A stretch of 54,994 bases of DNA from Methanosarcinales archaeon (lineage in GTDB: Bacteria; Omnitrophota; Gorgyraeia; Duberdicusellales; 4484-171). The notes under the pieces were generated by a model. That model was not told where the DNA came from. It ran no database searches and saw only the letters and a program-made list of their open reading frames with translations. Positions 1 through 54,994 of the stretch are shown here, one piece after another. The stretch lies in contig JAIWAR010000004.1 of the NCBI GenBank assembly GCA_048634245.1, forward strand, positions 1 to 54,994. The letters are read 5' to 3'. How positions within the stretch are numbered: position 1 is the first letter of the stretch; each line of letters opens with the position of its first letter. Both the position numbers and the translations under genes were made by a program.

Positions 1-1080
1 CGGGCAAAAAAAAGAGTGTTGGAAAAAATGGAAACAATTATAGTGCCGTTGAGCCGGCAAGACAGCATAAGAAATTTTAACTTTCCCGGCGTCAAGCGAA
101 GCGGATACCGAGCCATAACATTGAAAGGAATTTCTAAATCTTACGATAATATCAAAGTGTATGAAAATTTTGATTTTGAAATAACCCGCCAAGAAAAAGT
201 CGTCTTAGTGGGCGAAAATGGGGCAGGCAAATCAACCCTTCTTAAAATTTTAGCGGGGGTAGTTAACATTGATAAAGGCGTTCGTTCCCTGGGCCACAAC
301 ACTGACATTGGTTACTTTTCCCAGCAGCGAATGGAAATCTTAGATCCTCACAATACAGTTTTTGAAGAAGCATATTCAGCAAGTGCCGGAGCTCTCTCCG
401 GAGAAAGGATTCGGACAATCTTAAGCCTATTTTTATTTATTGGCGATGATGTTGATAAAAAAGTGATTGTTCTTTCCGGAGGAGAAAAAAGCCGGCTTAA
501 TCTCGCTAAGCTTTTAATTAACCCTCCTAACTTTCTCCTGCTCGATGAACCGACAACACACCTAGACGTTGACGCCGTCGAAGCTTTAATCACCGCTCTT
601 AAAACCTATGAAGGGACGCTTATATTTATAAGCCACAATATCCATTTTGTGCGCTCTATCGCCAATGCCGTCGTTGAAGTTAAAGCCGGCAAAATAAGAG
701 AGTTCCCGGGAAGCTTTGACTATTATTGGCGAAGAATCAATGAGGCTACTTCTTCTAAAAAAATTCAAAATGATAAATTAAAATTAAAAATAAGCGGCCT
801 AAAACAGGCAGGGAAGACTAAAGATCCATGGAAAAAGAAAAAAGATTCCGGTGGGCACAAAGAGCATAATGCCAAACTAGCCAAAACCATAACCAATCTG
901 AGAAAGGAAAAAGAAAAACTTGCGCTTGAGCAATATGCTAAAGGACGTACTTTATCCAATCCCCGCAGTTATCACAGCGAAGAAACCAAAAAAGAATACC
1001 ATTGCCGCCTAAAAAAAATTAAGGATAGAATCTCTCAAATCGATCAGGAGATTATCAAGCTTAAAAACTCATTTACCTAA
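1..1080 (+). CDS. ABC-F family ATPase, second ABC domain plus Lys-rich coiled-coil tail (5' end cut by window edge)
   Basis: Walker A GENGAGKST, signature LSGGEKSR, Walker B LLLDEPTTHLD. The frame is open from base 1, so the listed GTG at 16 is probably internal. Confidence 0.85.
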   Translation, partial: RAKKRVLEKMETIIVPLSRQDSIRNFNFPGVKRSGYRAITLKGISKSYDNIKVYENFDFEITRQEKVVLVGENGAGKSTLLKILAGVVNIDKGVRSLGHNTDIGYFSQQRMEILDPHNTVFEEAYSASAGALSGERIRTILSLFLFIGDDVDKKVIVLSGGEKSRLNLAKLLINPPNFLLLDEPTTHLDVDAVEALITALKTYEGTLIFISHNIHFVRSIANAVVEVKAGKIREFPGSFDYYWRRINEATSSKKIQNDKLKLKISGLKQAGKTKDPWKKKKDSGGHKEHNAKLAKTITNLRKEKEKLALEQYAKGRTLSNPRSYHSEETKKEYHCRLKKIKDRISQIDQEIIKLKNSFT

Positions 1081-1126
1081 CCCCACCCCTGATTAAAGCC
1101 AGGCTTCACTCAGAGAATAAAATGCC

Positions 1127-1154
1127 TTGATATCCTATATCATATGAGTATAAT
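1127..1154 (+). promoter_or_regulatory. sigma70-type promoter of the DEAD-box helicase gene
   Basis: TTGATA-N16-TATAAT. Confidence 0.5.
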
Positions 1155-1207
1155 ATAGCTGTATTTTAAGAATAAGTAAGTAAAAACAAGGAAAAACAGG
1201 TAAAAAT

Positions 1208-2836
1208 ATGGAATCATTTGAAAAATTAGGTTTATCCAAAGACATCCTAAAAGTATTAGAACTAAAAGGTTTTGAGTCTCCCACGCCGATTCAGAAAAAA
1301 ACCATACCGGCTATACTTAGCGGTAATAAAGATATCGTGGGGCAGGCTCATACCGGAACCGGAAAAACCGCGGCTTTTGGCCTTCCGATTATTGAACTCA
1401 TACCTGAAAAATCAAAAACTGTTCAGGCCCTGGTACTTACTCCCACCCGGGAACTGGCAATTCAGGTAGCTGAGGAAATTCACTCCTTAAAAGGAAAAAA
1501 AAGATTAAGTATCGTTCCGATTTATGGCGGGCAGGCAATCGGCCTTCAATTCAGAAGCTTACAAAAAGGGGTAGATATCGTTGTCGGTACCCCGGGAAGA
1601 ATACTTGATCACCTTAAACGCAAGACATTAAGGCTGGACAAAATATCTTTTCTTGTCCTTGATGAAGCTGATGAAATGCTGAATATGGGTTTCCTTGAAG
1701 ATGTTCAGGAAATCATGGGAAAAACCAACTCTCAGAAACGGACTATGCTGTTCTCAGCTACTATGCCTCAGGAAATACTCCACATCGCAAAAAAGTATAT
1801 GGGTGAATATGAACTGATGCAGGTAACCGGGGGGCAGCTTACTGTCAGTACTACTGACCAGATTTATTTTGAAGTTGCCGAGGTGGATAGGTTTGAATCC
1901 CTTTGCCGGATTATCGACATTGAAGAAGACTTTTACGGGCTTATCTTTTGCCGAACAAAAATCGATGTTGATACTATTAGCAGCCACTTAAGTGAACGCG
2001 GTTACGATGCCGATGCCTTACACGGAGACATGTCTCAAGCTTTGAGGGAAAAGATACTTAATAAATTTAAAAAACGTCTTATCAATGTTCTGGTCGCAAC
2101 TGATGTAGCTGCCCGGGGAATTGATGTTCAGCACCTCACCCATGTTATAAATTATTCTCTTCCCCAAGACCCGGAATTATATGTGCATAGAATCGGACGC
2201 ACCGGCCGGGCCGGAGAAGGTGGGATTGCGGTAACCTTTATAACTCCCCGCGAGTATCGAAGGCTGCAATACATACAAAGGAAAGCAAAAACCGATATCC
2301 GTAAAGCAAAATTACCGAAAATTAAAGAAATTATTGAAACTAAAAAGCGACGGATTAAAAATAAGCTCGAAGATATTGCAAAATCAGACCTTCAGTCCGA
2401 ATACCTTGAAATGTCTGAGGAACTCCTTGAAGTTAATACTCCTAAAGATATATTAGCCGCTCTCCTGCAGCACTCTTTTCAGGGAGAGCTGGATGAAAAA
2501 CGCTATGCTGAAATAGATAGCGCGGGCATTGATATGAAGGGCAAAACAAGACTTTTCGTTCGACAAGGCAAGATTGACGGATTGACTCTGGATAGATTAG
2601 TAAACATTATAAGCGATAAGTGCCAGGTCAGAAGAGAGAAAATAAAAGATATTCGGGTTCTTGATAGATTCTCTTTTATTACTCTCCCTTTTCATGAAGC
2701 GGAAAAAGTCTTATCCTTTTTTAAGCAAAATCAAAGAGGATCAGGGCTTTATGTTGAAAAAGCTAAAGAAGGCCGGCGAAAAAAATCGCCTGTTCCCCGG
2801 AGACGAAAAGGTCAAAATAAAAACATACCCAGATAA
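1208..2836 (+). CDS. DEAD-box ATP-dependent RNA helicase with DbpA-type C-terminal RNA-binding domain and basic tail
   Basis: Motif I AHTGTGKT, motif II DEAD (LVLDEADEM), SAT, HRIGRTGRAG. C-terminal RLFVRQGKIDGL...FITLP segment, then an RRK-rich end. Confidence 0.92.
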   Translation: MESFEKLGLSKDILKVLELKGFESPTPIQKKTIPAILSGNKDIVGQAHTGTGKTAAFGLPIIELIPEKSKTVQALVLTPTRELAIQVAEEIHSLKGKKRLSIVPIYGGQAIGLQFRSLQKGVDIVVGTPGRILDHLKRKTLRLDKISFLVLDEADEMLNMGFLEDVQEIMGKTNSQKRTMLFSATMPQEILHIAKKYMGEYELMQVTGGQLTVSTTDQIYFEVAEVDRFESLCRIIDIEEDFYGLIFCRTKIDVDTISSHLSERGYDADALHGDMSQALREKILNKFKKRLINVLVATDVAARGIDVQHLTHVINYSLPQDPELYVHRIGRTGRAGEGGIAVTFITPREYRRLQYIQRKAKTDIRKAKLPKIKEIIETKKRRIKNKLEDIAKSDLQSEYLEMSEELLEVNTPKDILAALLQHSFQGELDEKRYAEIDSAGIDMKGKTRLFVRQGKIDGLTLDRLVNIISDKCQVRREKIKDIRVLDRFSFITLPFHEAEKVLSFFKQNQRGSGLYVEKAKEGRRKKSPVPRRRKGQNKNIPR

Positions 2837-2850
2837 CAGGAGGTATAAGC

Positions 2851-3240
2851 ATGAATATGAAAAAACCCAGAGTATCGTTTGTATGCGGAGCAATCATATT
2901 TACCTTACTTTTCGTCGGCTATTTTTTTGGTTATCAATTTCATACCGAATACACACAAAAGTTTGCTTATCTTAGCCTCCAGAACCAACACATTCTTAAA
3001 AAACAGCTGAGTTTACAGAATAATTTAGCAAAACTCAGTATCGCCCTCAAAGACTTAAAAACCGCGAATCGACGGGAAAAAAAGGATATTCTATCTAAAA
3101 TCGAGATTATCACCGGGGAAATCCAAAACTGGAAAACAGAGTATACTACTTCCATAAACGCGGTGAAAAAAGACATAGCGGATTTAACCAAAGTGGATTT
3201 AGGCGAAATCTCGGTGGATAAAAAACTCAGGAAAAAATAG
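2851..3240 (+). CDS. hypothetical membrane-anchored coiled-coil protein
   Basis: AGGAGG 7 nt upstream of the ATG. N-terminal hydrophobic helix followed by heptad-like polar sequence. No recognisable family. Confidence 0.55.
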   Translation: MNMKKPRVSFVCGAIIFTLLFVGYFFGYQFHTEYTQKFAYLSLQNQHILKKQLSLQNNLAKLSIALKDLKTANRREKKDILSKIEIITGEIQNWKTEYTTSINAVKKDIADLTKVDLGEISVDKKLRKK

Positions 3241-3310
3241 CAGTCGAGTTTTAAACCGATTGAAAATTCCTCAACAACCCTTAACTAGCGCAAAACCTTA
3301 AAAAACTATA

Positions 3311-4180
3311 ATGGCTATTGTCGAACCAATCATAAGGCCACCGGCAGAAGCATATAGTTTCCTTTTACAAGTAACTCTGGGATGTTCTGCAAACCACTGT
3401 AGTTTTTGCGGTGCTTACGGGGATAAAACTTTCAGCATAAAAGACTATGAGGAAGTTGCAGCCGACATAAAGCATCATGCCCGCCGGCACAAAGACTCAA
3501 GGCGGGCCTTTCTTCTAGACGGCGATGCGCTTGCCATAAACAATAACCGGCTTCTTCCTATTCTGAAACTACTAACCGAAACTTTTCCGAAGCTTTCCCG
3601 TGTTTCTTCATATGCGAACGGATATAATATTATACAACGTGATCATAATGAATTAACTGAATTATACAACTGTAAGTTAAGGCTTATATACATGGGCTTA
3701 GAAAGCGGCAGCCAGGATATATTAAATTACCATCATAAATCTTCAACTGTCGAGGAGATGATAACAGCAGTAAATAAAGCTGCGCAAGCACAAATAAAGT
3801 CCTCAATCATAGTCTTATTAGGCCTAGGCGGCCGGAAGTATTCCCGAGAGCATATCCGGGATACTATAAAAGCCTTAAACATGATGCAGCCAAGATACCT
3901 CTCATTTCTTTCACTTATGACTATTCCAGGAACACCGTTAGCAGAAAAAGTCGAAAAAAACGCTTTTGAAGAACTGAACTCACAAGAATTATTAAAAGAA
4001 TCATACGAAATTATTAAAGGAGTTAAGCTAACAAAAACTATATTTCGCTCCAACCACGCTTCAAACCACCTTCCTCTTGAAGGGGTACTTCCAAAAGATA
4101 AAACAAAACTACTAAATACTCTTAAATCCGCAATTAGTGGTGATATAAGCTTAAAACCGGAGTTTTTACGGGGATTATAA
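3311..4180 (+). CDS. radical SAM domain protein (paralogue 1), CX4CX2C cluster motif
   Basis: LGCSANHCSFCG cysteine triad, LLDGDAL and YMGLESGS motifs typical of radical SAM cores. About 70 percent identical over the full length to the ORF at 18546-19415. Confidence 0.8.
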   Translation: MAIVEPIIRPPAEAYSFLLQVTLGCSANHCSFCGAYGDKTFSIKDYEEVAADIKHHARRHKDSRRAFLLDGDALAINNNRLLPILKLLTETFPKLSRVSSYANGYNIIQRDHNELTELYNCKLRLIYMGLESGSQDILNYHHKSSTVEEMITAVNKAAQAQIKSSIIVLLGLGGRKYSREHIRDTIKALNMMQPRYLSFLSLMTIPGTPLAEKVEKNAFEELNSQELLKESYEIIKGVKLTKTIFRSNHASNHLPLEGVLPKDKTKLLNTLKSAISGDISLKPEFLRGL

Positions 4181-4216
4181 TAAAAAGGTGTATTAAAATA
4201 CAGCTGAAACAGATAT

Positions 4217-4244
4217 TTGCAAAAACAAAATATTTTGATATAAT
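4217..4244 (+). promoter_or_regulatory. sigma70-type promoter of the lemA operon
   Basis: TTGCAA-N16-TATAAT with extended -10 TG. Confidence 0.55.
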
Positions 4245-4303
4245 TGTTAACACTAAGCAATTTGTATATTTAAAAAAGAGGTATTAAAAAGGAGGCAATT
4301 GCG

Positions 4304-4888
4304 ATGAAAAAAGGCTTATTAATCACTTTAGGTGTTATTGTAATCATTGGGTTTATGCTTGCGGGCCGCTATAACAATTTAGTAATTTTACGCGAAGCTG
4401 TGGATGAAAAGTGGGCCCAGGTAGAAAATGTTTACCAGCGCAGGCTTGACTTGATTCCTAATCTGATTGCAACGGTTAAAGGATATGCTGCACACGAAAA
4501 GCAAACCTTAACCGAAGTCATAGAAGCACGAAATAAGGCTTTACAGACAAAAATAGATGTGGGTTCTCTAAGCGACGAAGCAAAATTTGCGGCGTTTGCT
4601 AAAGCTCAGGATAAACTTTCTTCTGTATTATCTCGTTTAATGGTAGTAGTGGAGAGATATCCTGATTTAAAAGCCAGCCAGAATTTTCTTGCTTTACAGA
4701 GCCAGTTGGAGGGGACCGAAAACAGAATTTCCGTGGAACGTAAACGATACAATGAGGCAGTAAGAAGCTATAATACGACGATTAAAAGGTTTCCGACCAA
4801 CATGATGGCTTCAGCCCTTGGTTTTGATAAGGTTACTTATTTCAAATCAGCTCCGGAAGCCGCAACCGCTCCTAAAGTAGAATTTTAA
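4304..4888 (+). CDS. lemA: LemA family protein
   Basis: N-terminal TM helix plus the conserved LemA core (YNNLV...EKWAQVENVYQRRLDLIPNL...RYPDLKA...RKRYNEAV..YN). AAGGAGG RBS. Confidence 0.9.
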   Translation: MKKGLLITLGVIVIIGFMLAGRYNNLVILREAVDEKWAQVENVYQRRLDLIPNLIATVKGYAAHEKQTLTEVIEARNKALQTKIDVGSLSDEAKFAAFAKAQDKLSSVLSRLMVVVERYPDLKASQNFLALQSQLEGTENRISVERKRYNEAVRSYNTTIKRFPTNMMASALGFDKVTYFKSAPEAATAPKVEF

Positions 4889-4910
4889 TAGGGGGATTTA
4901 ACCGGCTATT

Positions 4911-5744
4911 ATGAAAAATATAATGAAGCTCCCTAGACTAAAGCCCGCAGTTTCCCGCATACCGCTCCTTGAGGAGCGAAATCCTGTACCTGCTTCCATC
5001 TCCGGCCTGAAGGCCAAAGTTTTGTCACGCGGGATAAAAATCGGAATTATCGGATTATTTGTATTTTGTGCTGTCTCTATCTATGGAGCATTTAAAATAC
5101 CTGAATATCCGCAAAATTATCTAAATGATTATGCCGGAGTCTTAGAACCTTCCCAGGAAAGAATACTAAATAATTTCTTAAAAAGTTACGACACCAAAAC
5201 CACCAACCAAATTTTTATTGGTATTTTTGATTCACTTCAGGGAGAAAGTTTAGAAGACTTATCTATCCGTATAGCTGAAAAATGGAAGCCGGGAACAAAA
5301 GACAAGGATAACGGCCTCCTGCTGCTGGTGTTTCTAAAAGACAGGAAAATGAGAATCGAGGTAGGTTACGGGCTGGAACATTTATTAACTGATGCCTTAG
5401 CAACAGCAATTATCGCTAATGAAATATCTCCGTCTTTTAGAAAAGGTGACTACTATGGCGGAGTATCCAAAGCTGTATTTAAAATAACAAAAGTTTTATC
5501 CAAGGACTTTTCTCCGGAAGAATTGCAACGGTATACTTATCGTGCCGGAAGGCCAAAGCGTAACCCCATACTTTCTTTGTTGTTTTTGATAGGGTTCATT
5601 ATATTGGCTATACGGCATCCTTTTCTGGCTCTGCTTTTATTTTCAGGAGGATTTTCTTCCGGCGGACGGTATAGCGGCGGAGGAGGCTTTTTTGGCGGGG
5701 GAGGCGGTTCTTTTGGCGGAGGCGGAGCCTCAGGGAGCTGGTAG
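4911..5744 (+). CDS. TPM domain protein (YgcG-like) with C-terminal TM segment and Gly-rich tail
   Basis: TPM-type core (YLNDYAGVL...NQIFIGIF...RIEVGYGLE) follows LemA, as in the common LemA-TPM-TPM operon. Ends in a GGGGFFGGGGGSFGGGG tail. Confidence 0.8.
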   Translation: MKNIMKLPRLKPAVSRIPLLEERNPVPASISGLKAKVLSRGIKIGIIGLFVFCAVSIYGAFKIPEYPQNYLNDYAGVLEPSQERILNNFLKSYDTKTTNQIFIGIFDSLQGESLEDLSIRIAEKWKPGTKDKDNGLLLLVFLKDRKMRIEVGYGLEHLLTDALATAIIANEISPSFRKGDYYGGVSKAVFKITKVLSKDFSPEELQRYTYRAGRPKRNPILSLLFLIGFIILAIRHPFLALLLFSGGFSSGGRYSGGGGFFGGGGGSFGGGGASGSW

Positions 5745-5753
5745 GAGGTGAAT

Positions 5754-6206
5754 ATGGAACGAGAACTACATCCTAAAAAATTTTTCACTAAAGAAGAAGA
5801 TGCCCAAATTATCCAGGCTATTCAAAAAGCTGAAAAAGCCACTTCAGGAGAATTACGGATTCATCTTACCAAGCAAATAAAAAAAGATCCTATGCGGGAG
5901 GCAATAAGAATATTTAAGCTTTTAGGGATGCAAAAAACTAAACAGCGTAATGGATGCCTTATCCTCATCGGTTTAAAAAATAAAAAAGTTGTGGTTATCG
6001 GCGATAAAGGAATTAATGATGTGGTAGGCGATAACTTTTGGGATGATGTCGTAGGCGTAATGGTTGAAAACTTCAAAAAAGGGGATTATGCGCCGGGTTT
6101 GACACAGGGGATTCTAATGATCGGAGAAAAGCTAAAGCAGTATTTTCCTTATGAAACTGACGATGTAAATGAATTATCGGATGAAATAAGTAAAGAGGAG
6201 CTGTAA
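5754..6206 (+). CDS. TPM domain protein (TLP18.3/Psb32/MOLO-1 phosphatase family)
   Basis: FFTKEEDAQIIQAIQKAEKATSGELRIHL...NGCLILIGLKNKKVVVIGDKGI pattern. I prefer the ATG at 5754, 5 nt after TAGGAGG, over the GTG at 5748. Confidence 0.75.
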   Translation: MERELHPKKFFTKEEDAQIIQAIQKAEKATSGELRIHLTKQIKKDPMREAIRIFKLLGMQKTKQRNGCLILIGLKNKKVVVIGDKGINDVVGDNFWDDVVGVMVENFKKGDYAPGLTQGILMIGEKLKQYFPYETDDVNELSDEISKEEL

Positions 6207-6218
6207 AAATAAAAAAAG

Positions 6219-6377
6219 ATGAACCTATTATTTATCCTGCTAAGAATATTATTTTTTTACTTTGTATTTAAATTTATTTTTAAAACTATCCTTTTTTTTA
6301 TCCTGGCGCCAAAGAAAAAAAAGAATAGCCAGTATAAAGAAAAAGATATCATAGATGCTGAGTTTAAAGAACTATGA
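6219..6377 (+). CDS. small membrane protein (52 aa), translationally coupled to the next gene
   Basis: Translates by eye to MNLLFILLRILFFYFVFKFIFKTILFFILAPKKKKNSQYKEKDIIDAEFKEL. Its TGA overlaps the ATG of the next gene (ATGA at 6374-6377). Below the ORF-track size cut-off. Confidence 0.5.
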   Translation: MNLLFILLRILFFYFVFKFIFKTILFFILAPKKKKNSQYKEKDIIDAEFKEL

Positions 6378-6943
6378 GCTTGTTTAAGCAATTAAAAGAA
6401 TTGTTCACCCCTACAGAAGAAAAAAAACCGGGTAAGAAAACTACAAAAAGAATTAAAAGAAAACCTCCGGTTAAAGTCAAAAAAAAGGCCTCTCAAAAGC
6501 GAAAAATAACAGTTAAAAAGAAAAGCCAAAAAAAACCGCTGAAAAGAATCAGAGTAAAACCGAAAATCCAAACCAAGAAAAAACAAAAAACAGCGCAAAA
6601 AAAATCTCAAAGGAAAACACGCCCCAAAATTAAGAAAAAACCTCTTAAAAAACATCCGCCAAAAAAATCAAGTCAGCCCTTAACAAAACCCTCTAAAGAA
6701 AAAATGATCGGAGCTGTTACTCATTATTTCGGAAAAATATCAGTGGGAATTGTTAAGCTTAAATCTACACTTCAGGTGGGCGATAAAATTCATATAAAAG
6801 GGGCTCACGATGATTTCACTCAACTCATCAAATCAATGCAAGTTAATCACAAAGATATTTTGCAGGCCAAAAAAGGGGACGAAATAGGTATCAAAGTCAC
6901 CCAAGCCGTACATAAAAATGATAAAGTATACAAACCTTCATAA
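6374..6943 (+). CDS. poly-lysine (histone H1-like) N-terminal region fused to a translation-factor-type beta-barrel domain
   Basis: About 110 aa of KKKxxQKK-type repeats. The C-terminal part (GAVTHYFGKISVGIVKL...GDKIHIKG...GDEIGIKV) resembles the small 'translation elongation factor-like' (EF-Tu domain 2-like) proteins. Confidence 0.7.
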   Translation: MSLFKQLKELFTPTEEKKPGKKTTKRIKRKPPVKVKKKASQKRKITVKKKSQKKPLKRIRVKPKIQTKKKQKTAQKKSQRKTRPKIKKKPLKKHPPKKSSQPLTKPSKEKMIGAVTHYFGKISVGIVKLKSTLQVGDKIHIKGAHDDFTQLIKSMQVNHKDILQAKKGDEIGIKVTQAVHKNDKVYKPS

Positions 6944-6978
6944 TGCCGATATGCCGCAACACAAAAAGGAGGTAGTTT

Positions 6979-7344
6979 ATGGTACTATTCGTTAAATTTT
7001 TCGGGATAATTGTTGTAGCTCTAGGGGTTGTTTTCTTGATAAATCCAAAAACTTTAAAACAATATATGTCATTTTGGAAAAAAGAAAAAAGGCTTAAAAT
7101 TGGAGGCATTGCAGCCATTTTACTTGGCAGTATTTTTTTAATAGCTGCCTCACAATGCAGAATAGCAGGGGTGATCACCGTATTAGGCCTTTGGTCGGTT
7201 ATAAAAGGCGTATTCTTGCTTACACTCAACCAAAAAAAGCTATTTGCCTATCTTGATTGGTGGCTCAATAAGCCTACGCCAAACATACGTTTTTTTGGCC
7301 TCATTGCCTTATTTTTTGGTGCCCTACTTATTTATTCAGCATAA
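6979..7344 (+). CDS. hypothetical integral membrane protein (about 4 TM segments)
   Basis: GGAGG RBS. Alternating hydrophobic helices. No family recognised. Confidence 0.6.
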   Translation: MVLFVKFFGIIVVALGVVFLINPKTLKQYMSFWKKEKRLKIGGIAAILLGSIFLIAASQCRIAGVITVLGLWSVIKGVFLLTLNQKKLFAYLDWWLNKPTPNIRFFGLIALFFGALLIYSA

Positions 7345-7368
7345 AAAAATTAAAGCGAAAGGGAGTAT

Positions 7369-7857
7369 ATGGCTGGATTTCTTGATCAATTTAGAAAAAA
7401 TGTGATTTCAAATGTGTGGAAAGACGCACCGGACGAATCTCAAATAAAAGATATAGATGATAAAATTGCTTTGGGGGTTTTACTATGGGTTGTAGCTGAG
7501 GCTGATGAAAAATTTCTGCCGGAAGAAATGGAAAAAATCAAAGAAATACTTATTTTATCTAGTAAAATTTCAACCGAAGATATCCCGACTATTTTAGCTT
7601 CAATTAAAGAAGCTGCCAAAGAAAGAATAGATTTATATCGATTCACTAAAGAGATAAGCGAGAATTTGCCTCACAACATTAGAATATCAATCATAGAAAA
7701 CCTTTTTCGGGTTGCCTGTATTGATAAAGAGCTAGACAACAACGAACTTGAAACTATACGAAAAATATCTGGCTTATTCAAAATAGAACATAGCAACTTC
7801 ATTAATGCTAAGATAAAAATTAAAAAAGAATTTGGTTTAGATACCGCTGGATTTTAA
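7369..7857 (+). CDS. TerB-like (tellurite resistance / DjlA N-terminal type) domain protein
   Basis: ALGVLLWVVAEADEKFLPEEMEKI ... LFRVACIDKELDNNELETIRKIS is the duplicated TerB helix pattern. GGGAG RBS. Confidence 0.6.
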   Translation: MAGFLDQFRKNVISNVWKDAPDESQIKDIDDKIALGVLLWVVAEADEKFLPEEMEKIKEILILSSKISTEDIPTILASIKEAAKERIDLYRFTKEISENLPHNIRISIIENLFRVACIDKELDNNELETIRKISGLFKIEHSNFINAKIKIKKEFGLDTAGF

Positions 7858-7949
7858 TAATTTCATTCGTCCGGCAAAAACATCAAATAACAACAGCAAC
7901 GGTTACATGGCTAAATACTTTATGTAACTAAAAATAAGGAGAATTCATA

Positions 7950-8153
7950 ATGGCAAAACACTCTATGAATATAAATATTTCAAAAGTTCCAAATAACCCT
8001 AATATGTTTGACTTTACAATCACCACCCCAACATTAAGGTCTCAATTCAGAATTCCCAGAGAAATGGTTAATAAGCTAAGAGTATTAATTGAAAAAGTGC
8101 TCATCAGCAAAGAACCCCCAAAACCGCCATTTCCCCAAAAAAACCCTAATTGA
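7950..8153 (+). CDS. hypothetical small protein
   Basis: AAGGAG RBS 7 nt upstream. No recognisable motif. Confidence 0.4.
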   Translation: MAKHSMNINISKVPNNPNMFDFTITTPTLRSQFRIPREMVNKLRVLIEKVLISKEPPKPPFPQKNPN

Positions 8154-8184
8154 CTAACTTCGGAATTTATAGGTAACAGTAATT

Positions 8185-9144
8185 ATGGTCAAACTCGGTA
8201 ATTTATCACTATCTACCCCGATTATGCTCTCGCCAATGGCTGGCATCAGCGCTTATCCTTACCGGATGATCAACCGGAAAATGGGGGTTGAGTTAGCCTA
8301 TCTGGAAATGATTAGTGCCCGGGCTTTAAGCTATTTAAGCAGGGGAACCAAAGAGAGGCTGCGCAACGGCCCGGGTGACCGGCCTTTAGGAATTCAGCTC
8401 TTAGGAAAAGATCCTTATTATATATTAAAGGCCTTAGACAGGCTAAGAGATTACCCTTTTGATGTCTTGGGCTTTAATGCTGCCTGTCCCCAGAAAAAAA
8501 TCACCGGTAACGGTAAAGGCGCCTGTCTTCTTAAAGAACCTAAAAAGCTAAACTTATTACTTAAGTGTATTGTTAAGCATACCGCCAAGCCGGTAACCTT
8601 AAAGATGCGCCTAGGCTGGGATAGCCCTAAATATGCCCTAAAAATAGCCCTGGAAGCCCAAGATGCCGGAGTATCAGCCATATGCGTGCATGGACGAACC
8701 AGAATCCAGGGCTACCGTGATGGGATTGATTATCCGGCAATTGCCGGGATAAAAAAAGCCCTTAAAATTCCCATTATTGGAAGTGGAGATATCCTAAGTG
8801 CTCAGTTGGCAAAAAAGATGTTTACTGAAACCGGAGTAGATGCAATCGCAGTCGCCCGGGGAGCTTTAGGCAACCCCTGGATATTCAGGGAAATCCAGGA
8901 ATTCCTACAAAAAGGCCGAATAGCACCTCGGCCAAACATAACTGAAATAACCCATATGATAAAAAAGCATCTCGAACTCAGCCTTAAATTTTTTGATGAA
9001 AGAACCGGAATTATCAGATTCCGGAAATTCTATATTTGGTACACCCGGGGTTTTACCAAAGCTAAGCCTCTACGAACCAAAATAGCCCGGATTACAACTA
9101 AAAAGGAGATGCTTGTCCTGATTAAAGCTCTCAATGATAGATAA
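8185..9144 (+). CDS. dus: tRNA-dihydrouridine synthase
   Basis: LSPMAGIS, FNAACPQKKI (catalytic Cys region), KMRLGW, CVHGRTR and ARGALGNPWIF motifs. Confidence 0.9.
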   Translation: MVKLGNLSLSTPIMLSPMAGISAYPYRMINRKMGVELAYLEMISARALSYLSRGTKERLRNGPGDRPLGIQLLGKDPYYILKALDRLRDYPFDVLGFNAACPQKKITGNGKGACLLKEPKKLNLLLKCIVKHTAKPVTLKMRLGWDSPKYALKIALEAQDAGVSAICVHGRTRIQGYRDGIDYPAIAGIKKALKIPIIGSGDILSAQLAKKMFTETGVDAIAVARGALGNPWIFREIQEFLQKGRIAPRPNITEITHMIKKHLELSLKFFDERTGIIRFRKFYIWYTRGFTKAKPLRTKIARITTKKEMLVLIKALNDR

Positions 9145-9174
9145 GCTGAGAAACCTCCTCAACAAGACATTTTT

Positions 9175-10506
9175 ATGAACCAAAAAAACCATCTTACACA
9201 GGGATTAGTCACAAAAAAGCTCATCGCACTTACCATACCTATGATATTTGGTATGTTTTCAATGGTGGCATTTAACCTCGCCGACACTTTTTTTATTTCC
9301 CGGCTTGGCACAAAGGAATTAGCGGCAATGAGTTTTACCTTCCCGGTAATTATGTTCATTGTTAGTATCGCATTGGGATTTGGCGTTGCAACTTCATCAG
9401 TAGTCTCACGCGCCATCGGCAGAGGAGACCATCACCAGGTACAGCGCCTTACCACCGACAGCCTTATCATCTCTCTTCTTATTGTAGTTATTTTTGCAGT
9501 CTTAGGGTTGCTTTCAATGAACTGGATGTTTCGCTCACTCGGTGCCAACGGTGAAACCCTGCCCTTAGTCAAGCAATATATGCGTATCTGGTACCTGGGA
9601 GTTGCTTTTGTTGTTATTCCCATGGTAGGCAACAATGCAATTAGGGCCTGCGGTGATATGCTCATTCCCAGTCTGATTATGATTGTTTCAACGATTATTA
9701 ACATTATCTTAGACCCTTTGCTGATTTTTGGATTATGGGGGTTCCCGCGCTTAGGATTAGAAGGCGCGGCGATTGCTACAGTAATTGCCCGGGCCGCAGC
9801 CATGGTATTTTCTTTGCTAATTTTACATTTTAAGGAAAAATTAATTGACTTTACCCTACCGTCTTTTCAAAAACTTGCTGATTCAATAAAACAAATTTTT
9901 TATATCGCCATTCCTTCGGTGGCATCTCGACTGCTCATACCAATCACTATGGCAATAATTATGCGCCTGGTTGCCGGACTAGGGCCTGTTGCCGTTGCCG
10001 CCTTTGGAGTTGCCCTAAAGATTGAAATGTTCGCGTTTCTATTAATTATGGCTTTAGCTACAGCCTTGATTCCTTTTATAGGCCAAAATTGGGGCGCAAA
10101 AAATTTCAGCCGGGTAAAAAAAGCAATAAGAAAAGTAAATGTATTCTCTCTATTGTGGGGATTAGGTACTTTTGCTATACTTTTGATGCTTGCAGTTCCC
10201 TTAGGGCATTTATTTGGAAAAAATACTGAGGTTGCAAGGTATATTACGTTGTATTTATGGATTATACCTATAAGTTATGGCCTGCGAGGCTGCGCGTTTT
10301 TAGCAGTTTCCGCCTTTAACGCTATAAATAAACCCCTAATAGCTACCGGATTGAATTTAGCGCGGGGGTTTATATTATATATTCCCTTGGCAATAATTGG
10401 TAATCTGATAGCAGGATTAACCGGATTGTTTGTTGGTTTATGTCTGGCGAATTTGGTGGCAGGAATTCTATCAATTACCATGGAAAGATTTTCTAAAATA
10501 ATATGA
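9175..10506 (+). CDS. MATE family efflux transporter
   Basis: 12-TM layout. N-terminal LIALTIPMIFGMFSMVAFNLADTFFISRLG and the repeated half are typical of MATE/NorM. Confidence 0.88.
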   Translation: MNQKNHLTQGLVTKKLIALTIPMIFGMFSMVAFNLADTFFISRLGTKELAAMSFTFPVIMFIVSIALGFGVATSSVVSRAIGRGDHHQVQRLTTDSLIISLLIVVIFAVLGLLSMNWMFRSLGANGETLPLVKQYMRIWYLGVAFVVIPMVGNNAIRACGDMLIPSLIMIVSTIINIILDPLLIFGLWGFPRLGLEGAAIATVIARAAAMVFSLLILHFKEKLIDFTLPSFQKLADSIKQIFYIAIPSVASRLLIPITMAIIMRLVAGLGPVAVAAFGVALKIEMFAFLLIMALATALIPFIGQNWGAKNFSRVKKAIRKVNVFSLLWGLGTFAILLMLAVPLGHLFGKNTEVARYITLYLWIIPISYGLRGCAFLAVSAFNAINKPLIATGLNLARGFILYIPLAIIGNLIAGLTGLFVGLCLANLVAGILSITMERFSKII

Positions 10507-12233
10507 AAAGGAAATTGATTTTGGTTTTGGCCTTGGGCTTACTTGGAATAAATACTTCTTGTATTTATCGCTTGCGCTATTGCGATCCACCCTCCATAGA
10601 GTATGAAGATTTACACGTTAATGATGACCTCACTTACGGTGATTCGCCTGTCGAAAGATTCCTAAACGACAGCAAAAATAATAACTCACATTACGTTACT
10701 ATACTTAACAACGGTGATGATGCCTTACTGGCTAAAATACATCTTATCCGTAAAGCACAAAAATCAATTCTTATCCAAACATTTATATGGGGCAGTGACC
10801 AGACCAGCCGTTTTGTAGCTTATGAATTAATTCAGGCCGCAAAAAGAGGAGTTAAAGTTAAAATTATCCTTGATTATTTAATATCATCCAGAGATTTTGA
10901 GTTAATTACTTTTCTAACTACTGCTCACCCTAATCTTGAAATTAAATTATACAACCCGATTTCAAAAAATATTGTTCCTTCAAAGCTAGCCATGATTAAA
11001 AAAGCTTTGCTTAGTTTTAGGAGTTTTAACCAGAGAATGCATAATAAGATATTTATAGTTGATGATCGAATCGCCATTACCGGCGGCCGTAATTATCAAA
11101 ATGATTACTACGACAGAGGGACAACCAGAAATTTTAAAGACTATGGCGTGGCAGTTACCGGTAAACTTGTTAAGGAAATGACCAATTCATTCACAGAATA
11201 TTGGGCATACCCTTTATCTGTATCAAGTAAAAGCATGAAAGATATTCGGCGTTTGATCAAAAATAATAACTATAAAAAATATCCTTCAAAAGAAAGCCTT
11301 ATGCTTTCCGATTTATTTACAGAGCTGGAAGCTTGTGAGGCAGATAAGAGCTGCCTGGAAAAAAGAATCCTTGACATTAGCTACGAAGTTAAGAAAATTA
11401 GATTTATCGCTGATAAGCCGGGGAAAAGGGGGAGGATCGGAAGAGATAAAGTCACAAGAACAACCTATGAACTGGGTAATTTTTTTCAACAAGCCCAAAA
11501 GTATCTAATTATACAGACGCCTTACGTTGTTATTGGGAAAAGGAATACCAAATATTTTAAAAAATTAGCAAGAGATAAACCGGACCTGAAAGTTTTAGTA
11601 TCCAGCAATAGTTTATCATCCGCCGACCATACGCATGCTTATGCTTTTTCTTATAAGCATAAAAAGAAATACCTTCAGGCCTTTCGCTGGCAAATGTTTG
11701 AGCTAAAACTTCGGCCAAAAGATGTTGATTTGATGATTACCCCAATCAACAAGAAAAAGCGGTCCAAAGATTATATCACCTGCCTTCATTCTAAGGTTTA
11801 CGTTGTTGATGGCAAGAAAGTCTGGATTGGCTCATTTAACCTTGATCCGCGTTCAGCTAATTTGAATACTGAAGTTGGCGTGATTATTGACGATAAAATA
11901 GTAGCTGGAGTCATTGAAAAAGATATACGGCGCGATATGGCCAATCAAAATAGCTGGACTATTGCTAAACGCAAGCAGCTACCGATAATATCACATTTTA
12001 GCGGGTTGTTAGCCAATATTATGAGGTTAGCTCCGATTATCGATATATGGCCATTTACTTACTCAGGAAGTTTTGAGCTAAAACCGGGAAAAACTGCTGT
12101 GCCGGTTTTTGATAAAGATTTTTATAATAACTACAAGTATGCTGGGCCATTTCCCGATGCCCAATTAACAGAAAAAGAAATCAAAGCCAGGTTAATAAAG
12201 ACATTCTTAGGGCCTATACAGCCATTATTGTAA
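10503..12233 (+). CDS. phospholipase D family lipoprotein (two HKD motifs)
   Basis: HNKIFIVDDRIAITGGRN and HSKVYVVDGKKVWIGSFN HKD motifs. Lipobox-like LGINTSC. The start overlaps the MATE stop (ATGA). Confidence 0.88.
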   Translation: MKRKLILVLALGLLGINTSCIYRLRYCDPPSIEYEDLHVNDDLTYGDSPVERFLNDSKNNNSHYVTILNNGDDALLAKIHLIRKAQKSILIQTFIWGSDQTSRFVAYELIQAAKRGVKVKIILDYLISSRDFELITFLTTAHPNLEIKLYNPISKNIVPSKLAMIKKALLSFRSFNQRMHNKIFIVDDRIAITGGRNYQNDYYDRGTTRNFKDYGVAVTGKLVKEMTNSFTEYWAYPLSVSSKSMKDIRRLIKNNNYKKYPSKESLMLSDLFTELEACEADKSCLEKRILDISYEVKKIRFIADKPGKRGRIGRDKVTRTTYELGNFFQQAQKYLIIQTPYVVIGKRNTKYFKKLARDKPDLKVLVSSNSLSSADHTHAYAFSYKHKKKYLQAFRWQMFELKLRPKDVDLMITPINKKKRSKDYITCLHSKVYVVDGKKVWIGSFNLDPRSANLNTEVGVIIDDKIVAGVIEKDIRRDMANQNSWTIAKRKQLPIISHFSGLLANIMRLAPIIDIWPFTYSGSFELKPGKTAVPVFDKDFYNNYKYAGPFPDAQLTEKEIKARLIKTFLGPIQPLL

Positions 12234-12276
12234 AAAACAACTCCTTTTAGCTGTCTCACCCCTCATCTATTATAAA

Positions 12277-12306
12277 TTGGCAAAATCTTCTAAAATATGG
12301 TATATT
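12277..12306 (+). promoter_or_regulatory. sigma70-type promoter of rlpA
   Basis: TTGGCA-N18-TATATT with TG at the extended -10 position. Confidence 0.5.
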
Positions 12307-12354
12307 CTCCAAAAGGGAACGAGGAGCAGGAAAAGAGGAGGAAATATCAAAAAA

Positions 12355-12750
12355 ATGACTAAAATCAAAAAGATATCATTATCTTTCGTGCTATTATTGG
12401 GCCTTCTATACCTTTATTCATGGGGCTATTCTATATACCATCGATATAGCCCAATAGGGAAAGCTTCCTGGTATGGAGGTAAATTCCATGGAAAAGTTAC
12501 CGCTAACGGTGAGATTTATGACATGAACGAATTAACCGCAGCCCATCGCTATCTCCCTTTTGGAACTAAAGTGAAAGTTACTGACCTTGAAAACGATAAA
12601 ACTGTTATAGTAAGAATTAACGATCGAGGCCCGTATATATCCGGTAGAATTATTGATTTATCCCGTAAAGCAGCTCAAAAACTTAAAATGGTAAAGAAAG
12701 GAATTTCTTTAGTAAAAATAACAATCATACCGCCCACCCCTTCAAATTAG
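12355..12750 (+). CDS. rlpA: septal ring lytic transglycosylase RlpA family (DPBB domain) protein
   Basis: ASWYGGKFHGKVTANGEIYD...TAAHRYLPFGTKVKVT...VRINDRGPY. I use the ATG at 12355 after AGAGGAGG, because the listed TTG at 12277 coincides with a -35 box. Confidence 0.85.
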   Translation: MTKIKKISLSFVLLLGLLYLYSWGYSIYHRYSPIGKASWYGGKFHGKVTANGEIYDMNELTAAHRYLPFGTKVKVTDLENDKTVIVRINDRGPYISGRIIDLSRKAAQKLKMVKKGISLVKITIIPPTPSN

Positions 12751-12895
12751 AAAGTTGAATCCTACGCAGTCAATGCCACCTTTGCGATTAAGGAATAAAA
12801 TCGATAGTTTCTTCACATCTTGGTGTATAATTAATAATGACGGAAAAAACCGTTTCCTGATATAATATTTATAAACAAAAAAAAGGGGGGGTAAA

Positions 12896-13270
12896 ATGAT
12901 CAAGAAAGTTTTGAATGTATTCCTGTTAGCGGGAATGACAATTTCCTTGTCTGGTTGTATTGCTCTTTTGGCCGGTGCTGGTGGAACAGCATTTTGGCAG
13001 GCGGGAAAGGTTATTTCTGAAGAATCAGTGTCCATGGCTAAAGGGGTTAAAGCAACCGAATCAGCCTTTAAAGCGAAAAAAATTATATTGACGGAGAAAG
13101 TTACCAAAAGTGCGGTAACCCAGATTCGCGGCAAAGATCAGTTTAACAAGAAAATAGCTGTTGACGTTTTTGATAAAGGGCCTAAAAATATACGTATTGA
13201 GATCCGTTACGGATTCGGAGAAGAAACACCGGCCCGGGATTTCTTAAATGAGATTAAGAGACGCTTGTAA
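12896..13270 (+). CDS. small lipoprotein (DUF3568-like)
   Basis: Signal peptide with lipobox LSGC. Strong G-rich RBS. Confidence 0.55.
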   Translation: MIKKVLNVFLLAGMTISLSGCIALLAGAGGTAFWQAGKVISEESVSMAKGVKATESAFKAKKIILTEKVTKSAVTQIRGKDQFNKKIAVDVFDKGPKNIRIEIRYGFGEETPARDFLNEIKRRL

Positions 13271-13350
13271 GACAGAAACTCAGACAGTAGATTTAAATTT
13301 CAGCATTTCTTTTTAAAATTATAGAGTAGCTTTTAAAAGGGAGGTTTGAG

Positions 13351-13596
13351 ATGACAGTTGCTATGATTCGTGAATTATTGGGGTGGTGTTGCGTAATCAA
13401 CATAGGGTTATTGCTATGGTGGTTTTTAATTATTCTCTTTGCGCATAATTGGATTTACAGAATTCATGGAAAATGGTTCAAAATGTCAAAGGAAACATTT
13501 GATGCGATTCACTACGCAGGCATAGCATTCTTTAAGATAGCCATATTCGTATTCAACATTGTCCCATACATTGCCTTACGTATCATTGGGCAATAA
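13351..13596 (+). CDS. hypothetical small membrane protein (2 TM)
   Basis: GGGAGG RBS. Two hydrophobic helices. Confidence 0.5.
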   Translation: MTVAMIRELLGWCCVINIGLLLWWFLIILFAHNWIYRIHGKWFKMSKETFDAIHYAGIAFFKIAIFVFNIVPYIALRIIGQ

Positions 13597-13654
13597 GATT
13601 TCTAATAAAAAATACCAACGTCATATTATTAAAAATGATGAACAGGCGACTAAC

Positions 13655-13688
13655 AAAAAAAGGGGGAGAGATAGCCACCCTTTTTTTT
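13655..13688 (+). terminator. intrinsic terminator (A/T-flanked, potentially bidirectional)
   Basis: aaaaaaaggg-loop-cccttttttt. Confidence 0.55.
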
Positions 13689-13703
13689 ATTTTCTTTAGT
13701 AAA

Positions 13704-13732
13704 TTGTCAAGGAGCGTATTTTTTGGTATAAT
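13704..13732 (+). promoter_or_regulatory. sigma70-type promoter of the OMP gene
   Basis: TTGTCA-N17-TATAAT with extended -10 TG. Confidence 0.55.
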
Positions 13733-13747
13733 TTTAACAAACAAACA

Positions 13748-14428
13748 ATGAAAAATTTTTTTCTATTTATTATCTTATTTTTTTGTCTTCCTTTAACTTC
13801 TTTAGCTGCCCCTTGTTATGGCACAAAAATGCCCGGACAGGGTAAGTTTTTTGGAGGATTTGAAACCCATAGCACCTTAAAGCGGAATTTAGAAGCTGAG
13901 CATGGAAAACTAAGGTCAACCCAGTATTTTTTTAAAGTTTCTTACGGAATTTATGATTGGTTATCTTTAGATTTAAAAGGCGGTGCCGGAAACGTAAAGC
14001 AGCATCCCATTGGCAACGATGAAATCGATTACAATTCTTCTTTTGCCGGCGGCTACGGGTTTCGTATAAAGTTTTGCGATTGGAAAAAGATAAAAATGGT
14101 CATCGGTTTTCAACACATAAGTGTTCATCCTAAATCCATCCGCTTAGAAGGGGTAAAGCAAAGCTCAATTTTGGATGATTGGCAGGTATCTTTTTTAACA
14201 TCCTATGATTTTTCTAAAATCACCCCTTATTTAGGAATTAAGCTCTCAAGAGTTGATTATATCCACTGGGTAGAAGAAGACAGAAAAAGAAGAATGTCGG
14301 ATTTAACCAAATCAACAGGCCTTATTTGCGGCCTTAATATCACCCTCAGCGAAAAAACATGGCTTAATTTAGAAGGGCAATTTCTTGACGGCCAAGCCTT
14401 GGCTTGCAGTTTTAATTTTAAGTTTTAA
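13748..14428 (+). CDS. putative outer-membrane beta-barrel protein
   Basis: Signal peptide (..LTSLAA). Alternating beta-strand pattern. C-terminal aromatic residue (..FNFKF). Confidence 0.6.
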   Translation: MKNFFLFIILFFCLPLTSLAAPCYGTKMPGQGKFFGGFETHSTLKRNLEAEHGKLRSTQYFFKVSYGIYDWLSLDLKGGAGNVKQHPIGNDEIDYNSSFAGGYGFRIKFCDWKKIKMVIGFQHISVHPKSIRLEGVKQSSILDDWQVSFLTSYDFSKITPYLGIKLSRVDYIHWVEEDRKRRMSDLTKSTGLICGLNITLSEKTWLNLEGQFLDGQALACSFNFKF

Positions 14429-14530
14429 TCCTCGACATCGTATCCACTTGTACCGTAAAACTAATTTAGGATTATATTAAAAAGTGATAAAAGGGAAATT
14501 TACAAAATCGGGAAAAGGGGGTATTTAAAA

Positions 14531-14923
14531 ATGAGTAGTATATTTAGCCGTATCGTTCAAGGTCAAATTCCTTGTCATAAGATTTTAGAAAACGAAGAAT
14601 TTTTAGCTTTTCTGGATGTAAAACCGATTAACCCCGGACACACCTTAGTAATCCCAAAAAAGGAGATTGATTACATATTTGATTTAGAAGATAATTTACT
14701 GGGAAAACTGATGATTTTCTCTAAAAAGGTAGCACTTATGATTAAAAAAGAGATATCCTGTAAAAGAATCGGGATAATGGTAGCAGGCTTAGAGGTTCCT
14801 CATGCGCATGTTCATCTGGTGCCCATGAATGCACTCGGTGATTTAAACTTTGCAAGAGCCAAACCTGCTTCCAATGATGAACTTGCTAAAATAGCTGAAA
14901 AAATTCGAAGAATAGCAGAATAA
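14531..14923 (+). CDS. HIT family (histidine triad) protein
   Basis: IFSRIVQGQIPCHKILENEEFLAFLD and the histidine triad HAHVHLVP. Confidence 0.9.
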   Translation: MSSIFSRIVQGQIPCHKILENEEFLAFLDVKPINPGHTLVIPKKEIDYIFDLEDNLLGKLMIFSKKVALMIKKEISCKRIGIMVAGLEVPHAHVHLVPMNALGDLNFARAKPASNDELAKIAEKIRRIAE

Positions 14924-14986
14924 ATAAAAATTTCAGACGTTTTGCGTAACTTGCTTATTCTAAATTAGTTATAAAAGAAATATAAA

Positions 14987-15973
14987 ATGAACAAATTGTG
15001 GCTTAAGTGCCTTGTGGCCATTATCTGTATATTGCTTTTAACCAACAAAGCATTTTCGGATTCAAGTAAAAATAATCCCCGGTTCAGCCCGCCTGAAGGA
15101 AAAATTCTGTTAATTGTAGGCCAGTATAAAGAGGCAATTGATACATATATAAAAGAACTAGGACACATTCCTGCTGGTCTTATAGTCTATACCTCAGTGC
15201 AACAGGCTGAGGGAATATATGAGGCCTTTGATCATGGGGGCGGCGCGCAACACCTGCAATATGAGGTAGAGAAGTACCCTAACACAATAATGCAAGTAGG
15301 CCTCTATATGGTTGATGTGCTTGAGGCTATAATTAACGGTACCTATGATGATAATTTACAAAAGATTGGTAAGTGGATAAAAAATGCAAATAGGCCGGTA
15401 TATTTAAGAATTGGCTATGAATTTGACGGGCCTCATAACCATTATAATCCTGAACTGTACATAAAGGCCTATCGTTATATTGTAGAAACATTCCGTAAGA
15501 TGGAAGTTAGTAATGTTTCATATGTGTGGCACTCCTATGCCGGCTATACAGAAAGACCGGTCATGGATTGGTATCCTGGTGATGAATATGTTGACTGGAT
15601 TGCAATTTCTTATTTTAATGCCATTCAGAAGTATCGTAACCAGATGGTAAAAATTGCCAAAGAACATAATAAACCCTTGATGATTGCGGAGGCTACCCCC
15701 TGCGGAATTGGCATAACTTACGGTGACTACGCCCTAAAGAACTGGTATGAACCATTTTTCAAGTTTATCGATGCCAACAATGTAGAAGCTGTAAGCTATA
15801 TTAATTGTGATTGGGAAGCACTTCCGATGTGGAAGGGGCAAGGCTGGAAAGACAGTCGCGTTGAAGCCAATCCCATCATAAAAAAACATTGGCTTGAAGA
15901 AGTCCAAAAGGAAAAATATCTTAAATCATCACCAGAACTGTACAGTCTTTTAGGGTTTGAGCCCGAAAAGTAA
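14987..15973 (+). CDS. secreted glycoside hydrolase, clan GH-A (GH26-like, possible beta-mannanase)
   Basis: Signal peptide. RIGYEFDG resembles the GH26 acid/base HEMNG region and MIAEATP resembles the nucleophile region. The family assignment is tentative. Confidence 0.5.
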   Translation: MNKLWLKCLVAIICILLLTNKAFSDSSKNNPRFSPPEGKILLIVGQYKEAIDTYIKELGHIPAGLIVYTSVQQAEGIYEAFDHGGGAQHLQYEVEKYPNTIMQVGLYMVDVLEAIINGTYDDNLQKIGKWIKNANRPVYLRIGYEFDGPHNHYNPELYIKAYRYIVETFRKMEVSNVSYVWHSYAGYTERPVMDWYPGDEYVDWIAISYFNAIQKYRNQMVKIAKEHNKPLMIAEATPCGIGITYGDYALKNWYEPFFKFIDANNVEAVSYINCDWEALPMWKGQGWKDSRVEANPIIKKHWLEEVQKEKYLKSSPELYSLLGFEPEK

Positions 15974-16003
15974 GGCGGGTTTAGCGAAAAAAAGTTATTT
16001 TGC

Positions 16004-16032
16004 TTGACAGAATTCATTATTGAAGCTATATT
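16004..16032 (+). promoter_or_regulatory. consensus-like sigma70 promoter upstream of the SIMPL gene leader
   Basis: TTGACA-N17-TATATT. Confidence 0.6.
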
Positions 16033-16097
16033 GAATTGACAATTAGATAAAGTCCCGAGTTAAGAAGGGCTAAATCCCGGACTATAATCAAGCAAAA

Positions 16098-16133
16098 CCT
16101 TCAGCGATAGAATGCTGAGGGTTTTTGTATTTT
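16098..16133 (+). terminator. intrinsic terminator inside the 5' leader of the SIMPL gene (attenuator candidate)
   Basis: ccttcagc-gatagaat-gctgaggg followed by tttttgtatttt. It lies ~60 nt after the predicted TSS and ~35 nt before the ATG. Confidence 0.6.
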
Positions 16134-16168
16134 AGGGGTCAATTTAGCCAAAAGAGGAGGGGATTCAG

Positions 16169-16921
16169 ATGAGTAGTTTCAGAGAATTAAAGAACATACA
16201 AATCATCATTTTGGGATTATGCATTGCTGCTGCAACAATAACTTCAACAGTAATTCTATCAAAAGGGCTTATGCAGCTCAAAAAATTCACCAATGAAGTG
16301 ATTTCGGTTACCGGCTCAGCCGAGAAAAAAATCGTTTCTGATTATAGTGTATGGGTAGCGGCATTTACCCGCCGGGATCCTCAAATGACAGTTGCTTTTA
16401 AGCAGTTGGGGGAGGACCTGGAAAAAGTAAAAAAATACCTCTTATCAAAGGAAATAAAAAAGGAAGATATCATTGTTTCCCAGGTTGAGACAAAAGTTCT
16501 TTATAAGAAGAATGAAAAAGGCCATAACACAAACGATATAGAAGGCTATTCTTTATATCAAGAAGTTGAGGTGCGCTCTTATGAAGTCAAGAAAGTAGAT
16601 AGTATAGCCCGCCAGTCAACTGAGCTTATTAATCAGGGTATCCAGTTTATCTCCGGTGCCCCTGAGTATTTCTATACAAAACTGGCTGAATTAAAGGTAG
16701 AAATGCTGGCCAAAGCAACCGAAAACGCCAAAAAAAGAGCAAAAAGCATGGCTGACTCAACCGGCAACAAAATAGGCCTAATGCGCTCGGCAAGGATGGG
16801 TATTTTCCAAATAACTCCGGTAAATTCTTATGATGTATCCTGGTATGGCAACAACGATACTTCCTCATACGACAAGAAAGTAACCGCCGTAGTTAATGCT
16901 ACTTTTGCTATTAAGGAATAA
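16169..16921 (+). CDS. SIMPL (DUF541, BP26/OMP28-like) domain protein
   Basis: N-terminal TM anchor. AELKVEMLAKATENAKKRAKSMADSTGNKIG pattern typical of SIMPL domains. Confidence 0.75.
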   Translation: MSSFRELKNIQIIILGLCIAAATITSTVILSKGLMQLKKFTNEVISVTGSAEKKIVSDYSVWVAAFTRRDPQMTVAFKQLGEDLEKVKKYLLSKEIKKEDIIVSQVETKVLYKKNEKGHNTNDIEGYSLYQEVEVRSYEVKKVDSIARQSTELINQGIQFISGAPEYFYTKLAELKVEMLAKATENAKKRAKSMADSTGNKIGLMRSARMGIFQITPVNSYDVSWYGNNDTSSYDKKVTAVVNATFAIKE

Positions 16922-17403
16922 TGCACATTTACCTTGATATAGAAACAACCGGCCTTTCTCCTATTTCCGATGATTTAACAGTGATTGGCTTATATTTAAG
17001 AGAAGGAAAAGGTTTTGTCGTTAAACAATTAGTGGGTAATGAAATATCCGCATCAAGCCTAAAAAGTTTAATAAAAAAGAATAGCGCCCTTTACACATAT
17101 AATGGATCGCGTTTTGATCTACCTTTTATTAACACAAAATTAGGAGTTGATTTAACCGCATATTGTCCCCATAGAGATTTGATGTATGACTGCTGGGGAA
17201 AAAACCTTTACGGCGGATTGAAAAGCGTTGAGCGGCAATTAGGTATTAAAAGAAAATTAGTAGGCATTGATGGTTTTATGGCTGTACAGCTATGGCATGA
17301 TTACAAAACACGAGGTAATAATCATTCATTAAAAATTTTATTGGAGTATAATAAAGAAGATGTAATAAATTTGAAGCTGCTTAAGCAAAAGTTATGTGTT
17401 TAG
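16921..17403 (+). CDS. RNase H-like / DEDD-type 3'-5' exonuclease domain protein (YprB-like)
   Basis: N-terminal IYLDIETTGL motif. 1-nt overlap with the upstream stop (TAATG). Confidence 0.7.
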   Translation: MHIYLDIETTGLSPISDDLTVIGLYLREGKGFVVKQLVGNEISASSLKSLIKKNSALYTYNGSRFDLPFINTKLGVDLTAYCPHRDLMYDCWGKNLYGGLKSVERQLGIKRKLVGIDGFMAVQLWHDYKTRGNNHSLKILLEYNKEDVINLKLLKQKLCV

Positions 17404-17450
17404 AGATGTATAATATTAAAATGCTTGATAAAAGATAGAGGAGATTGATA

Positions 17451-17855
17451 ATGAAAATTCCGGACGAGGTAAAAGAGATATTTAAAAATGAGAAGTACCA
17501 TCAGCTTGCCACTGTTTCAGCAGAAGGCGTTCCAAATGTGTCTAATATTGGAGGAAAGTATTTGCGGGATGATGATAACATAGTGGTTGTGGACAACTAC
17601 ATGAAAAAGACTATGGCTAATGTTTTATCAAATCCGAATGTATCAATTTTAATAAGAAGAGAAAAGGTGTCTTATCAAATAAAGGGAAAGTGCAAATATG
17701 TAACTGAGGGGCTCGAATATGAAGAAGCTAAAAAATGGATGAAATCTGTGGCGGAAAAATATCCTGCAAAGGGAGCTTTGATAATTACGGTTAAAGATAT
17801 ATTTGATTCAAATACCGGACCTAATGCAGGTGAAAATCTCAATTCCAAGAAATAA
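17451..17855 (+). CDS. pyridoxamine 5'-phosphate oxidase family (FMN-binding split barrel) protein
   Basis: LATVSAEGVPNVSNIG...VVVDNYMKKTMANVLSNPNVSILI pattern. ATG 7 nt after AGAGGAG. Confidence 0.7.
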   Translation: MKIPDEVKEIFKNEKYHQLATVSAEGVPNVSNIGGKYLRDDDNIVVVDNYMKKTMANVLSNPNVSILIRREKVSYQIKGKCKYVTEGLEYEEAKKWMKSVAEKYPAKGALIITVKDIFDSNTGPNAGENLNSKK

Positions 17856-17891
17856 CAGTATCGGGCTCGAAAACTTGAAATATAATCATTT

Positions 17892-18293
17892 ATGTTAGGA
17901 TACTTGATTTTACTTTTTACCGCAGTTCCGGCTATAGAACTAGCCCTTTTAATAAAAGTCGGGCAGCATATCGGAGTGATTTACACTCTGGGAATCGTTA
18001 TTGTTACGGGGGTAATCGGTGCATACTTGGCAAAACTACAGGGACTTTTTGTTCTACGTAAGATTCAGGAAGATATAAATCAAGGCAGGATGCCAACAGA
18101 TAAATTGTTTGATGCCGTTTTAATTTTATGCAGCGGCATTTTGCTTTTAACCCCCGGTTTTATAACTGATTTAATCGGCCTTGCAGGGTTAATTCCATTC
18201 TCACGAAATCTATTTAAGCAATGGCTTAAACGAAAAACAAAGGGTATGATTAACCAAGGTAGAATTATTACGATCACATCGTTTAAACCATGA
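17892..18293 (+). CDS. fxsA: FxsA family membrane protein
   Basis: LLFTAVPAIELALLIKVG...LLLTPGFITDLIGL is the FxsA/UPF0716 signature. Confidence 0.85.
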   Translation: MLGYLILLFTAVPAIELALLIKVGQHIGVIYTLGIVIVTGVIGAYLAKLQGLFVLRKIQEDINQGRMPTDKLFDAVLILCSGILLLTPGFITDLIGLAGLIPFSRNLFKQWLKRKTKGMINQGRIITITSFKP

Positions 18294-18322
18294 AAAAAAG
18301 GGGGTCAACTCCCTTTTCTTAG
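18294..18322 (+). terminator. intrinsic terminator after fxsA
   Basis: aaaggggg-tcaa-ctcccttt followed by a T-rich tail. Confidence 0.55.
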
Positions 18323-18545
18323 TATAGTATAAGCAAAAGGACTATCACAAGGGCAGTGTCAGAATTGGGAAAAAAGGAATAATTGAAGTTACCAGAAGCA
18401 AACCGATTCCTCCTGATTTTTCTAATCGAAAAACTAATGTATATAAGCTTTTACCACTTCCACAATTACAAGAATCAATGATAGAATTAGAGAGTGGAAA
18501 AGGAGACGCTTCGATTTTTTAAATAAAAGGGAGTTGACCCTATTA

Positions 18546-19415
18546 ATGAGTATTATCGAACCAGCTATACGGCCTCCGGCGGAAGCGTACAGTTTTCTTT
18601 TACAAGTAACGCTTGGATGCTCTGTAGATTTCTGCAGTTTTTGCGGAGTGTATAAGAGTAAACCGTTTCGCATAAAAGATAACAAAGAAATTACGGCCGA
18701 TATAAACTGCCACGCCCGTTGGCATAAAGACACAAGGCGGGTATTTCTTATGGACGGCGATGCGCTCGTTTTAGATAATAACAGGCTTCTCCCAATTTTA
18801 AAAGAGATAGGAGGGGCTTTTCCAAAACTTTCCCGCATTTCAAGCTATGCGAATGGGCATAATATAGCGCAAAGAAGCGAAAACGAATTAAAAGAATTGC
18901 GGGCCCATAAGTTAAGCCTCATATATATGGGCTTAGAGAGCGGTAGTCAGGACATATTAAATCGTTGCCATAAACGGTCAAAAGTTAAGGAAATGATTGA
19001 TGCCGTGAATAAAGCGGCGCTGGCACAGATAAAGTCTTCGGTTATTGTATTGCTGGGTTTAGGCGGTGTAAAATACTCCAAAGAGCATGTTAAAAGCACA
19101 ATAGAGGCTTTAAACCTAATGCAGCCAAGGTATCTTTCATTTCTCTCCCTTATGATTATTCCCGGTACACCTTTAGCAGAAGAAATAAAAAAAGGCAGTT
19201 TTACAGAACTAAGCCCTATGAAATTGGTAGAGGAGTCCCATGAAATTATTAAGGGGCTTAAACTGAATAAAACTATATTTCGTTCGAATCACGCCTCAAA
19301 TCATCTTCCCTTAGAAGGAGTATTCCCTAAAGATAAAATTAAGCTATTAAATACTCTTGAGTCGGCTATTAATGGGAACTTAGGGTTAAAGCCGGAATTT
19401 TTAAGAGGTTTATAA
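18546..19415 (+). CDS. radical SAM domain protein (paralogue 2), CX4CX2C cluster motif
   Basis: LGCSVDFCSFCG, FLMDGDAL, YMGLESGS. Same length (289 aa) and colinear with 3311-4180. I chose the ATG at 18546 by alignment with the paralogue (MSIIEP vs MAIVEP). Confidence 0.8.
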   Translation: MSIIEPAIRPPAEAYSFLLQVTLGCSVDFCSFCGVYKSKPFRIKDNKEITADINCHARWHKDTRRVFLMDGDALVLDNNRLLPILKEIGGAFPKLSRISSYANGHNIAQRSENELKELRAHKLSLIYMGLESGSQDILNRCHKRSKVKEMIDAVNKAALAQIKSSVIVLLGLGGVKYSKEHVKSTIEALNLMQPRYLSFLSLMIIPGTPLAEEIKKGSFTELSPMKLVEESHEIIKGLKLNKTIFRSNHASNHLPLEGVFPKDKIKLLNTLESAINGNLGLKPEFLRGL

Positions 19416-19494
19416 GATTAAAGGTTTAAAGGCATTTAAACCGTTTTTCATAATGTCCCAATACTATAACGAAGTTTCATAAATAACTGGAATA

Positions 19495-19848
19495 ATGGCA
19501 CTAAAAAAAGATAAACACAATGGTATAGTTTACTCTACTGAACATAGCAAGAAACCTCTTCCTTGCAGCAACTCAATTAAAAAACACCAACCTCATATTA
19601 TTAAAAGCGACGGAATCGTTAGAATTGGAAGAGAAACTAAAGGGCGTAAAAGTAAAGGTGTAACAATAATCACAGGAATTTCCCTCAGCCATAGTCAACT
19701 GCTTAAGCTATCGCAACAGCTCAAACAAAAATGCGGTGCAGGCGGAACTGTAAAAAACGATGTAATTGAAATTCAAGGCGATCACCGCAATGCGCTCTTA
19801 GAAGAACTTAAGAAGAAAGGGTATAAAGTTAAGATATGCGGGGGATAA
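19495..19848 (+). CDS. yciH: translation initiation factor SUI1/YciH family protein
   Basis: VRIGRETKGRKSKGVTIITGI...GGTVKNDVIEIQGDHR is the SUI1 fold signature. Confidence 0.85.
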   Translation: MALKKDKHNGIVYSTEHSKKPLPCSNSIKKHQPHIIKSDGIVRIGRETKGRKSKGVTIITGISLSHSQLLKLSQQLKQKCGAGGTVKNDVIEIQGDHRNALLEELKKKGYKVKICGG

Positions 19849-20455
19849 CAAAATAACCCCTCAAAATGCCCTTAGAAGATGATTCTAGGCCCCTAAATCT
19901 CAAATTAGGCCACAAACCCAGCTCTCCTGAAACAGTCAAAATTCAACCTTAATTTTAGCCTCAAATCAACTCTTAATCGGATCTATTTTATGCTTTACAA
20001 AAGGTAACCTGGAGGGAGTATGTTAAAACTCATTTTATACCCTTTATAGGCCATTATAAGGGGCAAAACCAGGTATTAATAGATTATGACCCGATATATA
20101 TTACCTGTCCATATTATAGTTAATATAACAATAAGTAAGAAGCAAAGAGTTATTCACAAGTTATTTAATGCAACTCATAACTCTATATATATCAAGAGGA
20201 AAGCCCCTCTTTTACCTATATTAAAAAGTTAACATAAGGTATATTATCGGAAGTTAGTATAACAGGCGTTTTTTGTTATTTATGGTAGGTATGGGTATGT
20301 CTTTTTTTTGGGGGGATATATTCCCGGAAACAAAATCCCCAGATAGAACCTTTTAAGAGTTAAATACATCGCACTCTCTTATAGTAAGATTTACAGGAGC
20401 TCTGCAAGGGATTTGAATTAAAAAAAATGAGAGGATTTAACTCCTCCGCCGCGCT

Positions 20456-20698
20456 TTAGCGCTTTTTTCTGAGGACTATTTCGTGCTCGATATTCAGAAA
20501 ATCCAAAAGCACTTTTCTGATGTATACAGAAGGTTCTAAATTAGCCTTATCAGCCCAATTTAACACCTGTACCCATTGACTCTGGGTTAGCCGGACATTG
20601 ATCGTTTTAGTATATTTTACCGCTTTTTTAGGCCTGCCTTTTTTGATGATTTTCTTTACCATTCTCCTCCTTTTGTTAGCTTTTTTCACTACTGTCAT
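20456..20698 (-). CDS. orphan ribbon-helix-helix (CopG/MobC-like) DNA-binding protein with basic N-terminus
   Basis: INVRLTQSQWVQVLNWADKANLEPSVYIRKVLLDFL fits beta-strand, helix, helix. I use the ATG at 20698, because the listed ATG at 20734 lies upstream of the -10 box of its own promoter. Confidence 0.6.
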   Translation of the reverse strand: MTVVKKANKRRRMVKKIIKKGRPKKAVKYTKTINVRLTQSQWVQVLNWADKANLEPSVYIRKVLLDFLNIEHEIVLRKKR

Positions 20699-20722
20699 GA
20701 TATATCGCTCAATATTTAATTT

Positions 20723-20750
20723 AGTATACCACAATTCAAAATATTTTCAA
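20723..20750 (-). promoter_or_regulatory. sigma70-type promoter of the orphan RHH gene
   Basis: Minus-sense TTGAAA-N16-TATACT with extended -10 TG. About 18-nt leader. Confidence 0.55.
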
Positions 20751-20790
20751 GTATACAAAAAACCACCAAAAAACACCAAAAATAGCTGCA

Positions 20791-20827
20791 AAAAGCAAAA
20801 AAATAGCCGAGGTTTTTCTCCCCGGCT
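20791..20827 (-). terminator. intrinsic terminator ending the dinB-udg transcript
   Basis: Minus-sense AGCCGGGG-AGAAAAA-CCUCGGCU (one G-U pair, which is an A-C mismatch on the plus strand) followed by AUUUUUUUGCUUUUU. Confidence 0.7.
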
Positions 20828-20956
20828 CTTACTTTAATAACGCAGCTTAGCTATTTTCCCGCGCCTAAAAACCCGATAAAGATTTTAGCGATAAAATTCC
20901 GGCCGCCTATTACCTGCACCGGCTCTTCAAAACCCATCTCTTCTTTAGTGTTATTC

Positions 20957-21598
20957 TTATCGGGGAATATTCTTAAGCATTAAAAAATCTTTTTCCAAAA
21001 CCGACCTCATATTAACATTATATATGACAGTCGCCGGATGATATAAAGGAACAATTTTAAGTGAACCTTGAGAAACAGGCGTAATAAACACTTGCCCGTG
21101 GATTTTACTTATACCTTGCACTTTATTTTTCAAACCAAATTTTTCCATTATGTACCGAGTAGAAAAATTACCTAAACAACCTATTATTCTTGGTTCAATC
21201 AAGTCAACCTGCTGATCAAGATACCCGCTGCAAACATTTATCTCCTCAACTTCAGGGTTTCTATTGCCGGGCGGACGACATTTTAAGATGTTAGCGATAT
21301 AAATATCTTCTCGTTTCAGGCCCGCCCTGGACAATAACCCGTCAAGAATATTTCCTGCTTTTCCGCAAAAAGGTTTCCCAGTCTCGTCTTCAGTAGCGCC
21401 AGGGGCTTCACCAATGAACAGAATACGAGAAGAAATGCCGCCTTCCCCAAAAACAACATTTAGCCTTGTAGCTGCCAATGTGCATTTTTGACAATTACGA
21501 ACCTTTCTCTCTAATTGTTTAAGTTGTTCAAGCTTATTTTGCATCTCTGTTCTATTATACCCCGGCTGGGGATAAGCCTCAACCAGCCTCCTATCCAT
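20957..21598 (-). CDS. udg: uracil-DNA glycosylase, family 4 (Fe-S type)
   Basis: CQKCTL...VFGEG, FIGEAPG, NILKCRPPGNR and LYHPA motifs. Confidence 0.9.
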   Translation of the reverse strand: MDRRLVEAYPQPGYNRTEMQNKLEQLKQLERKVRNCQKCTLAATRLNVVFGEGGISSRILFIGEAPGATEDETGKPFCGKAGNILDGLLSRAGLKREDIYIANILKCRPPGNRNPEVEEINVCSGYLDQQVDLIEPRIIGCLGNFSTRYIMEKFGLKNKVQGISKIHGQVFITPVSQGSLKIVPLYHPATVIYNVNMRSVLEKDFLMLKNIPR

Positions 21599-21606
21599 TA
21601 TTTATT

Positions 21607-21825
21607 TTATATGGATGTAACCACTAGATGTTTGAGATTGGCAGGCTTGCTTTTGATACTCATGCCCATTCTTTTTAAGGCTTTTAGCATCCTATCATAA
21701 GCCTGATAGGTGGTTTTGCCTTCCGTAAGGTTATTGAGGCATACGGCAGCATAGCCTTTGCGATTCTTGGTTTTGAAAATCTTGATTTTACTTACGTTTA
21801 TTTTCTTTAACTCTGCCTTTTTCAT
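21607..21825 (-). CDS. hypothetical basic 72-aa protein between dinB and udg
   Basis: GGGGG RBS. 15-nt and 8-nt gaps to its neighbours, so it is probably co-transcribed. No family recognised. Confidence 0.5.
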   Translation of the reverse strand: MKKAELKKINVSKIKIFKTKNRKGYAAVCLNNLTEGKTTYQAYDRMLKALKRMGMSIKSKPANLKHLVVTSI

Positions 21826-21840
21826 ACCCCCCCTATAAAA

Positions 21841-23001
21841 TTATATTCCACCAGCCCGAAAAATTGCTTCCTGGCCAAACTTATGCTTTATCTTATCTAT
21901 AGCCTGATGCATTTTCTCTTGCTTTCCCTCCTCTTTCTCATCAAAAAGAGTGAGTTGAGCCGGACCGCAGGTAAAATTTGAGACTTTAACCCCTACCAAA
22001 CGCACCTTCTTACCCTTATAATCAAACCTATCCAAAAGCTGTTTTATGATTTTATAAATCATATCCATAAAATTCGTAGGCTTATCTAAAGTCTTCGCCC
22101 GAGTATAGGTTAAAAACCCTTCTACCCTTATCTTTAAAGTAATAGTTTTTCCTTTTAGGCCCTCTTGCCTCAGGCGGCCGGACACCTTTTCGCAAAGGCT
22201 AATTAAAACTTTCTCAATTATGCCTTTATCTCCGGTATCCTGAGAAAAAGTATGTTCATTGCTTATTGATTTTGCCTCTTCGCTTGCCTCTACTCCCCGT
22301 TCATCTATGCCATTAGCTAAAATCCAAAAATACTCCCCGTTCTTACCCAGCGTATCTCTCACTTCTCTTAAATCCTTCTTAGCTAAATCACCGATAGTCT
22401 TAATCCCTAAACTATTAAAAACAACCTTACTCTTCTCACCCAACCCCCAAATCTTACCAATATCTAAAGGCCAAAGAAAATCAAGAAGCTTATCTCCGGC
22501 AACCTCAACTAAACCGTCAGGCTTATTAACCTCAGAAGCGATTTTAGCAGCCATCTTGGTAGAAGCCAGGCCTACCGAAGCGGTTAAACCGGTTTTCTCC
22601 TTTATCCGGGATTTTAAAAGTTGAGCTGTTTTCCGAGGTGTACCGAAAAGATGAAAACTCCCGCTTATATCTAAAAAAGCTTCATCAATACTTGTCATCT
22701 CGACCCTAGGAGTAAAACTATGAAAAATCTCATAAATCTCATCTGATACCCGGCTGTACCTTTCTGAATTTACCGGCAAAAATGTTGCCTGGGGGCACCG
22801 CTTGTAAGCGATAGATATAGGCATTGCCGAATGAATACCAAACTTTCTGGCCTCATAAGAGCAAGTAGAAACAACCCCTCTCCCTTTGCCGCCTTTAGGA
22901 TCAGCCCCCACTACTACCGGCTTACCTAAAAGCAGCGGATTATCCCTTTGCTCAATAGCGGCAAAAAAAGCATCCATATCAATATGAATAATATATCGCA
23001 T
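21841..23001 (-). CDS. dinB: DNA polymerase IV (Y-family)
   Basis: MRYIIHIDMDAFFAAIEQRDNP start and the SIDEAFLD motif. The ATG at 23001 matches the canonical N-terminus. The longer ORF would read through an upstream palindrome. Confidence 0.92.
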   Translation of the reverse strand: MRYIIHIDMDAFFAAIEQRDNPLLLGKPVVVGADPKGGKGRGVVSTCSYEARKFGIHSAMPISIAYKRCPQATFLPVNSERYSRVSDEIYEIFHSFTPRVEMTSIDEAFLDISGSFHLFGTPRKTAQLLKSRIKEKTGLTASVGLASTKMAAKIASEVNKPDGLVEVAGDKLLDFLWPLDIGKIWGLGEKSKVVFNSLGIKTIGDLAKKDLREVRDTLGKNGEYFWILANGIDERGVEASEEAKSISNEHTFSQDTGDKGIIEKVLISLCEKVSGRLRQEGLKGKTITLKIRVEGFLTYTRAKTLDKPTNFMDMIYKIIKQLLDRFDYKGKKVRLVGVKVSNFTCGPAQLTLFDEKEEGKQEKMHQAIDKIKHKFGQEAIFRAGGI

Positions 23002-23020
23002 CTTCAAAACCAAACCTCTT

Positions 23021-23048
23021 AATCCTTGCACCCCAGGGTGCAAGGATT
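23021..23048 (-). promoter_or_regulatory. 13-bp-arm inverted repeat immediately upstream of the dinB RBS
   Basis: aatccttgcaccc-ca-gggtgcaaggatt. No U tract follows on the minus strand. Confidence 0.6.
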
Positions 23049-23052
23049 GGGG

Positions 23053-24297
23053 TTAATGGGCCGGGGAAGCTTTTAAAGCTTTAATCCGCTCCAAAACCGG
23101 GGGGTGGCTATAAGCTATAAAAACCTTTAAAGGGTGAGGCGTTAAATTAGACAAATTATCTACGCTTAATTTCTTTAAAGCCAGGATAAAAGCCCCTGGT
23201 TTTTTATAGGTAGTGACGGCATAATTATCAGCTTCATACTCATGTTTTCGCGAAAGAAAACTCATCCCTAAGGAAAGAATCAGATTGATCGGAGTATAGA
23301 AAAAACCAAAAAATAAGAGGCTGGCATAAATTGAAAAATTCTCCACACTAAAAGCAGCGAAAATTTCCGGATTATTAATAAAAAAAGAAAGAATAAAAAA
23401 CATCAAACCGTTAGTAAAGATAGAAATAGCCATCATCTTTAGAATATGTTTCTTCTTGTAATGGCCCACCTCATGGGCTAAAATTGAAACCAACTCATCT
23501 GTGCTATGTTTTTTAATCAGTGTATCAAATAAAACAATACGCCGATACTTGCCAAAACCGGTAAAAAAAGCATTAGACTTAGCGGAACGCCGGGAACCAT
23601 CCATCTTAAATAAACCTTTTAATTTAAAATTTTGGGCCTGAGCGTAGTTTTCTATGGCATCTTTTAATTCGCCTTCTTCAAGAGGTATAAACTTATTAAA
23701 AAGCGGCATAATTACTATTGGAGCAATAAAAATTAAAAAGAACTCAAACACAGTCACTCCCAGCCAGCAAAAAATCCAGGCCAAGGCGCCGGTCTTTATA
23801 AAAAACCAGAAGATTAAAGAAAGAAGAATACCGCCGATAAGTAATGTTAGCAGCCAGCTCTTTAAAGTATCCAGGATAAATGTCTTAAGCTTGGTACGGT
23901 TAAAGGCATATTTTTCTTCAATAACAAAAGTATGATATAGCGAGAAAGGTATTTCGATAATCTGAAAGAAAAAAAATAAAATCCCCATAAAAATAAGCCC
24001 GGTAGGAATAGGGCTTAAACTAAAACTCCGGGCTAAATTATCAATAAAGTTAAACCCGCCGCTTAAGATAAGCCCCAAAATTATCAGAATTAAAATTGTA
24101 CTCTGAGTTAGCTTAAACTGAGTATTATCCCTTAAATAGTTTTGAGACTTCTTATATTTATCAACATCATAGTAGCCCTCAAACTCTTTTGGCAACTCAC
24201 TTTTTAAGGCCTTTAGATTAAGCAGCTCAACGATTAAATTTAAGATGTAATTACCGATAAGAATAGCTAGAATAACTACCAAATAAATATTCATCAT
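23053..24297 (-). CDS. M48 family zinc metalloprotease (Ste24/HtpX-like, multi-TM)
   Basis: HEVGHYKKKH zinc motif, downstream EYEAD, and several N-terminal TM helices. Confidence 0.88.
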   Translation of the reverse strand: MMNIYLVVILAILIGNYILNLIVELLNLKALKSELPKEFEGYYDVDKYKKSQNYLRDNTQFKLTQSTILILIILGLILSGGFNFIDNLARSFSLSPIPTGLIFMGILFFFFQIIEIPFSLYHTFVIEEKYAFNRTKLKTFILDTLKSWLLTLLIGGILLSLIFWFFIKTGALAWIFCWLGVTVFEFFLIFIAPIVIMPLFNKFIPLEEGELKDAIENYAQAQNFKLKGLFKMDGSRRSAKSNAFFTGFGKYRRIVLFDTLIKKHSTDELVSILAHEVGHYKKKHILKMMAISIFTNGLMFFILSFFINNPEIFAAFSVENFSIYASLLFFGFFYTPINLILSLGMSFLSRKHEYEADNYAVTTYKKPGAFILALKKLSVDNLSNLTPHPLKVFIAYSHPPVLERIKALKASPAH

Positions 24298-24324
24298 TGT
24301 TTTAAAAAATAGTTTTCCGGACGC

Positions 24325-25374
24325 CTATTTGTTTAAATATACTGTCTGGGTAGGAAAAGCAAACTCAATTTTTCGCTTTTCAAACTCTTCTTTAATAATA
24401 AAATTTATCTCCTGCTGAGTATCCATGTATTTATTATAGTCACCGCTTAAAACATAGTAGACAATTTCAATGACTAAATTAAAATCACCGTATGAAGAAA
24501 AATGAGCCCGGTCAAATAATGTATTTTGAACATTTTTAATCGCAGTCTCAATCATCTGAGGTATTTCTTTTAAGACTTTAAGAGGAGTATTATAAACCAC
24601 ACCCAATTTAAAGACCACTCTTCGCTTTTGCATCCGTTTATAGTTGCGCACACGAGAGTCGGTCAAATCAGAGTTGGAGAACACTAACTGTTCCCCCCCT
24701 AAACTGCGAACACGAGTAGTCTTAATCCCAATATGTTCTATTGTACCTAAGAGGTCTCCGACAATGATGAAATCGCCAACCTCAAACGGCCGGTCAAAGA
24801 GTATCGAAAAATAACTAAACAGGTCTTTTAGCACAGCCTGAGCAGCTAAGGCAATAGCTACACCGCCAATACCCAAGCCGGCGATTACAGCTGAAATCTT
24901 AAACCCCAGGTTATCCAAGAAAAAGATAATCGCTCCGACCCAAAGGGTAAATTTGAGCACATTAAGTATACCCTTCAGGCTTTGGTCTAAAGCCGGACTT
25001 TTCCTCACCTTTTGAGAGTAAACCTCAAAGCCGTAAGTAATTAGCTTCATGGCTATCCTGACCGTAAAAACAGTTAAAACCGCTATCCCCAAAACATTAA
25101 TTACCTTTGTAGCTGCCGGGCTTAAAGTTAGAATTTGAATACTTAGATAAAAAGCACCTATATACAAAAAAGGTGTAACCACCCGCTCAAAAATACCAAC
25201 CAGAAAATCATCTAAAGTGGTTGTAGTCTTCTGAGCCCACCTCTTAAATCTCTTTAAGATAATACGTTCAAATATCTTAATCATAATAACGCTGAGCCAG
25301 AATACACCTATACAGATTAAATAATCTAAAAAACGATTATTTAAAAAACTCTGCTCTAAAATTTGCTTAGTCAT
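24325..25374 (-). CDS. mechanosensitive ion channel (MscS family)
   Basis: TM helices followed by the PFEVGDFIIVGDLLGTIEHIGIKTTRVRSLGGEQLVFSNS beta-domain signature. Confidence 0.9.
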   Translation of the reverse strand: MTKQILEQSFLNNRFLDYLICIGVFWLSVIMIKIFERIILKRFKRWAQKTTTTLDDFLVGIFERVVTPFLYIGAFYLSIQILTLSPAATKVINVLGIAVLTVFTVRIAMKLITYGFEVYSQKVRKSPALDQSLKGILNVLKFTLWVGAIIFFLDNLGFKISAVIAGLGIGGVAIALAAQAVLKDLFSYFSILFDRPFEVGDFIIVGDLLGTIEHIGIKTTRVRSLGGEQLVFSNSDLTDSRVRNYKRMQKRRVVFKLGVVYNTPLKVLKEIPQMIETAIKNVQNTLFDRAHFSSYGDFNLVIEIVYYVLSGDYNKYMDTQQEINFIIKEEFEKRKIEFAFPTQTVYLNK

Positions 25375-25409
25375 TTTATCCTCCTTTTTAAAGCCTTCGT
25401 CTTTCCGTT

Positions 25410-26606
25410 CTAATTTCTAAGGACTGAATCAGGAAAATCAAAACGCTGGGCGTTTAAAGCCTGTTTTAACTCGGAATCTTTAATAAAACCCAGCTCCTTA
25501 AGGACCTCACCCAAAACTACTCCTTTTTTCCAATGTAAGTTTAAGGCCTCATCTAATTGTTCATAAGAAATTACCTGCCTCTCCAGCAATATTTGTCCTA
25601 TAGGCCGGTAGAAACGGTCTTGACCGTCATTTTGACAAACCTGAGAAGCCTTATTGATAAGAGGTACTCGGTCTCTTCTGTCAGCCATAAATATACTCTC
25701 GGGAATTGTCTTTAAATGCCGTTTAATCTCGGCAATCCGCTCATTGATTTCAATAGTATTCTTTACCGTCAAACCATGGTCTTTATTAAATACCGCAATA
25801 GATACGCTCATTAAAGGCGACTTCCTTATTTTTCGGGCCCGGTCCCGAACCATTACAAACCTCTGCTTACGGTCACGAGAAGAGTAATGAAAAGGAATAA
25901 TGCTATCAAAAGAATCGATAAAGTTTTGACAAACCTCTTCATGCTTATCGGGAGTGGTAATGAAAGCAAAATCATCGCCGCCAATATGACTGATAAAATC
26001 ACCGCTATTGCCGAATTTTTTCAAAGTTGTAAATAGCAAGTGAGCGGTTTGTAAAATCACTCTATCCCCTTTTTGATACCCGTAAACATCATTAAAAGAC
26101 TTAAAATTATCAATATCCACATAAGCAAAGGAAAAATTATTCCCCGAACTTAGCCTCTCCTTAAGTGTATCTTCGAGAATTTTTCCTCCGGGAAGGCCGG
26201 TCAGAGGACTGGCGTAAATACTGTGCTTTGCCCTTCTCATAGCCATTTCAATCCTAACTCTTAAATCCAGAGGATCCGGCGGCTTAATAAGGTAATCATC
26301 CACGCCCTGCTTAAGGCTTAGAAGCTGGGCCCGGAGATGACGTTTATTAATTAAAGTTATTACCGGAATAAAAGCGGTGGCAAAGTCTTTTTTTAAGATT
26401 CGACAGATGTCCAACTGTTCTTTACTGGCTGATTGAACGTCAATTACAATAACATCGGGAGAAATTTTTTTAATTGCCTGAATATCTGAATTTGGAAAAG
26501 GATTTTCCAAAAAAACTTCATAGCCCCAACCGTCAAAACAAAAATTAAGCACATCCTTAAGCTTATAATCCGAAGATACGATCAAAATTTTCTTAATTTT
26601 ATCCAT
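25410..26606 (-). CDS. response-regulator receiver + GGDEF domain (GGDDF variant) + C-terminal T2SSE_N/MshEN-like module
   Basis: REC with VIVIDV acceptor region and a K in YLIKP. DIDNFKSFNDVYGYQKGD...HIGGDDFAF. C-terminal PIGQILLERQVISYEQLDEALNLH + VLGEVLKELGFIKDSELKQALNAQ tandem motif. Confidence 0.85.
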   Translation of the reverse strand: MDKIKKILIVSSDYKLKDVLNFCFDGWGYEVFLENPFPNSDIQAIKKISPDVIVIDVQSASKEQLDICRILKKDFATAFIPVITLINKRHLRAQLLSLKQGVDDYLIKPPDPLDLRVRIEMAMRRAKHSIYASPLTGLPGGKILEDTLKERLSSGNNFSFAYVDIDNFKSFNDVYGYQKGDRVILQTAHLLFTTLKKFGNSGDFISHIGGDDFAFITTPDKHEEVCQNFIDSFDSIIPFHYSSRDRKQRFVMVRDRARKIRKSPLMSVSIAVFNKDHGLTVKNTIEINERIAEIKRHLKTIPESIFMADRRDRVPLINKASQVCQNDGQDRFYRPIGQILLERQVISYEQLDEALNLHWKKGVVLGEVLKELGFIKDSELKQALNAQRFDFPDSVLRN

Positions 26607-26624
26607 ACGATAAGATTATACCCC

Positions 26625-29600
26625 TCAAGAATTATCCCTCTTTTCCTTTTCCTTTTCTTTTTCTTCAATTATCTTTCTGATAATCTCCTTAGGAACCTGG
26701 GTATATTTTTTAAAATGCATGGAAGAATTAGCCCGGCCGCTGCTTAAAGAACGCATATTAGTAGCATACCCAAACATCTCCGACAACGGAGCCTCAGCCG
26801 TGATTATCTTTTGGTTTCCTTTAGTCTCCATACCTAAAATCTTCCCCCGTTTAGAACAAACATAACCGACAAGATTACTAGCATACTCCTCAGGAGTAAC
26901 TATCTCTAACTCCATGCAAGGTTCAAGCAATACCGGTTCAGACTTCATAAAAGCGGCTTTAAAGCAGCTTCGGGCAGCTATCTTAAAGGCCAATTCTGAT
27001 GAATCTACATCATGATAGGAGCCGTCAACCAATTTTACCTTTACATCCACTACCGGATAGCCAGCATAAACCCCCTGCTGCATAGCCGCAATAATCCCCT
27101 TTTCAACAGCCGGAATATAATTCCTGGGAATAACACCACCGGTAATAGCATCTTCGAATTCAAATCCTTTACCTGCCTCATTGGGTGAAAGTTCAATTAC
27201 TACATGGCCATATTGGCCCCGGCCGCCGGTTTGCTTTATATGTTTATATTCTTCGGTTATACTGCCGAGAATAGCTTCTTTATAGGCAACCTTGGGCTGA
27301 CCTACCGTAGCCTTGACTTTAAACTCTTCTTTTAATCTGTCAACGATTATTTCTAAGTGCAGTTCACCCATACCTGAAAGGATAGTCTCTGAAGTCTCCT
27401 CGTCAATATGAGCTTTAAAAGTAGGGTCCTCCTCGGATAGTTTAGCCAGACCTTTACTTAGCTTATCCTGTTCGCTCCTACTCTCAGGCACAATACTGAT
27501 TGAAATTACCGGCTCAGAAAACTCGATTGATTCTAAAATAATCGGGTTGTCTAAAGCAGTAAGGGTATCACCGGTTAAAGTACTGCTTAAGCCTACTACA
27601 GCGGCAATATCGCCGGTAAAGACAACATCTAAATTCTGACGTTGATTAGCGTGCATTTGAACAATTCTTCCCACCCTTTCTTTCTTTTTCTTAGTCGCAT
27701 TAAACACATAGGTTCCGGCTTTTAAACACCCGGAATAAATCCGAATATAGACTAATTTACCGATATGCTGGTCAGCCTGAACCTTAAAAGCTAAAGCTGA
27801 AAAAGGTTCTTGGTCTGAAGGCTTACGTTCAAGGATCTTCTCGGAATCATCAGGATCATGGCCTTGAATAGATGGAATATCTATGGGTGAGGGTAAATAA
27901 AGGGTTATAGCATCAAGAAGGCTCTGCACACCCTTATTTTTAAAAGCTGAACCGCAGAGCGCCGGAATAACCTTATGAGCCATTGTTCCCCGACGAATAG
28001 CTTTTTTCAATTCATCTTCAGTAATTGATTTCTCGTCCTTTAAATACTTCTCAGTAAGAATACTATCGCAAGCAGCAGCTTTTTCCACCATGATATGGTG
28101 ATATTTTTTAGCCGCTTCCTTGTATTCATCAGGAATCTCTTCAACATGAAAATCCTTGCCCAAGGATTCATCATCATAGGTATAAGCCTTCATCTCTATA
28201 AGATCAATGATTCCCCGAAAATTATCCTCAGCTCCAATAGGAATCTGTAAAGGAATTATATTAGCCCCTAAATTATCTCCTATGCTCTTAAGGACCACAA
28301 AGAAATCAGCACCGACCCGGTCCATCTTATTTACAAAGGCAATTTTAGGGACCTGGTATTTATCAGACTGACGCCAAACAGTCTCTGATTGAGGCTCAAC
28401 TCCTCCAACCGCACAAAAAACCGCTATTGCTCCGTCTAAAACCCTTAAACTTCTTTCCACCTCAACGGTAAAGTCAACGTGTCCCGGAGTATCAATAACA
28501 TTAATCCTGCAATCCCCCCAGTAACAGGTAGTTGCAGCTGAGGTGATGGTAATTCCTCTCTCCTGCTCCTGCTTCATCCAATCCATTATCGCAGCCCCAT
28601 CATGGACTTCACCTATTTTGTGAGAATGCCCGGTATAAAAGAGAATCCTTTCGGTCAAGGTGGTTTTACCGGCATCGATATGGGCCATAATCCCGATATT
28701 TCTGACTTTTTCTAAAGCATTTTTCCGGATTGGTAAAGGCTCTTCTCTAGGCTGCTTTTCTTCAGTTTCTCCCTTCTTTTCTTCTACCTCTTTTTTATTT
28801 TCTTCTGCTTCTCCTTTCTTTTTTTCAACTTCTTCCTTACTTTCTTCTACTTCTTCCTTGCTTTCTTCAGCTTCTTTTTTGCTTTCTTCAACCTCTTCTT
28901 TGTCTTCTTCTGTTTCTTTATCTTCCACGCTTTCCTGTTTAAGCTTAGCTTCAACGGAGGTAGTTTCCTTTGGTTTTTCTTCTTGTTCAATCGGGGCTTC
29001 AACAGGAGTCTCGCCGCCTTTTTCCTTAAGCTGATAGGCTAAACGCATTCTCTCCTTATCTACGCTCTCGATTTCCTTATCCTTTAGGCTCAGTTCTTTT
29101 TCTCTGGTTTCTAACTGCTGTTTTAGCTCTTGGTGCCTTTGGGCTAAAACATTATGTTCTTCTTTAGAAATCCACTCACTTTCTTTTTCCTTTTGTTTCA
29201 GCTTTAACACCTCACTCTTGTATGCATTTATTTCACTTTGTAATTTAATTATTCTTTCCGCATCATCTTTAATCTTTTTCTCCTGAGCTGCTTTCGCGCG
29301 CATCAATTCTTTAATATTTCTCTCCAAAGATTTTACCTCGCTTTGAAATTCGGAAATTTCTCTTTTTAAATTAACATTTTTAGTAAACTCTTTTTCTAAT
29401 TGCTTTTCCTTATCCAAAAGTTTATTTTTAAACTCCTGCTCCGGCCCCTTTTCTTTCTTCAAAAGCTTCTGCTGATAAATGAGCCACTTTTTACTCTGTT
29501 TGTACTTCTCTTTTAATTCAACCTCTTTTTTCTTTGAGATCTCCAACTCTTTTTGCAGAGCAATACTGTGACTTTTAATCTTTTCTAAAGCGGCAATAGT

Positions 29601-29780
29601 AGTTTTAAGCTCAAAAACTTTTGACCTTAAAGATTGGACTTTTTCGCCTAAAGCAACGGTTTTTTTATCGGCAAGAAGAGATTTATCCTTTTTTTTAGCA
29701 CCTTTACTGTCATCAAAAATGACAGTAAAGACAACAAGGCCTATAGCTGTAGTAAGCAGTAACCAGACAAATACAATCAT
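26625..29780 (-). CDS. elongation factor G homologue with N-terminal TM anchor, long coiled coil and acidic E/K repeat region (1051 aa)
   Basis: Residues ~352-1051 are a complete EF-G ([21 protein letters not shown], domain IV tip SYHDVDSS). Residues 1-22 are hydrophobic. Residues 23-350 are K/E-rich heptad-like sequence. One uninterrupted frame. Confidence 0.85.
28850..28912 (-). repeat. three tandem 21-nt (7-codon) units inside the EF-G N-terminal extension, encoding EESK(E/K)E(V/A) repeats
   Basis: Plus-strand units ctttcttctacttcttccttg / ctttcttcagcttcttttttg / ctttcttcaacctcttctttg, flanked by degenerate copies. Confidence 0.8.
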
Positions 29781-29801
29781 TTATTCCTTATTTAGCAAAA
29801 G

Positions 29802-30260
29802 CTACCTTGACTCTTTAGCCTTAGCAATAGAGCGGATGATATCCTTTTTCGTGATTACTCCTACCAATTTTTCTCCCTCTACCACAGGACAATAGTAGCT
29901 GGATTTTTCAATCATCGCGGTCGCGGCATCTTCAATACTCATTTCAGGCGTTAGGCTGATAAAATCTTTTTCTAAGATATCGCCAGCCTTAGTAGCTGTC
30001 ACTTTTTTTATCTCTTCTTCAAACCGCTTCACCCCTAAGGTAAGAAACCCCAGAGAAATATGTAAAAACGTTGGTAGATGCACTTTTTTATCCTGGAAAA
30101 TTACTCCCTCCTCTCCAACAACACCTAATAATTTACCGCCCTCATCTACTACCGGGGCGCCACTGATATTCTTTTCCAGAAATAACTCTGCTAAGGCACC
30201 TACGCTGGTCGCCGGAGTAACCGTAATCGGATCTTTAGTCATTATATCTTTTACCTGCAT
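29802..30260 (-). CDS. CBS domain pair protein
   Basis: Two CBS motifs (MTKDPITV...GAPVVD; ...MIEKSSYYCPVVEGEKLVGVITKKDI) separated by an insertion. Confidence 0.85.
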   Translation of the reverse strand: MQVKDIMTKDPITVTPATSVGALAELFLEKNISGAPVVDEGGKLLGVVGEEGVIFQDKKVHLPTFLHISLGFLTLGVKRFEEEIKKVTATKAGDILEKDFISLTPEMSIEDAATAMIEKSSYYCPVVEGEKLVGVITKKDIIRSIAKAKESR

Positions 30261-30266
30261 TTGAAC

Positions 30267-30376
30267 CTCCTCAATGAGACTTATCCGCCTTAAGCGGATG
30301 TAGTCGAATTGATCCCGAAGTCGCGTTGGGTAAATGTCGAAGAGATTTACCCAACATCCCCTGCGACGAGGGATAC
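30267..30376 (-). repeat. structured leader element, copy A (5' UTR of the CBS / EF-G-like operon)
   Basis: The 70-nt core 30304-30373 is 68/70 identical to 31539-31608. It contains a perfect 10-bp hairpin ttgggtaaat-N9-atttacccaa. Confidence 0.8.
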
Positions 30377-30394
30377 AGTTTATTAATATAGAAA

Positions 30395-30423
30395 ATTATA
30401 TCACAAATTTACATCTTTGCTAA
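30395..30423 (-). promoter_or_regulatory. promoter of the CBS / EF-G-like operon
   Basis: Minus-sense TTAGCA-N17-TATAAT with extended -10 TG. Its -35 overlaps the -35 of the divergent yqeY promoter. Confidence 0.5.
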
Positions 30424-30444
30424 GTGTAAAAATTATGGTATAAT
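30417..30444 (+). promoter_or_regulatory. promoter of yqeY (predicts a leaderless or near-leaderless mRNA)
   Basis: TTGCTA-N16-TATAAT with extended -10 TG. The ATG lies 9 nt after the -10 hexamer. Confidence 0.55.
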
Positions 30445-30453
30445 TTTTTCATT

Positions 30454-30903
30454 ATGTTAGAAGATAAAATTTATCAAGATTATATTCAGGCCCTTAAGGC
30501 AAAAGATAAGCAAAAAAGAAGCTACTTAAGCCTTATACGGGCTGATTTAAAAAATCAAGCCATTAATTTGAAAAAAGAAAAACTAGATGATAGCGATACC
30601 CTGGCTGTATTAAAAAAAGCTCAAAAACGCCTTCAAGACGCTAAAGAAAGCATTATCCAATCTCAACGCACCGACCTCCTCCAAGACTTAGAAAATGAGC
30701 TAAAGATTTTAAGCGAATACCTGCCCGAACCTTTAACGGATGCTGAATTATCGAAAATTGTTAATCAGGTAATCGGTGAACTCAAAGCTTGCTCAATGAA
30801 AAATATGGGACAAGTGATGAAAGAAGTCTTATCCCAGGTAGGAGTCCGGGCTGATTCCAAAAAAGTAAGCAGCATGGTTAAAGAAAGGCTCTCTCCGCAA
30901 TAA
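30454..30903 (+). CDS. yqeY: GatB/YqeY domain protein
   Basis: The N-terminus MLEDKIYQDYIQALKAKD and the C-terminal MGQVMKEV.. pattern match the YqeY family. No Shine-Dalgarno sequence. The ATG lies 9 nt after a TATAAT. Confidence 0.85.
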   Translation: MLEDKIYQDYIQALKAKDKQKRSYLSLIRADLKNQAINLKKEKLDDSDTLAVLKKAQKRLQDAKESIIQSQRTDLLQDLENELKILSEYLPEPLTDAELSKIVNQVIGELKACSMKNMGQVMKEVLSQVGVRADSKKVSSMVKERLSPQ

Positions 30904-30932
30904 AATCACCTTCAATTTACTTAATTTAATTT

Positions 30933-31226
30933 TTAAGTGCTAAGCCCCTTGAAGAGCTCTTCCAAAAATTCAGCGACTGGATGAGTACCTTTTTCTTTTG
31001 CTTTAGCTATAAGGCAGGGTAATTTTAGGGGCTTTTCTATTGTTTTGCGTATTTTATCTAAGTTAAAATCAACCTCTCCCTCGAAATATTTAACCAAATC
31101 CTCGATAAACCGGTCGCTGTTGTAATTTTTTTTGTAATCTCCCAAGTGTTTTAGTTTAAGCCTCTTGGCTTGGCGCTGAAGGCCGATTTCCTTGTTATCA
31201 CAAGAAGCTTTTTTATCTTCTTCCAT
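30933..31226 (-). CDS. hypothetical protein (97 aa)
   Basis: Follows the PC4-like gene with a 30-nt gap. No family recognised. Confidence 0.45.
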   Translation of the reverse strand: MEEDKKASCDNKEIGLQRQAKRLKLKHLGDYKKNYNSDRFIEDLVKYFEGEVDFNLDKIRKTIEKPLKLPCLIAKAKEKGTHPVAEFLEELFKGLST

Positions 31227-31256
31227 GCTATCTAATCCTGCTTAAAAAATAACCTC

Positions 31257-31490
31257 TTACATCTGAGCTATAGCCTCCTGAATCAAAGGCAAAACTCCTT
31301 CAGCCTCTGCTTTATTTAAACGGCCTAATTTAGTAAATCTAAACTCGCCCTCAGCAGATTCATTCTCCCGGGAAATTTGCAACTTCTTAGCTCCCTTGTT
31401 ATAAGAATAGACGCTCACCGTAATTTTAGTGCCTTCACCACCCCAAGTCCTGGAAAACAATTGCTCATCTAAACCGCTTTCGTATGGCAT
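31257..31490 (-). CDS. PC4/YdbC-like single-stranded DNA-binding protein
   Basis: The pattern WGGEG.KITVSVYSYNKG.KKLQISRE....GEFRFTKLGRL..AEAEGV resembles bacterial PC4 (p15) homologues. I prefer the ATG at 31490, 5 nt after GGAGG, over the GTG at 31496. Confidence 0.55.
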   Translation of the reverse strand: MPYESGLDEQLFSRTWGGEGTKITVSVYSYNKGAKKLQISRENESAEGEFRFTKLGRLNKAEAEGVLPLIQEAIAQM

Positions 31491-31496
31491 ATACAC

Positions 31497-31610
31497 CTCC
31501 TTTCAATGAGACTTAGTCCGCCGGAGGCGGACTGTAGCTCGAATTGATCCCGAAGCCGCGTTGGGTAAATGTCGAAGAGATTTACCCAACATCCCCTGCG
31601 GCGAGGGACA
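31497..31610 (-). repeat. structured leader element, copy B (5' UTR of the PC4-like gene)
   Basis: Same orientation and same position relative to the RBS as copy A. Confidence 0.8.
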
Positions 31611-31648
31611 CTTATTAAATATTTTAACAAAACCCATAACTTTATTCT

Positions 31649-31676
31649 ATTTTACTCAAACATCTTTCTGTGTCAA
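31649..31676 (-). promoter_or_regulatory. promoter of the PC4-like operon
   Basis: Minus-sense TTGACA-N16-TAAAAT. Confidence 0.55.
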
Positions 31677-31692
31677 GGCCATCTAAGGATTA

Positions 31693-32409
31693 TCAGAGGC
31701 TAAGATGAGTAAGATGTTTTTCTACGAACCGGATAATTTTTTTCTGTTTTTGGGCGGTTATATTATGGAATTCCAGGCCCATTCCCGGATAATAATCCGG
31801 CTGAATTTCTTTATCAACCAACCAGACTACCTTAACATCAGCTTCTACAATCTCAGAGTGATGCCGAAGGTCCAACCGAGTAACCAGTAAATCCCCTATC
31901 GAGAATACTTGCTCACTAATTATAAATACTCCTTCAGCGCTCAAATTTACAATTTTTCCCTTAAAAAAAGGTTTATCCGTAAGAAACTTCTGACGATATT
32001 CAATAGTAGCTTTAAAAGGTATTCTTTTAAATCTCCTCCTTAGGGGCTTGCGGGCAATTCGCTCAATTATCTGTTCCTGCCTAATCTCATCTATTGCCTG
32101 TTCCTCGCTGAGATGAAACTTAAAAATTCTATCTAAGCCGACAATTGAAAATAATCTCCTTACGTGCGAAGGAACATTACATAATTCAATTCTTCCCTTA
32201 TGATTTAGAACATTTTTGTATACAACTGTGACCAAAGAAACTCCCACATAGTCAACTAAATTTACACCGGCAAAGTTGCAAACAATATCCTTGACCTGAC
32301 GATTAAGCACCCGCCCTATAGTTTCGACGAAATCCGAGGCATCAATGCCAATATTGCCTTCCAGCTCTAAAATAACTACTCCATCCTTTTCTTTAATTTT
32401 AATCTTCAT
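31693..32409 (-). CDS. STAS (anti-sigma-factor antagonist) domain fused to a PilZ c-di-GMP-binding domain
   Basis: N-terminal STAS pattern (VVILELEGNI...VDYVGVSLV...VGLDRIF). PilZ motifs RRRFKR (RxxxR) and NLSAEG (D/NxSxxG). Confidence 0.8.
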   Translation of the reverse strand: MKIKIKEKDGVVILELEGNIGIDASDFVETIGRVLNRQVKDIVCNFAGVNLVDYVGVSLVTVVYKNVLNHKGRIELCNVPSHVRRLFSIVGLDRIFKFHLSEEQAIDEIRQEQIIERIARKPLRRRFKRIPFKATIEYRQKFLTDKPFFKGKIVNLSAEGVFIISEQVFSIGDLLVTRLDLRHHSEIVEADVKVVWLVDKEIQPDYYPGMGLEFHNITAQKQKKIIRFVEKHLTHLSL

Positions 32410-33137
32410 ACCAATAAACTAACTACAGCCATTACCGCAGAATAATAAGCGAAGTTTTTAAACTTCCCGCTTATTAAAATTCTTTTAAGTATTTTCAAAG
32501 CTAACAGGCCAAAGACAAAAGCGGCGATAAAACCCAATCCCATGCTTTGTAAAGAAAGATTAACCTTTCCGAGTTCTTTAAGCTCCACTATAAAAGCACT
32601 TAAGATGATGGGGATTGCCATCAGAAAAGATAGGGTGAAAGCCTCGGTATTCTTAAAGCCCCTTCTTGATAATCCCACGATAGTAATGCCGGAACGGGAT
32701 ATACCGGGGAAAGGAGAAATCCCTTGAAGAAGGCCTAAGAAAAAAGAGTCTTTAAGCTTTATGCTTGAAATATCTCTTCCCATGGAGTTAGGCCTGATAC
32801 TAAGCAATATCCCGGCATTAATTAAAAAACAAAAGGCTAACAGAAACTTATTTCCCAAAAGCCCATTCAAATAAACCTTAATCCCTAACCCCATGATACC
32901 GCTTATCAAGGTAATTAGAAGAATATTAAACAAAAGTTTTGGTTTGAATAATATCTTGATCTTCTTAAAGAAAAAAACAATTATTGCCAGAAGTGTTGCG
33001 AAATGCAGAAAAACAAAAAAAGGAAGGCAAGCTCCCTTTATTGCTGATAATCTTTGTAAAAGGTACAGGTGTCCGGAACTACTTATCGGCAGGAATTCGG
33101 TTAATCCTTGGATAATGCCAAAAAATATACTTTTCAC
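32406..33137 (-). CDS. uppP: undecaprenyl-diphosphate phosphatase
   Basis: GLTEFLPISSSGHL and PGISRSG motifs. 4-nt overlap with the downstream STAS-PilZ gene. Confidence 0.88.
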   Translation of the reverse strand: MKSIFFGIIQGLTEFLPISSSGHLYLLQRLSAIKGACLPFFVFLHFATLLAIIVFFFKKIKILFKPKLLFNILLITLISGIMGLGIKVYLNGLLGNKFLLAFCFLINAGILLSIRPNSMGRDISSIKLKDSFFLGLLQGISPFPGISRSGITIVGLSRRGFKNTEAFTLSFLMAIPIILSAFIVELKELGKVNLSLQSMGLGFIAAFVFGLLALKILKRILISGKFKNFAYYSAVMAVVSLLV

Positions 33138-33141
33138 CAGA

Positions 33142-33879
33142 TCAGCCTTTTACCAAAAGATAGGCAAGAAATCCTAAAACACCTAATCCAACGATTAAGC
33201 AAAGATACCCCAGAAAACCACCCTTTCCTTCCTGTTCCCTAATAATCGGCTTCTTATTTAGCTGACTGGCAGCAACAGTAAACTCTTCCTGAACTTCTTC
33301 GGATTCCTTCCTTAAAAAAAGCTTCGAAGCTTCTTGTTTCTCTTCCGGAACAGGCTCAAGCAGCGGCTCTTCTTTTTCTTCAGCTTCTTCTCTTAAAGAC
33401 GGTTCTGCCTCTTTAACCGGCTCTTCTTTTTGTGCTTCTGTATTACTTTCTGCGAGAGGCTCCTGATCAAGCGAAGAAGACTCTGTTAATATTTCAAAAG
33501 AAGGATCTTTATCTTCCGGCTCCTCTCCCGCCTCTTGTTTAACCGGCTTATCAACCTCTAGAATTTCATCGATTTTATCCAGAGAAGATTTGACATCTTC
33601 CCCGGGAAAATACTCCATATCTTTATTCTGATCTGAAGAAACCGCAGATGCTTCTTTCTTTTCTTCCACCTTCTCTTCCGGTTTCTCCTCAGAAAGAGGT
33701 TCTTCCGCTTTTTCAGGTGCTTGCGGAGAAGTTCCTTCGACTTTATCCATTAACTCGCCTAAAACAGTGCGACAATCGTGACAAATACAAAGATGCTCCT
33801 CTACCAGTTGTATTTCCTCTTCACTAACGGTATGCTGAAAGTACTTAGGAATTAGTTTTTTAATCTCTTCGCATTCCAT
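33142..33879 (-). CDS. zf-HC2 type anti-sigma factor-like protein with acidic linker and C-terminal TM anchor
   Basis: The N-terminal segment HLCICHDCRTVL carries the H-x3-C-x2-C of the zf-HC2 motif. Then a long E/P/K-rich region and a terminal hydrophobic helix. Confidence 0.65.
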   Translation of the reverse strand: MECEEIKKLIPKYFQHTVSEEEIQLVEEHLCICHDCRTVLGELMDKVEGTSPQAPEKAEEPLSEEKPEEKVEEKKEASAVSSDQNKDMEYFPGEDVKSSLDKIDEILEVDKPVKQEAGEEPEDKDPSFEILTESSSLDQEPLAESNTEAQKEEPVKEAEPSLREEAEEKEEPLLEPVPEEKQEASKLFLRKESEEVQEEFTVAASQLNKKPIIREQEGKGGFLGYLCLIVGLGVLGFLAYLLVKG

Positions 33880-34006
33880 AACAAATCCTCTTGCAATATT
33901 TTATCAAAGACCAGAGAACATTACAAGAAAATATTTAATATTTAATGGAAATGAAATACCTTCATGCTTTCATCGCCCCCCTCTGAAAAATTAACTTTAC
34001 CATTTA

Positions 34007-35881
34007 TTAAAATGTATACTTTGCACCCAAATACCAGGAAAATTTAGGGGTTTGATAACCGTTTACAAGTTCGTAATCATCATCAAAAACATTTTCGAAC
34101 CTTAAAGATGTATTAAATTTATCGTTCACCTGGTAATTAAAAGAGAGATTGCCTAAAATATATGACTTTAGTTTCGCACTAGATGAATCCATCCTATTGC
34201 CAACGTAAGAAATATCAGTAGAAATATCCAGCTTTTTAAACGCGGTTTTCAATTTACAGGTTACTTTATTGTCCGGTCTTCTCAAAAGCCTTGTTCCATC
34301 TGATAGCTTTTTAGTATTCATGTGGGTATAAGCCAAAGATACAGTAGTACTCTGATTAAACTTCTGTTCGATAAAGCTTTCAATACCATAAATTCTTGAC
34401 TTTCCAGAATTTGCATAACCTGTTAATGTCCAATCTATCAAATCTTTAATATGAGTATGAAAATAAGTTGAACCAAAAACTAGAGAATTACCTATTTTTT
34501 GCTCAAGGCCTACTTCATAGCTTTCTGACTCTTCAGGATTCAAATCTTTATTCCCATAATTACCGTCAAAAAGCTGATAGAGAGATGGGGCCTTAAAGCC
34601 TTCCCCAAAAGAACCTTTTATCTTAGTGCCTGTTTGCTCCACTAAATAACTTCCTGAAAAACCAAAAATATTATGGCTATTAAATTGTGAGTGGTCTTCT
34701 ATGCGGAAAGATACAGAAAGAAATAGATTATCAGTAGGCGTAAAAATGTTTTCGGCATAATAACCTTTTGTATTGCTTCTTTCCTTTGGGCTAAGAGAAA
34801 TCCCCCAAGTGCTATCCCAACGACTCTCGCCGAGCTCTCGCAGATAATCAAAACCAAAAATGATTTTATCAGAATCGCAAGGCTGATAATCTCCCTGCCA
34901 CTTAGCCTGATAAGCTTTGCCATCATACCAGCCATGTGTATTTTCGCTCTGCCAATCTTTACGGTAAGTACGGGTATAGCCTAAAATTACCTTTTGAGAA
35001 AAAGAATCACTGAGCCTATGCGTTAAATTAATTCCTCCTACTCCCTGATAGAAATAAGCGTAGTTATCATTGTCATCGGCAGGAAAATAAGCCGGCCATC
35101 CATCATCCCCGTCATATTCATATTTTGCATACGTATAATTAGTAAGTAATCCTATATCGATGTCGTCAGTTAGTGCGTAATCAAATCTTAGTGAAGAATT
35201 AAAATTATGATATGGGTCTTTTTCATGATTACCGTTTTTATATTTGCTTGAGTAAAATGAGTTAATATCAGCCCTTGATACGGATAAAGAATACGCCAAC
35301 TTATCTATTTCACCTTGTGAAGAAAGTTTCTCACGATAAGTTTGATAACTCCCAGATTCTTGAGTAAAAGAAAATGTTGGTTTACCTTCACCCTTACGTG
35401 TCAAGAGACTAATAGTGCCGCCAATAGAACCTGAACCATACAATGAGCTATATGGTCCTTTTAGAACCTCTACCCTTTCAAGGTTATCGAGCGACATATA
35501 GGCATATCCATAAAAATATCTACTTGTAACCATAGGATCGTATAATTTTATTCCGTCAATTATAACTTGCGTATGTGAAGCTTCCGCTCCTCTTACATTT
35601 ACACCAGTAATACCACCCAAACTTCCTGTAGTAGCATAGCTTAAACTTGGAATATCTTTTATCGCATCAGTTAAAGTAAAAATGCCTTTATCGCTTAATT
35701 CTTCAACCAAAATTACATCTGTTGATGAAGGATTTAAAGAAGCTCTCACTGCTGTCTTATAAGGAGTAATAACAATTTTTTCTAAGTCGATAGCATAAGA
35801 AGAATCGGCTGTATCTTGTGCCGCTACGTTTGCACAAAATAAGCAATACAAAATTAAAATTACTAAACTACTCTGTTTCAT
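34007..35881 (-). CDS. btuB: TonB-dependent outer-membrane receptor (BtuB-like, B12-riboswitch controlled)
   Basis: Signal peptide, plug-domain motifs (IVITPYKT, NVRGAE..HTQVIIDGIK) and a terminal ..GAKYTF. A cobalamin-riboswitch-like element lies directly upstream. Confidence 0.85.
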   Translation of the reverse strand: MKQSSLVILILYCLFCANVAAQDTADSSYAIDLEKIVITPYKTAVRASLNPSSTDVILVEELSDKGIFTLTDAIKDIPSLSYATTGSLGGITGVNVRGAEASHTQVIIDGIKLYDPMVTSRYFYGYAYMSLDNLERVEVLKGPYSSLYGSGSIGGTISLLTRKGEGKPTFSFTQESGSYQTYREKLSSQGEIDKLAYSLSVSRADINSFYSSKYKNGNHEKDPYHNFNSSLRFDYALTDDIDIGLLTNYTYAKYEYDGDDGWPAYFPADDNDNYAYFYQGVGGINLTHRLSDSFSQKVILGYTRTYRKDWQSENTHGWYDGKAYQAKWQGDYQPCDSDKIIFGFDYLRELGESRWDSTWGISLSPKERSNTKGYYAENIFTPTDNLFLSVSFRIEDHSQFNSHNIFGFSGSYLVEQTGTKIKGSFGEGFKAPSLYQLFDGNYGNKDLNPEESESYEVGLEQKIGNSLVFGSTYFHTHIKDLIDWTLTGYANSGKSRIYGIESFIEQKFNQSTTVSLAYTHMNTKKLSDGTRLLRRPDNKVTCKLKTAFKKLDISTDISYVGNRMDSSSAKLKSYILGNLSFNYQVNDKFNTSLRFENVFDDDYELVNGYQTPKFSWYLGAKYTF

Positions 35882-35919
35882 CGTTTTCCCTCCTTTTCTC
35901 TCCTCGAAGATACTTCCAT

Positions 35920-36008
35920 AATAGATAATCGGCCGGGCTCTCCGCCTCTGGCGGAATTACCGTTGCGGGACAGCGAAAGGAATCTCACCTTTACTTCCTT
36001 TATCTATT
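35920..36008 (-). promoter_or_regulatory. compact cobalamin-riboswitch-like element in the btuD-btuB intergenic region
   Basis: Minus-sense GGUGAGAUUCCuuuCGCUGUCCCGCAACGGUAA matches the conserved B12 aptamer core (GGUGnnAAUCC..GCnGnCCCGCnACnGUAA). It is closed by a perfect 9-bp helix AAUAGAUAA/UUAUCUAUU. The B12-box region (GAGCCCGGCCGA) is atypical. Confidence 0.55.
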
Positions 36009-36156
36009 TGTCAAGGAAACCAAAAAATATCTTAGTTTCCAGCTCCTCTAAGTTATGTTAGATATTATTTACCCCGGAAAAAATCCTAAAATTAAATTAT
36101 AATATTTACACCTCCTCTTTGCTCTCATCCCGTTTAAAATTTATCCCCACAAAAGC

Positions 36157-36957
36157 TTACCTCTTCCTTCTCTTCTCTCTTTCTTCTTCAGAAACTACCA
36201 ATACATAAGGCTTGAGAGAAATAGGGTTTTTTTCTACAACTACGGCCGCTCCATATACCTCTTCAATAATCTGATAATTTAAAATCTGTTCGGGCGGCCC
36301 AATTTTGTGAATTCTTCCTTGATCAAGAAGAACCAAGCGTTGGCAATATTCACTAGCTAAATTAAGATCATGCAAAACCATAGCTACCGTGAAACCAAGT
36401 TCTTTATTTAATCTCTTTATAAGGTCTAAAATTCCTACCTGATGAGCTATATCTAAGTGGCTAGTCGGTTCATCTAAAAGAAGCAGTTTTGGCTCCTGAG
36501 TTAAGGCCCTGGCAATAAGCGCAAGCTGCCTCTCGCCCCCGCTAAGCTCTTGCATAAACCTATCTTTAAGCCTGAATGTATCGGTTAATTTCATACATCT
36601 TAAGGCAATTGCTAAATCATCCTTGGTCTCTAAAAATTGAAATCGCTCATAATAAGGAGTCCTTCCTAAAAGAACAAATTCTTCCACGCTCATAAATCCT
36701 GTCTCCGAACTTTGAGAAACAACCGCAATCTCTCTGGCTAATTCTTTATGCCGCATCCGGCTTACATCTTTTCCTTCAAAGAGAATTGCACCTTTCTTTG
36801 GCTTAAGCACTCTGGTTATTGCCCGCAAAAGAGTGGTTTTCCCGGAACCATTTGGCCCGATAATACCCACAAATTCTTTATTCTCTACTTTAAAATTTAT
36901 ATCCTGAAGGATAAATTTTGAATCATAGCCGCAAACCAAATTTTTTATTTCAAGCAC
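36157..36957 (-). CDS. btuD: ABC transporter ATP-binding protein (BtuD/FepC type)
   Basis: GPNGSGKTTLLR, LSGGERQ, LLLDEPTSHLD. Start/stop overlap with the permease gene. Confidence 0.88.
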   Translation of the reverse strand: MLEIKNLVCGYDSKFILQDINFKVENKEFVGIIGPNGSGKTTLLRAITRVLKPKKGAILFEGKDVSRMRHKELAREIAVVSQSSETGFMSVEEFVLLGRTPYYERFQFLETKDDLAIALRCMKLTDTFRLKDRFMQELSGGERQLALIARALTQEPKLLLLDEPTSHLDIAHQVGILDLIKRLNKELGFTVAMVLHDLNLASEYCQRLVLLDQGRIHKIGPPEQILNYQIIEEVYGAAVVVEKNPISLKPYVLVVSEEEREKRRKR

Positions 36958-37973
36958 TACTTTCCCCCCAAAATAACTTGTCGTTTGCTTAAAGCGTATA
37001 CAAAAAGGCTTCCTCCCAATATACCGGTGATTACGCCAACCGGTAATTCTAAAGGAGAAATAATTGTCCTGGCTAAAGTATCACAGAAAATTAAAAAACC
37101 CGCCCCGCAAATAAATGAACCTATTAAAAGAATTCTATGATCCCTGCCTATAAACATACGTACAAAATGGGGAACAACCAATCCCACAAATCCAATAATA
37201 CCGGCTACGGAAACACTAAAACCGGTAAGTATTGAGGCAAGGACAAAAAGCAAACGTTTTGTCTTTTCTACATTTATTCCTAAGTACTGAGCTTCTTCTT
37301 CCCCTAATGAAAAAGCATTCAGGCGAAAACAAAAAAGATAAGAAACGATTAAGCCCAAAATAGATATTATAAATGCTAATTTTACAAGAAACCAACTTGG
37401 CTCCTCTAAAGAACCCATTATCCAGAATACAATTCCATGCAAATCTTCGGTGCCGGACACAGCCATAATAAGCATAATCAAAGAAGAAGAAACAAAGCTT
37501 ATCATCACCCCGCAAAGCAGGAGTCCCTGAATCTTTAATATGCCTTTTCTTACGCTTAAAGAATAAATTAGTAAAATAACCAAAATAGCCCCTATGAATC
37601 CGGAAACCGGTAATGAAAAAGCACCAACTGTTCGATGTAATCTTAAAACAATATTTAGACATACAGCTAAAGCCGCCCCTCCGGAAATACCTAAGGTGTA
37701 AGGCTCAACTAAAGGGTTGCGAAACATCCCTTGCAAAAGAACACCCGCTAAACTCAATGCTCCGCCTACAGCAAAGCCTAAAATGATACGCGGAAGGCGA
37801 ATGTTAAAAAGAATAGTATATTCAATTGTGCCTTTACCTTCGAATATCAAAGGAATAATTTTCTTAAAGTGTATCCCACTTGGACCAACAGACAAAGATA
37901 AGATACTTATACCTGCAAGAATTCCACTCAAAGCCAATATCCAAATAATCCAATAGAATATTTTTTTCCGCAT
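36957..37973 (-). CDS. btuC: FecCD-family ABC permease (BtuC type)
   Basis: Multi-TM protein with the conserved FecCD motifs RLPRI and LSLGEEEAQYLG. Confidence 0.88.
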   Translation of the reverse strand: MRKKIFYWIIWILALSGILAGISILSLSVGPSGIHFKKIIPLIFEGKGTIEYTILFNIRLPRIILGFAVGGALSLAGVLLQGMFRNPLVEPYTLGISGGAALAVCLNIVLRLHRTVGAFSLPVSGFIGAILVILLIYSLSVRKGILKIQGLLLCGVMISFVSSSLIMLIMAVSGTEDLHGIVFWIMGSLEEPSWFLVKLAFIISILGLIVSYLFCFRLNAFSLGEEEAQYLGINVEKTKRLLFVLASILTGFSVSVAGIIGFVGLVVPHFVRMFIGRDHRILLIGSFICGAGFLIFCDTLARTIISPLELPVGVITGILGGSLFVYALSKRQVILGGK

Positions 37974-38828
37974 TTATTTCTCCTGCCCGGGATGTAAAAT
38001 TTCCGCCATTTGCTCTAAAGTGTCAGCAAAGCTTAAGGGAGTTGGGCTGCAAAGTTTATACGAATCAATGATATAAACTCTGTTATTTTTTACTGCTTTC
38101 AATGACTTAAATTTTTCCCAGGTTTCTTTCTCTTTTTCTCCTGCAATTCCCATAGTCACAATAATTATTATGCTCGGATCGGCTTCAATAACCTTTTCTC
38201 TGGAATAAAACCCGCTTTTTAGATTTTGAGCAATGTTTACACCGCCGGCAAATTCAATAAAATCATTGACAAAAGAATCTCCAATTACAGTAAATAATGG
38301 CCTTGCGCCTACCTGAATAAAAACCTTTGGTTTAGGCAGGCCTTTAACTTTTTTCTTTGTAATATTTATTTTGTCTTTTGCCTTAGAAATAATCTCTTCC
38401 GCTTTTTTTTCTTCACCGACAATTTCCCCTAACCTTAAAAACTGTTCACATATTTCAGCAAAACTCTTTGGCGGAGAAAAACTTACCACCTCTACCCCCA
38501 AATCTTTCAATTTCTTAACAGCCTTAAAATCGGTTAAAGCTGTTGCTAATACCAGATCGGGCTTAAATCCTATTATCTTCTCCAAACTAATTTCTACAAC
38601 TGTCCCCACTTTCTCTTTGCTCTTGGCCTCTTTCGGCCTCTTGCAATATATAGTGCAGCCTACTAATCTATCCTGAACGTTCAATAAATACAGCTGTTCA
38701 GTTATGGCTGGACCAAGAGAAATAATTCTTTGAGGTAAATTCTGATCAGTATGCCCGACAAAAGTACCTATATACAAAAAAATCAGAGCACAAACAATAA
38801 CTTTAATTCCAAGTAATAACTTCTTCAT
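37974..38828 (-). CDS. btuF: periplasmic substrate-binding protein (BtuF/FhuD class)
   Basis: Signal/anchor sequence. RIISLGPAITEQLYLL...LVGCT...KPDLVLA pattern. Confidence 0.82.
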   Translation of the reverse strand: MKKLLLGIKVIVCALIFLYIGTFVGHTDQNLPQRIISLGPAITEQLYLLNVQDRLVGCTIYCKRPKEAKSKEKVGTVVEISLEKIIGFKPDLVLATALTDFKAVKKLKDLGVEVVSFSPPKSFAEICEQFLRLGEIVGEEKKAEEIISKAKDKINITKKKVKGLPKPKVFIQVGARPLFTVIGDSFVNDFIEFAGGVNIAQNLKSGFYSREKVIEADPSIIIIVTMGIAGEKEKETWEKFKSLKAVKNNRVYIIDSYKLCSPTPLSFADTLEQMAEILHPGQEK

Positions 38829-38872
38829 TTATATTTTTTCTTTTTTAAACTCAATCAACAATACAAAAAAAA

Positions 38873-39158
38873 CTAGCAAAAACATAGCGCAAAAAGTAAC
38901 ACTCCTACTTCAGCGATTTCACTTACAGCGTCAAGCGTATCTCCGGTCATCCCGCCGATTTTTCTCTTGGCGTAATTTATAAACAGCAATACCGGAATTA
39001 AAGAAAAAATAAACAAAATAACTCCCTTTCAATCTAATAGCCAGCCTCTCAGACTGCTGTATCCCCTTACGGTTTAAAGACGGATTACTAAACCCGCAAT
39101 ATCTGCCCGTTAAAGTATAATCAGTTTCGCCGTGTCGAATTAAAAACATTTTTACCAT
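38873..39158 (-). pseudogene. deletion scar: 5' fragment of a cobC-type histidine phosphatase joined out of frame to the 3' end of cobS (cobalamin synthase)
   Basis: MVKMFLIRHGETDYTLTGRYCGFSNPSLNRKGIQQSERLAIRLKG is about the first 45 aa of an ~200-aa family (RHG motif). From ~39028 a different frame reads ..INYAKRKIGGMTGDTLDAVSEIAEVGVLLFALCFC*, the typical CobS C-terminus. Confidence 0.65.
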
Positions 39159-39168
39159 AAAAACACCC

Positions 39169-39200
39169 TGAAAATAAAAAATCCCCGACAATAAGTCGGG
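39169..39200 (-). terminator. intrinsic terminator forming the expression platform of the upstream cobalamin riboswitch
   Basis: Minus-sense CCCCGAC-UUAUU-GUCGGGG followed by AUUUUUUAUUUU. Confidence 0.75.
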
Positions 39201-39270
39201 GTGCACCCTGGTTTCTTGGCCCGTAAAACAAAAGTTCTAGGTTATTATTCCGCGTAAAACCTAAACTTGA

Positions 39271-39436
39271 TTTTTTCGGCAGGTCTTCTGACTTTCCCGC
39301 CTTTTAACAGTCTTCCCACCCTATCTCGGATAGTGACCTAAGCAACGTTAAAAAGGTTTCCCGACATTATGTCGGGACGGAATTACAGCACCGGGAGTGT
39401 TTCCGATTCACACGGAATTCCCTATTATGCCTTATC
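39271..39436 (-). promoter_or_regulatory. cobalamin (B12) riboswitch
   Basis: Minus-sense AAUAGGGAAuuccGUGUGAAUCGG...CCCGGUGCUGUAA...GGUCACUAUCC...GGGUGGGAAGAC...B12 box AGUCAGAAGACCUGCC (plus 39278-39293). Confidence 0.88.
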
Positions 39437-39460
39437 CTGTTAGAAAAATTTTTCTAACAG
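39437..39460. repeat. perfect 24-bp palindrome between promoter and riboswitch
   Basis: ctgttagaaaaa|tttttctaacag. Confidence 0.7.
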
Positions 39461-39509
39461 AATTTTACGGCACCGAAAACAATAATCCTAACTCCCAAAG
39501 AACGAATTT

Positions 39510-39537
39510 ATTTTATCCTAACCAACTATCTTGTCAA
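39510..39537 (-). promoter_or_regulatory. sigma70-type promoter for the B12 riboswitch/btu operon
   Basis: Minus-sense TTGACA-N16-TAAAAT. Confidence 0.55.
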
Positions 39538-39589
39538 TATCTTTCTAATAGTTCCCTAGCAGTTTTTATACTGTATATCTCCGGAGTAA

Positions 39590-39609
39590 AGGAAGAGATA
39601 TCTCTTCCT
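39590..39609 (-). terminator. hairpin after pyrG (possible terminator)
   Basis: Perfect palindrome aggaagagat|atctcttcct, 6 nt after the pyrG stop. Weak U tract. Confidence 0.4.
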
Positions 39610-39615
39610 CTTTTA

Positions 39616-41217
39616 TCATTTAGCCTTTAAAGAATGCTTTATAAAATCGGCGAATAAGGGGTGGGCTTCATCGGGCTTGGATTTAAACTCCGGATGAAAT
39701 TGGCAGGCAATAAACCAAGGGTGATTAGTTAATTCTATTATCTCAACAAGGTTCTTAGCGGAATTAATCCCTGAAAAAATCATTCCCTTTTTCTCCATAG
39801 CTTCTCTATACACATTACTAAACTCATAACGATGCCGATGCCTCTCAGTAATTTTTCCTTTTCCATAAGTCGCCCGGGTTTTAGTTTCTTTCTTTATTTC
39901 GCATTCATAAGCACCTAAACGCATGGTCGCGCCTTTTGTAGTAATGTTTTTTTGTTCTTCAAGAAGGCTTATCACCGGATACTTTGTATTTTTATTAAAC
40001 TCAGTAGAGCTGGCATTTCTAAATCCGCAAACATTGCGGGCAAACTCAATCACCGCGGCCTGCATGCCTAAACATATCCCCAAAAAAGGTATATTTTGTT
40101 TTCTGGCAAATTGCACCGCTTTTATTTTTCCTTCGATGCCTCTATGTCCAAACCCGCCGGGAATAAGAATTCCTCCTACGCCTTTTAAATATTTGCCGGT
40201 TTCATTTTTCTCAATATCCTCAGAATCAACTCGCTTTAGTACCAACTTCGCGTTATTCGCAATCACCCCATGGATAAGTGCTTCATAAATTGACTTATAG
40301 GCATCTTGAAGAGTAATATATTTACCTATTACGGCAATTTCAACTTTCTTTGACGCATTTTTTATCTTTTTTACTACCCGCCTTTCCCAATTAGATAAAT
40401 CACCTTCACCGCATTTTAAATTAAGAAGGCGCGCGATTAAACGGCCCATAGCTTGCTTCTCTAAATTAATCGGTACTTCATAAATACTTTTTACATCAAC
40501 CGCCGAAATCACCGCGTCTCTGTGTACATTACAAAAAAGAGCGATTTTCTCCCGCGCTTCTTTAGGAAGTTTCTTTTCTGTTCTGCATATAATAATATCG
40601 GGAATGATTCCGATTCCACGCAGTGTTTGAACGCTATGCTGGGTAGGTTTTGTTTTTATCTCACCTGCCGATTTTATAAAAGGAACGAGAGTAACATGAA
40701 TATTAATCGCGTAATCTCTGCCTATATCAAGCCGAAATTGCCTAATTGCCTCAAGAAAAGGAAGGCTTTCAATATCACCGATAGTTCCGCCTATCTCAAT
40801 AATAATAACATCCACCTTTTGATTATCCTCGACCTTCTTGATACTATTTTTTATCTCATCGGTTATATGAGGAATAATCTGAACGGTCTTGCCTAGATAA
40901 TCACCTTTTCGTTCCTTAGAAATTACCGAGTAATAAATTTTTCCTGTGGTAATATTATTATCTTTAGTTAATTTAGCATTGGTAAACCGCTCATAATGCC
41001 CTAAATCTAAATCGGTTTCCGCGCCATCTTCGGTCACATATACCTCACCGTGCTGAAAAGGACTCATTGTCCCCGGATCGACATTTATATAAGGATCGCA
41101 TTTAATAATAGAAACTTTCAACCCTTTTGACTCTAGAATCTTACCAATGGAAGCAGAAGCGATTCCCTTGCCTAAGCTTGATACAACCCCGCCGGTTACA
41201 AAAATATATTTAGCCAC
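39616..41217 (-). CDS. pyrG: CTP synthase (glutamine hydrolysing)
   Basis: [19 protein letters not shown]-terminus. GATase active-site region GICLGMQ and the HRHRYE motif. Confidence 0.97.
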
Positions 41218-41237
41218 TGTTTACCTCCTTATGCTTC

Positions 41238-43064
41238 TCATTCCACAGTAACGCTTTTCGCAAGATTCCTCGGCTTATCTACGTCATGCCCTTTCAGAAC
41301 CGCCATATAATAGGCTAAAAGCTGTAAAGGTATAATTGTAAGTAAGGGGGAAAACATTTCCTCTATCTTAGGAATAAAAATGACTTCTTTAACATAATCT
41401 TTTATTTGCTTGTTTCCTAAGGTTGCTATAGCAATGACCTTGCCTCGCCGGGCTAATATCTCCTGGATATTGGACACCATTTTGTCAAAAATCAAGGAAT
41501 CATTAGCTATACATACCACCGCTCTGTATTCATCAATAAGAGCAATAGGCCCATGTTTCATTTCGCCGGCAGGATAACCCTCAGAGGGAATATAAGAAAT
41601 CTCTTTAAACTTTAATGCCCCTTCTAAGGCGGTAGGAAAATTAACGTTTCTACCTAAATAAAGAAAAGCGCCAAGATGAAGATGTTTTTTAGCAATCTCT
41701 TCTATGCCTCTTGCATTTTTAAGAATCTCCCCCTGCTTAGCAGGTATCTCTTTAAGAGAAGAAATAGCGTTATCTATATAGCTTTTGCTTAAAGTATTTT
41801 TTAAACCCGCTAAATACAGCCCTAAAAGATAAAGAACCATAACTTGAGCCGTATAAGCCTTGGTGGAAGCTACACTTATTTCCGGGCCGGCATGAGTATA
41901 GATAGTTGAGTCTGACTCTCTAGCCAAGGCTGAACCCAAAACATTACAGATAGAAAGAATTTTGACCTTATTTTTCTTCGCCTCTCTTACTGCCGCCAAA
42001 GTATCAGCCGTTTCACCCGACTGGCTAATCGCAATAACCAATGTCTTACCTCTTATGACCGGATTTCTGTATCTAAACTCACTGCCAAAATCTACCCAAA
42101 CAGGAATACGGGTAAATGACTCCATCACATACTTACCGATTAAACCGGCATGATAAGCTGTACCACAGGCAAGGATAACTAAATTTTCTACCCCCTTAAG
42201 AAAGTTGCCGGTTATATTAAGCTTTTCGAATAGAATGTTACCGGAAGGTGTTATATAACGAGAGATTATTCTAGAAAGAACCTGAGGTTGTTCGTAAATC
42301 TCTTTCAACATAAAGTGGCGGAATTTACCTTTTTGGACCGCTTCTATATCATACGAAATAGTCTCTGTTCTTTTATGAATCTTATTTCCCTTTACATCGA
42401 AAACATCGACCTTATCCTTAGTAATAACTGCTATTTCATTATCATCTAAATAGATAACATCTTTTGTGTAGTTCAAGATTGCTGAAACATCTGAAGCGAT
42501 AAAGTTTGCATCCTTACCTAAACCAATAGCTAACGAAGAATCACGTCTTAGCGCTACTATTTTTTCCGGTTCATCCGCGCTCACGACACCTAAAGCATAG
42601 GAGCCTTTTACTTTTTGCACCGCCTTTTTTACAGCCTCCTGCAGGTTTCCTTTATAGAACTTATCCACCAGATGGGCAATTACCTCTGTATCAGTTTCAG
42701 ATTTAAACTTACAGCCTTGATTTTCTAAATCTTTCTTTAACTCATTAAAATTTTCTATTATTCCGTTATGAACAACACCGATTTTCCTTTTCGCGTCTAC
42801 ATGGGGATGGGCATTTATTCCTGAAGGTTTTCCGTGAGTCGCCCACCGAGTATGTCCTAACCCTATCCGGCCAATTAACTTTTTCTTTCTAAGAGCCATC
42901 TCTAAAACGCTAATTCGTCCTTTACGCTTAGCAATGGATAGCCTATCTTTATTTACTACAACTATACCCGCGGAATCATACCCCCGGTATTCAAGCTTCT
43001 TTAACCCTTCCACGATGATTGTCGCAGCTTCCTTACCGCCCGCGTAACCGATTATTCCGCACAT
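41238..43064 (-). CDS. glmS: glutamine--fructose-6-phosphate aminotransferase
   Basis: MCGIIGY N-terminal nucleophile, two SIS domains, C-terminal ..LAKSVTVE. Confidence 0.97.
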   Translation of the reverse strand: MCGIIGYAGGKEAATIIVEGLKKLEYRGYDSAGIVVVNKDRLSIAKRKGRISVLEMALRKKKLIGRIGLGHTRWATHGKPSGINAHPHVDAKRKIGVVHNGIIENFNELKKDLENQGCKFKSETDTEVIAHLVDKFYKGNLQEAVKKAVQKVKGSYALGVVSADEPEKIVALRRDSSLAIGLGKDANFIASDVSAILNYTKDVIYLDDNEIAVITKDKVDVFDVKGNKIHKRTETISYDIEAVQKGKFRHFMLKEIYEQPQVLSRIISRYITPSGNILFEKLNITGNFLKGVENLVILACGTAYHAGLIGKYVMESFTRIPVWVDFGSEFRYRNPVIRGKTLVIAISQSGETADTLAAVREAKKNKVKILSICNVLGSALARESDSTIYTHAGPEISVASTKAYTAQVMVLYLLGLYLAGLKNTLSKSYIDNAISSLKEIPAKQGEILKNARGIEEIAKKHLHLGAFLYLGRNVNFPTALEGALKFKEISYIPSEGYPAGEMKHGPIALIDEYRAVVCIANDSLIFDKMVSNIQEILARRGKVIAIATLGNKQIKDYVKEVIFIPKIEEMFSPLLTIIPLQLLAYYMAVLKGHDVDKPRNLAKSVTVE

Positions 43065-43077
43065 AATACCTCTCTTG

Positions 43078-44454
43078 CTATGCTCGTTCTAATATTTTTT
43101 TTGATGCTCTATTTGATATAACTGTAGGGTATTTACCCGTAAAACAAGCGGTACAAAATTCCCGCTCAGGAAGCAGCATTGCCTTAAGCATACCCTTCAG
43201 GCTCAGATACATTAAACTATCTACTCCGATAAAATCTTTAATCCAATCTATGCTATGATTAGAAGCAATCAGCTCCCCCTTAGTAGGAAAGTCTATTCCG
43301 TAGAAACAGGGAAATTTAATCGGTGGACAGCTTATCCCCATATGCACTTCTTTAGCACCTGCCTGCCTAATGGTTTTTACACGTACTCTGCTGGTAGTAC
43401 CGCGAACAATAGAGTCGTCGATAATAATAACTTTCTTGCCTTCTAAAACATCTTTTATGGTATTCAGCTTAATTCTCACGCGAAGATTTCTCACAAATTG
43501 TGAGGGTTGAATAAAGGTTCTGCCCACGTAATGATTACGTATCATTCCCATTTCAAAAGGAAGGCCGGCTTTTTGAGCAAACCCAATTGATGCATACATT
43601 CCTGAATCCGGAACCGGCATACACAAATCACATTTTTTCAAGCGGCATTCACTGGCTAGATATTCACCTAAGCGTTTACGAGTAAAATAAACGCTCTTGC
43701 CAAAAATATTTGAATCCGGCCGAGCAAAATAGATAAGCTCAAAAATACATAGAGAATGTTTCTTTTCAGGAAAAGGTTTTATTGACTCAATACCCTTTTT
43801 GCTGATAAACACAATTTCTCCCGGTTCAATATCACGTATATATTGAGCCTGAATCAGATCCAAAGCACAAGTCTCACTAGCTAAAACGTAGGCATCACCT
43901 AATTTGCCAAGGCAAAGAGGCCTAAACCCATGAGGATCCCTTGCGCCAATTAATATATCATTTACCATCAATACTAATGAATAGGCACCTTCTAATCGCG
44001 AAAGCGCCCAGATAATACTTTTATGCGGGTCTTTATTCGGAGAACAAGTAATAAGATGAGCAACTATTTCGGAATCCATTGTGGTTTGAAAAATTGATCC
44101 TTTCTTTTCCATTCCATCACGCAGCCCAAGAACATTAGTAAGGTTACCATTATGAGCTATAACGATATGCTCTTTTCTGTGGTTAACAACAAAGGGTTGA
44201 ATATTCTTTGCAGTACTTGACCCGGTGGTTGAATAGCGAGTGTGGCCTACAGCAATGTTACCTTTCAACGACTTTATTGATCTTTCATCAAATACGTCGC
44301 AAACAAGCCCCATTCCTTTGTGAGAATTTAATTTTTTGCCGCCGCTGGCAACTATTCCCGCACTTTCCTCTCCCCGATGCTGAAGAGCATAAAGCCCTAA
44401 ATAAGCTAATCTGCCCGCTTCCTTATGTCCGTACATGCCAAGTATTCCACACAT
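43078..44454 (-). CDS. purF: amidophosphoribosyltransferase
   Basis: MCGILGMYG Ntn nucleophile. PRTase motif VIIIDDSIVRGTT. C-terminal Cys ligands. Confidence 0.96.
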   Translation of the reverse strand: MCGILGMYGHKEAGRLAYLGLYALQHRGEESAGIVASGGKKLNSHKGMGLVCDVFDERSIKSLKGNIAVGHTRYSTTGSSTAKNIQPFVVNHRKEHIVIAHNGNLTNVLGLRDGMEKKGSIFQTTMDSEIVAHLITCSPNKDPHKSIIWALSRLEGAYSLVLMVNDILIGARDPHGFRPLCLGKLGDAYVLASETCALDLIQAQYIRDIEPGEIVFISKKGIESIKPFPEKKHSLCIFELIYFARPDSNIFGKSVYFTRKRLGEYLASECRLKKCDLCMPVPDSGMYASIGFAQKAGLPFEMGMIRNHYVGRTFIQPSQFVRNLRVRIKLNTIKDVLEGKKVIIIDDSIVRGTTSRVRVKTIRQAGAKEVHMGISCPPIKFPCFYGIDFPTKGELIASNHSIDWIKDFIGVDSLMYLSLKGMLKAMLLPEREFCTACFTGKYPTVISNRASKKILERA

Positions 44455-44457
44455 ATT

Positions 44458-46683
44458 TTATTTTACAATCCTTTTCTCTAATACCTGAGCCCATTCCCGA
44501 TATAATCTTCCCAGAGGTAACCTGATTAATTCGTTCTGCCCCTTAAAAATTACCAGGTTTTTACCACCTGTCCTGCCAATAACTTGAATTGGCGCTTTAT
44601 TTTTTTTCGCGATATCCCTGACCTTACCTACATACTCTCTACCGCAGGAAAGAATAATTCTTGACTGGGACTCGCCAAAAAGAATAGCGTCCTTTCTGCC
44701 GGTAAAATCTAAATTATCAATAACCGCCCCCAACATATTTTCTTTGTTGGAAATACAACACTCTGCCAGAGCCACTGCCAGGCCTCCTTCAGAACAATCG
44801 TGTGCCGAGCTGACTAATCCTTTTTTTATCGCTTTTAGTGCTGTTTGCCCAACTGCCTTTTCTAAACGCAAATCTAACTCCGGCGGCTCTCCCTTTATTA
44901 ATTTATGCACTTCTTTTAAATATTCGCTGCCGCCTAATTCTTCTTTACCGAGCCCCAAAAGAATAATTATCTCATTTTCTTTCTTAAAATTCTGCGTGCA
45001 AACTCTTTTTATGTCATCTATGATTCCTATCATTCCGATAGTTGGCGTAGGATGAATCGCGCTTTTTTGACTTTCGTTATAAAAAGAAACATTGCCGCTA
45101 ACTACAGGTATATTAAAAAACTTACAAGCATGGACAATCCCTTCCACGCAATTTTTAAACTGCCAGAACCTATCAGGCTTTTCGGGGTTTCCGAAATTAA
45201 GACAATCTGTAACTGCCGCCGGTTCAGCGCCGGAACAAATGAGGTTTCTTGCCGCTTCTGCTATCGCAATCTGCGCTCCTCGGTAAGGATTTAAAAAACA
45301 ATAGCGGCTGTTGCAATCGGTAGTAGCCGCGATAGCCTTGTCTGTACCTTTTAATCTTATCACCGCGGCATCAGAACCGGGCAAAACTACCGTATTAGTC
45401 TGGACCATATGGTCATACTGTTCATAAACCCATTGCTTACTACAAATAGAGGGTGAACTCAAAAGCTTAAGTAAAACTTTATTGAAATCCTTTGGCAGTG
45501 TTATCTTCTTGATACTTAATTTATTCATTTTATGCAAGTAATTTGGTTTTTTGTACGGCATATCATAAACAGGGCCATCGGTCAATAAAGACGCTTTTAT
45601 TTCAGCCACAATTTTGCCATTATCATTAATACGTACTATACCCTCGTCAATAACTCTGCCTATTGCAACGGCTTTAACGCCCCATTTCGAAAAAATATCC
45701 TCAATGTCTTTTTCCTTACCCTTTTTAACACAAAGAAGCATTCTCTCCTGGGACTCTGACATCATCACTTCCCATGCCTCCATGCCTTTTTCTTTTCTCG
45801 GAACGTATTGAAGTTCTACCTCTACTCCTAAACCACCCGCGGATGCCATTTCACTTGTACAGCAAGTAAGGCCCGCCGCGCCCATATCTTTAAGGCCCAC
45901 TACATACCCTGTGGCTAACGCCTCCAAGGTTGCTTCTATAAGACACTTTTCGGCAAAAGGATCTCCTACCTGGACAGTGGGCCTTTTCTCTTCGTTCTCT
46001 TTTAGTTCCTTTGAAGCTAGAACACTACAACCTCCTATGCCATCCCGCCCCGTACTGCCTCCCGCATACATTATAATATTACCAACTCCTATAGCCTGAG
46101 CCTTCACCACTTTGCTTTTCTCCACAATTCCTATACTCATAGCGTTTACCAGACAATTACCGTTATAACTTTCGTCAAAATATATCTCTCCGCCAATTGT
46201 CGGTACTCCTAGACAATTACCGTAAAATTGAATACCATCTACTACACTCTTTAAAAGATATCTGTTGTATGCCTTTGATAATTGGCCAAAACGTAAAGAG
46301 TTTAATGATGCTATCGGCCGCGCTCCTGCTGTAAATATGTCCCTGATTATTCCTCCTACACCTGTAGCAGCACCTTGCCTAGGCTCAACCTGTGATGGAT
46401 GGTTGTGGCTTTCCATCTTAAAGACGATAACGAAATCATCAAGGATAAAACCTCCCGAATCTTCACCGATACGGCTTTGATATTTCCCTTTTTTAGGCAA
46501 AAGTTTAAGCCAATTACGAGAGCGTGGATATCCACAATGTTCCGACCACTCCACAGAAAACATTGCCAATTCCGTAGATGTTGGTTCCCGCTGTAAAACA
46601 TCCAAAATCCTCCGATATTCTTCGTCCTTTAAACCCAAACTTCTATAGACTTCAGGTTTTGCCATATTACCGCCTATTTGCAA
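44458..46683 (-). CDS. purL: phosphoribosylformylglycinamidine synthase subunit PurL
   Basis: Conserved SEHCGY, ESHNHPS and DCLNFGNPE motifs. An alternative ATG at 46665 would remove the overlap with purQ. Confidence 0.95.
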
Positions 46684-47365
46684 GCCACTTGACTATTGAT
46701 CTAAAGATTAAAAGGCCATCTTCAGAACCTAATTCTGCCTCAGAACTTCTCTCCGGATGAGGCATCATGCCTAAAACGTTTCCCCCTTTATTTACGATGC
46801 CCGCGATATTTGCCAACGCACCGTTGGGATTAGACTTTTCATTGATAGCCCCATCTTGATCACAGTAGTAAAAAACAATCTGCCTGTTTTTCTCTAAATT
46901 TTTTAGTCCATTCTTATCAATATAATAGTTACCTTCATTATGGGCTATTGGTATTCTTAAAATTTGATTTCTATTACAAAGATTTGTAAAAGGTGTTTCA
47001 CTGTTTCCAATTTTTACATACACATATTTACAGATAAAATGAAGATTTTTATTTCTTAACATTGCTCCGGGCAAAAGCCCTGATTCAAGCAGGATTTGAA
47101 AGCCATTGCAAATTCCAATTACCAGCCCCCCCTTCTGAGCAAAGTCAGAAACTTGCTTCATTATTGACGAAAATCTAGCTATTGCGCCTGTCCTGAGATA
47201 GTCTCCGTAGCTAAAACCTCCCGGCAATATAATACAATCAAAGCCATCCAATTTTGTATCTTTGTGCCAGATATATTTAACCGGTTGGTTGAGAACATTC
47301 TTAATTACATAAAAACAATCCCAGTCACAGTTAGAACCTGGAAAAACTACAACGCCAAATCTCAT
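46667..47365 (-). CDS. purQ: phosphoribosylformylglycinamidine synthase subunit PurQ (glutaminase)
   Basis: FPGSNCD, GICNGFQ catalytic Cys, MMPHPER. Confidence 0.95.
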
Positions 47366-47613
47366 TTTATTTTTTCTACTCTGAAACTATAGTTTTCTAT
47401 TATCGGGTTAGCTAACAACTTCCGGCACATTTGATCAACCCTCTGTTTGATTTTTTCCTTGTCCCCGGAGTTTATTTTAATAATAATTAATTTACCGACA
47501 CGAACCTCTTCTAAGCCTGAATAGCTTAATGATTCTAAAGCATGCTTGATAGTCAAACCCTGAGGATCGGATACAGTTCTTTTTGGAGTAATATAAATTT
47601 TTACTTCAAACAT
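47362..47613 (-). CDS. purS: phosphoribosylformylglycinamidine synthase subunit PurS
   Basis: 83 aa. V..K..V.DPQG....AL pattern. 4-nt overlap with purQ. Confidence 0.9.
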
Positions 47614-47653
47614 TTTTTCTCCACAACAACACCTCCTTTAATGAATCAAAAAC

Positions 47654-50600
47654 TCATACCATTCGTTCCGTAAGCCTGGATTTCATCTGATATTCTTGAA
47701 TCGATCTTACAGTAAGGCCTCGCTTCATAACAGATTCTATTCCATTAATAGCCGCCTGGGCTCCCTGAAGCGTAGTTATGCAAGGTATACCCTGCATAAC
47801 TGCTAAGCTCCTTATTGATTTCATATCAGACTGTCCCTTTGAACCCGATGGTGTATTAATAATGAGCTTTATCCGGCCTGTTCTTATAAATTCTAAAATT
47901 CTAGTATCACCTTCGCTAATCTTACCAATCATCTCTGTTTCAACATTGTTAGAATGAAGAACTTTTCTTGTTCCTTTTGTGGCCATAATTTCAAAACCCA
48001 TATCTGAAAGTTTCTTTGCAGCAAACACTAAATTCCTTTTATCGCTATTCTTGACACTTATAAAAATCTTTCCGTTTAAAGGAAGTTTTTGGCCGGCAGC
48101 AACTTGAGATTTATAAAACGCCCTTCCAAAAGAATCATCTATACCCATCACTTCCCCTGTTGATTTCATTTCCGGGCCAAGGAGTACGTCAACTCCGGAA
48201 AATCTTGAGAATGGCAGGACAGACTCTTTTATTGCAATATGGCTTATCTTCGGTTCTTCAACAAAACCCAATTCAGAAAGTTTCTTGCCCGCCATTACCT
48301 GAGCGGCAAGCTTGGCTAAAGCGATACCAATAACTTTACTCACGAAGGGTACTGTTCGGGAAGCCCGTGGATTGACTTCTAGCACATACACAGTATTATT
48401 CTTTACGGCAAACTGTATATTAAGAAGGCCTTTTACTTCTAATTCTTTTGACATGGCAAAAGTATATTTTCTTATGGTGTTAATAATATCATCACTTAGG
48501 GTATGCGGAGGCATAACGCAGGCTGAATCTCCGGAATGTACGCCGGCTTCTTCTATATGCTCCATGATGCCGCCTATTACCGTGAGGTTACCATCTGAAA
48601 CAGCATCAACATCAACCTCTACAGCATCTTCCAAAAATTTATCGATTAAAATCGGACGATCCTCAGATGTATCTCTCGCTTCTTTCATAAATTCATCAAG
48701 AGATGTATCATCGTAAACAATTTTCATTGCTCTACCGCCCAAGACATAGGAAGGCCTGACTAAAACAGGATACCCAATTCTTTCCGCTATTTGCTTCGCT
48801 TCCTTTTTCGAAGTAGCAGAGCCGTTATCCGGCTGATTAATGTTTAATTTCCTTATAAGTTTTGCAAATTTACCCCTATCTTCCGCTCTATCGATAGATT
48901 TTACTGAAGTTCCAATAATTGGAACTCCTGCCTGCTCAAGACGCCTTGCTAAATTAAGAGGAGTCTGGCCTCCGAATTGCACAATTACTCCGTCAGGATT
49001 TTCTTTATCAACAACATTCATTACATCTTCAAAGGTAAGCGGCTCAAAATAAAGCTTATCGGATGTGTCATAATCCGTTGATACGGTTTCAGGATTTGAA
49101 TTGACCATGATTACCTCAAATCCTAACTCTTTAAGAGCAAAAGAAGCATGGCAACAGCAATAATCAAATTCTATGCCCTGGCCGATCCTGTTGGGGCCGC
49201 CGCCTAATATCATTATCTTTTTCTTTTTGGAAACTTTTGATTCATCTTCAGTCTCATAGGTCGAATAATAATAGGGTGTGTAGGCTTCAAACTCTGCCGC
49301 ACAAGTATCTACCAATTTAAACGTTGCTTCAACTCCCCTTTCTTTTCTAAAATTTCTCACTGATAATTCATCAGAATCAATTAAATCAGCTATTTGCCTA
49401 TCACTAAACCCATATTGCTTCACTCTCTTCAGCAAATCTAAATCTATATTCAAATCTTTATTACTTGTGACCTGTGACCTGCCTGTGCCCGCTTGTGCCC
49501 GCAAGGGTATAAGGGTATGACTTGTGACTTGAATTTGCTGTTCCAATTCCACAATCTGCTTTATATTATCAATAAACCAGGGGTCTATACCGGTAAGCTG
49601 GCTAATATCCTCAACCGTATATCCTTTCTGAACGGCATATTTAATATAAAATATCCGGGAAGCATTGGGCTTTTGTAGCCGCAGCTTGATTTTTTCATCA
49701 GATATATGACGGTAATCCAATTTATTATCCAGGCCACTGTGTCCAATTTCCAATCCACGTAAACCTTTCTGCAAGGCCTCCCTAAAAGTTCTTCCTATTG
49801 CCATTGTCTCGCCTACTGACTTCATGGAAATTCCTAAAATATCTTCGGCCTCAGGAAATTTCTCAAAAGTAAACCGGGGAATCTTGACTACACAATAATC
49901 TATTGTTGGTTCAAAAGAAGCGGGTGTTTCTTTTGTGATATCATTTCGTATTTCATCAAGGGTATAACCCACAGCTAATTTTGCCGCAAACTTAGCAATT
50001 GGAAAACCGGTCGCTTTAGAAGCTAAAGCTGATGAACGTGAAACCCTTGGATTCATTTCGATTACTACCATACGGCCATTTTCCGGATTCACTGCAAACT
50101 GAATATTTGAACCGCCGGTTTCAACTCCTACTTCCCGGATTATTGCCAGAGCAGCATCCCGCATTTTCTGATATTCTTTATCTGTTAAAGTCTGGGCAGG
50201 TGCTACGGTTATAGAATCTCCGGTATGAATACCCATGGGATCAAAATTTTCCATTGAGCAAACTACGACTACATTATCCCTATAGTCTCGCATAACTTCG
50301 AGTTCGTATTCTTTCCAGCCAAAAATTGATTCTTCAATTAGGATTTCATTAATCATACTATTCTTTAAACCCAAATCTACTATTTTTTCAAACTCCTCTT
50401 GGGTAGTTGCAATTCCTCCACCGGTTCCGCCAAGAGTAAAACTTGGCCTTATAATTACCGGTAAGCCAATTCTCTCAAGGACCTCTCGAGCCTCTTCGAT
50501 AGAGTATGCGATCCTACTCTTAGGTAAATCCAGTCCGATTTGCCTCATTGCATTTTTAAAATACTGGCGGTCTTCTGCTTTTTTTATGGCATCATAATTT

Positions 50601-50953
50601 GCGCCTATCATCTGTACGTTATAAGCATCAAGAACACCACGTTCAACAAGCTTAACTGCGGTATTTAAACCGGTTTGGCCTCCCAATGTAGGAAGCAAAG
50701 CGTCGGGGCGTTCTTTAATGATAATTCTTTCCAGAATTTCGGGGGTAATAGGCTCGATATAAGTGGCATCGGCAATTTCAGGATCGGTCATTATAGTAGC
50801 TGGATTAGAATTAACCAGAACTACCTTAAATCCTTCCTCTCTTAAGGCTTTACAGGCCTGAGTACCGGAATAATCAAACTCACAAGCCTGGCCTATTACG
50901 ATCGGGCCTGAACCAATAATTAGAATTTTATGTATATCCGTTCGTTTAGGCAT
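47654..50953 (-). CDS. carB: carbamoyl-phosphate synthase large subunit
   Basis: [29 protein letters not shown] start. Duplicated ATP-grasp halves. MGS-like C-terminus. Confidence 0.97.
49463..49528 (-). repeat. 57-nt in-frame GC-rich micro-repeat insertion in carB bounded by a 9-bp direct repeat
   Basis: acttgtgac at 49463-49471 and again at 49520-49528. The interior is built of tgtgacc x2, tgtgccc x2 and aagggtat x2. It encodes ..[23 protein letters not shown].. Confidence 0.7.
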
Positions 50954-50969
50954 AGTTCGGCCCTGCTCG

Positions 50970-52064
50970 CTACAAGCAATTCTTCTCCATCATTTCAACA
51001 AATTCCTTAAATAGATATCGCGCATCGTGAGAACCCGGAGAGGCCTCAGGGTGAAATTGCACTGAGGATACAGGGAAGTTTTTATGTCTCATCCCCTCTA
51101 AGGTATTATCGTTGAGATTAATATGTGTAATTTCAATATCTTCTTTATTCAACGAATCTGTATCCACACAGAATCCATGATTTTGCACGGTTATATAAAC
51201 CTTACCTGATTTTAGATCTTTAACCGGTTGGTTTCCGCCATGATGGCCAAATTTAAGTTTGAAAGTTTTCCCACCCAAGGCCAATCCCAACATCTGATGC
51301 CCCAAACAAATGCCAAAAATCGGTAATTTTCCAATTAATTTTTTAACCATTTCAACTACATAGAACACTCCTTGAGGGTCCCCCGGGCCGTTAGAAAGCA
51401 ACACGCCATCAGGTTTCATCTTTAGAATTTCCTCTGAAGTAGTTTTCGCCGGAACAACAATCACCTGGCAAGAACATCCGGCTAACTCTCTTAAAATATT
51501 AAATTTAACGCCGCAGTCAATAACTACAACTTTGTATTTGCCTTCCCCATTCCAATTTTGAATTCTACCAGATGTAACTTCTTTCACTAAATCTCTACCA
51601 ATCAAACCGGGAGAAGCCTTCGCCTTTTCAATTAAACTTGTCTCATCTAAATCTTCAGTGGAAATAACAGTTTTCATTGTTCCCTGCAGTCTAATATGGC
51701 GGGTAAGCGCGCGTGTATCTATACCTGCTATTCCCAAAATATCATTCTCTTTAAGATAAGTGTCGAGGCTTTTCTGTGAACGCCAGTTGCTGGCAATACG
51801 GCTGTATTCCTTAACCACAAACCCCTCTACAAATAACCTTTTTGATTCCACATCTTCTGAATTTATGCCATAGTTGCCAATAAGAGGGTAGGTCATAGCA
51901 ACAATTTGGCCTTTGTAGGAAGGGTCGGTGAGAATTTCTTGATAACCGGTCATACTGGTATTGAAAACCGTTTCACCGAACCTGGTTCCGTTTGCACCGA
52001 AAGAATATCCTTCAAAAATTGTCCCGTCTTCTAAAGCTATTTTTGCTATCTTTTCACTTTCCAT
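50970..52064 (-). CDS. carA: carbamoyl-phosphate synthase small (glutaminase) subunit
   Basis: [28 protein letters not shown] and QFHPE motifs. I chose the ATG at 52064 by N-terminal alignment. The longest ORF starts at 52097. Confidence 0.93.
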
Positions 52065-53646
52065 CAAGAATTGCTTCAGCTTCTTTGCGATAAGCATCCA
52101 TCACATAAGGAATTCCGGAAACTTTTGCCGCTTCTTCAGTCAAAGTCATAATATCCTTTCTGGAAATTGTGTTTACCCTGAAATTTCTACTTCCAGCCAT
52201 TAACTGCTGCAAACCAACCTTAATTTTCTGCGAAAAAGTATAGATACCAACGGCTCCCAAAGGAATATCCTTTATATCCTTACCATACTTTTCCTTAAGT
52301 TCGGCATATGTAACATAAATTTCTTCAGGGGATTGACCAAATTCCGAAATGGTCTTGGGAAGGTCCTTTGATTCGATCCACCCATGCATATTTTTGCCAA
52401 CCATACCCGGTATCATTAAGGCTCTACCCATACATACAGCTTTTACATAAGGGGCACCCATAGCAAGCACTTTAAAAATATGGTCTTCTGATGAAAATCC
52501 GCCAGCTATAGCTATGTCGGGTACGCGCATTCCCATTTTAGCCAGTTTTTCACAAAACTCATAGGCTAAAGATTGTAAGTAAAAGGTGGGAATGCCCCAT
52601 TCCTCCATCATTCTCCAGGGGCTCATTCCCGTCCCCCCGGGGGCACCATCAATAGTAAGAAGATCTATTTTTGCTAACGAGGAATATTTGATAGCCATAG
52701 CTAATTCTCTCATAGAATAAGCGCCGGTTTTTAAAGTTATACGCTTAAAACCAAGATCTCTTAAACGCTTAACTTCGGCTAAAAATGATTCCTCAGAAAC
52801 AAACCCCAACCGGGAATGTCTCTCAAATTCTTTAATAGCACCATCCTTAAAGGCCTTCTGGTTAGCAGAAATAGACGGATCAGGGGTTACGATATAACCG
52901 CGTTTTTGCAACTCAAGCGCTCTCTCTAAATTCTTAACCTTAATTTCTCCCCCAATACACTTTGCTCCCTGGCCCCATTTTAATTCTATAGTATCTAAGT
53001 TGTGCTTTTTTCTTACATATTCAGCCACTCCTAAGCGAGTATCCTCGACATTCATCTGCACAAGAATCTCACCGTAGCCCTCGTGGAATCTTTTATAAAC
53101 CTCTATACGGTGGTCCATGTCGGGCGCTTTTGTAACCTTACCTTCAGAGTCACACTCAAGTTTAGGATCTATACCGCAAACGTTCTCACCGCAGACAAGA
53201 GTTACACCGGAAATAGCTGCCCCAATAGCAAAATGCTCCCAATTTTTACGAGCGATTTCTGTTGAACCTAATGCCCCGGTAAAAATCGGAACTCTCATTT
53301 TGTGTTTTATATCCCAGCCATATTCGGTCTCTGTACTAACATCGGGAAACTTTGTTGTATCAGGACTTCCCTCGACCCCTTCTGGCAAACCTTTCGCGCC
53401 TAAAGCATACCCTTGAATATTTAAATGCGAATAATCTACAGGATAATCCTTATCCCCACCGGCAGTTACATCTCCAAACGGACCAGGATAAATTACCTCA
53501 CGGCCCCGGAATGAAGCTTTAAACACCTCGCAATTACCTCTGCACCCATCAACGCAGCGTGAACACAATCCCGACCCCGGCACCACACTCTTAGAACGAT
53601 TAAACGTTCTGGTTGCATCATTTCCATTTGGCCTTTGTAAATTCAT
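52054..53646 (-). CDS. FMN-binding glutamate synthase family protein (GltB domain 2-like) with N-terminal Cys cluster
   Basis: CSRCVDGCRGNCEV cluster. LKWGQGAK, IDGAPGGTG and AGGFSSEDHIFKVLAMGA motifs of the Glu_synthase FMN domain. Confidence 0.85.
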   Translation of the reverse strand: MNLQRPNGNDATRTFNRSKSVVPGSGLCSRCVDGCRGNCEVFKASFRGREVIYPGPFGDVTAGGDKDYPVDYSHLNIQGYALGAKGLPEGVEGSPDTTKFPDVSTETEYGWDIKHKMRVPIFTGALGSTEIARKNWEHFAIGAAISGVTLVCGENVCGIDPKLECDSEGKVTKAPDMDHRIEVYKRFHEGYGEILVQMNVEDTRLGVAEYVRKKHNLDTIELKWGQGAKCIGGEIKVKNLERALELQKRGYIVTPDPSISANQKAFKDGAIKEFERHSRLGFVSEESFLAEVKRLRDLGFKRITLKTGAYSMRELAMAIKYSSLAKIDLLTIDGAPGGTGMSPWRMMEEWGIPTFYLQSLAYEFCEKLAKMGMRVPDIAIAGGFSSEDHIFKVLAMGAPYVKAVCMGRALMIPGMVGKNMHGWIESKDLPKTISEFGQSPEEIYVTYAELKEKYGKDIKDIPLGAVGIYTFSQKIKVGLQQLMAGSRNFRVNTISRKDIMTLTEEAAKVSGIPYVMDAYRKEAEAILDGK

Positions 53647-53693
53647 AACATTATCCTCCTTTTATATTTTGTTTTACGCCTATATCCTCCAGG

Positions 53694-54398
53694 CTATTTT
53701 AATTTCTTCATTTCGGATGTAAGAATTATCGCCTCGGCAACTTCGCGCATAGTTTTGCGGCGATCCATACTAAACCTCTGAAGCCTAAAATAAGCTTTCT
53801 CTTCTGTTAAACCTTCTTCTCTCATCAAAATTCCTTTAGCTCGTTCAATTCTTTTCCGGTTTTCCAGCTCTTCTTTAATCACCTTACTTTTTACTATCAA
53901 TTCCGTATTTTCAATAGCTACAGCTGCCTGATTAGCTATAGATGTTAAAATGTCTATTTCTGTTCCTGTAAAGTTATGAGTAGAGGCGGTGTAACAGTTA
54001 AGCACACCGATAACCTTTCCTTTAACCGCTAAGGGAACACACAAAAGGGAACAAAGCCCTTCTTTCTTGGCAATACCCCCGTATTTATATTCCTTTTCTT
54101 TAGTAACATCTTTAACGGTTATAGGTTTATTTTCTTTTGCGACTTTGCCCGCGATGCCCTCTCCTATTTTTAAAGGTGGTTTCTTGTTATACTCTTCACT
54201 AACGCTTTGTGTTGCCCGAATAACAAGTTTATTGCCCTTCTCATCAATAAGCAGCAAAGAGCATATATTAGAACCCATAACCTGTGCAGTTACTACCACT
54301 ATAAGACGAAGAATATCCTCTAAATATAGATCAGAAGCAATAGCTTTACTTATCTTCGATAAAGCTTTGATTTGTTCTTCGTAAGGTATGCTATTCAC
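53694..54398 (-). CDS. GAF + ANTAR domain RNA-binding antiterminator
   Basis: GAF core (SNICSLLLIDEKGNKLVIRA...GVLNCY). ANTAR helix pattern (RKRIERAKGILMREEGLTEEKAYFRLQRFSMDRRKTMREVAEAI). I prefer the GTG at 54398, 5 nt after AAGAGG. The longest ORF starts at the TTG at 54422. Confidence 0.85.
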   Translation of the reverse strand: MNSIPYEEQIKALSKISKAIASDLYLEDILRLIVVVTAQVMGSNICSLLLIDEKGNKLVIRATQSVSEEYNKKPPLKIGEGIAGKVAKENKPITVKDVTKEKEYKYGGIAKKEGLCSLLCVPLAVKGKVIGVLNCYTASTHNFTGTEIDILTSIANQAAVAIENTELIVKSKVIKEELENRKRIERAKGILMREEGLTEEKAYFRLQRFSMDRRKTMREVAEAIILTSEMKKLK

Positions 54399-54471
54399 GA
54401 TAGCCTCTTGGTATAATCTCAATAAAATTATACCTGGTTAAACATTCTATCCTTTATAGAATATCTTTAAA

Positions 54472-54522
54472 ATAAAAAAAAAGACGTTCCCTTCCTCTTA
54501 CCCTATGAGACATGAGAACATC
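54472..54522 (-). terminator. strong intrinsic terminator upstream of the GAF-ANTAR gene
   Basis: Minus-sense GAUGUUCUC..UCUC-loop-GAGG..GGGAACGUC followed by U9. Confidence 0.7.
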
Positions 54523-54552
54523 TTTGTTCTTTTTTAACACTAACCTTGTGCT
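54516..54552 (-). promoter_or_regulatory. ANTAR-type tandem hairpins, the second overlapping the terminator 5' arm
   Basis: Minus-sense AGCAC[AAGGUUA]GUGUU, A6 linker, (A)GAAC[AAAGAU]GUUC(U). Both loops have A at position 1 and G at position 4. GUUC is shared with the terminator stem. Confidence 0.4.
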
Positions 54553-54647
54553 TTTTTATTTATACCATACACCATCTAATAAGTAAAGTAAAAAACTTTC
54601 TTAGTAGTGTCAACGCATATACCTTCTTTTTGTAAAACTTTTAATAC

Positions 54648-54994
54648 TTATAGCTTACCGGAACGCAATATAGCGATAATCAACCACAGCCCCATCATCC
54701 CGGCCACAACAAACCCAATCACACCTAACACCGGAAAACCAAACAATATAGGGCCTTTATCAGTCTGCATTATGATAGATGAGCCTATAATTAATGCCGC
54801 GATGACCAGGCTGAAAGCAATTCTATTACTGACTTTATCAAATACATGGATTAAATTTTCCAACCCTCTATGCTCAAATTCTATATGCAGAGTCCCTTTT
54901 TTCATTTTGTTAAGAATTATCGTTAAATCTCTAGGTAATAAATTCGTAAGAATGTAGAGCCCCTTTAAAAATCCTTTTACACCCTTTGCTATGT
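54648..54994 (-). CDS. ABC1/UbiB kinase family protein, C-terminal part (5' end beyond window)
   Basis: The frame is open to the window edge. LHIEFEHRGLE...NRIAFSLVIAALIIGSS plus two C-terminal TM helices are typical of UbiB/AarF C-termini. Confidence 0.6.
   Translation of the reverse strand, partial: IAKGVKGFLKGLYILTNLLPRDLTIILNKMKKGTLHIEFEHRGLENLIHVFDKVSNRIAFSLVIAALIIGSSIIMQTDKGPILFGFPVLGVIGFVVAGMMGLWLIIAILRSGKL

What the first reader, a model, noticed from the sequence alone, without database searches (positions are those of the whole stretch)
26625..29780. EF-G with a 350-residue membrane-anchored coiled-coil/acidic-repeat N-terminal extension, outside any str operon context
A single 1051-codon frame encodes an N-terminal hydrophobic helix ([22 protein letters not shown]). 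About 240 aa of K/E-rich heptad-like coiled coil follow, then an ~80-aa acidic block with tandem EESK(E/K)E(V/A) heptads. After that comes a complete, apparently catalytically intact EF-G, with G1-G4 motifs and the domain IV tip SYHDVDSS present. There is no in-frame ATG/GTG/TTG with an RBS just upstream of the EF-G part (..[22 protein letters not shown]..), so a separate canonical product is not obvious. The gene sits in a tightly packed array of eight co-directional genes (gaps 8-49 nt): CBS protein, EF-G homologue, REC-GGDEF, MscS, M48 protease, then dinB, orf72 and udg. It is not next to rpsL, rpsG or tuf. A membrane-tethered translational GTPase would be novel. It could be a specialised EF-G2-type paralogue for membrane-proximal ribosomes, ribosome rescue or stress.
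Basis: partly seen in the sequence, partly recalled or inferred. Interest (0 to 1): 0.7.

Follow-up and report, generated by a model that had tools for sequence, protein, structure and literature searches.

The report
Membrane-anchored EF-G paralogue of Omnitrophota
This gene encodes a complete ribosomal translocase (EF-G) permanently fused to a membrane anchor, a long coiled coil and a floppy acidic tether. The design is conserved across the nanobacterial phylum Omnitrophota alongside a normal EF-G, and no paper found here describes it.

Summary
The 1051-codon ORF (26625-29780, minus strand) encodes four parts:
- an N-terminal TM helix;
- about 220 aa of true heptad coiled coil;
- an acidic linker of about 95 aa containing a 21-nt tandem repeat;
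- a full five-domain EF-G.

It is not a chimera. More than 110 protein clusters and 34 genome loci, named Omnitrophota wherever a phylum name is given, share the architecture in one frame, and none has a conserved internal start.

The core is EFG-I type, not EF-G2. It passes the curated EF-G model (1060 bits, cutoff 659), keeps RGITI and fails the EF-G2 models. It is also not the only EF-G. Eight genomes, including one complete chromosome, also encode a canonical 698-aa paralogue that is 67-72% identical, and in four of them the two genes lie on the same strand of one contig.

The anchor and coiled-coil module is homologous to free-standing proteins of about 210-230 aa with unknown function (hhalign 99.9%). 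The long gene therefore arose by gene fusion.

Most likely it is an active EF-G held on the cytoplasmic face of the membrane, serving membrane-proximal ribosomes.

Lying outside the str operon does not set the long form apart, because the short paralogue is outside it too. A possible third, str-operon fusA could not be checked.

The parts
26625..29780 (-). Whole gene: membrane-anchored long-form EF-G, 1051 aa plus stop
   Evidence: ORF. Full-length homologues of 1000-1080 aa at 54-85% identity. 34 genome loci.
29785..29789 (-). AAGGA Shine-Dalgarno-like motif, 4 nt before the ATG
   Evidence: Read directly from the sequence. It supports translation starting at Met1 of the TM helix.
29715..29777 (-). 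N-terminal transmembrane helix (aa 2-22), predicted signal-anchor with N-terminus out and C-terminus in
   Evidence: Kyte-Doolittle mean of 2.59 over 19 residues, with a similar segment in almost all long homologues. AF2 helix 2-22. Mean K+R is 0 before the helix and 5.4 in the 25 residues after it, across 34 orthologues.
29682..29714 (-). Basic juxtamembrane segment (aa 23-33), disordered
   Evidence: pLDDT below 50. K/R-rich across the family.
29022..29681 (-). Conserved heptad coiled-coil module (aa 34-253). Three helices, 34-108, 113-200 and 206-253, break at the conserved KGP and SEW motifs. W99, F132, V136 and L212 are invariant.
   Evidence: AF2 models. Hydrophobic period 3.50, z = 13.9. 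Conservation. Homologous to standalone proteins of about 210-230 aa (hhalign 99.9%, E = 5.8e-36).
28734..29021 (-). Acidic, Glu/Lys/Pro-rich disordered linker (aa 254-349)
   Evidence: pLDDT about 30. Family-wide length is 51-147 aa (median 86), with 26% Glu, 12% Lys, 11% Pro and net charge -0.165 per residue. Not alignable between clades.
28756..28910 (.). 21-nt tandem repeat, 7.4 copies at 76% match, encoding the EESKEEV-type heptads inside the linker
   Evidence: Tandem Repeats Finder.
27888..28733 (-). EF-G N-terminus and G domain with G' insert (aa 350-631). Pro occupies the position of the canonical Met1.
   Evidence: Pfam GTP_EFTU at 358-631. G1-G4 motifs. Junction comparison with short forms.
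27555..27806 (-). EF-G domain II (aa 659-742)
   Evidence: Pfam EF-G_D2 and GTP_EFTU_D2.
27300..27521 (-). EF-G domain III (aa 754-827)
   Evidence: Pfam EFG_III.
26940..27296 (-). EF-G domain IV (aa 829-947) with both tip loops, GGRGQYG and SYHDVDSS
   Evidence: Pfam EFG_IV. Both loop motifs are present in 34 of 34 long forms.
26676..26933 (-). EF-G domain V (aa 950-1035), followed by a short K/E-rich tail that short forms also have
   Evidence: Pfam EFG_C. C-terminal comparison.
29802..30260 (-). Context only: tandem-CBS protein 21 nt upstream, probably co-transcribed. A promoter-like site lies at 30423-30395.
   Evidence: Pfam CBS. The promoter scan is not above the shuffle expectation, so this is weak. 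Synteny is conserved only in the nearest subclade.
25410..26606 (-). Context only: REC plus partial GGDEF protein 18 nt downstream
   Evidence: Pfam. Synteny in only 5 long loci.

Best explanation
What it is. The gene encodes a real, lineage-specific paralogue of elongation factor G. It arose when a duplicated EFG-I-type fusA was fused, through an acidic disordered linker, to the C-terminus of a small bitopic membrane protein. That protein consists of an N-terminal TM helix and a heptad coiled coil of about 220 aa, and it still exists as a free-standing gene family.

How it most likely works. The TM helix inserts with its N-terminus outside and the basic flank inside, so the whole EF-G lies in the cytoplasm, tethered to the inner face of the cell membrane. 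The coiled coil probably self-associates and acts as a stalk, and the linker of 51-147 aa acts as a flexible leash. The EF-G head stays a normal ribosome-dependent GTPase. It would catalyse translocation and/or RRF-dependent recycling, but only within some tens of nanometres of the membrane, so it serves ribosomes engaged in co-translational membrane insertion or secretion. A free paralogue of canonical length serves the bulk cytoplasm.

Shown here: the architecture, its conservation, the paralogy, the fusion origin and the lack of an internal start.

Inferred: the topology, the oligomerisation, the retained activity and the membrane-proximal role.
For: One gene, conserved:
- More than 110 clusters of 1000-1080 aa align over about 100% of the query.
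- 34 genome loci carry a TM helix plus a 320-400 aa extension in frame.
- No internal start is conserved; 15 of 33 have none in codons -40 to -6.

Core intact and constrained:
- TIGR00484 scores are 1056-1070 bits for long forms.
- The core scores 883 bits against Thermus EF-G.
- G1, RGITI, G3, G4 and both domain IV loops are present in 34 of 34.
- Column conservation is 0.80 in long forms against 0.82 in short forms, and only 2 positions discriminate the clades.

Paralogue, not replacement:
- Both forms occur in 8 genomes, and in 4 of them on one contig and strand, including the complete chromosome CP070797.1.
- Identity between the two forms within a genome is 67-72%.
- The long|short split has 172/200 NJ bootstrap support.

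Topology: mean K+R is 0 before the TM helix and 5.4 after it.

Coiled coil: period 3.50, z = 13.9; three long helices; an invariant Trp and conserved motifs.

Linker: disordered, variable in length and strongly acidic.

Fusion origin: hhalign gives 99.9% against complete standalone genes of 209-233 aa.

N-terminal fusions to EF-G are compatible with the ribosome: solved entries of an L9-EF-G chimera are the top PDB hit. That these are 70S complexes is my own knowledge.

Biological context:
- Omnitrophota cells are about 0.2 um across (PMC10066038).
- Giant proteins with many TM regions are reported on all circular genomes of the phylum generated to date (10.1101/2023.11.21.568195).
Against: - There is no experimental evidence of any kind. 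No proteomic, localisation or activity data could be reached; the Kizina 2022 paper is not held.
- Topology rests only on the positive-inside rule.
- The AF2 models give no confident packing or oligomeric state (pTM 0.26).
- No gene neighbour is conserved across the family, so nothing ties it to Sec, SRP or YidC.
- In a cell about 0.2 um across, a reach of tens of nanometres would cover most of the cytoplasm. 'Membrane-proximal specialisation' may therefore mean little physically, and the tether could serve another purpose.
- A preprint reports S12-S7-EF-G-EF-Tu operons in complete Omnitrophota genomes. A third fusA may therefore exist, and the division of labour between copies is unknown.
Confidence: 0.55

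Rival explanations
1. Step specialisation. The two EFG-I paralogues have divided the two EF-G jobs between them. The long form would be dedicated to ribosome recycling with RRF, or alternatively to translocation. The tether would be secondary to that division.
For: Two EFG-I paralogues with split activities are documented in P. aeruginosa as EF-G1A and EF-G1B (PMC3832671). Margus et al. cite split functions for spd and mitochondrial EF-Gs (PMC3150367). Long cores evolve slightly faster than short ones: 71.9% against 78.2% identity across the paired genomes. 16 positions are fixed in short forms but variable in long forms, several of them in the G' region at 561-581.
Against: Only two positions discriminate the clades, and every catalytic and domain IV motif is kept. 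Nothing in the sequence says which step would be lost. This reading can also be combined with the main explanation rather than replacing it.
Confidence: 0.15
2. Reservoir or regulated release. The membrane form is a sequestered, inactive or less active pool of EF-G. Proteolysis within the disordered linker would release it, or the membrane would store it, in response to stress or on contact with a host.
For: The linker is long, disordered and exposed. An M48 membrane protease gene lies three genes downstream in the window. Membrane storage of another translational GTPase, LepA/EF4, has been proposed in E. coli (my own knowledge, not checked here).
Against: M48 synteny is limited to 5 related long-form loci. 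No cleavage motif is conserved in the linker, which cannot even be aligned between clades. The strong conservation of specific coiled-coil motifs suggests more than a passive anchor.
Confidence: 0.12
3. Ribosome docking or partitioning device. The EF-G head is used mainly as a ribosome-binding handle. It would hold ribosomes at the membrane, for example for hibernation, for inheritance at division in very small cells, or to organise polysomes, rather than to speed up elongation.
For: A coiled coil that probably oligomerises would present several heads. The standalone module family suggests an autonomous membrane scaffold to which EF-G was added. V. archaeovorus is reported to change its ribosome content with lifestyle (PMC10066038).
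Against: A mere handle would not need intact GTPase motifs and domain IV tips in 34 of 34 sequences, with near-canonical constraint.
Confidence: 0.1
4. Annotation or assembly artefact. Two genes, a small membrane protein and fusA, have been merged by a sequencing or assembly error in the repeat. Alternatively, the true product starts internally.
For: The linker contains a 21-nt tandem repeat. Standalone homologues of the module exist as separate genes.
Against: The same continuous frame is found in more than 110 clusters from independent assemblies (ENA, JGI, NCBI, Logan) and on a complete chromosome. Linker length varies but the frame never breaks. 15 of 33 orthologues have no possible start in the 35 codons before the EF-G core, and Pro replaces the canonical Met1 in the window gene.
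Confidence: 0.03

Closest known systems
Canonical bacterial EF-G (FusA, subfamily EFG I; for example Thermus thermophilus EF-G, PDB 1DAR/4V5F)
   Same: Five-domain architecture. Full-length match to TIGR00484 (1060 bits). 883 bits against the Thermus protein. All GTPase motifs and both domain IV loops are present.
   Different: It carries a 350-aa N-terminal TM, coiled-coil and acidic-linker extension. It is not in a str operon. It coexists with a paralogue of canonical length.
Pseudomonas aeruginosa EF-G1A / EF-G1B (two EFG-I paralogues with distinct activities; PMC3832671)
   Same: Two EFG-I-type copies in one genome, at least one of them outside the str operon. This is a precedent for functional division without large sequence change.
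   Different: The Pseudomonas pair is 84% identical and both proteins are soluble and of normal length. Here the pair is 67-72% identical and one copy has gained a membrane anchor.
EF-G2 / EFG II paralogues (Thermus EF-G-2, PDB 1WDT; Bacteroides EF-G2, NF058620; mycobacterial EF-G2)
   Same: An additional EF-G homologue outside the str operon.
   Different: EFG II lacks the RGITI motif and is highly diverged (PMC3150367). This protein keeps RGITI, scores 360 bits against 1WDT compared with 883 against EF-G, and fails both EF-G2 models.
Unnamed standalone TM plus coiled-coil proteins of about 210-230 aa (for example P0212, P0195, P0194, P0176, P0185)
   Same: Homologous to residues 35-224 of the extension, with the same three motifs in the same order (K.W..K; E.EFS.N[LV].L; KKK..ES.WVSK.EY..L). 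hhalign probability 99.9%.
   Different: They end shortly after the third motif and have no linker or EF-G. They are encoded in unrelated contexts. Function unknown; no Pfam, NCBIfam or PDB match.
FtsY, the SRP receptor GTPase with an acidic N-terminal A domain that mediates membrane association (my own knowledge)
   Same: It works alike in principle: a translation-linked GTPase kept at the membrane by an N-terminal region that includes a long acidic segment.
   Different: A different GTPase class (SRP54-type NG domain; no such Pfam hit here). In E. coli its membrane association is peripheral, and it has no coiled coil. An analogy only.
RNase Y (N-terminal TM helix, coiled coil, then catalytic domains; my own knowledge)
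   Same: The same design logic: a single N-terminal anchor and a coiled coil place an RNA-directed cytoplasmic enzyme at the membrane. One standalone homologue gives a sub-threshold hit to the RNase Y N-terminus (15.4 bits, cutoff 454).
   Different: No real homology, and a different catalytic domain.
Engineered L9-EF-G chimera used in solved structures (PDB 4WPO, 4WQF, 4WQU, 4WQY, 5HAU, 6UCQ)
   Same: A polypeptide fused to the N-terminus of EF-G. It is the best PDB sequence hit (889 bits). As I recall, these are 70S ribosome complexes, which would show that the N-terminus can carry a fusion while EF-G is bound.
   Different: An artificial construct with a short fusion partner that is not membrane-bound.

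Membership tests
EF-G, subfamily EFG I (NCBIfam TIGR00484 equivalog) | Score above the curated whole-protein cutoff, with an end-to-end match to the model | tested here: met
   1060 bits against a cutoff of 659.4; residues 352-1042 match model positions 3-690 of 691. Orthologues score 1056-1070 bits.
EF-G, subfamily EFG I (NCBIfam TIGR00484 equivalog) | Five domains: G (with G'), II, III, IV, V | tested here: met
   Pfam GTP_EFTU, EF-G_D2, EFG_III, EFG_IV and EFG_C, all above cutoff. The AF2 fold is confident, with pLDDT 85-94.
EF-G, subfamily EFG I (NCBIfam TIGR00484 equivalog) | GTPase motifs G1-G4, including the trGTPase G2 motif RGITI, plus the domain IV tip loops | tested here: met
   All are present in the query and in 34 of 34 long forms.
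EF-G, subfamily EFG I (NCBIfam TIGR00484 equivalog) | Gene located in the str operon (rpsL-rpsG-fusA-tuf), the context that characterises the primary EFG I copy (Margus 2011) | tested here: not met
   There is no S12, S7 or EF-Tu in the window or within about 6 kb of any of the 85 EF-G genes. Margus et al. note that extra EFG I copies outside the str operon exist, so this excludes 'primary str copy' but not EFG I.
EF-G, subfamily EFG I (NCBIfam TIGR00484 equivalog) | Ribosome-dependent GTP hydrolysis, translocation and RRF-dependent recycling | not testable with these tools
   Needs biochemistry.
EF-G2 / EFG II | Loss of the RGITI G2 motif and low conservation of domains G, II and III (PMC3150367) | tested here: not met
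   RGITI at 408, present in 34 of 34. Core column conservation is 0.80.
EF-G2 / EFG II | Score above the cutoff of the curated EF-G2 models (NF009377, NF058620) | tested here: not met
   490.8 against 890, and 474 against 1000.
spdEFG1/2 and mitochondrial-type EF-G | Closer to mtEFG1/mtEFG2 than to EFG I | tested here: not met
   582 bits against mitochondrial EF-G1 and 492 against mitochondrial RRF2/EF-G2, compared with 883 against Thermus EF-G. No dedicated spdEFG model was available.
Tet(M)/Tet(O)-type ribosomal protection proteins | Score above the NF012153 cutoff | tested here: not met
   397 bits against a cutoff of 775.
Standalone TM plus coiled-coil family (unnamed; alignment A4) | N-terminal TM helix followed by a coiled coil carrying the three ordered motifs, with profile-profile homology | tested here: met
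   hhalign probability 99.9%, E = 5.8e-36, 180 columns. Motifs visible.
Standalone TM plus coiled-coil family (unnamed; alignment A4) | Free-standing gene of about 210-230 aa | tested here: not met
   Here the module continues in frame into the linker and EF-G. It is a fused derivative, not a member in the strict sense.
Integral (bitopic) inner-membrane protein, N-terminus out and C-terminus in | One hydrophobic helix of about 20 residues, with positive charge concentrated on the cytoplasmic flank | tested here: met
   Hydrophobicity. Mean K+R is 0 before and 5.4 after the helix. Insertion and orientation themselves cannot be tested here.

The most novel reading that the evidence does not exclude
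Omnitrophota organise elongation in space. Oligomeric coiled-coil stalks would display several EF-G heads on the inner face of the membrane, forming a layer of high local translocase concentration. That layer would sustain the very long co-translational membrane insertion or export of the phylum's giant envelope proteins (10,000 to 85,000 aa). It would be the first natural integral-membrane translational GTPase and a bacterial counterpart of the membrane-tethered translation seen in mitochondria.
Probability: 0.15. Interest if true: 0.85.

Novelty: new variant of a known kind. Interest (0 to 1): 0.65.

Why it matters
EF-G is regarded as a freely diffusing cytoplasmic factor. A version that is permanently anchored in the membrane, keeps a fully canonical catalytic core and is conserved across a phylum would be direct genetic evidence that some bacteria localise an elongation factor.

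It offers a handle on how ultra-small cells, which may be predatory or parasitic, organise translation at the membrane. It also bears on how they might cope with synthesising giant membrane-associated proteins.

It also identifies an uncharacterised family of membrane-anchored coiled-coil proteins to which EF-G was recruited. The hypothesis can be tested directly with existing tools: the public V. archaeovorus proteome, heterologous expression and in vitro translation assays.

In public databases these proteins are labelled simply 'elongation factor G', so the feature is easy to miss.

Tried and rejected
1. Chimera or misassembly in the repeat: rejected. The frame is conserved in more than 110 clusters and on a complete chromosome.
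2. Internal start producing a canonical EF-G: rejected. No start is conserved, and no promoter-like site lies at the junction (a weak test).
3. EF-G2, spdEFG or Tet(M) identity: rejected on model cutoffs and motifs.
4. Sole EF-G of the genome: rejected for relatives. Eight genomes have both forms.
5. Functional link to the neighbours (CBS, REC-GGDEF, MscS, M48): rejected as a family property. Synteny holds only in the nearest subclade.
6. ER/K-type single alpha-helix spacer instead of a coiled coil: rejected because of the strong 3.5-residue hydrophobic periodicity.
7. Known domain or fold for the module: none found in Pfam, NCBIfam, PDB sequence search or Foldseek.
8. Word-indexed search with the extension profile: uninformative. 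Low-complexity words saturated the candidate list and only 6 fragments were returned.
9. The 'S12' marker next to the short fusA in L056: a false positive. The genes there are NYN, HhH-GPD, a PAS kinase and REC.
10. The 198-aa TM coiled-coil ORF near the short fusA in L014: it hits the profile at 2e-16 but lacks the defining motifs, so it is treated as doubtful.
11. A third, str-operon fusA: could not be retrieved.
12. Expression evidence from Kizina et al. 2022: the paper is not held.
13. An E. coli-type dif site at the GC-skew switch: none within 3 mismatches.
Full report
**1. The observation**

The window carries a single ORF at 26625..29780 on the minus strand, 1051 aa long with an ATG start. 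An AAGGA motif ends 4 nt upstream of the ATG.

Residues 352-1042 match the curated EF-G equivalog TIGR00484 from end to end, at 1060 bits against a cutoff of 659. They also match the five Pfam EF-G domains. G1 (AHIDAGKT), RGITI, DTPGH, NKMD and the two domain IV tip loops (GGRGQYG and SYHDVDSS) are all present.

Residues 1-350 have no Pfam match. AlphaFold2, run with a 61-sequence alignment, gives the following:
- a helix at 2-22;
- a disordered basic stretch at 23-33;
- three long helices at 34-108, 113-200 and 206-253;
- a disordered segment at 254-345, with pLDDT about 30;
- a confident EF-G fold, with pLDDT 85-94.

An extension-only model reproduces the same helices. Tandem Repeats Finder detects the 21-nt repeat inside the acidic block, with 7.4 copies at 28756-28910.

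No ATG, GTG or TTG lies in the 60 codons before G1, apart from the Met directly before AHIDAGKT. The window holds no S12, S7, EF-Tu or other translational GTPase.

**2. It is a conserved gene, not an artefact**

A search of 5.8 billion proteins returned well over 110 clusters of 1000-1080 aa. They align over 94-100% of the query at 53-75% identity, and wherever a source names them the name is 'elongation factor G [Candidatus Omnitrophica/Omnitrophota]'. Almost all of them begin with a hydrophobic helix followed by a K/R-rich patch.

A scan of one genome per GTDB species gave 79 loci. Enumerating every EF-G ORF in them gave 85 genes. 34 genome loci carry the long form, with a TM helix and 320-400 residues before G1; one of them, L062, is cut by its contig end. 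About 50 are short canonical genes that start M-x-R-x-[IV][13 protein letters not shown].

22 of the 34 long loci come from records titled Omnitrophota or Omnitrophica. The rest are coarsely labelled third-party MAGs that group with them; for example, L002 and L003 group with Ca. Susulua stagnicola, an Omnitrophota.

The linker differs in length (51-147 aa) and cannot be aligned between clades, yet the frame never breaks. In 15 of 33 long genes no start codon exists in the 35 codons before the EF-G core. Where one exists, its position is not conserved. In the window gene, Pro sits where short forms have Met1. A merged-gene or internal-start explanation is therefore very unlikely.

**3. It is a paralogue of EFG-I type**

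Eight genomes encode both forms.
- Four MAGs have them on separate contigs: L003/L009, L004/L026, L002/L065 and L010/L056.
- Four have them on the same strand of one contig: L008, L013, L024 and L047. L008 is the complete chromosome CP070797.1, with the short gene at 1251-3347 and the long gene at 4942-8097.

Within a genome the two cores are 67-72% identical. On the EF-G core alone, the long|short bipartition appears in the NJ tree and in 172 of 200 bootstrap replicates. The shared motifs of the extension independently indicate a single fusion event.

Both paralogues pass TIGR00484 by a wide margin, with short forms at 1088-1096 bits and long forms at 1056-1070. Neither reaches the EF-G2 cutoffs. 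Margus et al. define EFG II by loss of RGITI and strong divergence, and they note that extra EFG I copies occur outside the str operon (PMC3150367). All 34 long forms keep RGITI.

Long cores are almost as constrained as short ones. Mean top-residue frequency is 0.80 against 0.82. Only two positions discriminate the clades, while 16 positions are fixed in short forms but variable in long forms.

**4. The str-operon argument**

None of the 85 EF-G genes, long or short, has S12, S7 or EF-Tu markers within about 6 kb. The one apparent S12 hit was false. Being outside the str operon therefore does not distinguish the long form.

A 2026 preprint states that several complete Omnitrophota chromosomes carry S12-S7-EF-G-EF-Tu-S10-L3 in order (10.64898/2026.06.07.730766). 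That EF-G could be a third copy that is less than about 70% identical to the query and so fell outside the 80 loci kept. It could also be the short form in lineages I did not sample. I could not resolve this. It remains the main open point.

**5. Anatomy and origin of the extension**

Topology. Across 34 orthologues there are no K or R residues before the hydrophobic helix, and a mean of 5.4 in the 25 residues after it. The helix starts at residue 2 and is about 21 residues long. It is thus a reverse signal-anchor rather than a cleavable signal peptide, and the positive-inside rule places the rest of the protein in the cytoplasm. This is an inference.

Coiled coil. The family-averaged hydrophobicity of residues 34-253 has its strongest period at exactly 3.50 residues (z = 13.9). 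These are heptad coiled coils with a hydrophobic seam, not charged single helices. The helices break at two conserved motifs, KGP near 110-113 and SEW(V/I) at 201-204. W99, F132, V136 and L212 are invariant, and W203 is nearly so.

Linker. It contains 26% Glu, 12% Lys and 11% Pro, with a net charge of -0.165 per residue.

Origin. I ran an exhaustive HMMER search over 1.84 billion representative proteins with an extension-only profile. It found 90 proteins.
- Some are fragments of long EF-Gs.
- One set of 209-233 aa ends just after the third motif.
- All five members of that set whose contigs were examined are complete genes with their own stop codon, in unrelated contexts.
- Profile-profile comparison of 34 extensions against 16 of these proteins gives 99.9% probability (E = 5.8e-36) over 180 columns, with the same motifs in the same order.

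The module has no Pfam, NCBIfam, PDB-sequence or Foldseek relative beyond generic coiled-coil noise. The long EF-G is therefore a fusion of a pre-existing membrane-anchored coiled-coil protein of unknown function with a duplicated fusA.

The short fusA of L014 is followed by homologues of the same 97-aa ORF and YqeY gene that lie just upstream of the window's long gene. Together with the four same-contig loci, this fits an origin by local duplication.

**6. Mechanism**

The best-supported reading is an active EF-G tethered to the cytoplasmic face of the membrane. The core shows no sign of decay. Solved entries of an L9-EF-G chimera are the top PDB hit, and as I recall these are 70S ribosome complexes. 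This suggests that EF-G's N-terminus can carry a fusion while the factor is on the ribosome.

Rough geometry, which is inference:
- 211 helical residues span about 32 nm if fully extended, or about 11-13 nm if folded back.
- A disordered linker of about 86 residues adds roughly 8 nm on average, and up to about 30 nm at full stretch.
- The head could thus work within some tens of nanometres of the membrane.

Omnitrophota cells are about 0.2 um across (PMC10066038), so this layer may include a large share of the cytoplasm. That weakens a strict 'membrane-only' role but still implies confinement and a high local concentration.

[quoted passage not shown] This suggests a demand for very long co-translational membrane insertion, although no link was tested.

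The rivals are listed with their own tests: step specialisation as in P. aeruginosa EF-G1A/1B (PMC3832671), a releasable reservoir, and a ribosome-docking device.

**7. Novelty**

Full-text searches combining Omnitrophota, EF-G, N-terminal extension, transmembrane, membrane-anchored, coiled-coil and translational GTPase found no description of this architecture. The following papers also contain none:
- the phylum-wide genomic survey;
- the 2026 complete-genome preprint;
- Margus et al. 2011;
- a 2025 study of EF-G evolution.

The library is incomplete, so an existing description elsewhere cannot be excluded. The proteins sit in public databases under the plain name 'elongation factor G'.

I classify this as a new variant of a known kind. 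The catalytic part is a canonical EF-G. The membrane-anchored fusion and the module family are undescribed as far as I could check.

**8. Verdict**

- Confidence in the architecture and the paralogy is high.
- Confidence in the proposed role is moderate (0.55), because nothing experimental could be reached.
- Interest: 0.65.

Noticed in passing
window 19000-21000: Cumulative GC skew peaks at about 19.5-20.5 kb, exactly where gene orientation flips: large ORFs are mostly on the + strand up to 19848 and mostly on the - strand from 20957. This fits converging replication forks (a terminus), but it may only reflect coding-strand bias. No E. coli-type dif site was found within 3 mismatches.
   Followed up: partly
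window 33142-33879 (-): A zf-HC2 (anti-sigma-like) protein with a long Glu/Pro/Lys-rich low-complexity middle and a C-terminal hydrophobic helix. Its spacer has the same kind of composition as the EF-G linker, so such spacers may be a general feature of membrane-tethered proteins in this organism.
   Followed up: no
window 25410-26606 (-) and 31693-32409 (-): Genes related to cyclic-di-GMP signalling flank the locus. One is a REC protein whose GGDEF match covers only about half of the domain model and whose signature reads GGDDF. The other is a STAS-PilZ fusion. A PAS kinase-PilZ fusion also sits next to the short fusA in L056.
   Followed up: no
window 30933-31226 (-) and 31257-31496 (-): Two small ORFs (97 and 79 aa) with no Pfam match are conserved in synteny upstream of 7 long-form loci. 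A homologue of the 97-aa ORF also lies directly downstream of the short fusA in L014, together with YqeY.
   Followed up: partly
L008 1251-8097; L013 439-7635; L024 2565-8076; L047 2418-8082: The short and long fusA paralogues lie on the same strand 0.2-1.9 kb apart, in either order. L008 comes from a complete Omnitrophota chromosome (CP070797.1).
   Followed up: yes
L085 8001-8684; L088 8001-8690; L087 770-1414; L084 583-1212; L083 285-968: A free-standing family of TM plus coiled-coil proteins (209-229 aa in these five loci) is homologous to the EF-G extension. In two loci the gene follows a large TPR protein and a DUF1318 gene. The family has no annotation anywhere.
   Followed up: partly
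L014 10411-11007 (+): A 198-aa TM plus coiled-coil ORF lies 2.3 kb downstream of a short fusA. It hits the module profile (E = 2e-16) but lacks the W, EFSKNV and SEWV motifs. It may be a distant relative or only a compositional match.
   Followed up: partly
L020, L037, L035, L053, L075: Short-type EF-Gs that are 71-73% identical to the query core come from records labelled Auribacterota, Spirochaetes/Spirochaetia or Planctomycetota, whereas no long form has such a label. The labels were not verified. If they are correct, the short type is the older, vertically inherited form.
   Followed up: no

Follow-up and report, generated by a model that had tools for sequence, protein, structure and literature searches.

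A covariation-supported family of two-hairpin RNA elements that includes two 5' leaders of an Omnitrophota contig and recurs in other phyla

The question raised by this locus is whether a structured element of about 110 nt, present twice as the 5' leader of a minus-strand gene, is a sensor of the riboswitch or thermosensor type or a leader of another kind. The window analyzed here is the whole 54,994-nt stretch of contig JAIWAR010000004.1, and its two copies of the element are called A and B. An earlier note, made from the letters of the window alone, had described compensatory substitutions between the copies and had pointed out that the 5' AUCCCU can pair with either AGGGGAU or a distal GGGAU, a mutually exclusive arrangement of the type seen in riboswitches and thermosensors. 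The features assigned to the two copies and their surroundings are as follows (SD, Shine-Dalgarno sequence).

30263..30376, minus strand: copy A, whole element (5' hairpin domain and 3' hairpin domain, into the SD); 108.5 bits with the covariance model, over all 117 model positions
30312..30374, minus strand: 5' domain of copy A, from the structure supplied to the covariance model
30374-30370 with 30316-30312, minus strand: helix P1 of copy A, AUCCC with GGGAU
30367-30363 with 30324-30320, minus strand: helix P1b of copy A, GUCGC with GCGAC
30355-30345 with 30335-30325, minus strand: helix P2 of copy A, 11 bp, with loop CUCUUCGAC (30344-30336)
30272..30311, minus strand: 3' domain of copy A, the conserved core of the family, kept across phyla
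30311-30308 with 30275-30272, minus strand: helix P3a of copy A, CAAU with AUUG, followed by a UC/UC internal loop
30305-30302 with 30281-30278, minus strand: helix P3b of copy A, GACU with AGUC
30299-30292 with 30290-30283, minus strand: apical stem of the 3' domain of copy A
30266..30270, minus strand: SD GGAGG of the CBS-domain gene, 1 nt past the last helix, with the ATG at 30260-30258 (from the sequence and the list of open reading frames)
30395..30423, minus strand: predicted promoter of copy A, TTAGCA-17-TG-TATAAT (consensus scan)
29802..30260, minus strand: gene downstream of copy A, a 152-aa protein with a CBS-domain pair (Pfam)
31493..31611, minus strand: copy B, whole element; 86.8 bits over the full covariance model, aligned with copy A
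31649..31676, minus strand: predicted promoter of copy B, TTGACA-16-TAAAAT, 11 of 12 matches (consensus scan)
31257..31490, minus strand: gene downstream of copy B, a 77-aa protein with its ATG at 31490, 5 nt past the SD

Copies A and B can be aligned from 'GUAUCCC' through the SD, and the repeat finder delimits a 73-nt core (30304-30376 versus 31539-31611) with 96% identity. The window contains exactly two occurrences of a 40-mer of this core, and shuffled sequence contains none; a scan of the window with the covariance model, filters off, recovered copies A and B only. The descriptive claims of the earlier note were borne out at this level. Both copies lie on the minus strand between a sigma-70-like promoter and an SD, with the start codon next, and their 70-nt core differs at two positions only (30366, U to C in the RNA, and 30321, A to G). 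The two positions pair with each other, such that GUCGC/GCGAC in copy A becomes GCCGC/GCGGC in copy B through a compensatory change from U-A to C-G. The 10-bp hairpin UUGGGUAAAU-N9-AUUUACCCAA is exact in both copies, and the hairpin adjacent to the ribosome-binding site remains paired despite a changed sequence (AUCCGCU..GGCGGAU in copy A, AGUCCGCC..GGCGGACU in copy B). The folding energies (z = -4.1 for copy A and -3.6 for copy B) beat 200 of 200 shuffles in each case. Transcription is predicted to start at ~30388, ~12 nt upstream of the element, for copy A and ~30 nt upstream of it for copy B. The 77-aa open reading frame that follows copy B matched no Pfam family.

Several neighbors of the two copies were recorded alongside. 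The CBS gene led by copy A is directly followed by a 1051-aa open reading frame (26625-29780, minus strand), the C-terminal ~670 residues of which resemble elongation factor G by eye; its N-terminal extension of ~380 aa has a hydrophobic start, is rich in Lys and Glu, and contains repeats (families D4 and D6). A protein with STAS and PilZ domains (31693-32409, minus strand) is encoded directly upstream of the copy B promoter. Farther away, two stretches of ~850 nt each (3309-4162 and 18544-19397), located 15.2 kb apart, are 72 to 75% identical and are probably paralogous genes.

We compared the whole window with the 4,227 covariance models of Rfam 15 at the gathering threshold, and its sole match was a cobalamin riboswitch elsewhere (RF00174, 39261-39492, minus strand, 86.9 bits), with nothing at the element; around copies A and B, E-values up to 10 added nothing relevant. 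The same search returned no family match on locus L001 or on a Bacteroidales copy, and only tRNAs at 15 related loci. The lack of an Rfam match agrees with the earlier note, whose author could match the element to no familiar RNA family, and literature searches found no published description of the element family. More than 200 relatives were nevertheless retrieved. An exact 37-mer search yielded a third copy, located before a LysM/YkuD gene in an Omnitrophota metagenome-assembled genome (MAG). A genome scan with the 3'-hairpin-base pattern CGGGATYAATTCG...AGYCTCATTGA identified at least 118 loci, and a version of this pattern that required an SD identified 68 metagenome loci. The covariance model, built from 15 sequences, gave 95 and 109 matches in two sets and also picked up copies that the sequence patterns had missed. 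A gapped pattern, GGGGATG...CTTCGGGATCAA, was discarded, given that nearly all of its ~100 loci were chance matches.

These relatives constitute a family of two-hairpin RNA elements of ~85 to 130 nt that is real, covariation supported, multicopy, and absent from Rfam. The consensus consists of a 5' hairpin, a linker of 0 to 1 nt, and a 3' hairpin. The 5' hairpin comprises P1 (AUCCC/GGGAU), an internal loop, a short helix, and an 11-bp apical stem with a loop of ~YUCUUCGAU. The short inner helix takes the form GUCGC/GCGAC in the subfamily of copies A and B and elsewhere is GCGC/GCGC or a 2-bp helix beside a UC/UC loop. The 3' hairpin reads CAAU-UC-GACU ... AGUC-UC-AUUG with a free apex, and its base, YAAUUCGRCU...AGYCUCAUUGA, is almost invariant (3 to 4 bp, a UC/UC internal loop, and 4 bp), an invariance that is partly by construction, since the core helices had their sequence set by the search patterns. 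Sequence and length vary freely in the 5' hairpin and in the apex of the 3' hairpin, but the pairing is retained.

Covariation held up in larger alignments, which, as a caveat, were fitted to the covariance model. In the first of these, 95.1% of cells are paired and both sides have changed in 35 of 37 pairs; the corresponding values in the cross-phylum alignment are 95.0% and 32 of 37. Sliding the partner by 1 to 3 columns reduced pairing to 27 to 53% (31 to 53% in the first alignment), and no shuffle equaled the observed values. Helices 1 to 3 are 88 to 94% paired with both-side changes, and helices 4 and 5 are ~99% paired. G-U combinations outnumber A-C combinations (81 versus 29), which points to structure at the RNA level, on the sense strand. 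The proposal of a structured RNA in the 5' leader is upheld, with covariation backing in the large alignment for each helix that the earlier note had named.

The proposed switch fared differently. A riboswitch or RNA thermometer would use the exclusive pairings of the 5' AUCCCU to control access to the SD, and the element does adjoin the SD and does carry the AGGGGAU partner in copies A, B, and C; the use of local alternatives by the minimum-free-energy folds is also in favor of a switch. The partner is, however, present in just 5 of 58 family members. No unpaired pocket is conserved: the 5' domain ranges from a plain hairpin of 30 nt to a bulged one of 70 nt, is free in size and sequence apart from its pairing, and leaves the invariant positions to the helix base of the 3' hairpin rather than to an unpaired aptamer core. 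The SD lies outside all conserved helices, starting 1 nt past the last of them, and its accessibility is predicted. When 88 leaders were folded by partition function, the SD had a mean probability of being unpaired of 0.57 with the native element versus 0.33 with a shuffled one (native above shuffled in 75 of 88, p = 2e-12), a thermodynamic prediction of a kind that any self-contained fold is expected to yield. A pseudoknot between the P2 loop and the SD was also dismissed, given that the complementarity (4.71) is no better than that of shuffles of the same composition (4.43). Further points against a sensor are that the downstream genes are unrelated and form no functionally coherent set, and that some copies precede tRNA genes. 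The element resembles riboswitches and RNA thermometers as a covariation-backed structure in the 5' untranslated region (UTR) beside the ribosome-binding site, but it differs from riboswitches in having no conserved pocket, coherent gene set, or conserved alternative pairing, and from thermometers such as ROSE and fourU in that its consensus fold does not sequester the SD. We regard sensing as the least likely of the rival explanations and give it hardly any weight.

What characterizes the Omnitrophota subfamily is its position. These members have a long, bulged 5' hairpin, lie in the 5' UTR, and end 0 to 1 nt before the SD. A search that made no demand for an SD yielded 27 complex-type copies. 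In 20 of them an SD is present no more than 5 nt from the final CAUUGA, accompanied in 19 cases by an open reading frame start. The earlier note had reasoned that dozens of copies scattered in random orientation and position would indicate a REP- or MITE-like repeat rather than a leader. Dozens of copies do exist, and the relatives in other phyla do behave as scattered repeats, but the 20 of 27 SD-adjacent copies make the Omnitrophota placement nonrandom. The genes that follow the element are functionally unrelated and mostly housekeeping. They include translation-related genes (S11, L32, L35, HPF, RbfA, and a DEAD/DbpA helicase), genes for RecA, HU, GAPDH, enolase, transaldolase, an aminotransferase, PanD, NifU, and ferredoxin, and genes for CBS, YkuD, a PilT-like ATPase, and class III signal-peptide pilins. 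Some Omnitrophota copies lie upstream of tRNA genes instead.

The element is multicopy within one population, and its copies there are nearly identical. The window sequence recurs in cold-seep metagenomes, and in two of these the summed contig depth over the 5' domain was 530 to 1,100 versus 20 to 25 in the flanks (25 to 40x, with 19 to 76 contigs per run), which corresponds to tens of near-identical 5' domains for each genome equivalent; should several related populations have contributed, this estimate is an upper limit. At the apex of the 3' hairpin the depth was near single copy. Single contigs carry 3 to 5 copies, and tandem copies also occur. One contig (L279, 1-6246) is palindromic, with 3.1-kb arms that are 99% complementary around a 20-nt spacer; this is most likely an assembly artifact, and one element copy consequently shows up as two inverted copies. 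We also considered whether a promoter, 'ATATTAAT', is carried by the element. This motif is common in some subfamilies. Over 83 copies, however, none of the 40 positions before the element exceeds 0.3 bit, and separate, stronger promoters of copies A and B are located farther upstream; the candidate was rejected.

Our preferred explanation, on which we stand about evenly divided between acceptance and doubt, is that copies A and B belong to a leader cassette that propagates and leaves the SD accessible. Such a portable cassette would spread by duplication, recombination, or an as yet obscure transposition route, and it would be retained given that its self-contained fold could insulate the translation start region and keep the SD single stranded. 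The element may also stabilize the mRNA or provide a common protein-binding site, and its action would be constitutive and not a response to a metabolite or to temperature. The findings that speak for the cassette are the covariation, the size of the family, the SD-flush position, the unrelated genes, the copy number, the presence/absence polymorphism described below, and the predicted exposure of the SD. Leader hairpins that stabilize or insulate a 5' UTR are known from ompA and aprE, and the synthetic RiboJ places a hairpin before the ribosome-binding site. By functional analogy, predicted here, the element would likewise be a self-folding leader directly before an exposed SD, independent of gene context. 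Unlike these single-gene or engineered cases, it is a family of natural origin found at dozens of genes, and its stabilizing or cleavage role is putative.

An alternative to the cassette is that the element is the shared cis-target of one trans-acting factor, a protein or a small RNA, through which dozens of growth-related genes and tRNA operons would be coregulated posttranscriptionally, in parallel to eukaryotic 5' TOP mRNAs. The enrichment of genes for translation and central metabolism (S11, L32, L35, HPF, RbfA, EF-P, the DEAD helicase, GAPDH, and enolase) fits a common factor, as do the tRNA operons that carry the element and the core sequence that stays invariant where pairing alone would suffice. 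The combination of near-identical copies within a genome and covariation between lineages points the same way; CRISPR repeats and REPs combine within-genome identity with between-lineage covariation, and they have partner proteins. We nonetheless consider coregulation quite unlikely, given that the partner is only putative, that the element is dispensable at an orthologous locus, and that the gene set extends to pilins, YkuD, and proteins of unknown function.

The predicted transcription starts precede the first hairpin by 12 and 30 nt, and a classical 5'-terminal stabilizer role would accordingly require processing. The element could itself be a processing signal, for example, for RNase III acting on the ~20-bp quasi-continuous 3' hairpin, with cleavage giving mRNAs and tRNA precursors mature 5' ends at defined positions. 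The length of this hairpin and its small symmetric internal loops, the transcription starts predicted upstream of the element, and its occurrence before mRNAs and tRNAs alike would all suit a cleavage site. Set against them, RNase III needs no conserved sequence and the antisense copies in Bacteroidota do not fit, and we judge a role as processing signal very unlikely. In the metatranscriptome of the same sample, contigs cover both downstream genes and none covers the element, and the element was found in none of the RNA runs; the missing coverage also counts against the cassette.

At the CBS locus, the element is present at some orthologous sites and absent from others. In related MAGs, the CBS gene orthologues still have yqeY as divergent neighbor and retain the 'TGTGATATAAT' promoter with or without the element. 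At two of them (L105 and L110) the element is absent and the promoter is ~25 nt from the SD, at three (L106, L108, and L109) there are diverged versions, and at one (L107) a degenerate copy is accompanied by a partial duplication; more distant orthologues are without the element. The diverged copies at L108 and L109 contain compensatory variants in the 3'-hairpin base, with GACU/AGUC replaced by GAUC/GAUC and UCAAU/AUUGA by UUAAU/AUUAA. Presence/absence polymorphism at an orthologous site, one of the hallmarks of miniature inverted-repeat transposable elements (MITEs), is found here.

Copies outside Omnitrophota extend this picture. Among the matches listed, the core occurs in MAGs labeled Bacteroidota, Syntrophaceae and related groups, Cloacimonadota, Dojkabacteria, and Gammaproteobacteria, and by record labels the core sequence is common to at least five phyla. 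In Bacteroidota and other phyla, simpler relatives take the form of intergenic repeats. An intergenic repeat of ~175 nt in one Bacteroidales MAG has the core as its 3' part; its ends are sharp, and it occurs in more than 20 copies, in either orientation, none of which contains an open reading frame. In the MAG CAWBCI01, the left end of the repeat, read in reverse at ~20 loci and at L202 (~3185-3365), is a GC-rich hairpin with a T-rich tract and looks terminator-like, and many repeat copies there directly adjoin a convergent gene at its stop codon, the junction containing TTAA. Two lineages in MAGs labeled Gammaproteobacteria (L195, ~4356-4427, plus strand, and L260, ~1103-1197, minus strand) are without an SD, and in them the AUG of EF-P and of a GHMP kinase stands 2 nt past CAUUGA; from its sequence, this kinase is probably the homoserine kinase ThrB.

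The most serious competitor of the cassette is that the element is a selfish, nonautonomous mobile element, MITE- or REP-like, whose hairpins serve its own propagation and whose copies persist only at sites where the damage is small, such as the position immediately before an SD that remains exposed. Nearly identical copies within a population, tandem copies, and presence/absence with degenerate or partly duplicated copies at one orthologous site would be expected of such an element, and the same holds for the sharp ends, high copy number, and double orientation of the Bacteroidales repeat, for copies embedded in duplicated tRNA fragments (see below), and for the weaker excess of G-U over A-C in simple-type members (51 versus 33). 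The element also has the many copies per genome that define a MITE, but no related autonomous element encoding a transposase was found: an all-against-all comparison of 401 open reading frames within 2.5 kb of copies revealed no recurrent mobility gene, such as a transposase, an integrase, or a RAYT-like open reading frame. This absence of mobility machinery also weighs against a cassette that propagates. Aligned Bacteroidales copies have no terminal inverted repeats (left end '..AATAAACTACCCCGC', right end 'CTCATTGATTAA'), the hairpins of the element being internal and mutually independent, and no target-site duplication was seen in Bacteroidales or leader copies. BLAST against phage and plasmid collections gave no match; a lone pattern match in a viral contig lies in coding-like sequence and looks like chance, and a phage or plasmid origin was rejected. 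A guide-RNA scaffold of TnpB/IscB or an insertion sequence end was rejected because neither an open reading frame upstream of the Bacteroidota copies nor a recurrent mobility gene was found, and an integron attC site was rejected by eye because there are no arrays and no R'/R'' boxes. Random insertion would not be expected to leave the 3' end flush with the SD in about three-quarters of Omnitrophota copies, nor does a purely selfish element readily account for a sequence core conserved over at least five phyla. We consider it a possible, though doubtful, explanation. The cassette has its own difficulty in these data, given that copies before tRNA genes and the Bacteroidota copies in either orientation cannot serve translation.

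Structured intergenic repeats that are cotranscribed with their neighbors are well known, including Correia/NEMIS elements of Neisseria, enterobacterial ERIC and REP/BIME, and pneumococcal BOX/RUP; they can alter the expression or stability of the adjacent mRNA and are limited to a species or genus. The element is similarly short, free of open reading frames, multicopy, near-identical within a genome, hairpin forming, intergenic, and polymorphic in its presence. In contrast to these repeats, it has two independent hairpins and no terminal inverted repeat spanning it, its core is found in at least five phyla, its Omnitrophota copies are gene oriented and SD flush, and some copies lie inside tRNA-gene fragments. 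Putative mobile promoters are highly similar 5' regulatory regions that precede nonhomologous genes and are in some cases common to distant bacteria (PMC3575422). The element likewise forms a similar 5' block before nonhomologous genes, but the shared block is a transcribed leader plus SD and not the promoter; copies A and B have different predicted promoters, both of them outside the block on its upstream side.

If the expression of dozens of housekeeping genes is indeed set by the cassette, the element would amount to a natural, portable insulator of translation initiation and would show how uncultured bacteria with small genomes standardize gene expression. The cross-phylum core and the tRNA-embedded copies point to an uncharacterized route by which short structured DNA or RNA may spread, and a covariance model would annotate hundreds of intergenic regions that now resemble candidate riboswitches. 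On a bolder reading, which we think unlikely, the family represents an undescribed system: either a shared leader through which one trans-acting factor would co-control dozens of growth-related mRNAs and tRNA operons in reduced Omnitrophota genomes, or a new class of RNA-structured mobile element, in at least five phyla, that would enter tRNA-gene loops and sites just upstream of translation starts without a known transposase.

The element is linked to tRNA genes at eight loci, where the inserts are ~100 to 150 bp long and without an open reading frame or integrase. At four of them (L001-D, at L001 3063-3150, minus strand; L216; L226; and L262), it stands between nucleotides 12 and 13 of a duplicated tRNA 5' fragment, in the order promoter plus tRNA nucleotides 1 to 12, element, tRNA nucleotides 13 to ~20-25, a small hairpin followed by U's, and an intact tRNA (Met, Phe, or Thr). 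At two others (L186, 293-365, and L197, 3091-3217, both plus strand), the element follows an intact tRNA, and that tRNA is then repeated from the T-loop to the 3' end. The remaining two (L189, 6936-7170, and L275, 5503-5598, both minus strand) consist of tandem units in which the element is followed by a stretch of 34 or 23 nt that is antisense to a tRNA 5' part. The tRNA-linked copies have direct repeats of 12, 20, 34, and 64 nt, which at L216 also take in ~52 nt of the promoter region, and the fragment junctions fall at the D-arm, the anticodon loop, and the T-loop. Direct repeats of tRNA fragments that end in the T-loop or anticodon loop, together with tandem accretion, resemble the integrative elements that target tRNA genes; the small insert, the missing integrase, and the unusual site between nucleotides 12 and 13 of a duplicated 5' fragment in some copies set the element apart from them. 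The upstream flank at L186 resembles a decayed second copy of tRNA-Phe. The element itself bears some likeness to tRNA as well, which may reflect tRNA ancestry or a tertiary motif: the pentamer UUCGA, a tRNA T-loop sequence, occurs in the P2 loop consensus YUCUUCGAU and in the invariant AAUUCGACU, and the invariant AGUCUCAUUGA resembles the tRNA D-arm (AGCUCA.UUGG).

Follow-up and report, generated by a model that had tools for sequence, protein, structure and literature searches.

The window analyzed here comprises 54,994 nt of contig JAIWAR010000004.1, and all coordinates refer to it. Ten open reading frames run along the minus strand from 54398 to 39616. The first (53694..54398, 234 aa, GTG start) codes for a GAF-ANTAR one-component regulator, and the second (52054..53646, 530 aa) codes for a YerD-like protein of the "FMN-binding glutamate synthase family" that we label GltSl (GltS-like). 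We identified these two genes with Pfam and the eight downstream enzymes with NCBIfam equivalog models, all of which scored above cut-off. carA (50970..52064; TIGR01368, 525.5 bits against a cut-off of 307) and carB (47654..50953; NF003671, 1721.6 against 599) code for the glutaminase and large subunits of carbamoyl-phosphate synthase. Three FGAM synthase genes follow: purS (47362..47613; NF004630, 103.4 against 75), purQ for the glutaminase subunit (46667..47365; NF002957, 328 against 212), and purL for the synthetase subunit (44458..46665; NF002290, 975.2 against 648). The remaining genes are purF, coding for glutamine PRPP amidotransferase (43078..44454; TIGR01134, 520.6 against 350), glmS, coding for glutamine-fructose-6-phosphate aminotransferase (41238..43064; TIGR01135, 813.4 against 418), and pyrG, which codes for a glutamine-hydrolysing CTP synthase and ends the unit (39616..41217; NF003792, 845.7 against 308). 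The original prediction, made from the sequence alone, had proposed this order and these identities, and the profile scores bear it out. It had also placed the regulator start at the GTG at 54398, where we likewise find an upstream SD (AAGAGG, 54409-54404). carA most likely starts at the ATG at 52064 rather than at the ORF start at 52097, and purL most likely starts at the ATG at 46665, 1 nt past the purQ stop.

The genes are packed like a single transcription unit, as had been claimed. The junctions measure, in gene order, 47, -11, 16, 40, -4, 1, 3, 13, and 20 nt; the longest separate the ANTAR gene from GltSl and carB from purS, and the overlaps are those of carA with the GltSl stop and purQ with purS. 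Folding all operon junctions gave no hairpin followed by a U-run. Neither terminator-like matches (18 versus 14.7 ± 3.7 in shuffles) nor promoter-like matches (38 versus 44.3 ± 5.2) were enriched in the region. The 47-nt and 40-nt gaps could be sites of transcription starts, and internal promoters may lie within the 38% GC operon DNA. The glmS leader is only 13 nt long and an Rfam search returned no glmS ribozyme (RF00234), in agreement with the original prediction. No other Rfam cis-regulator was found inside the operon, and the sole Rfam match in the window was a cobalamin riboswitch just 3' of pyrG. A palindromic 9-bp hairpin on the minus strand (39590..39609), 6 nt past the pyrG stop, probably marks where the unit ends. 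It has no U-run on that strand, which leaves the position of this end tentative. Beyond it lie a new promoter (39537-39510) and the cobalamin riboswitch.

The product of the first gene matched the Pfam families GAF_2 (88.1 bits) and ANTAR (72.2 bits against a cut-off of 27.3), and it is 80-98% identical across Omnitrophota. The best NCBIfam matches of its GAF domain were PtsP (EI-Ntr) and NifA. In the PDB, this domain matched PtsP domains (3trc and 3ci6) and Nlh1/2, along with the GAF domains of cGMP phosphodiesterases, and the ANTAR portion matched domains of Rv1626, NasR, and AmiR. GltSl gave a partial match to Glu_synthase (PF01645, 54.6 vs. 20.4, profile positions 185-309 of 369). It has an N-terminal CxxCxxxCxxxC motif with invariant cysteines and contains neither an amidotransferase domain nor a GXGXG domain. 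Over 235 aa it is 29% identical to the FMN subunit of a split archaeal-type GOGAT, and the alignment includes the K-GQGAK-GG and DG-GGTG motifs. Homologs that are 74-90% identical occur in both bacteria and archaea.

The original prediction had pointed to the ANTAR regulator at the head of the operon, and we found that an ANTAR-type attenuator, not seen at that stage, is located there as well. In the leader (54587-54474, minus strand), a promoter precedes a pair of small hairpins whose loops have A1 and G4, and the second of these hairpins shares sequence with a terminator, which is the arrangement of ANTAR antitermination. The promoter-like element (54559..54587) consists of a -35 sequence TTTACT (54587-54582), a 17-nt spacer, and an extended -10 sequence TGgTATAAA (54567-54559). 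Eight relatives (L001, L002, L003, L007, L009, L011, L013, and L020) have TTGACA or TTTACA at this position, followed after 16-17 nt by TATAAT-like hexamers, and the promoter-region block TTTTTTACTTTA is invariant in an alignment of the window with L122 and L123. In the predicted fold, hairpin P1 (54536..54552) pairs AGCAC with GUGUU around the 7-nt loop AAGGUUA, and hairpin P2 (54515..54530), the antiterminator arm, pairs AGAAC with GUUCU around the hexaloop AAAGAU; both loops have A1 and G4. The intrinsic terminator (54474..54523) is formed by a 5' arm, AGAUGUUCUC (54523-54514), that shares bases with the loop and 3' arm of P2, and by a 3' arm, GGGAACGUCU (54491-54482), that is followed by nine U (54482-54474). 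The calculated energy of the terminator is -16.1 kcal/mol, versus -4.6 for P2 alone, and forcing P1 and P2 in the folding abolished the terminator stem. Two further predicted hairpins (54462-54444 and 54434-54410) lie downstream, the second of which abuts the SD; neither matched our covariance model of the motif (R1). At the corresponding position, L001, L007, L009, L011, and L013 have a second hairpin-plus-terminator unit.

We examined the conservation of this motif in relatives. A strict regular expression returned 13 instances in 1.67 Mb of retrieved DNA. All 13 were in Omnitrophota loci, on the gene strand, and followed by a terminator that overlaps P2. In the motif alignment, 92% of cells were paired, versus 34-51% when the partners were slid. 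Helix 1 was 98.5% paired, with two of its five pairs changing on both sides (GC to AU compensatory changes in P1). The A1 and G4 positions of the P1 loop (A7 and G10 of the alignment) are invariant in the 13 sequences; in the P2 loop, all of them have G4 and 12 of the 13 have A1. The P1 loop has 7 nt in most instances, versus the canonical hexaloop. R1 gave a single significant match in the window (54514-54553, 48.3 bits, E about 1e-9) and no match inside the operon. In 609 kb of DNA (31 Omnitrophota-type and 9 other loci) it gave 33 matches, all on the plus strand and 29 of them intergenic; 32 were in Omnitrophota-type loci. The matches sit 9-340 nt upstream of ANTAR, GltSl, gltB, amtB, glnA, gdh, nfnA-like, nuoE-like, and pyrG genes. 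Three strong matches came from loci outside the seed (L122-L124), and many of the weaker ones are individually non-significant (E 0.01-0.5). Overall, R1 gave 36 sites in Omnitrophota relatives, all on the coding strand. A search of 655 kb of non-Omnitrophota loci that contain GltSl and no ANTAR gene returned only one match (E = 0.81). The pyrG leaders of L022 and L011 have the complete set of promoter, P1, P2, and terminator, with an entirely different P1 stem (GUAGU/ACUAC) and canonical hexaloops (AAGGUU and AAAGUA).

The same or permuted gene runs recur in independent assemblies from different samples, including L122, L004, and L123-L126, and the grouping is not peculiar to this assembly. 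An assembly chimera or chance juxtaposition would fit a metagenome-type source and a GltSl protein whose exact sequence has no record elsewhere, but the shared flanks (such as a ubiB-like gene common to the window and L122) and shared order in those assemblies make this explanation negligible. The relatives show at least eight different amidotransferase gene orders and have recruited the additional amidotransferase genes guaA, hisHF, asnB, and nadE. Their runs often lie directly behind amtB-glnB-glnA-GOGAT, and the non-amidotransferase steps of these pathways never occur within them. The proposal that the genes are grouped by glutamine use and not by pathway thus holds in many Omnitrophota. 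Since relatives keep rebuilding this grouping, the genes appear to be organized by shared nitrogen donor across the synthesis of purines, pyrimidines, arginine, and cell-wall sugars. What is conserved at the core is the GAF-ANTAR and GltSl pair, which is found without an amidotransferase tail in L001, L007, L009, L013, and L020. Because the attenuator accompanies the pair alone in several relatives, the switch evolved for the pair. Amidotransferase runs also exist without GltSl (L083, L085, and L086), and those of L083 and L085 are located behind gltBD without an R1 match.

We consider it likely, with a probability of about 0.7, that all ten genes are transcribed together and that ANTAR-type antitermination in the 5' leader gates this unit. 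RNA polymerase would initiate at the sigma-70-like promoter, roughly 10 nt before P1, and by default the strong terminator (nine U) would form and stop it before the first gene. With its GAF domain in the active ligand state, a dimeric ANTAR protein would use the A1/G4 loops of P1 and P2 to clamp both hairpins, withholding the bases of the terminator 5' arm and allowing read-through. We infer that transcription would then continue to pyrG, reaching the regulator gene itself (positive feedback), GltSl, and five glutamine-dependent enzymes. Our best guess is that the GAF domain reads nitrogen status as 2-oxoglutarate and/or glutamine; the ligand is a guess because our literature search found no characterized GAF-ANTAR protein. 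The proximity of this domain to the nitrogen-sensing GAF domains of PtsP and NifA/Nlh counts for a nitrogen switch. The operon would belong to a phylum-wide nitrogen regulon, with the same RNA switch before amtB-glnB, glnA, GOGAT, gdh, and stand-alone pyrG in relatives. If the switch opens together with the ammonium-assimilation genes, the capacities to make glutamine and to spend its amide nitrogen would rise and fall together. The original prediction of a single glutamine-nitrogen regulon is supported, as all of its checkable elements proved right and the newly seen ANTAR attenuator agrees with it, but the regulon is not dedicated to amidotransferases, as the motif also precedes amtB, glnA, gltB, gdh, and nfnAB-like genes. 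The regulon is one of general nitrogen assimilation to which amidotransferases have been appended, and the window operon is a conserved, nitrogen-linked, substrate-organized supraoperon under a putative one-component riboregulator.

The attenuator might instead govern only the GAF-ANTAR and GltSl genes, leaving the eight amidotransferase genes as housekeeping genes with internal promoters and an inherited order that has no regulatory meaning. The occurrence of the pair by itself fits this explanation, as do the two long gaps, and total shut-off of essential enzymes by a terminator seems risky. Two of the blocks, carA-carB and purS-purQ-purL-purF (ordered as in the pur operon of Bacillus), are ancestral, so that about four joining events would suffice. 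Against it, the 11-nt overlap of GltSl and carA and junctions of -4 to +20 nt elsewhere leave little room for promoters, and promoter-like matches are not enriched. Where pyrG lies apart from the run (L011 and L022), it has its own complete attenuator, and the variety of amidotransferase orders beside nitrogen genes indicates selection rather than inheritance. We regard control of the pair alone as unlikely.

Somewhat less probable still is a genuine switch whose GAF domain responds not to nitrogen status but, for example, to a cyclic nucleotide, the redox state, or the energy charge, making the operon a module for growth or anabolism in general. The ligands of GAF domains are diverse, and none is known for GAF-ANTAR proteins (PMC3369931); one report describes binding of c-di-GMP by the ANTAR protein NasT (PMC10783516). 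The operon's products are nucleotides and cell-wall precursors, and cGMP phosphodiesterases are among the PDB matches. PtsP and NifA/Nlh outrank these cyclic-nucleotide GAF domains, however, and the other motif targets (amtB, glnB, glnA, GOGAT, and gdh) are those of a classic nitrogen-status regulon.

Clustering could also have arisen at the protein level, through co-translation for assembly or co-localization (for example, to recycle the glutamate released by all amidotransferases) or through joint travel as a transferable module in small genomes. All of these enzymes share the glutamine-to-glutamate half-reaction, which is established biochemistry, and the extremely conserved GltSl is a constant neighbor that overlaps carA. 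Outside Omnitrophota, though, GltSl has no amidotransferase neighbors except hisF/hisH in some loci, and the runs that lack GltSl also speak against such coupling. The operon does not differ from the remainder of the window in GC content, which also counts against them. We find these protein-level explanations improbable and prefer nitrogen-linked antitermination of the whole operon.

We compared this operon to known ANTAR systems. Nitrogen regulons of this type were already predicted in 2012 by Ramesh et al. in Desulfotomaculum acetoxidans, D. reducens, and Pelobacter carbinolicus (PMC3369931). Their model has dual hairpins with A1/G4 and a P2 that overlaps the terminator, with mostly nitrogen genes as targets and several motif copies per genome before P-II, ammonium transporter, and glutamine/glutamate synthase genes (PMC3369931). 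The Omnitrophota leader shares the dual small hairpins and the overlap of P2 with an intrinsic terminator, but its P1 loop is mostly 7 nt and its regulator is a one-component GAF-ANTAR protein encoded inside its own target operon. Purine, pyrimidine, and amino-sugar amidotransferases were not reported in the earlier regulons. New relative to these are the amidotransferase payload, the GAF sensor, and the occurrence in Omnitrophota. In the nasF leader of Klebsiella oxytoca (NasR) and the eut leaders of Enterococcus faecalis (EutV), the protein stabilizes two hairpins and blocks the terminator, as we propose here. NasR, too, fuses a sensor to an ANTAR domain in a one-component protein, and both the NasR structure 4akk and the response-regulator chain 6wsh align with the ANTAR domain encoded in the window. 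The sensor domain differs (GAF versus NIT or REC), and so do the targets, which are anabolic amidotransferases here versus nitrate assimilation for NasR and ethanolamine catabolism for EutV. In the GnfK/GnfR cascade of Geobacter sulfurreducens, an ANTAR regulator reportedly controls nitrogen-assimilation genes by antitermination. GnfR is said to be a two-component response regulator under NtrC-type control, without an amidotransferase operon, in contrast to the one-component regulator of the window.

In model bacteria, each of these genes is found among those of its pathway and is controlled through its own end product. The pur genes are controlled by PurR/PurBox or a purine riboswitch, pyr genes, carAB, and pyrG by PyrR or UTP/CTP-sensitive attenuation, and glmS by its ribozyme or GlmY/Z. 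The window encodes the same enzymes but groups them by co-substrate behind one switch, and the Rfam scan found none of the model-bacterial RNA elements in the operon. The nitrogen regulon of Euryarchaeota is controlled by NrpR, a DNA-binding repressor. In loci from Dehalococcoidia, Nitrospirota, and methanogens, a GltSl ortholog (74-78% identical) adjoins an NrpR-like gene, glnA, gdh, and P-II. These loci resemble the window in placing GltSl beside nitrogen genes, but they have no ANTAR motif and no amidotransferase tail. With an NrpR-like neighbor there and an ANTAR neighbor in Omnitrophota, GltSl is therefore nitrogen-regulated in two unrelated ways.

Ten consecutive open reading frames (ORFs) occupy the minus strand from position 54398 to position 39616. 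Pfam and NCBIfam searches assigned them, in order, to a GAF-ANTAR regulator, a YerD-like protein of the 'FMN-binding glutamate synthase family' (GltSl), CarA, CarB, PurS, PurQ, PurL, PurF, GlmS, and PyrG. The eight enzymes (CarAB, PurLQS, PurF, GlmS, and PyrG) far exceed NCBIfam equivalog cut-offs and are full length, including the glutaminase domain; class I GATase, class II GATase, and GATase_5 domains were detected among them. The regulator starts at a GTG codon (54398) that is preceded by the Shine-Dalgarno sequence AAGAGG. By our reading of the sequence, carA most likely starts at ATG 52064, giving an 11-nt overlap with the stop of the preceding gene, and purL most likely starts at ATG 46665, 1 nt past the purQ stop. 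The nine junctions measure 47, -11, 16, 40, -4, 1, 3, 13, and 20 nt in operon order. Folding revealed no hairpin with a U-run in any of them, and matches to terminator-like and promoter-like consensus sequences were not commoner over the operon region than in shuffled sequence. The glmS start follows the purF stop after only 13 nt, and the glmS ribozyme family (RF00234) had no match at the gathering threshold in the whole window. The original prediction of ten tightly packed genes, with these identities, this regulator start, and no glmS ribozyme, was borne out in full.

We also examined the flanks of the operon. An Rfam scan of the whole window found no purine, ZTP, or glutamine riboswitch and no PyrR site; the sole match was a cobalamin riboswitch (39261-39492, minus strand, 86.9 bits), which has its own near-consensus promoter (TTGACA-16-TAAAAT, 39537-39510). 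This riboswitch and promoter, together with a 9-bp hairpin located 6 nt past the pyrG stop, mark the probable 3' boundary of the operon. Directly 3' of pyrG on the same strand is a B12-uptake unit (34007-38828) coding for a periplasmic binding protein, a FecCD permease, an ABC ATPase, and a TonB-dependent receptor. The upstream neighbor is a ubiB/ABC1-type gene that is 87% identical to its counterpart in L122, a relative's locus whose regulator is 94% identical to the one in the window. Recent horizontal transfer of the operon block was considered and set aside; the composition profile showed no GC discontinuity. The remaining genes in the window are unrelated housekeeping genes, with no further nitrogen gene found among them.

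The regulator combines two recognizable domains. Its C-terminus carries an ANTAR domain (PF03861) that scored 72.2 bits against a gathering score of 27.3, covers profile positions 4-54 of 54, and aligns to the ANTAR domains of Rv1626, NasR, and AmiR. The N-terminal signal-input domain is a GAF_2 domain (residues 34-171, 88.1 bits) that most resembles the GAF domains of PtsP (EI-Ntr) and NifA/Nlh. The PtsP and NifA/Nlh domains have been reported to sense glutamine and 2-oxoglutarate, and this likeness provides a lead toward the same ligands for the regulator. The closest homologs of the regulator (80-98% identity) come nearly all from Candidatus Omnitrophota metagenome-assembled genomes. GAF-ANTAR is a widespread architecture for which we know of no characterized member, and a search of the available literature found none. 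Three of the loci fetched from relatives (L007, L011, and L013) contain a second GAF-ANTAR paralog, with 53-58% identity, upstream of the main regulator.

The 250-nt interval separating ubiB from the regulator folds far better than shuffled sequences (z = -4.4). Reading along the minus strand, a promoter-like site (TTTACT, 17 nt, TGgTATAAA; 54587-54559) precedes hairpin P1 (54552-54536, loop AAGGUUA), an A-rich linker, and hairpin P2 (54530-54515, hexaloop AAAGAU). A 10-12 bp terminator follows, with nine U at 54482-54474. Its 5' arm (54523-54514) is drawn from the loop and 3' arm of P2, so that bases 54523-54515 are shared by the two structures. The folding energy of the terminator is -16.1 kcal/mol, versus -4.6 kcal/mol for P2 alone, and the terminator stem was abolished when P1 and P2 were forced to form. 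The predicted default state of the leader is termination. We rejected the idea that this terminator merely marks the end of the upstream ubiB-like gene because a conserved promoter lies between them and because the motif follows another upstream gene in L123-L126. Two extra hairpins (54410-54462, minus strand) lie between the terminator and the start codon, and the second (GGUAUAAUUU...AUUAUACC) abuts the Shine-Dalgarno site. At this location L001, L007, L009, L011, and L013 have a second hairpin-plus-terminator unit. The proposal that the window hairpins make up another attenuator, as in L001, L007, and L009, was unsupported, as they lack a U-run and an R1 match (see below).

For NasR, experiments have established ANTAR control of nitrogen genes, and Geobacter GnfR reportedly exerts such control too. 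A bioinformatic study from 2012 predicted ANTAR nitrogen regulons with sites before P-II, amtB, glnA, and glutamate synthase genes (PMC3369931). The target described there consists of two small hairpins with A at loop position 1 and G at loop position 4, the second hairpin overlapping an intrinsic terminator, and the window leader matches it in its tandem hairpins, its A1 and G4 loop bases, and its P2-terminator overlap. In loop size its fit to that dual-hexaloop model is partial: both loops are hexanucleotides in the model, and P2 agrees with this, whereas the Omnitrophota P1 loop is mostly 7 nt.

Other Omnitrophota have the promoter-P1-P2-terminator unit upstream of their orthologous regulators as well. 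When 1.67 Mb of fetched DNA was scanned with a strict regular expression, 13 instances emerged; each lies in an Omnitrophota locus, shares the strand of its gene, and has a stem plus T-run behind it. In the alignment of these instances, 92.3% of the cells in the two helices are paired, a share that falls to 34-51% if the partners are offset by one to three columns, and the two outer P1 pairs alternate between G-C and A-U, a compensatory change at both pairs. The P1 loop bases A7 and G10 (loop positions 1 and 4) are invariant; P2 likewise has an invariant G, and its A is conserved in 12 of 13. All 13 sequences have 7 unpaired nucleotides in the P1 loop, and the P2 loop is a hexaloop in every instance. 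An Rfam scan of the leader alone at E ≤ 10 returned noise and no ANTAR-type family, so we built our own covariance model, R1, from the alignment of 13 strict instances. R1 found exactly one significant site in the window, the leader itself (48 bits), and had no match inside the operon.

We surveyed 40 loci (31 Omnitrophota-type and 9 other) with R1 at a cut-off of E ≤ 1. The model returned 33 sites, 32 of which are in Omnitrophota-type loci. Every site is on the coding strand, 29 are intergenic, and they stand 9-340 nt upstream of genes. The downstream genes are ANTAR-GltSl, GltSl alone, gltB, amtB, glnA, gdh, an nfnAB-like pair, a nuoEF-like-GltSl operon, and pyrG. Three loci that were fetched later and are outside the model seed (L122-L124) each have a strong match before the regulator. 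A further set of 47 non-Omnitrophota loci (655 kb) that contain GltSl and no ANTAR gene gave a single match, at E = 0.81. Weak matches before pyrG in L022 and L011 proved to be complete units when we read the sequence: each has a TTGACA/TAAAAT promoter, a wholly different P1 stem (GUAGU/ACUAC) with a C-G-closed hexaloop (AAGGUU and AAAGUA), a P2 with AAAGGC, and an overlapping terminator. The distribution of R1 sites shows that the RNA element co-occurs with the regulator and, with the complete pyrG leaders, indicates that it defines a nitrogen regulon and targets an amidotransferase gene directly even where that gene stands alone. In three loci (L005 4896-8864, L011 861-4518, and L013 1218-5088), an nfnAB-like pair, comprising a 280-aa protein and a GltD-like protein, and then a glutamate dehydrogenase gene lie behind an R1-type motif.

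We compared gene order across the relatives. The regulator and GltSl genes form a core that is always kept, and they occur as a pair only in L001, L009, and L020. The grouping of glutamine enzymes originally noted in the window recurs in many other Omnitrophota loci, which append amidotransferase genes in at least eight distinct orders. Writing "switch" for the R1-type attenuator, these include gltB-gltD-switch-79aa-ANTAR-HTH_8-GltSl-carA-carB-purF-glmS-pyrG (L004), ubiB-ANTAR-HTH_8-GltSl-carA-carB (L122), amtB-glnB-glnA-(GATase)-nadE-split GOGAT-79aa-ANTAR-HTH_8-GltSl-carA-carB-guaA-purS-purQ-purL (L123, L124, and L125), and ...ANTAR-GltSl-carA-carB-purS-purQ-purL-hisH-hisF-purF (L126). Others are ANTAR-gdh-GltSl-carB'-guaA-purL-hisH-hisF-purF (L024), gltBD-switch-nuoE/F-like-GltSl-carA-carB-carB'-guaA (L016), gltBD-x-carA-carB-purF-pyrG (L083), gltBD-asnB-purF-pyrG-carA-carB (L085), GltSl-pyrG (L002, L003, and L022), and gltBD-switch-pyrG (L011). 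The runs draw on carAB, purLQS, purF, guaA, pyrG, glmS, hisHF, asnB, nadE, and GOGAT genes. Steps of purine, pyrimidine, histidine, or amino-sugar synthesis that do not involve an amidotransferase are missing from all of them, and the interlopers are few (mnmG, a PPDK_N-domain protein, and DUF1846).

Part of this grouping is inherited. The purSQLF and carAB genes are ancestral blocks, and the window therefore needs about four joining events rather than eight. Chance or mere inheritance nonetheless appears inadequate as an explanation, because the genes have been repeatedly reshuffled and further amidotransferases recruited. Where purF is more distant (47-57% identity), the surrounding loci have either an isolated purF or the usual purSQL-purF arrangement. 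Among the loci sampled, only Omnitrophota-type contigs show the pattern.

Several smaller features vary among the relatives. A 79-80-aa ORF without a family match is kept between the attenuator and the regulator, and a Fis-type HTH_8 protein of about 100 aa is encoded between the regulator and the GltSl gene (ORFs of these two kinds are at 3511-3750 and 4527-4841 in L004, 7763-8086 in L122, and 9707-9946 and 10718-11026 in L123, and also in L125 and L126). L013 has a comparable HTH_8 ORF ahead of gltB. Neither ORF is found in the window, where only the 47-nt gap separates the regulator and GltSl genes. Five loci (L012, L025, L085, L118, and L126) have only the N-terminal half of carB (553-578 aa) after carA, and three (L016, L019, and L024) have a second full-length carB-like gene with 51-52% identity and no adjoining carA. 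A DUF1846 (PRK13663) gene adjoins pyrG or purF in two loci (L012 5228-6751 and L086 5796-7322).

GltSl (52054-53646, minus strand, 530 aa) is encoded by the second gene of the operon. Its exact sequence is not on record by exact-sequence look-up, and its closest homologs (83-97% identity) come nearly all from Candidatus Omnitrophota metagenome-assembled genomes. It scored above threshold for PF01645, but the match covers only profile positions 185-309 of 369, and NCBIfam had no family match. GltSl is 29% identical to the FMN subunit of split GOGAT over 235 residues, including the K-GQGAK-GG and DG-GGTG motifs, and BLASTP against full-length GltB aligned a single 81-residue patch. An invariant CxxCxxxCxxxC motif is found at the N-terminus. 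The Ntn glutamine amidotransferase and GXGXG domains are absent from GltSl and from the neighboring genes in the window. Because GltSl coexists with genuine, separate gltB or split GOGAT genes in relatives, it should not be classed as a glutamate synthase. Structure was of little help: a PDB sequence search returned nothing at E ≤ 0.01, AlphaFold2, given a shallow alignment (23 sequences, 82-97% identity), produced a model with a mean pLDDT of 52, and Foldseek with this poor model retrieved only generic TIM barrels (TM about 0.3). The model suggests at most a beta/alpha barrel-like pattern.

GltSl extends across bacteria and archaea, with 74-90% identity from Omnitrophota to Dehalococcoidia, Nitrospirota, and methanogens. 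The window protein is 74-78% identical to proteins from Dehalococcoidia, Nitrospirota, Thermodesulfobacteriota, Methanoperedens, Methanothrix, and Bathyarchaeia (L027-L082), and a tandem paralog occurs in L034, L065, and L070. Outside Omnitrophota, GltSl adjoins NrpR-like regulators (20 loci), glnA, gdh, and P-II genes, and in 8 loci a NuoE/NuoF/2Fe-2S-like trio. These neighbors were named by sequence reading and BLAST, some with confirmation by profile search. Two unrelated regulatory systems, ANTAR and NrpR, thus seem to place GltSl under nitrogen control.

We propose that transcription from the leader promoter would stop at the U-run unless a ligand-activated GAF-ANTAR dimer binds P1 and P2. 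Read-through would yield one full-length message for the regulator, providing positive feedback, and for GltSl and five glutamine-dependent enzymes. We put the probability of this ANTAR-gated single-operon model at roughly 0.7. The same switch precedes amtB, glnA, GOGAT, and gdh genes in relatives, and switching of the operon together with ammonium assimilation would be the simplest interpretation. The trigger is more likely to be nitrogen limitation (high 2-oxoglutarate and low glutamine) than the opposite polarity, and such a trigger would keep biosynthetic amidotransferase flux up while glutamine is scarce. The original prediction of one glutamine-nitrogen regulon finds support in the sequence analysis, with its emphasis shifted to a general nitrogen regulon with an amidotransferase tail.

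A more sweeping interpretation, which we regard as doubtful, is that Omnitrophota central metabolism has been reorganized around glutamine amide nitrogen. Up to ten glutamine-dependent systems (carAB, purLQS, purF, guaA, pyrG, glmS, hisHF, asnB, nadE, and GOGAT) may have been pulled from their pathway operons and fused to ammonium-assimilation genes in an ANTAR-gated supraoperon. A one-component GAF-ANTAR riboregulator may sense glutamine or 2-oxoglutarate directly, and a single RNA switch may set both glutamine supply and all glutamine spending. The ultra-conserved YerD-like FMN/Fe-S protein would then be a hitherto uncharacterized nitrogen-assimilation enzyme with a functional link to the amidotransferases, perhaps a glutamate synthase that accepts ammonia or amide and has no glutaminase of its own.

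Operons normally follow pathways, and elsewhere each amidotransferase for nucleotides, arginine, or amino sugars is controlled by its own end product. What is new under the single-operon model is the amidotransferase payload (nucleotide, arginine, and amino-sugar), the recurrent substrate-based gene organization, the GAF one-component regulator that sits in, and would feed back on, its own operon, the P1 loop variant of 7 nt, and the phylum. Our literature searches returned nothing relevant on an amidotransferase operon, Omnitrophota nitrogen regulation, YerD, or NrpR with Dehalococcoides. A conserved co-substrate operon, reassembled repeatedly in different orders, would be a rare, clear-cut example of selection for economy in the use of a nitrogen donor. 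It would also tie nucleotide and cell-wall precursor synthesis to a nitrogen-status regulon in a poorly known, uncultivated phylum. The analysis supplies, for the first time, concrete and testable targets and an RNA site for a GAF-ANTAR regulator and draws attention to a YerD-like protein that is highly conserved between bacteria and archaea.

Other features of the window lie outside the operon. An EF-G-like ORF of 1051 aa (26625-29780, minus strand) has EF-G domains that begin only at residue 358, and its N-terminal extension of about 355 residues had no Pfam match at E ≤ 1e-8. A STAS-PilZ fusion protein is encoded at 31693-32409 (minus strand), with a GGDEF-domain protein nearby (25410-26606). 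Genes lie on the plus strand from 1 to 19.8 kb and on the minus strand from 20.9 to 55 kb, converging at about 19.8-21 kb, where the GC skew changes sign; this point may be a replication-related strand switch.
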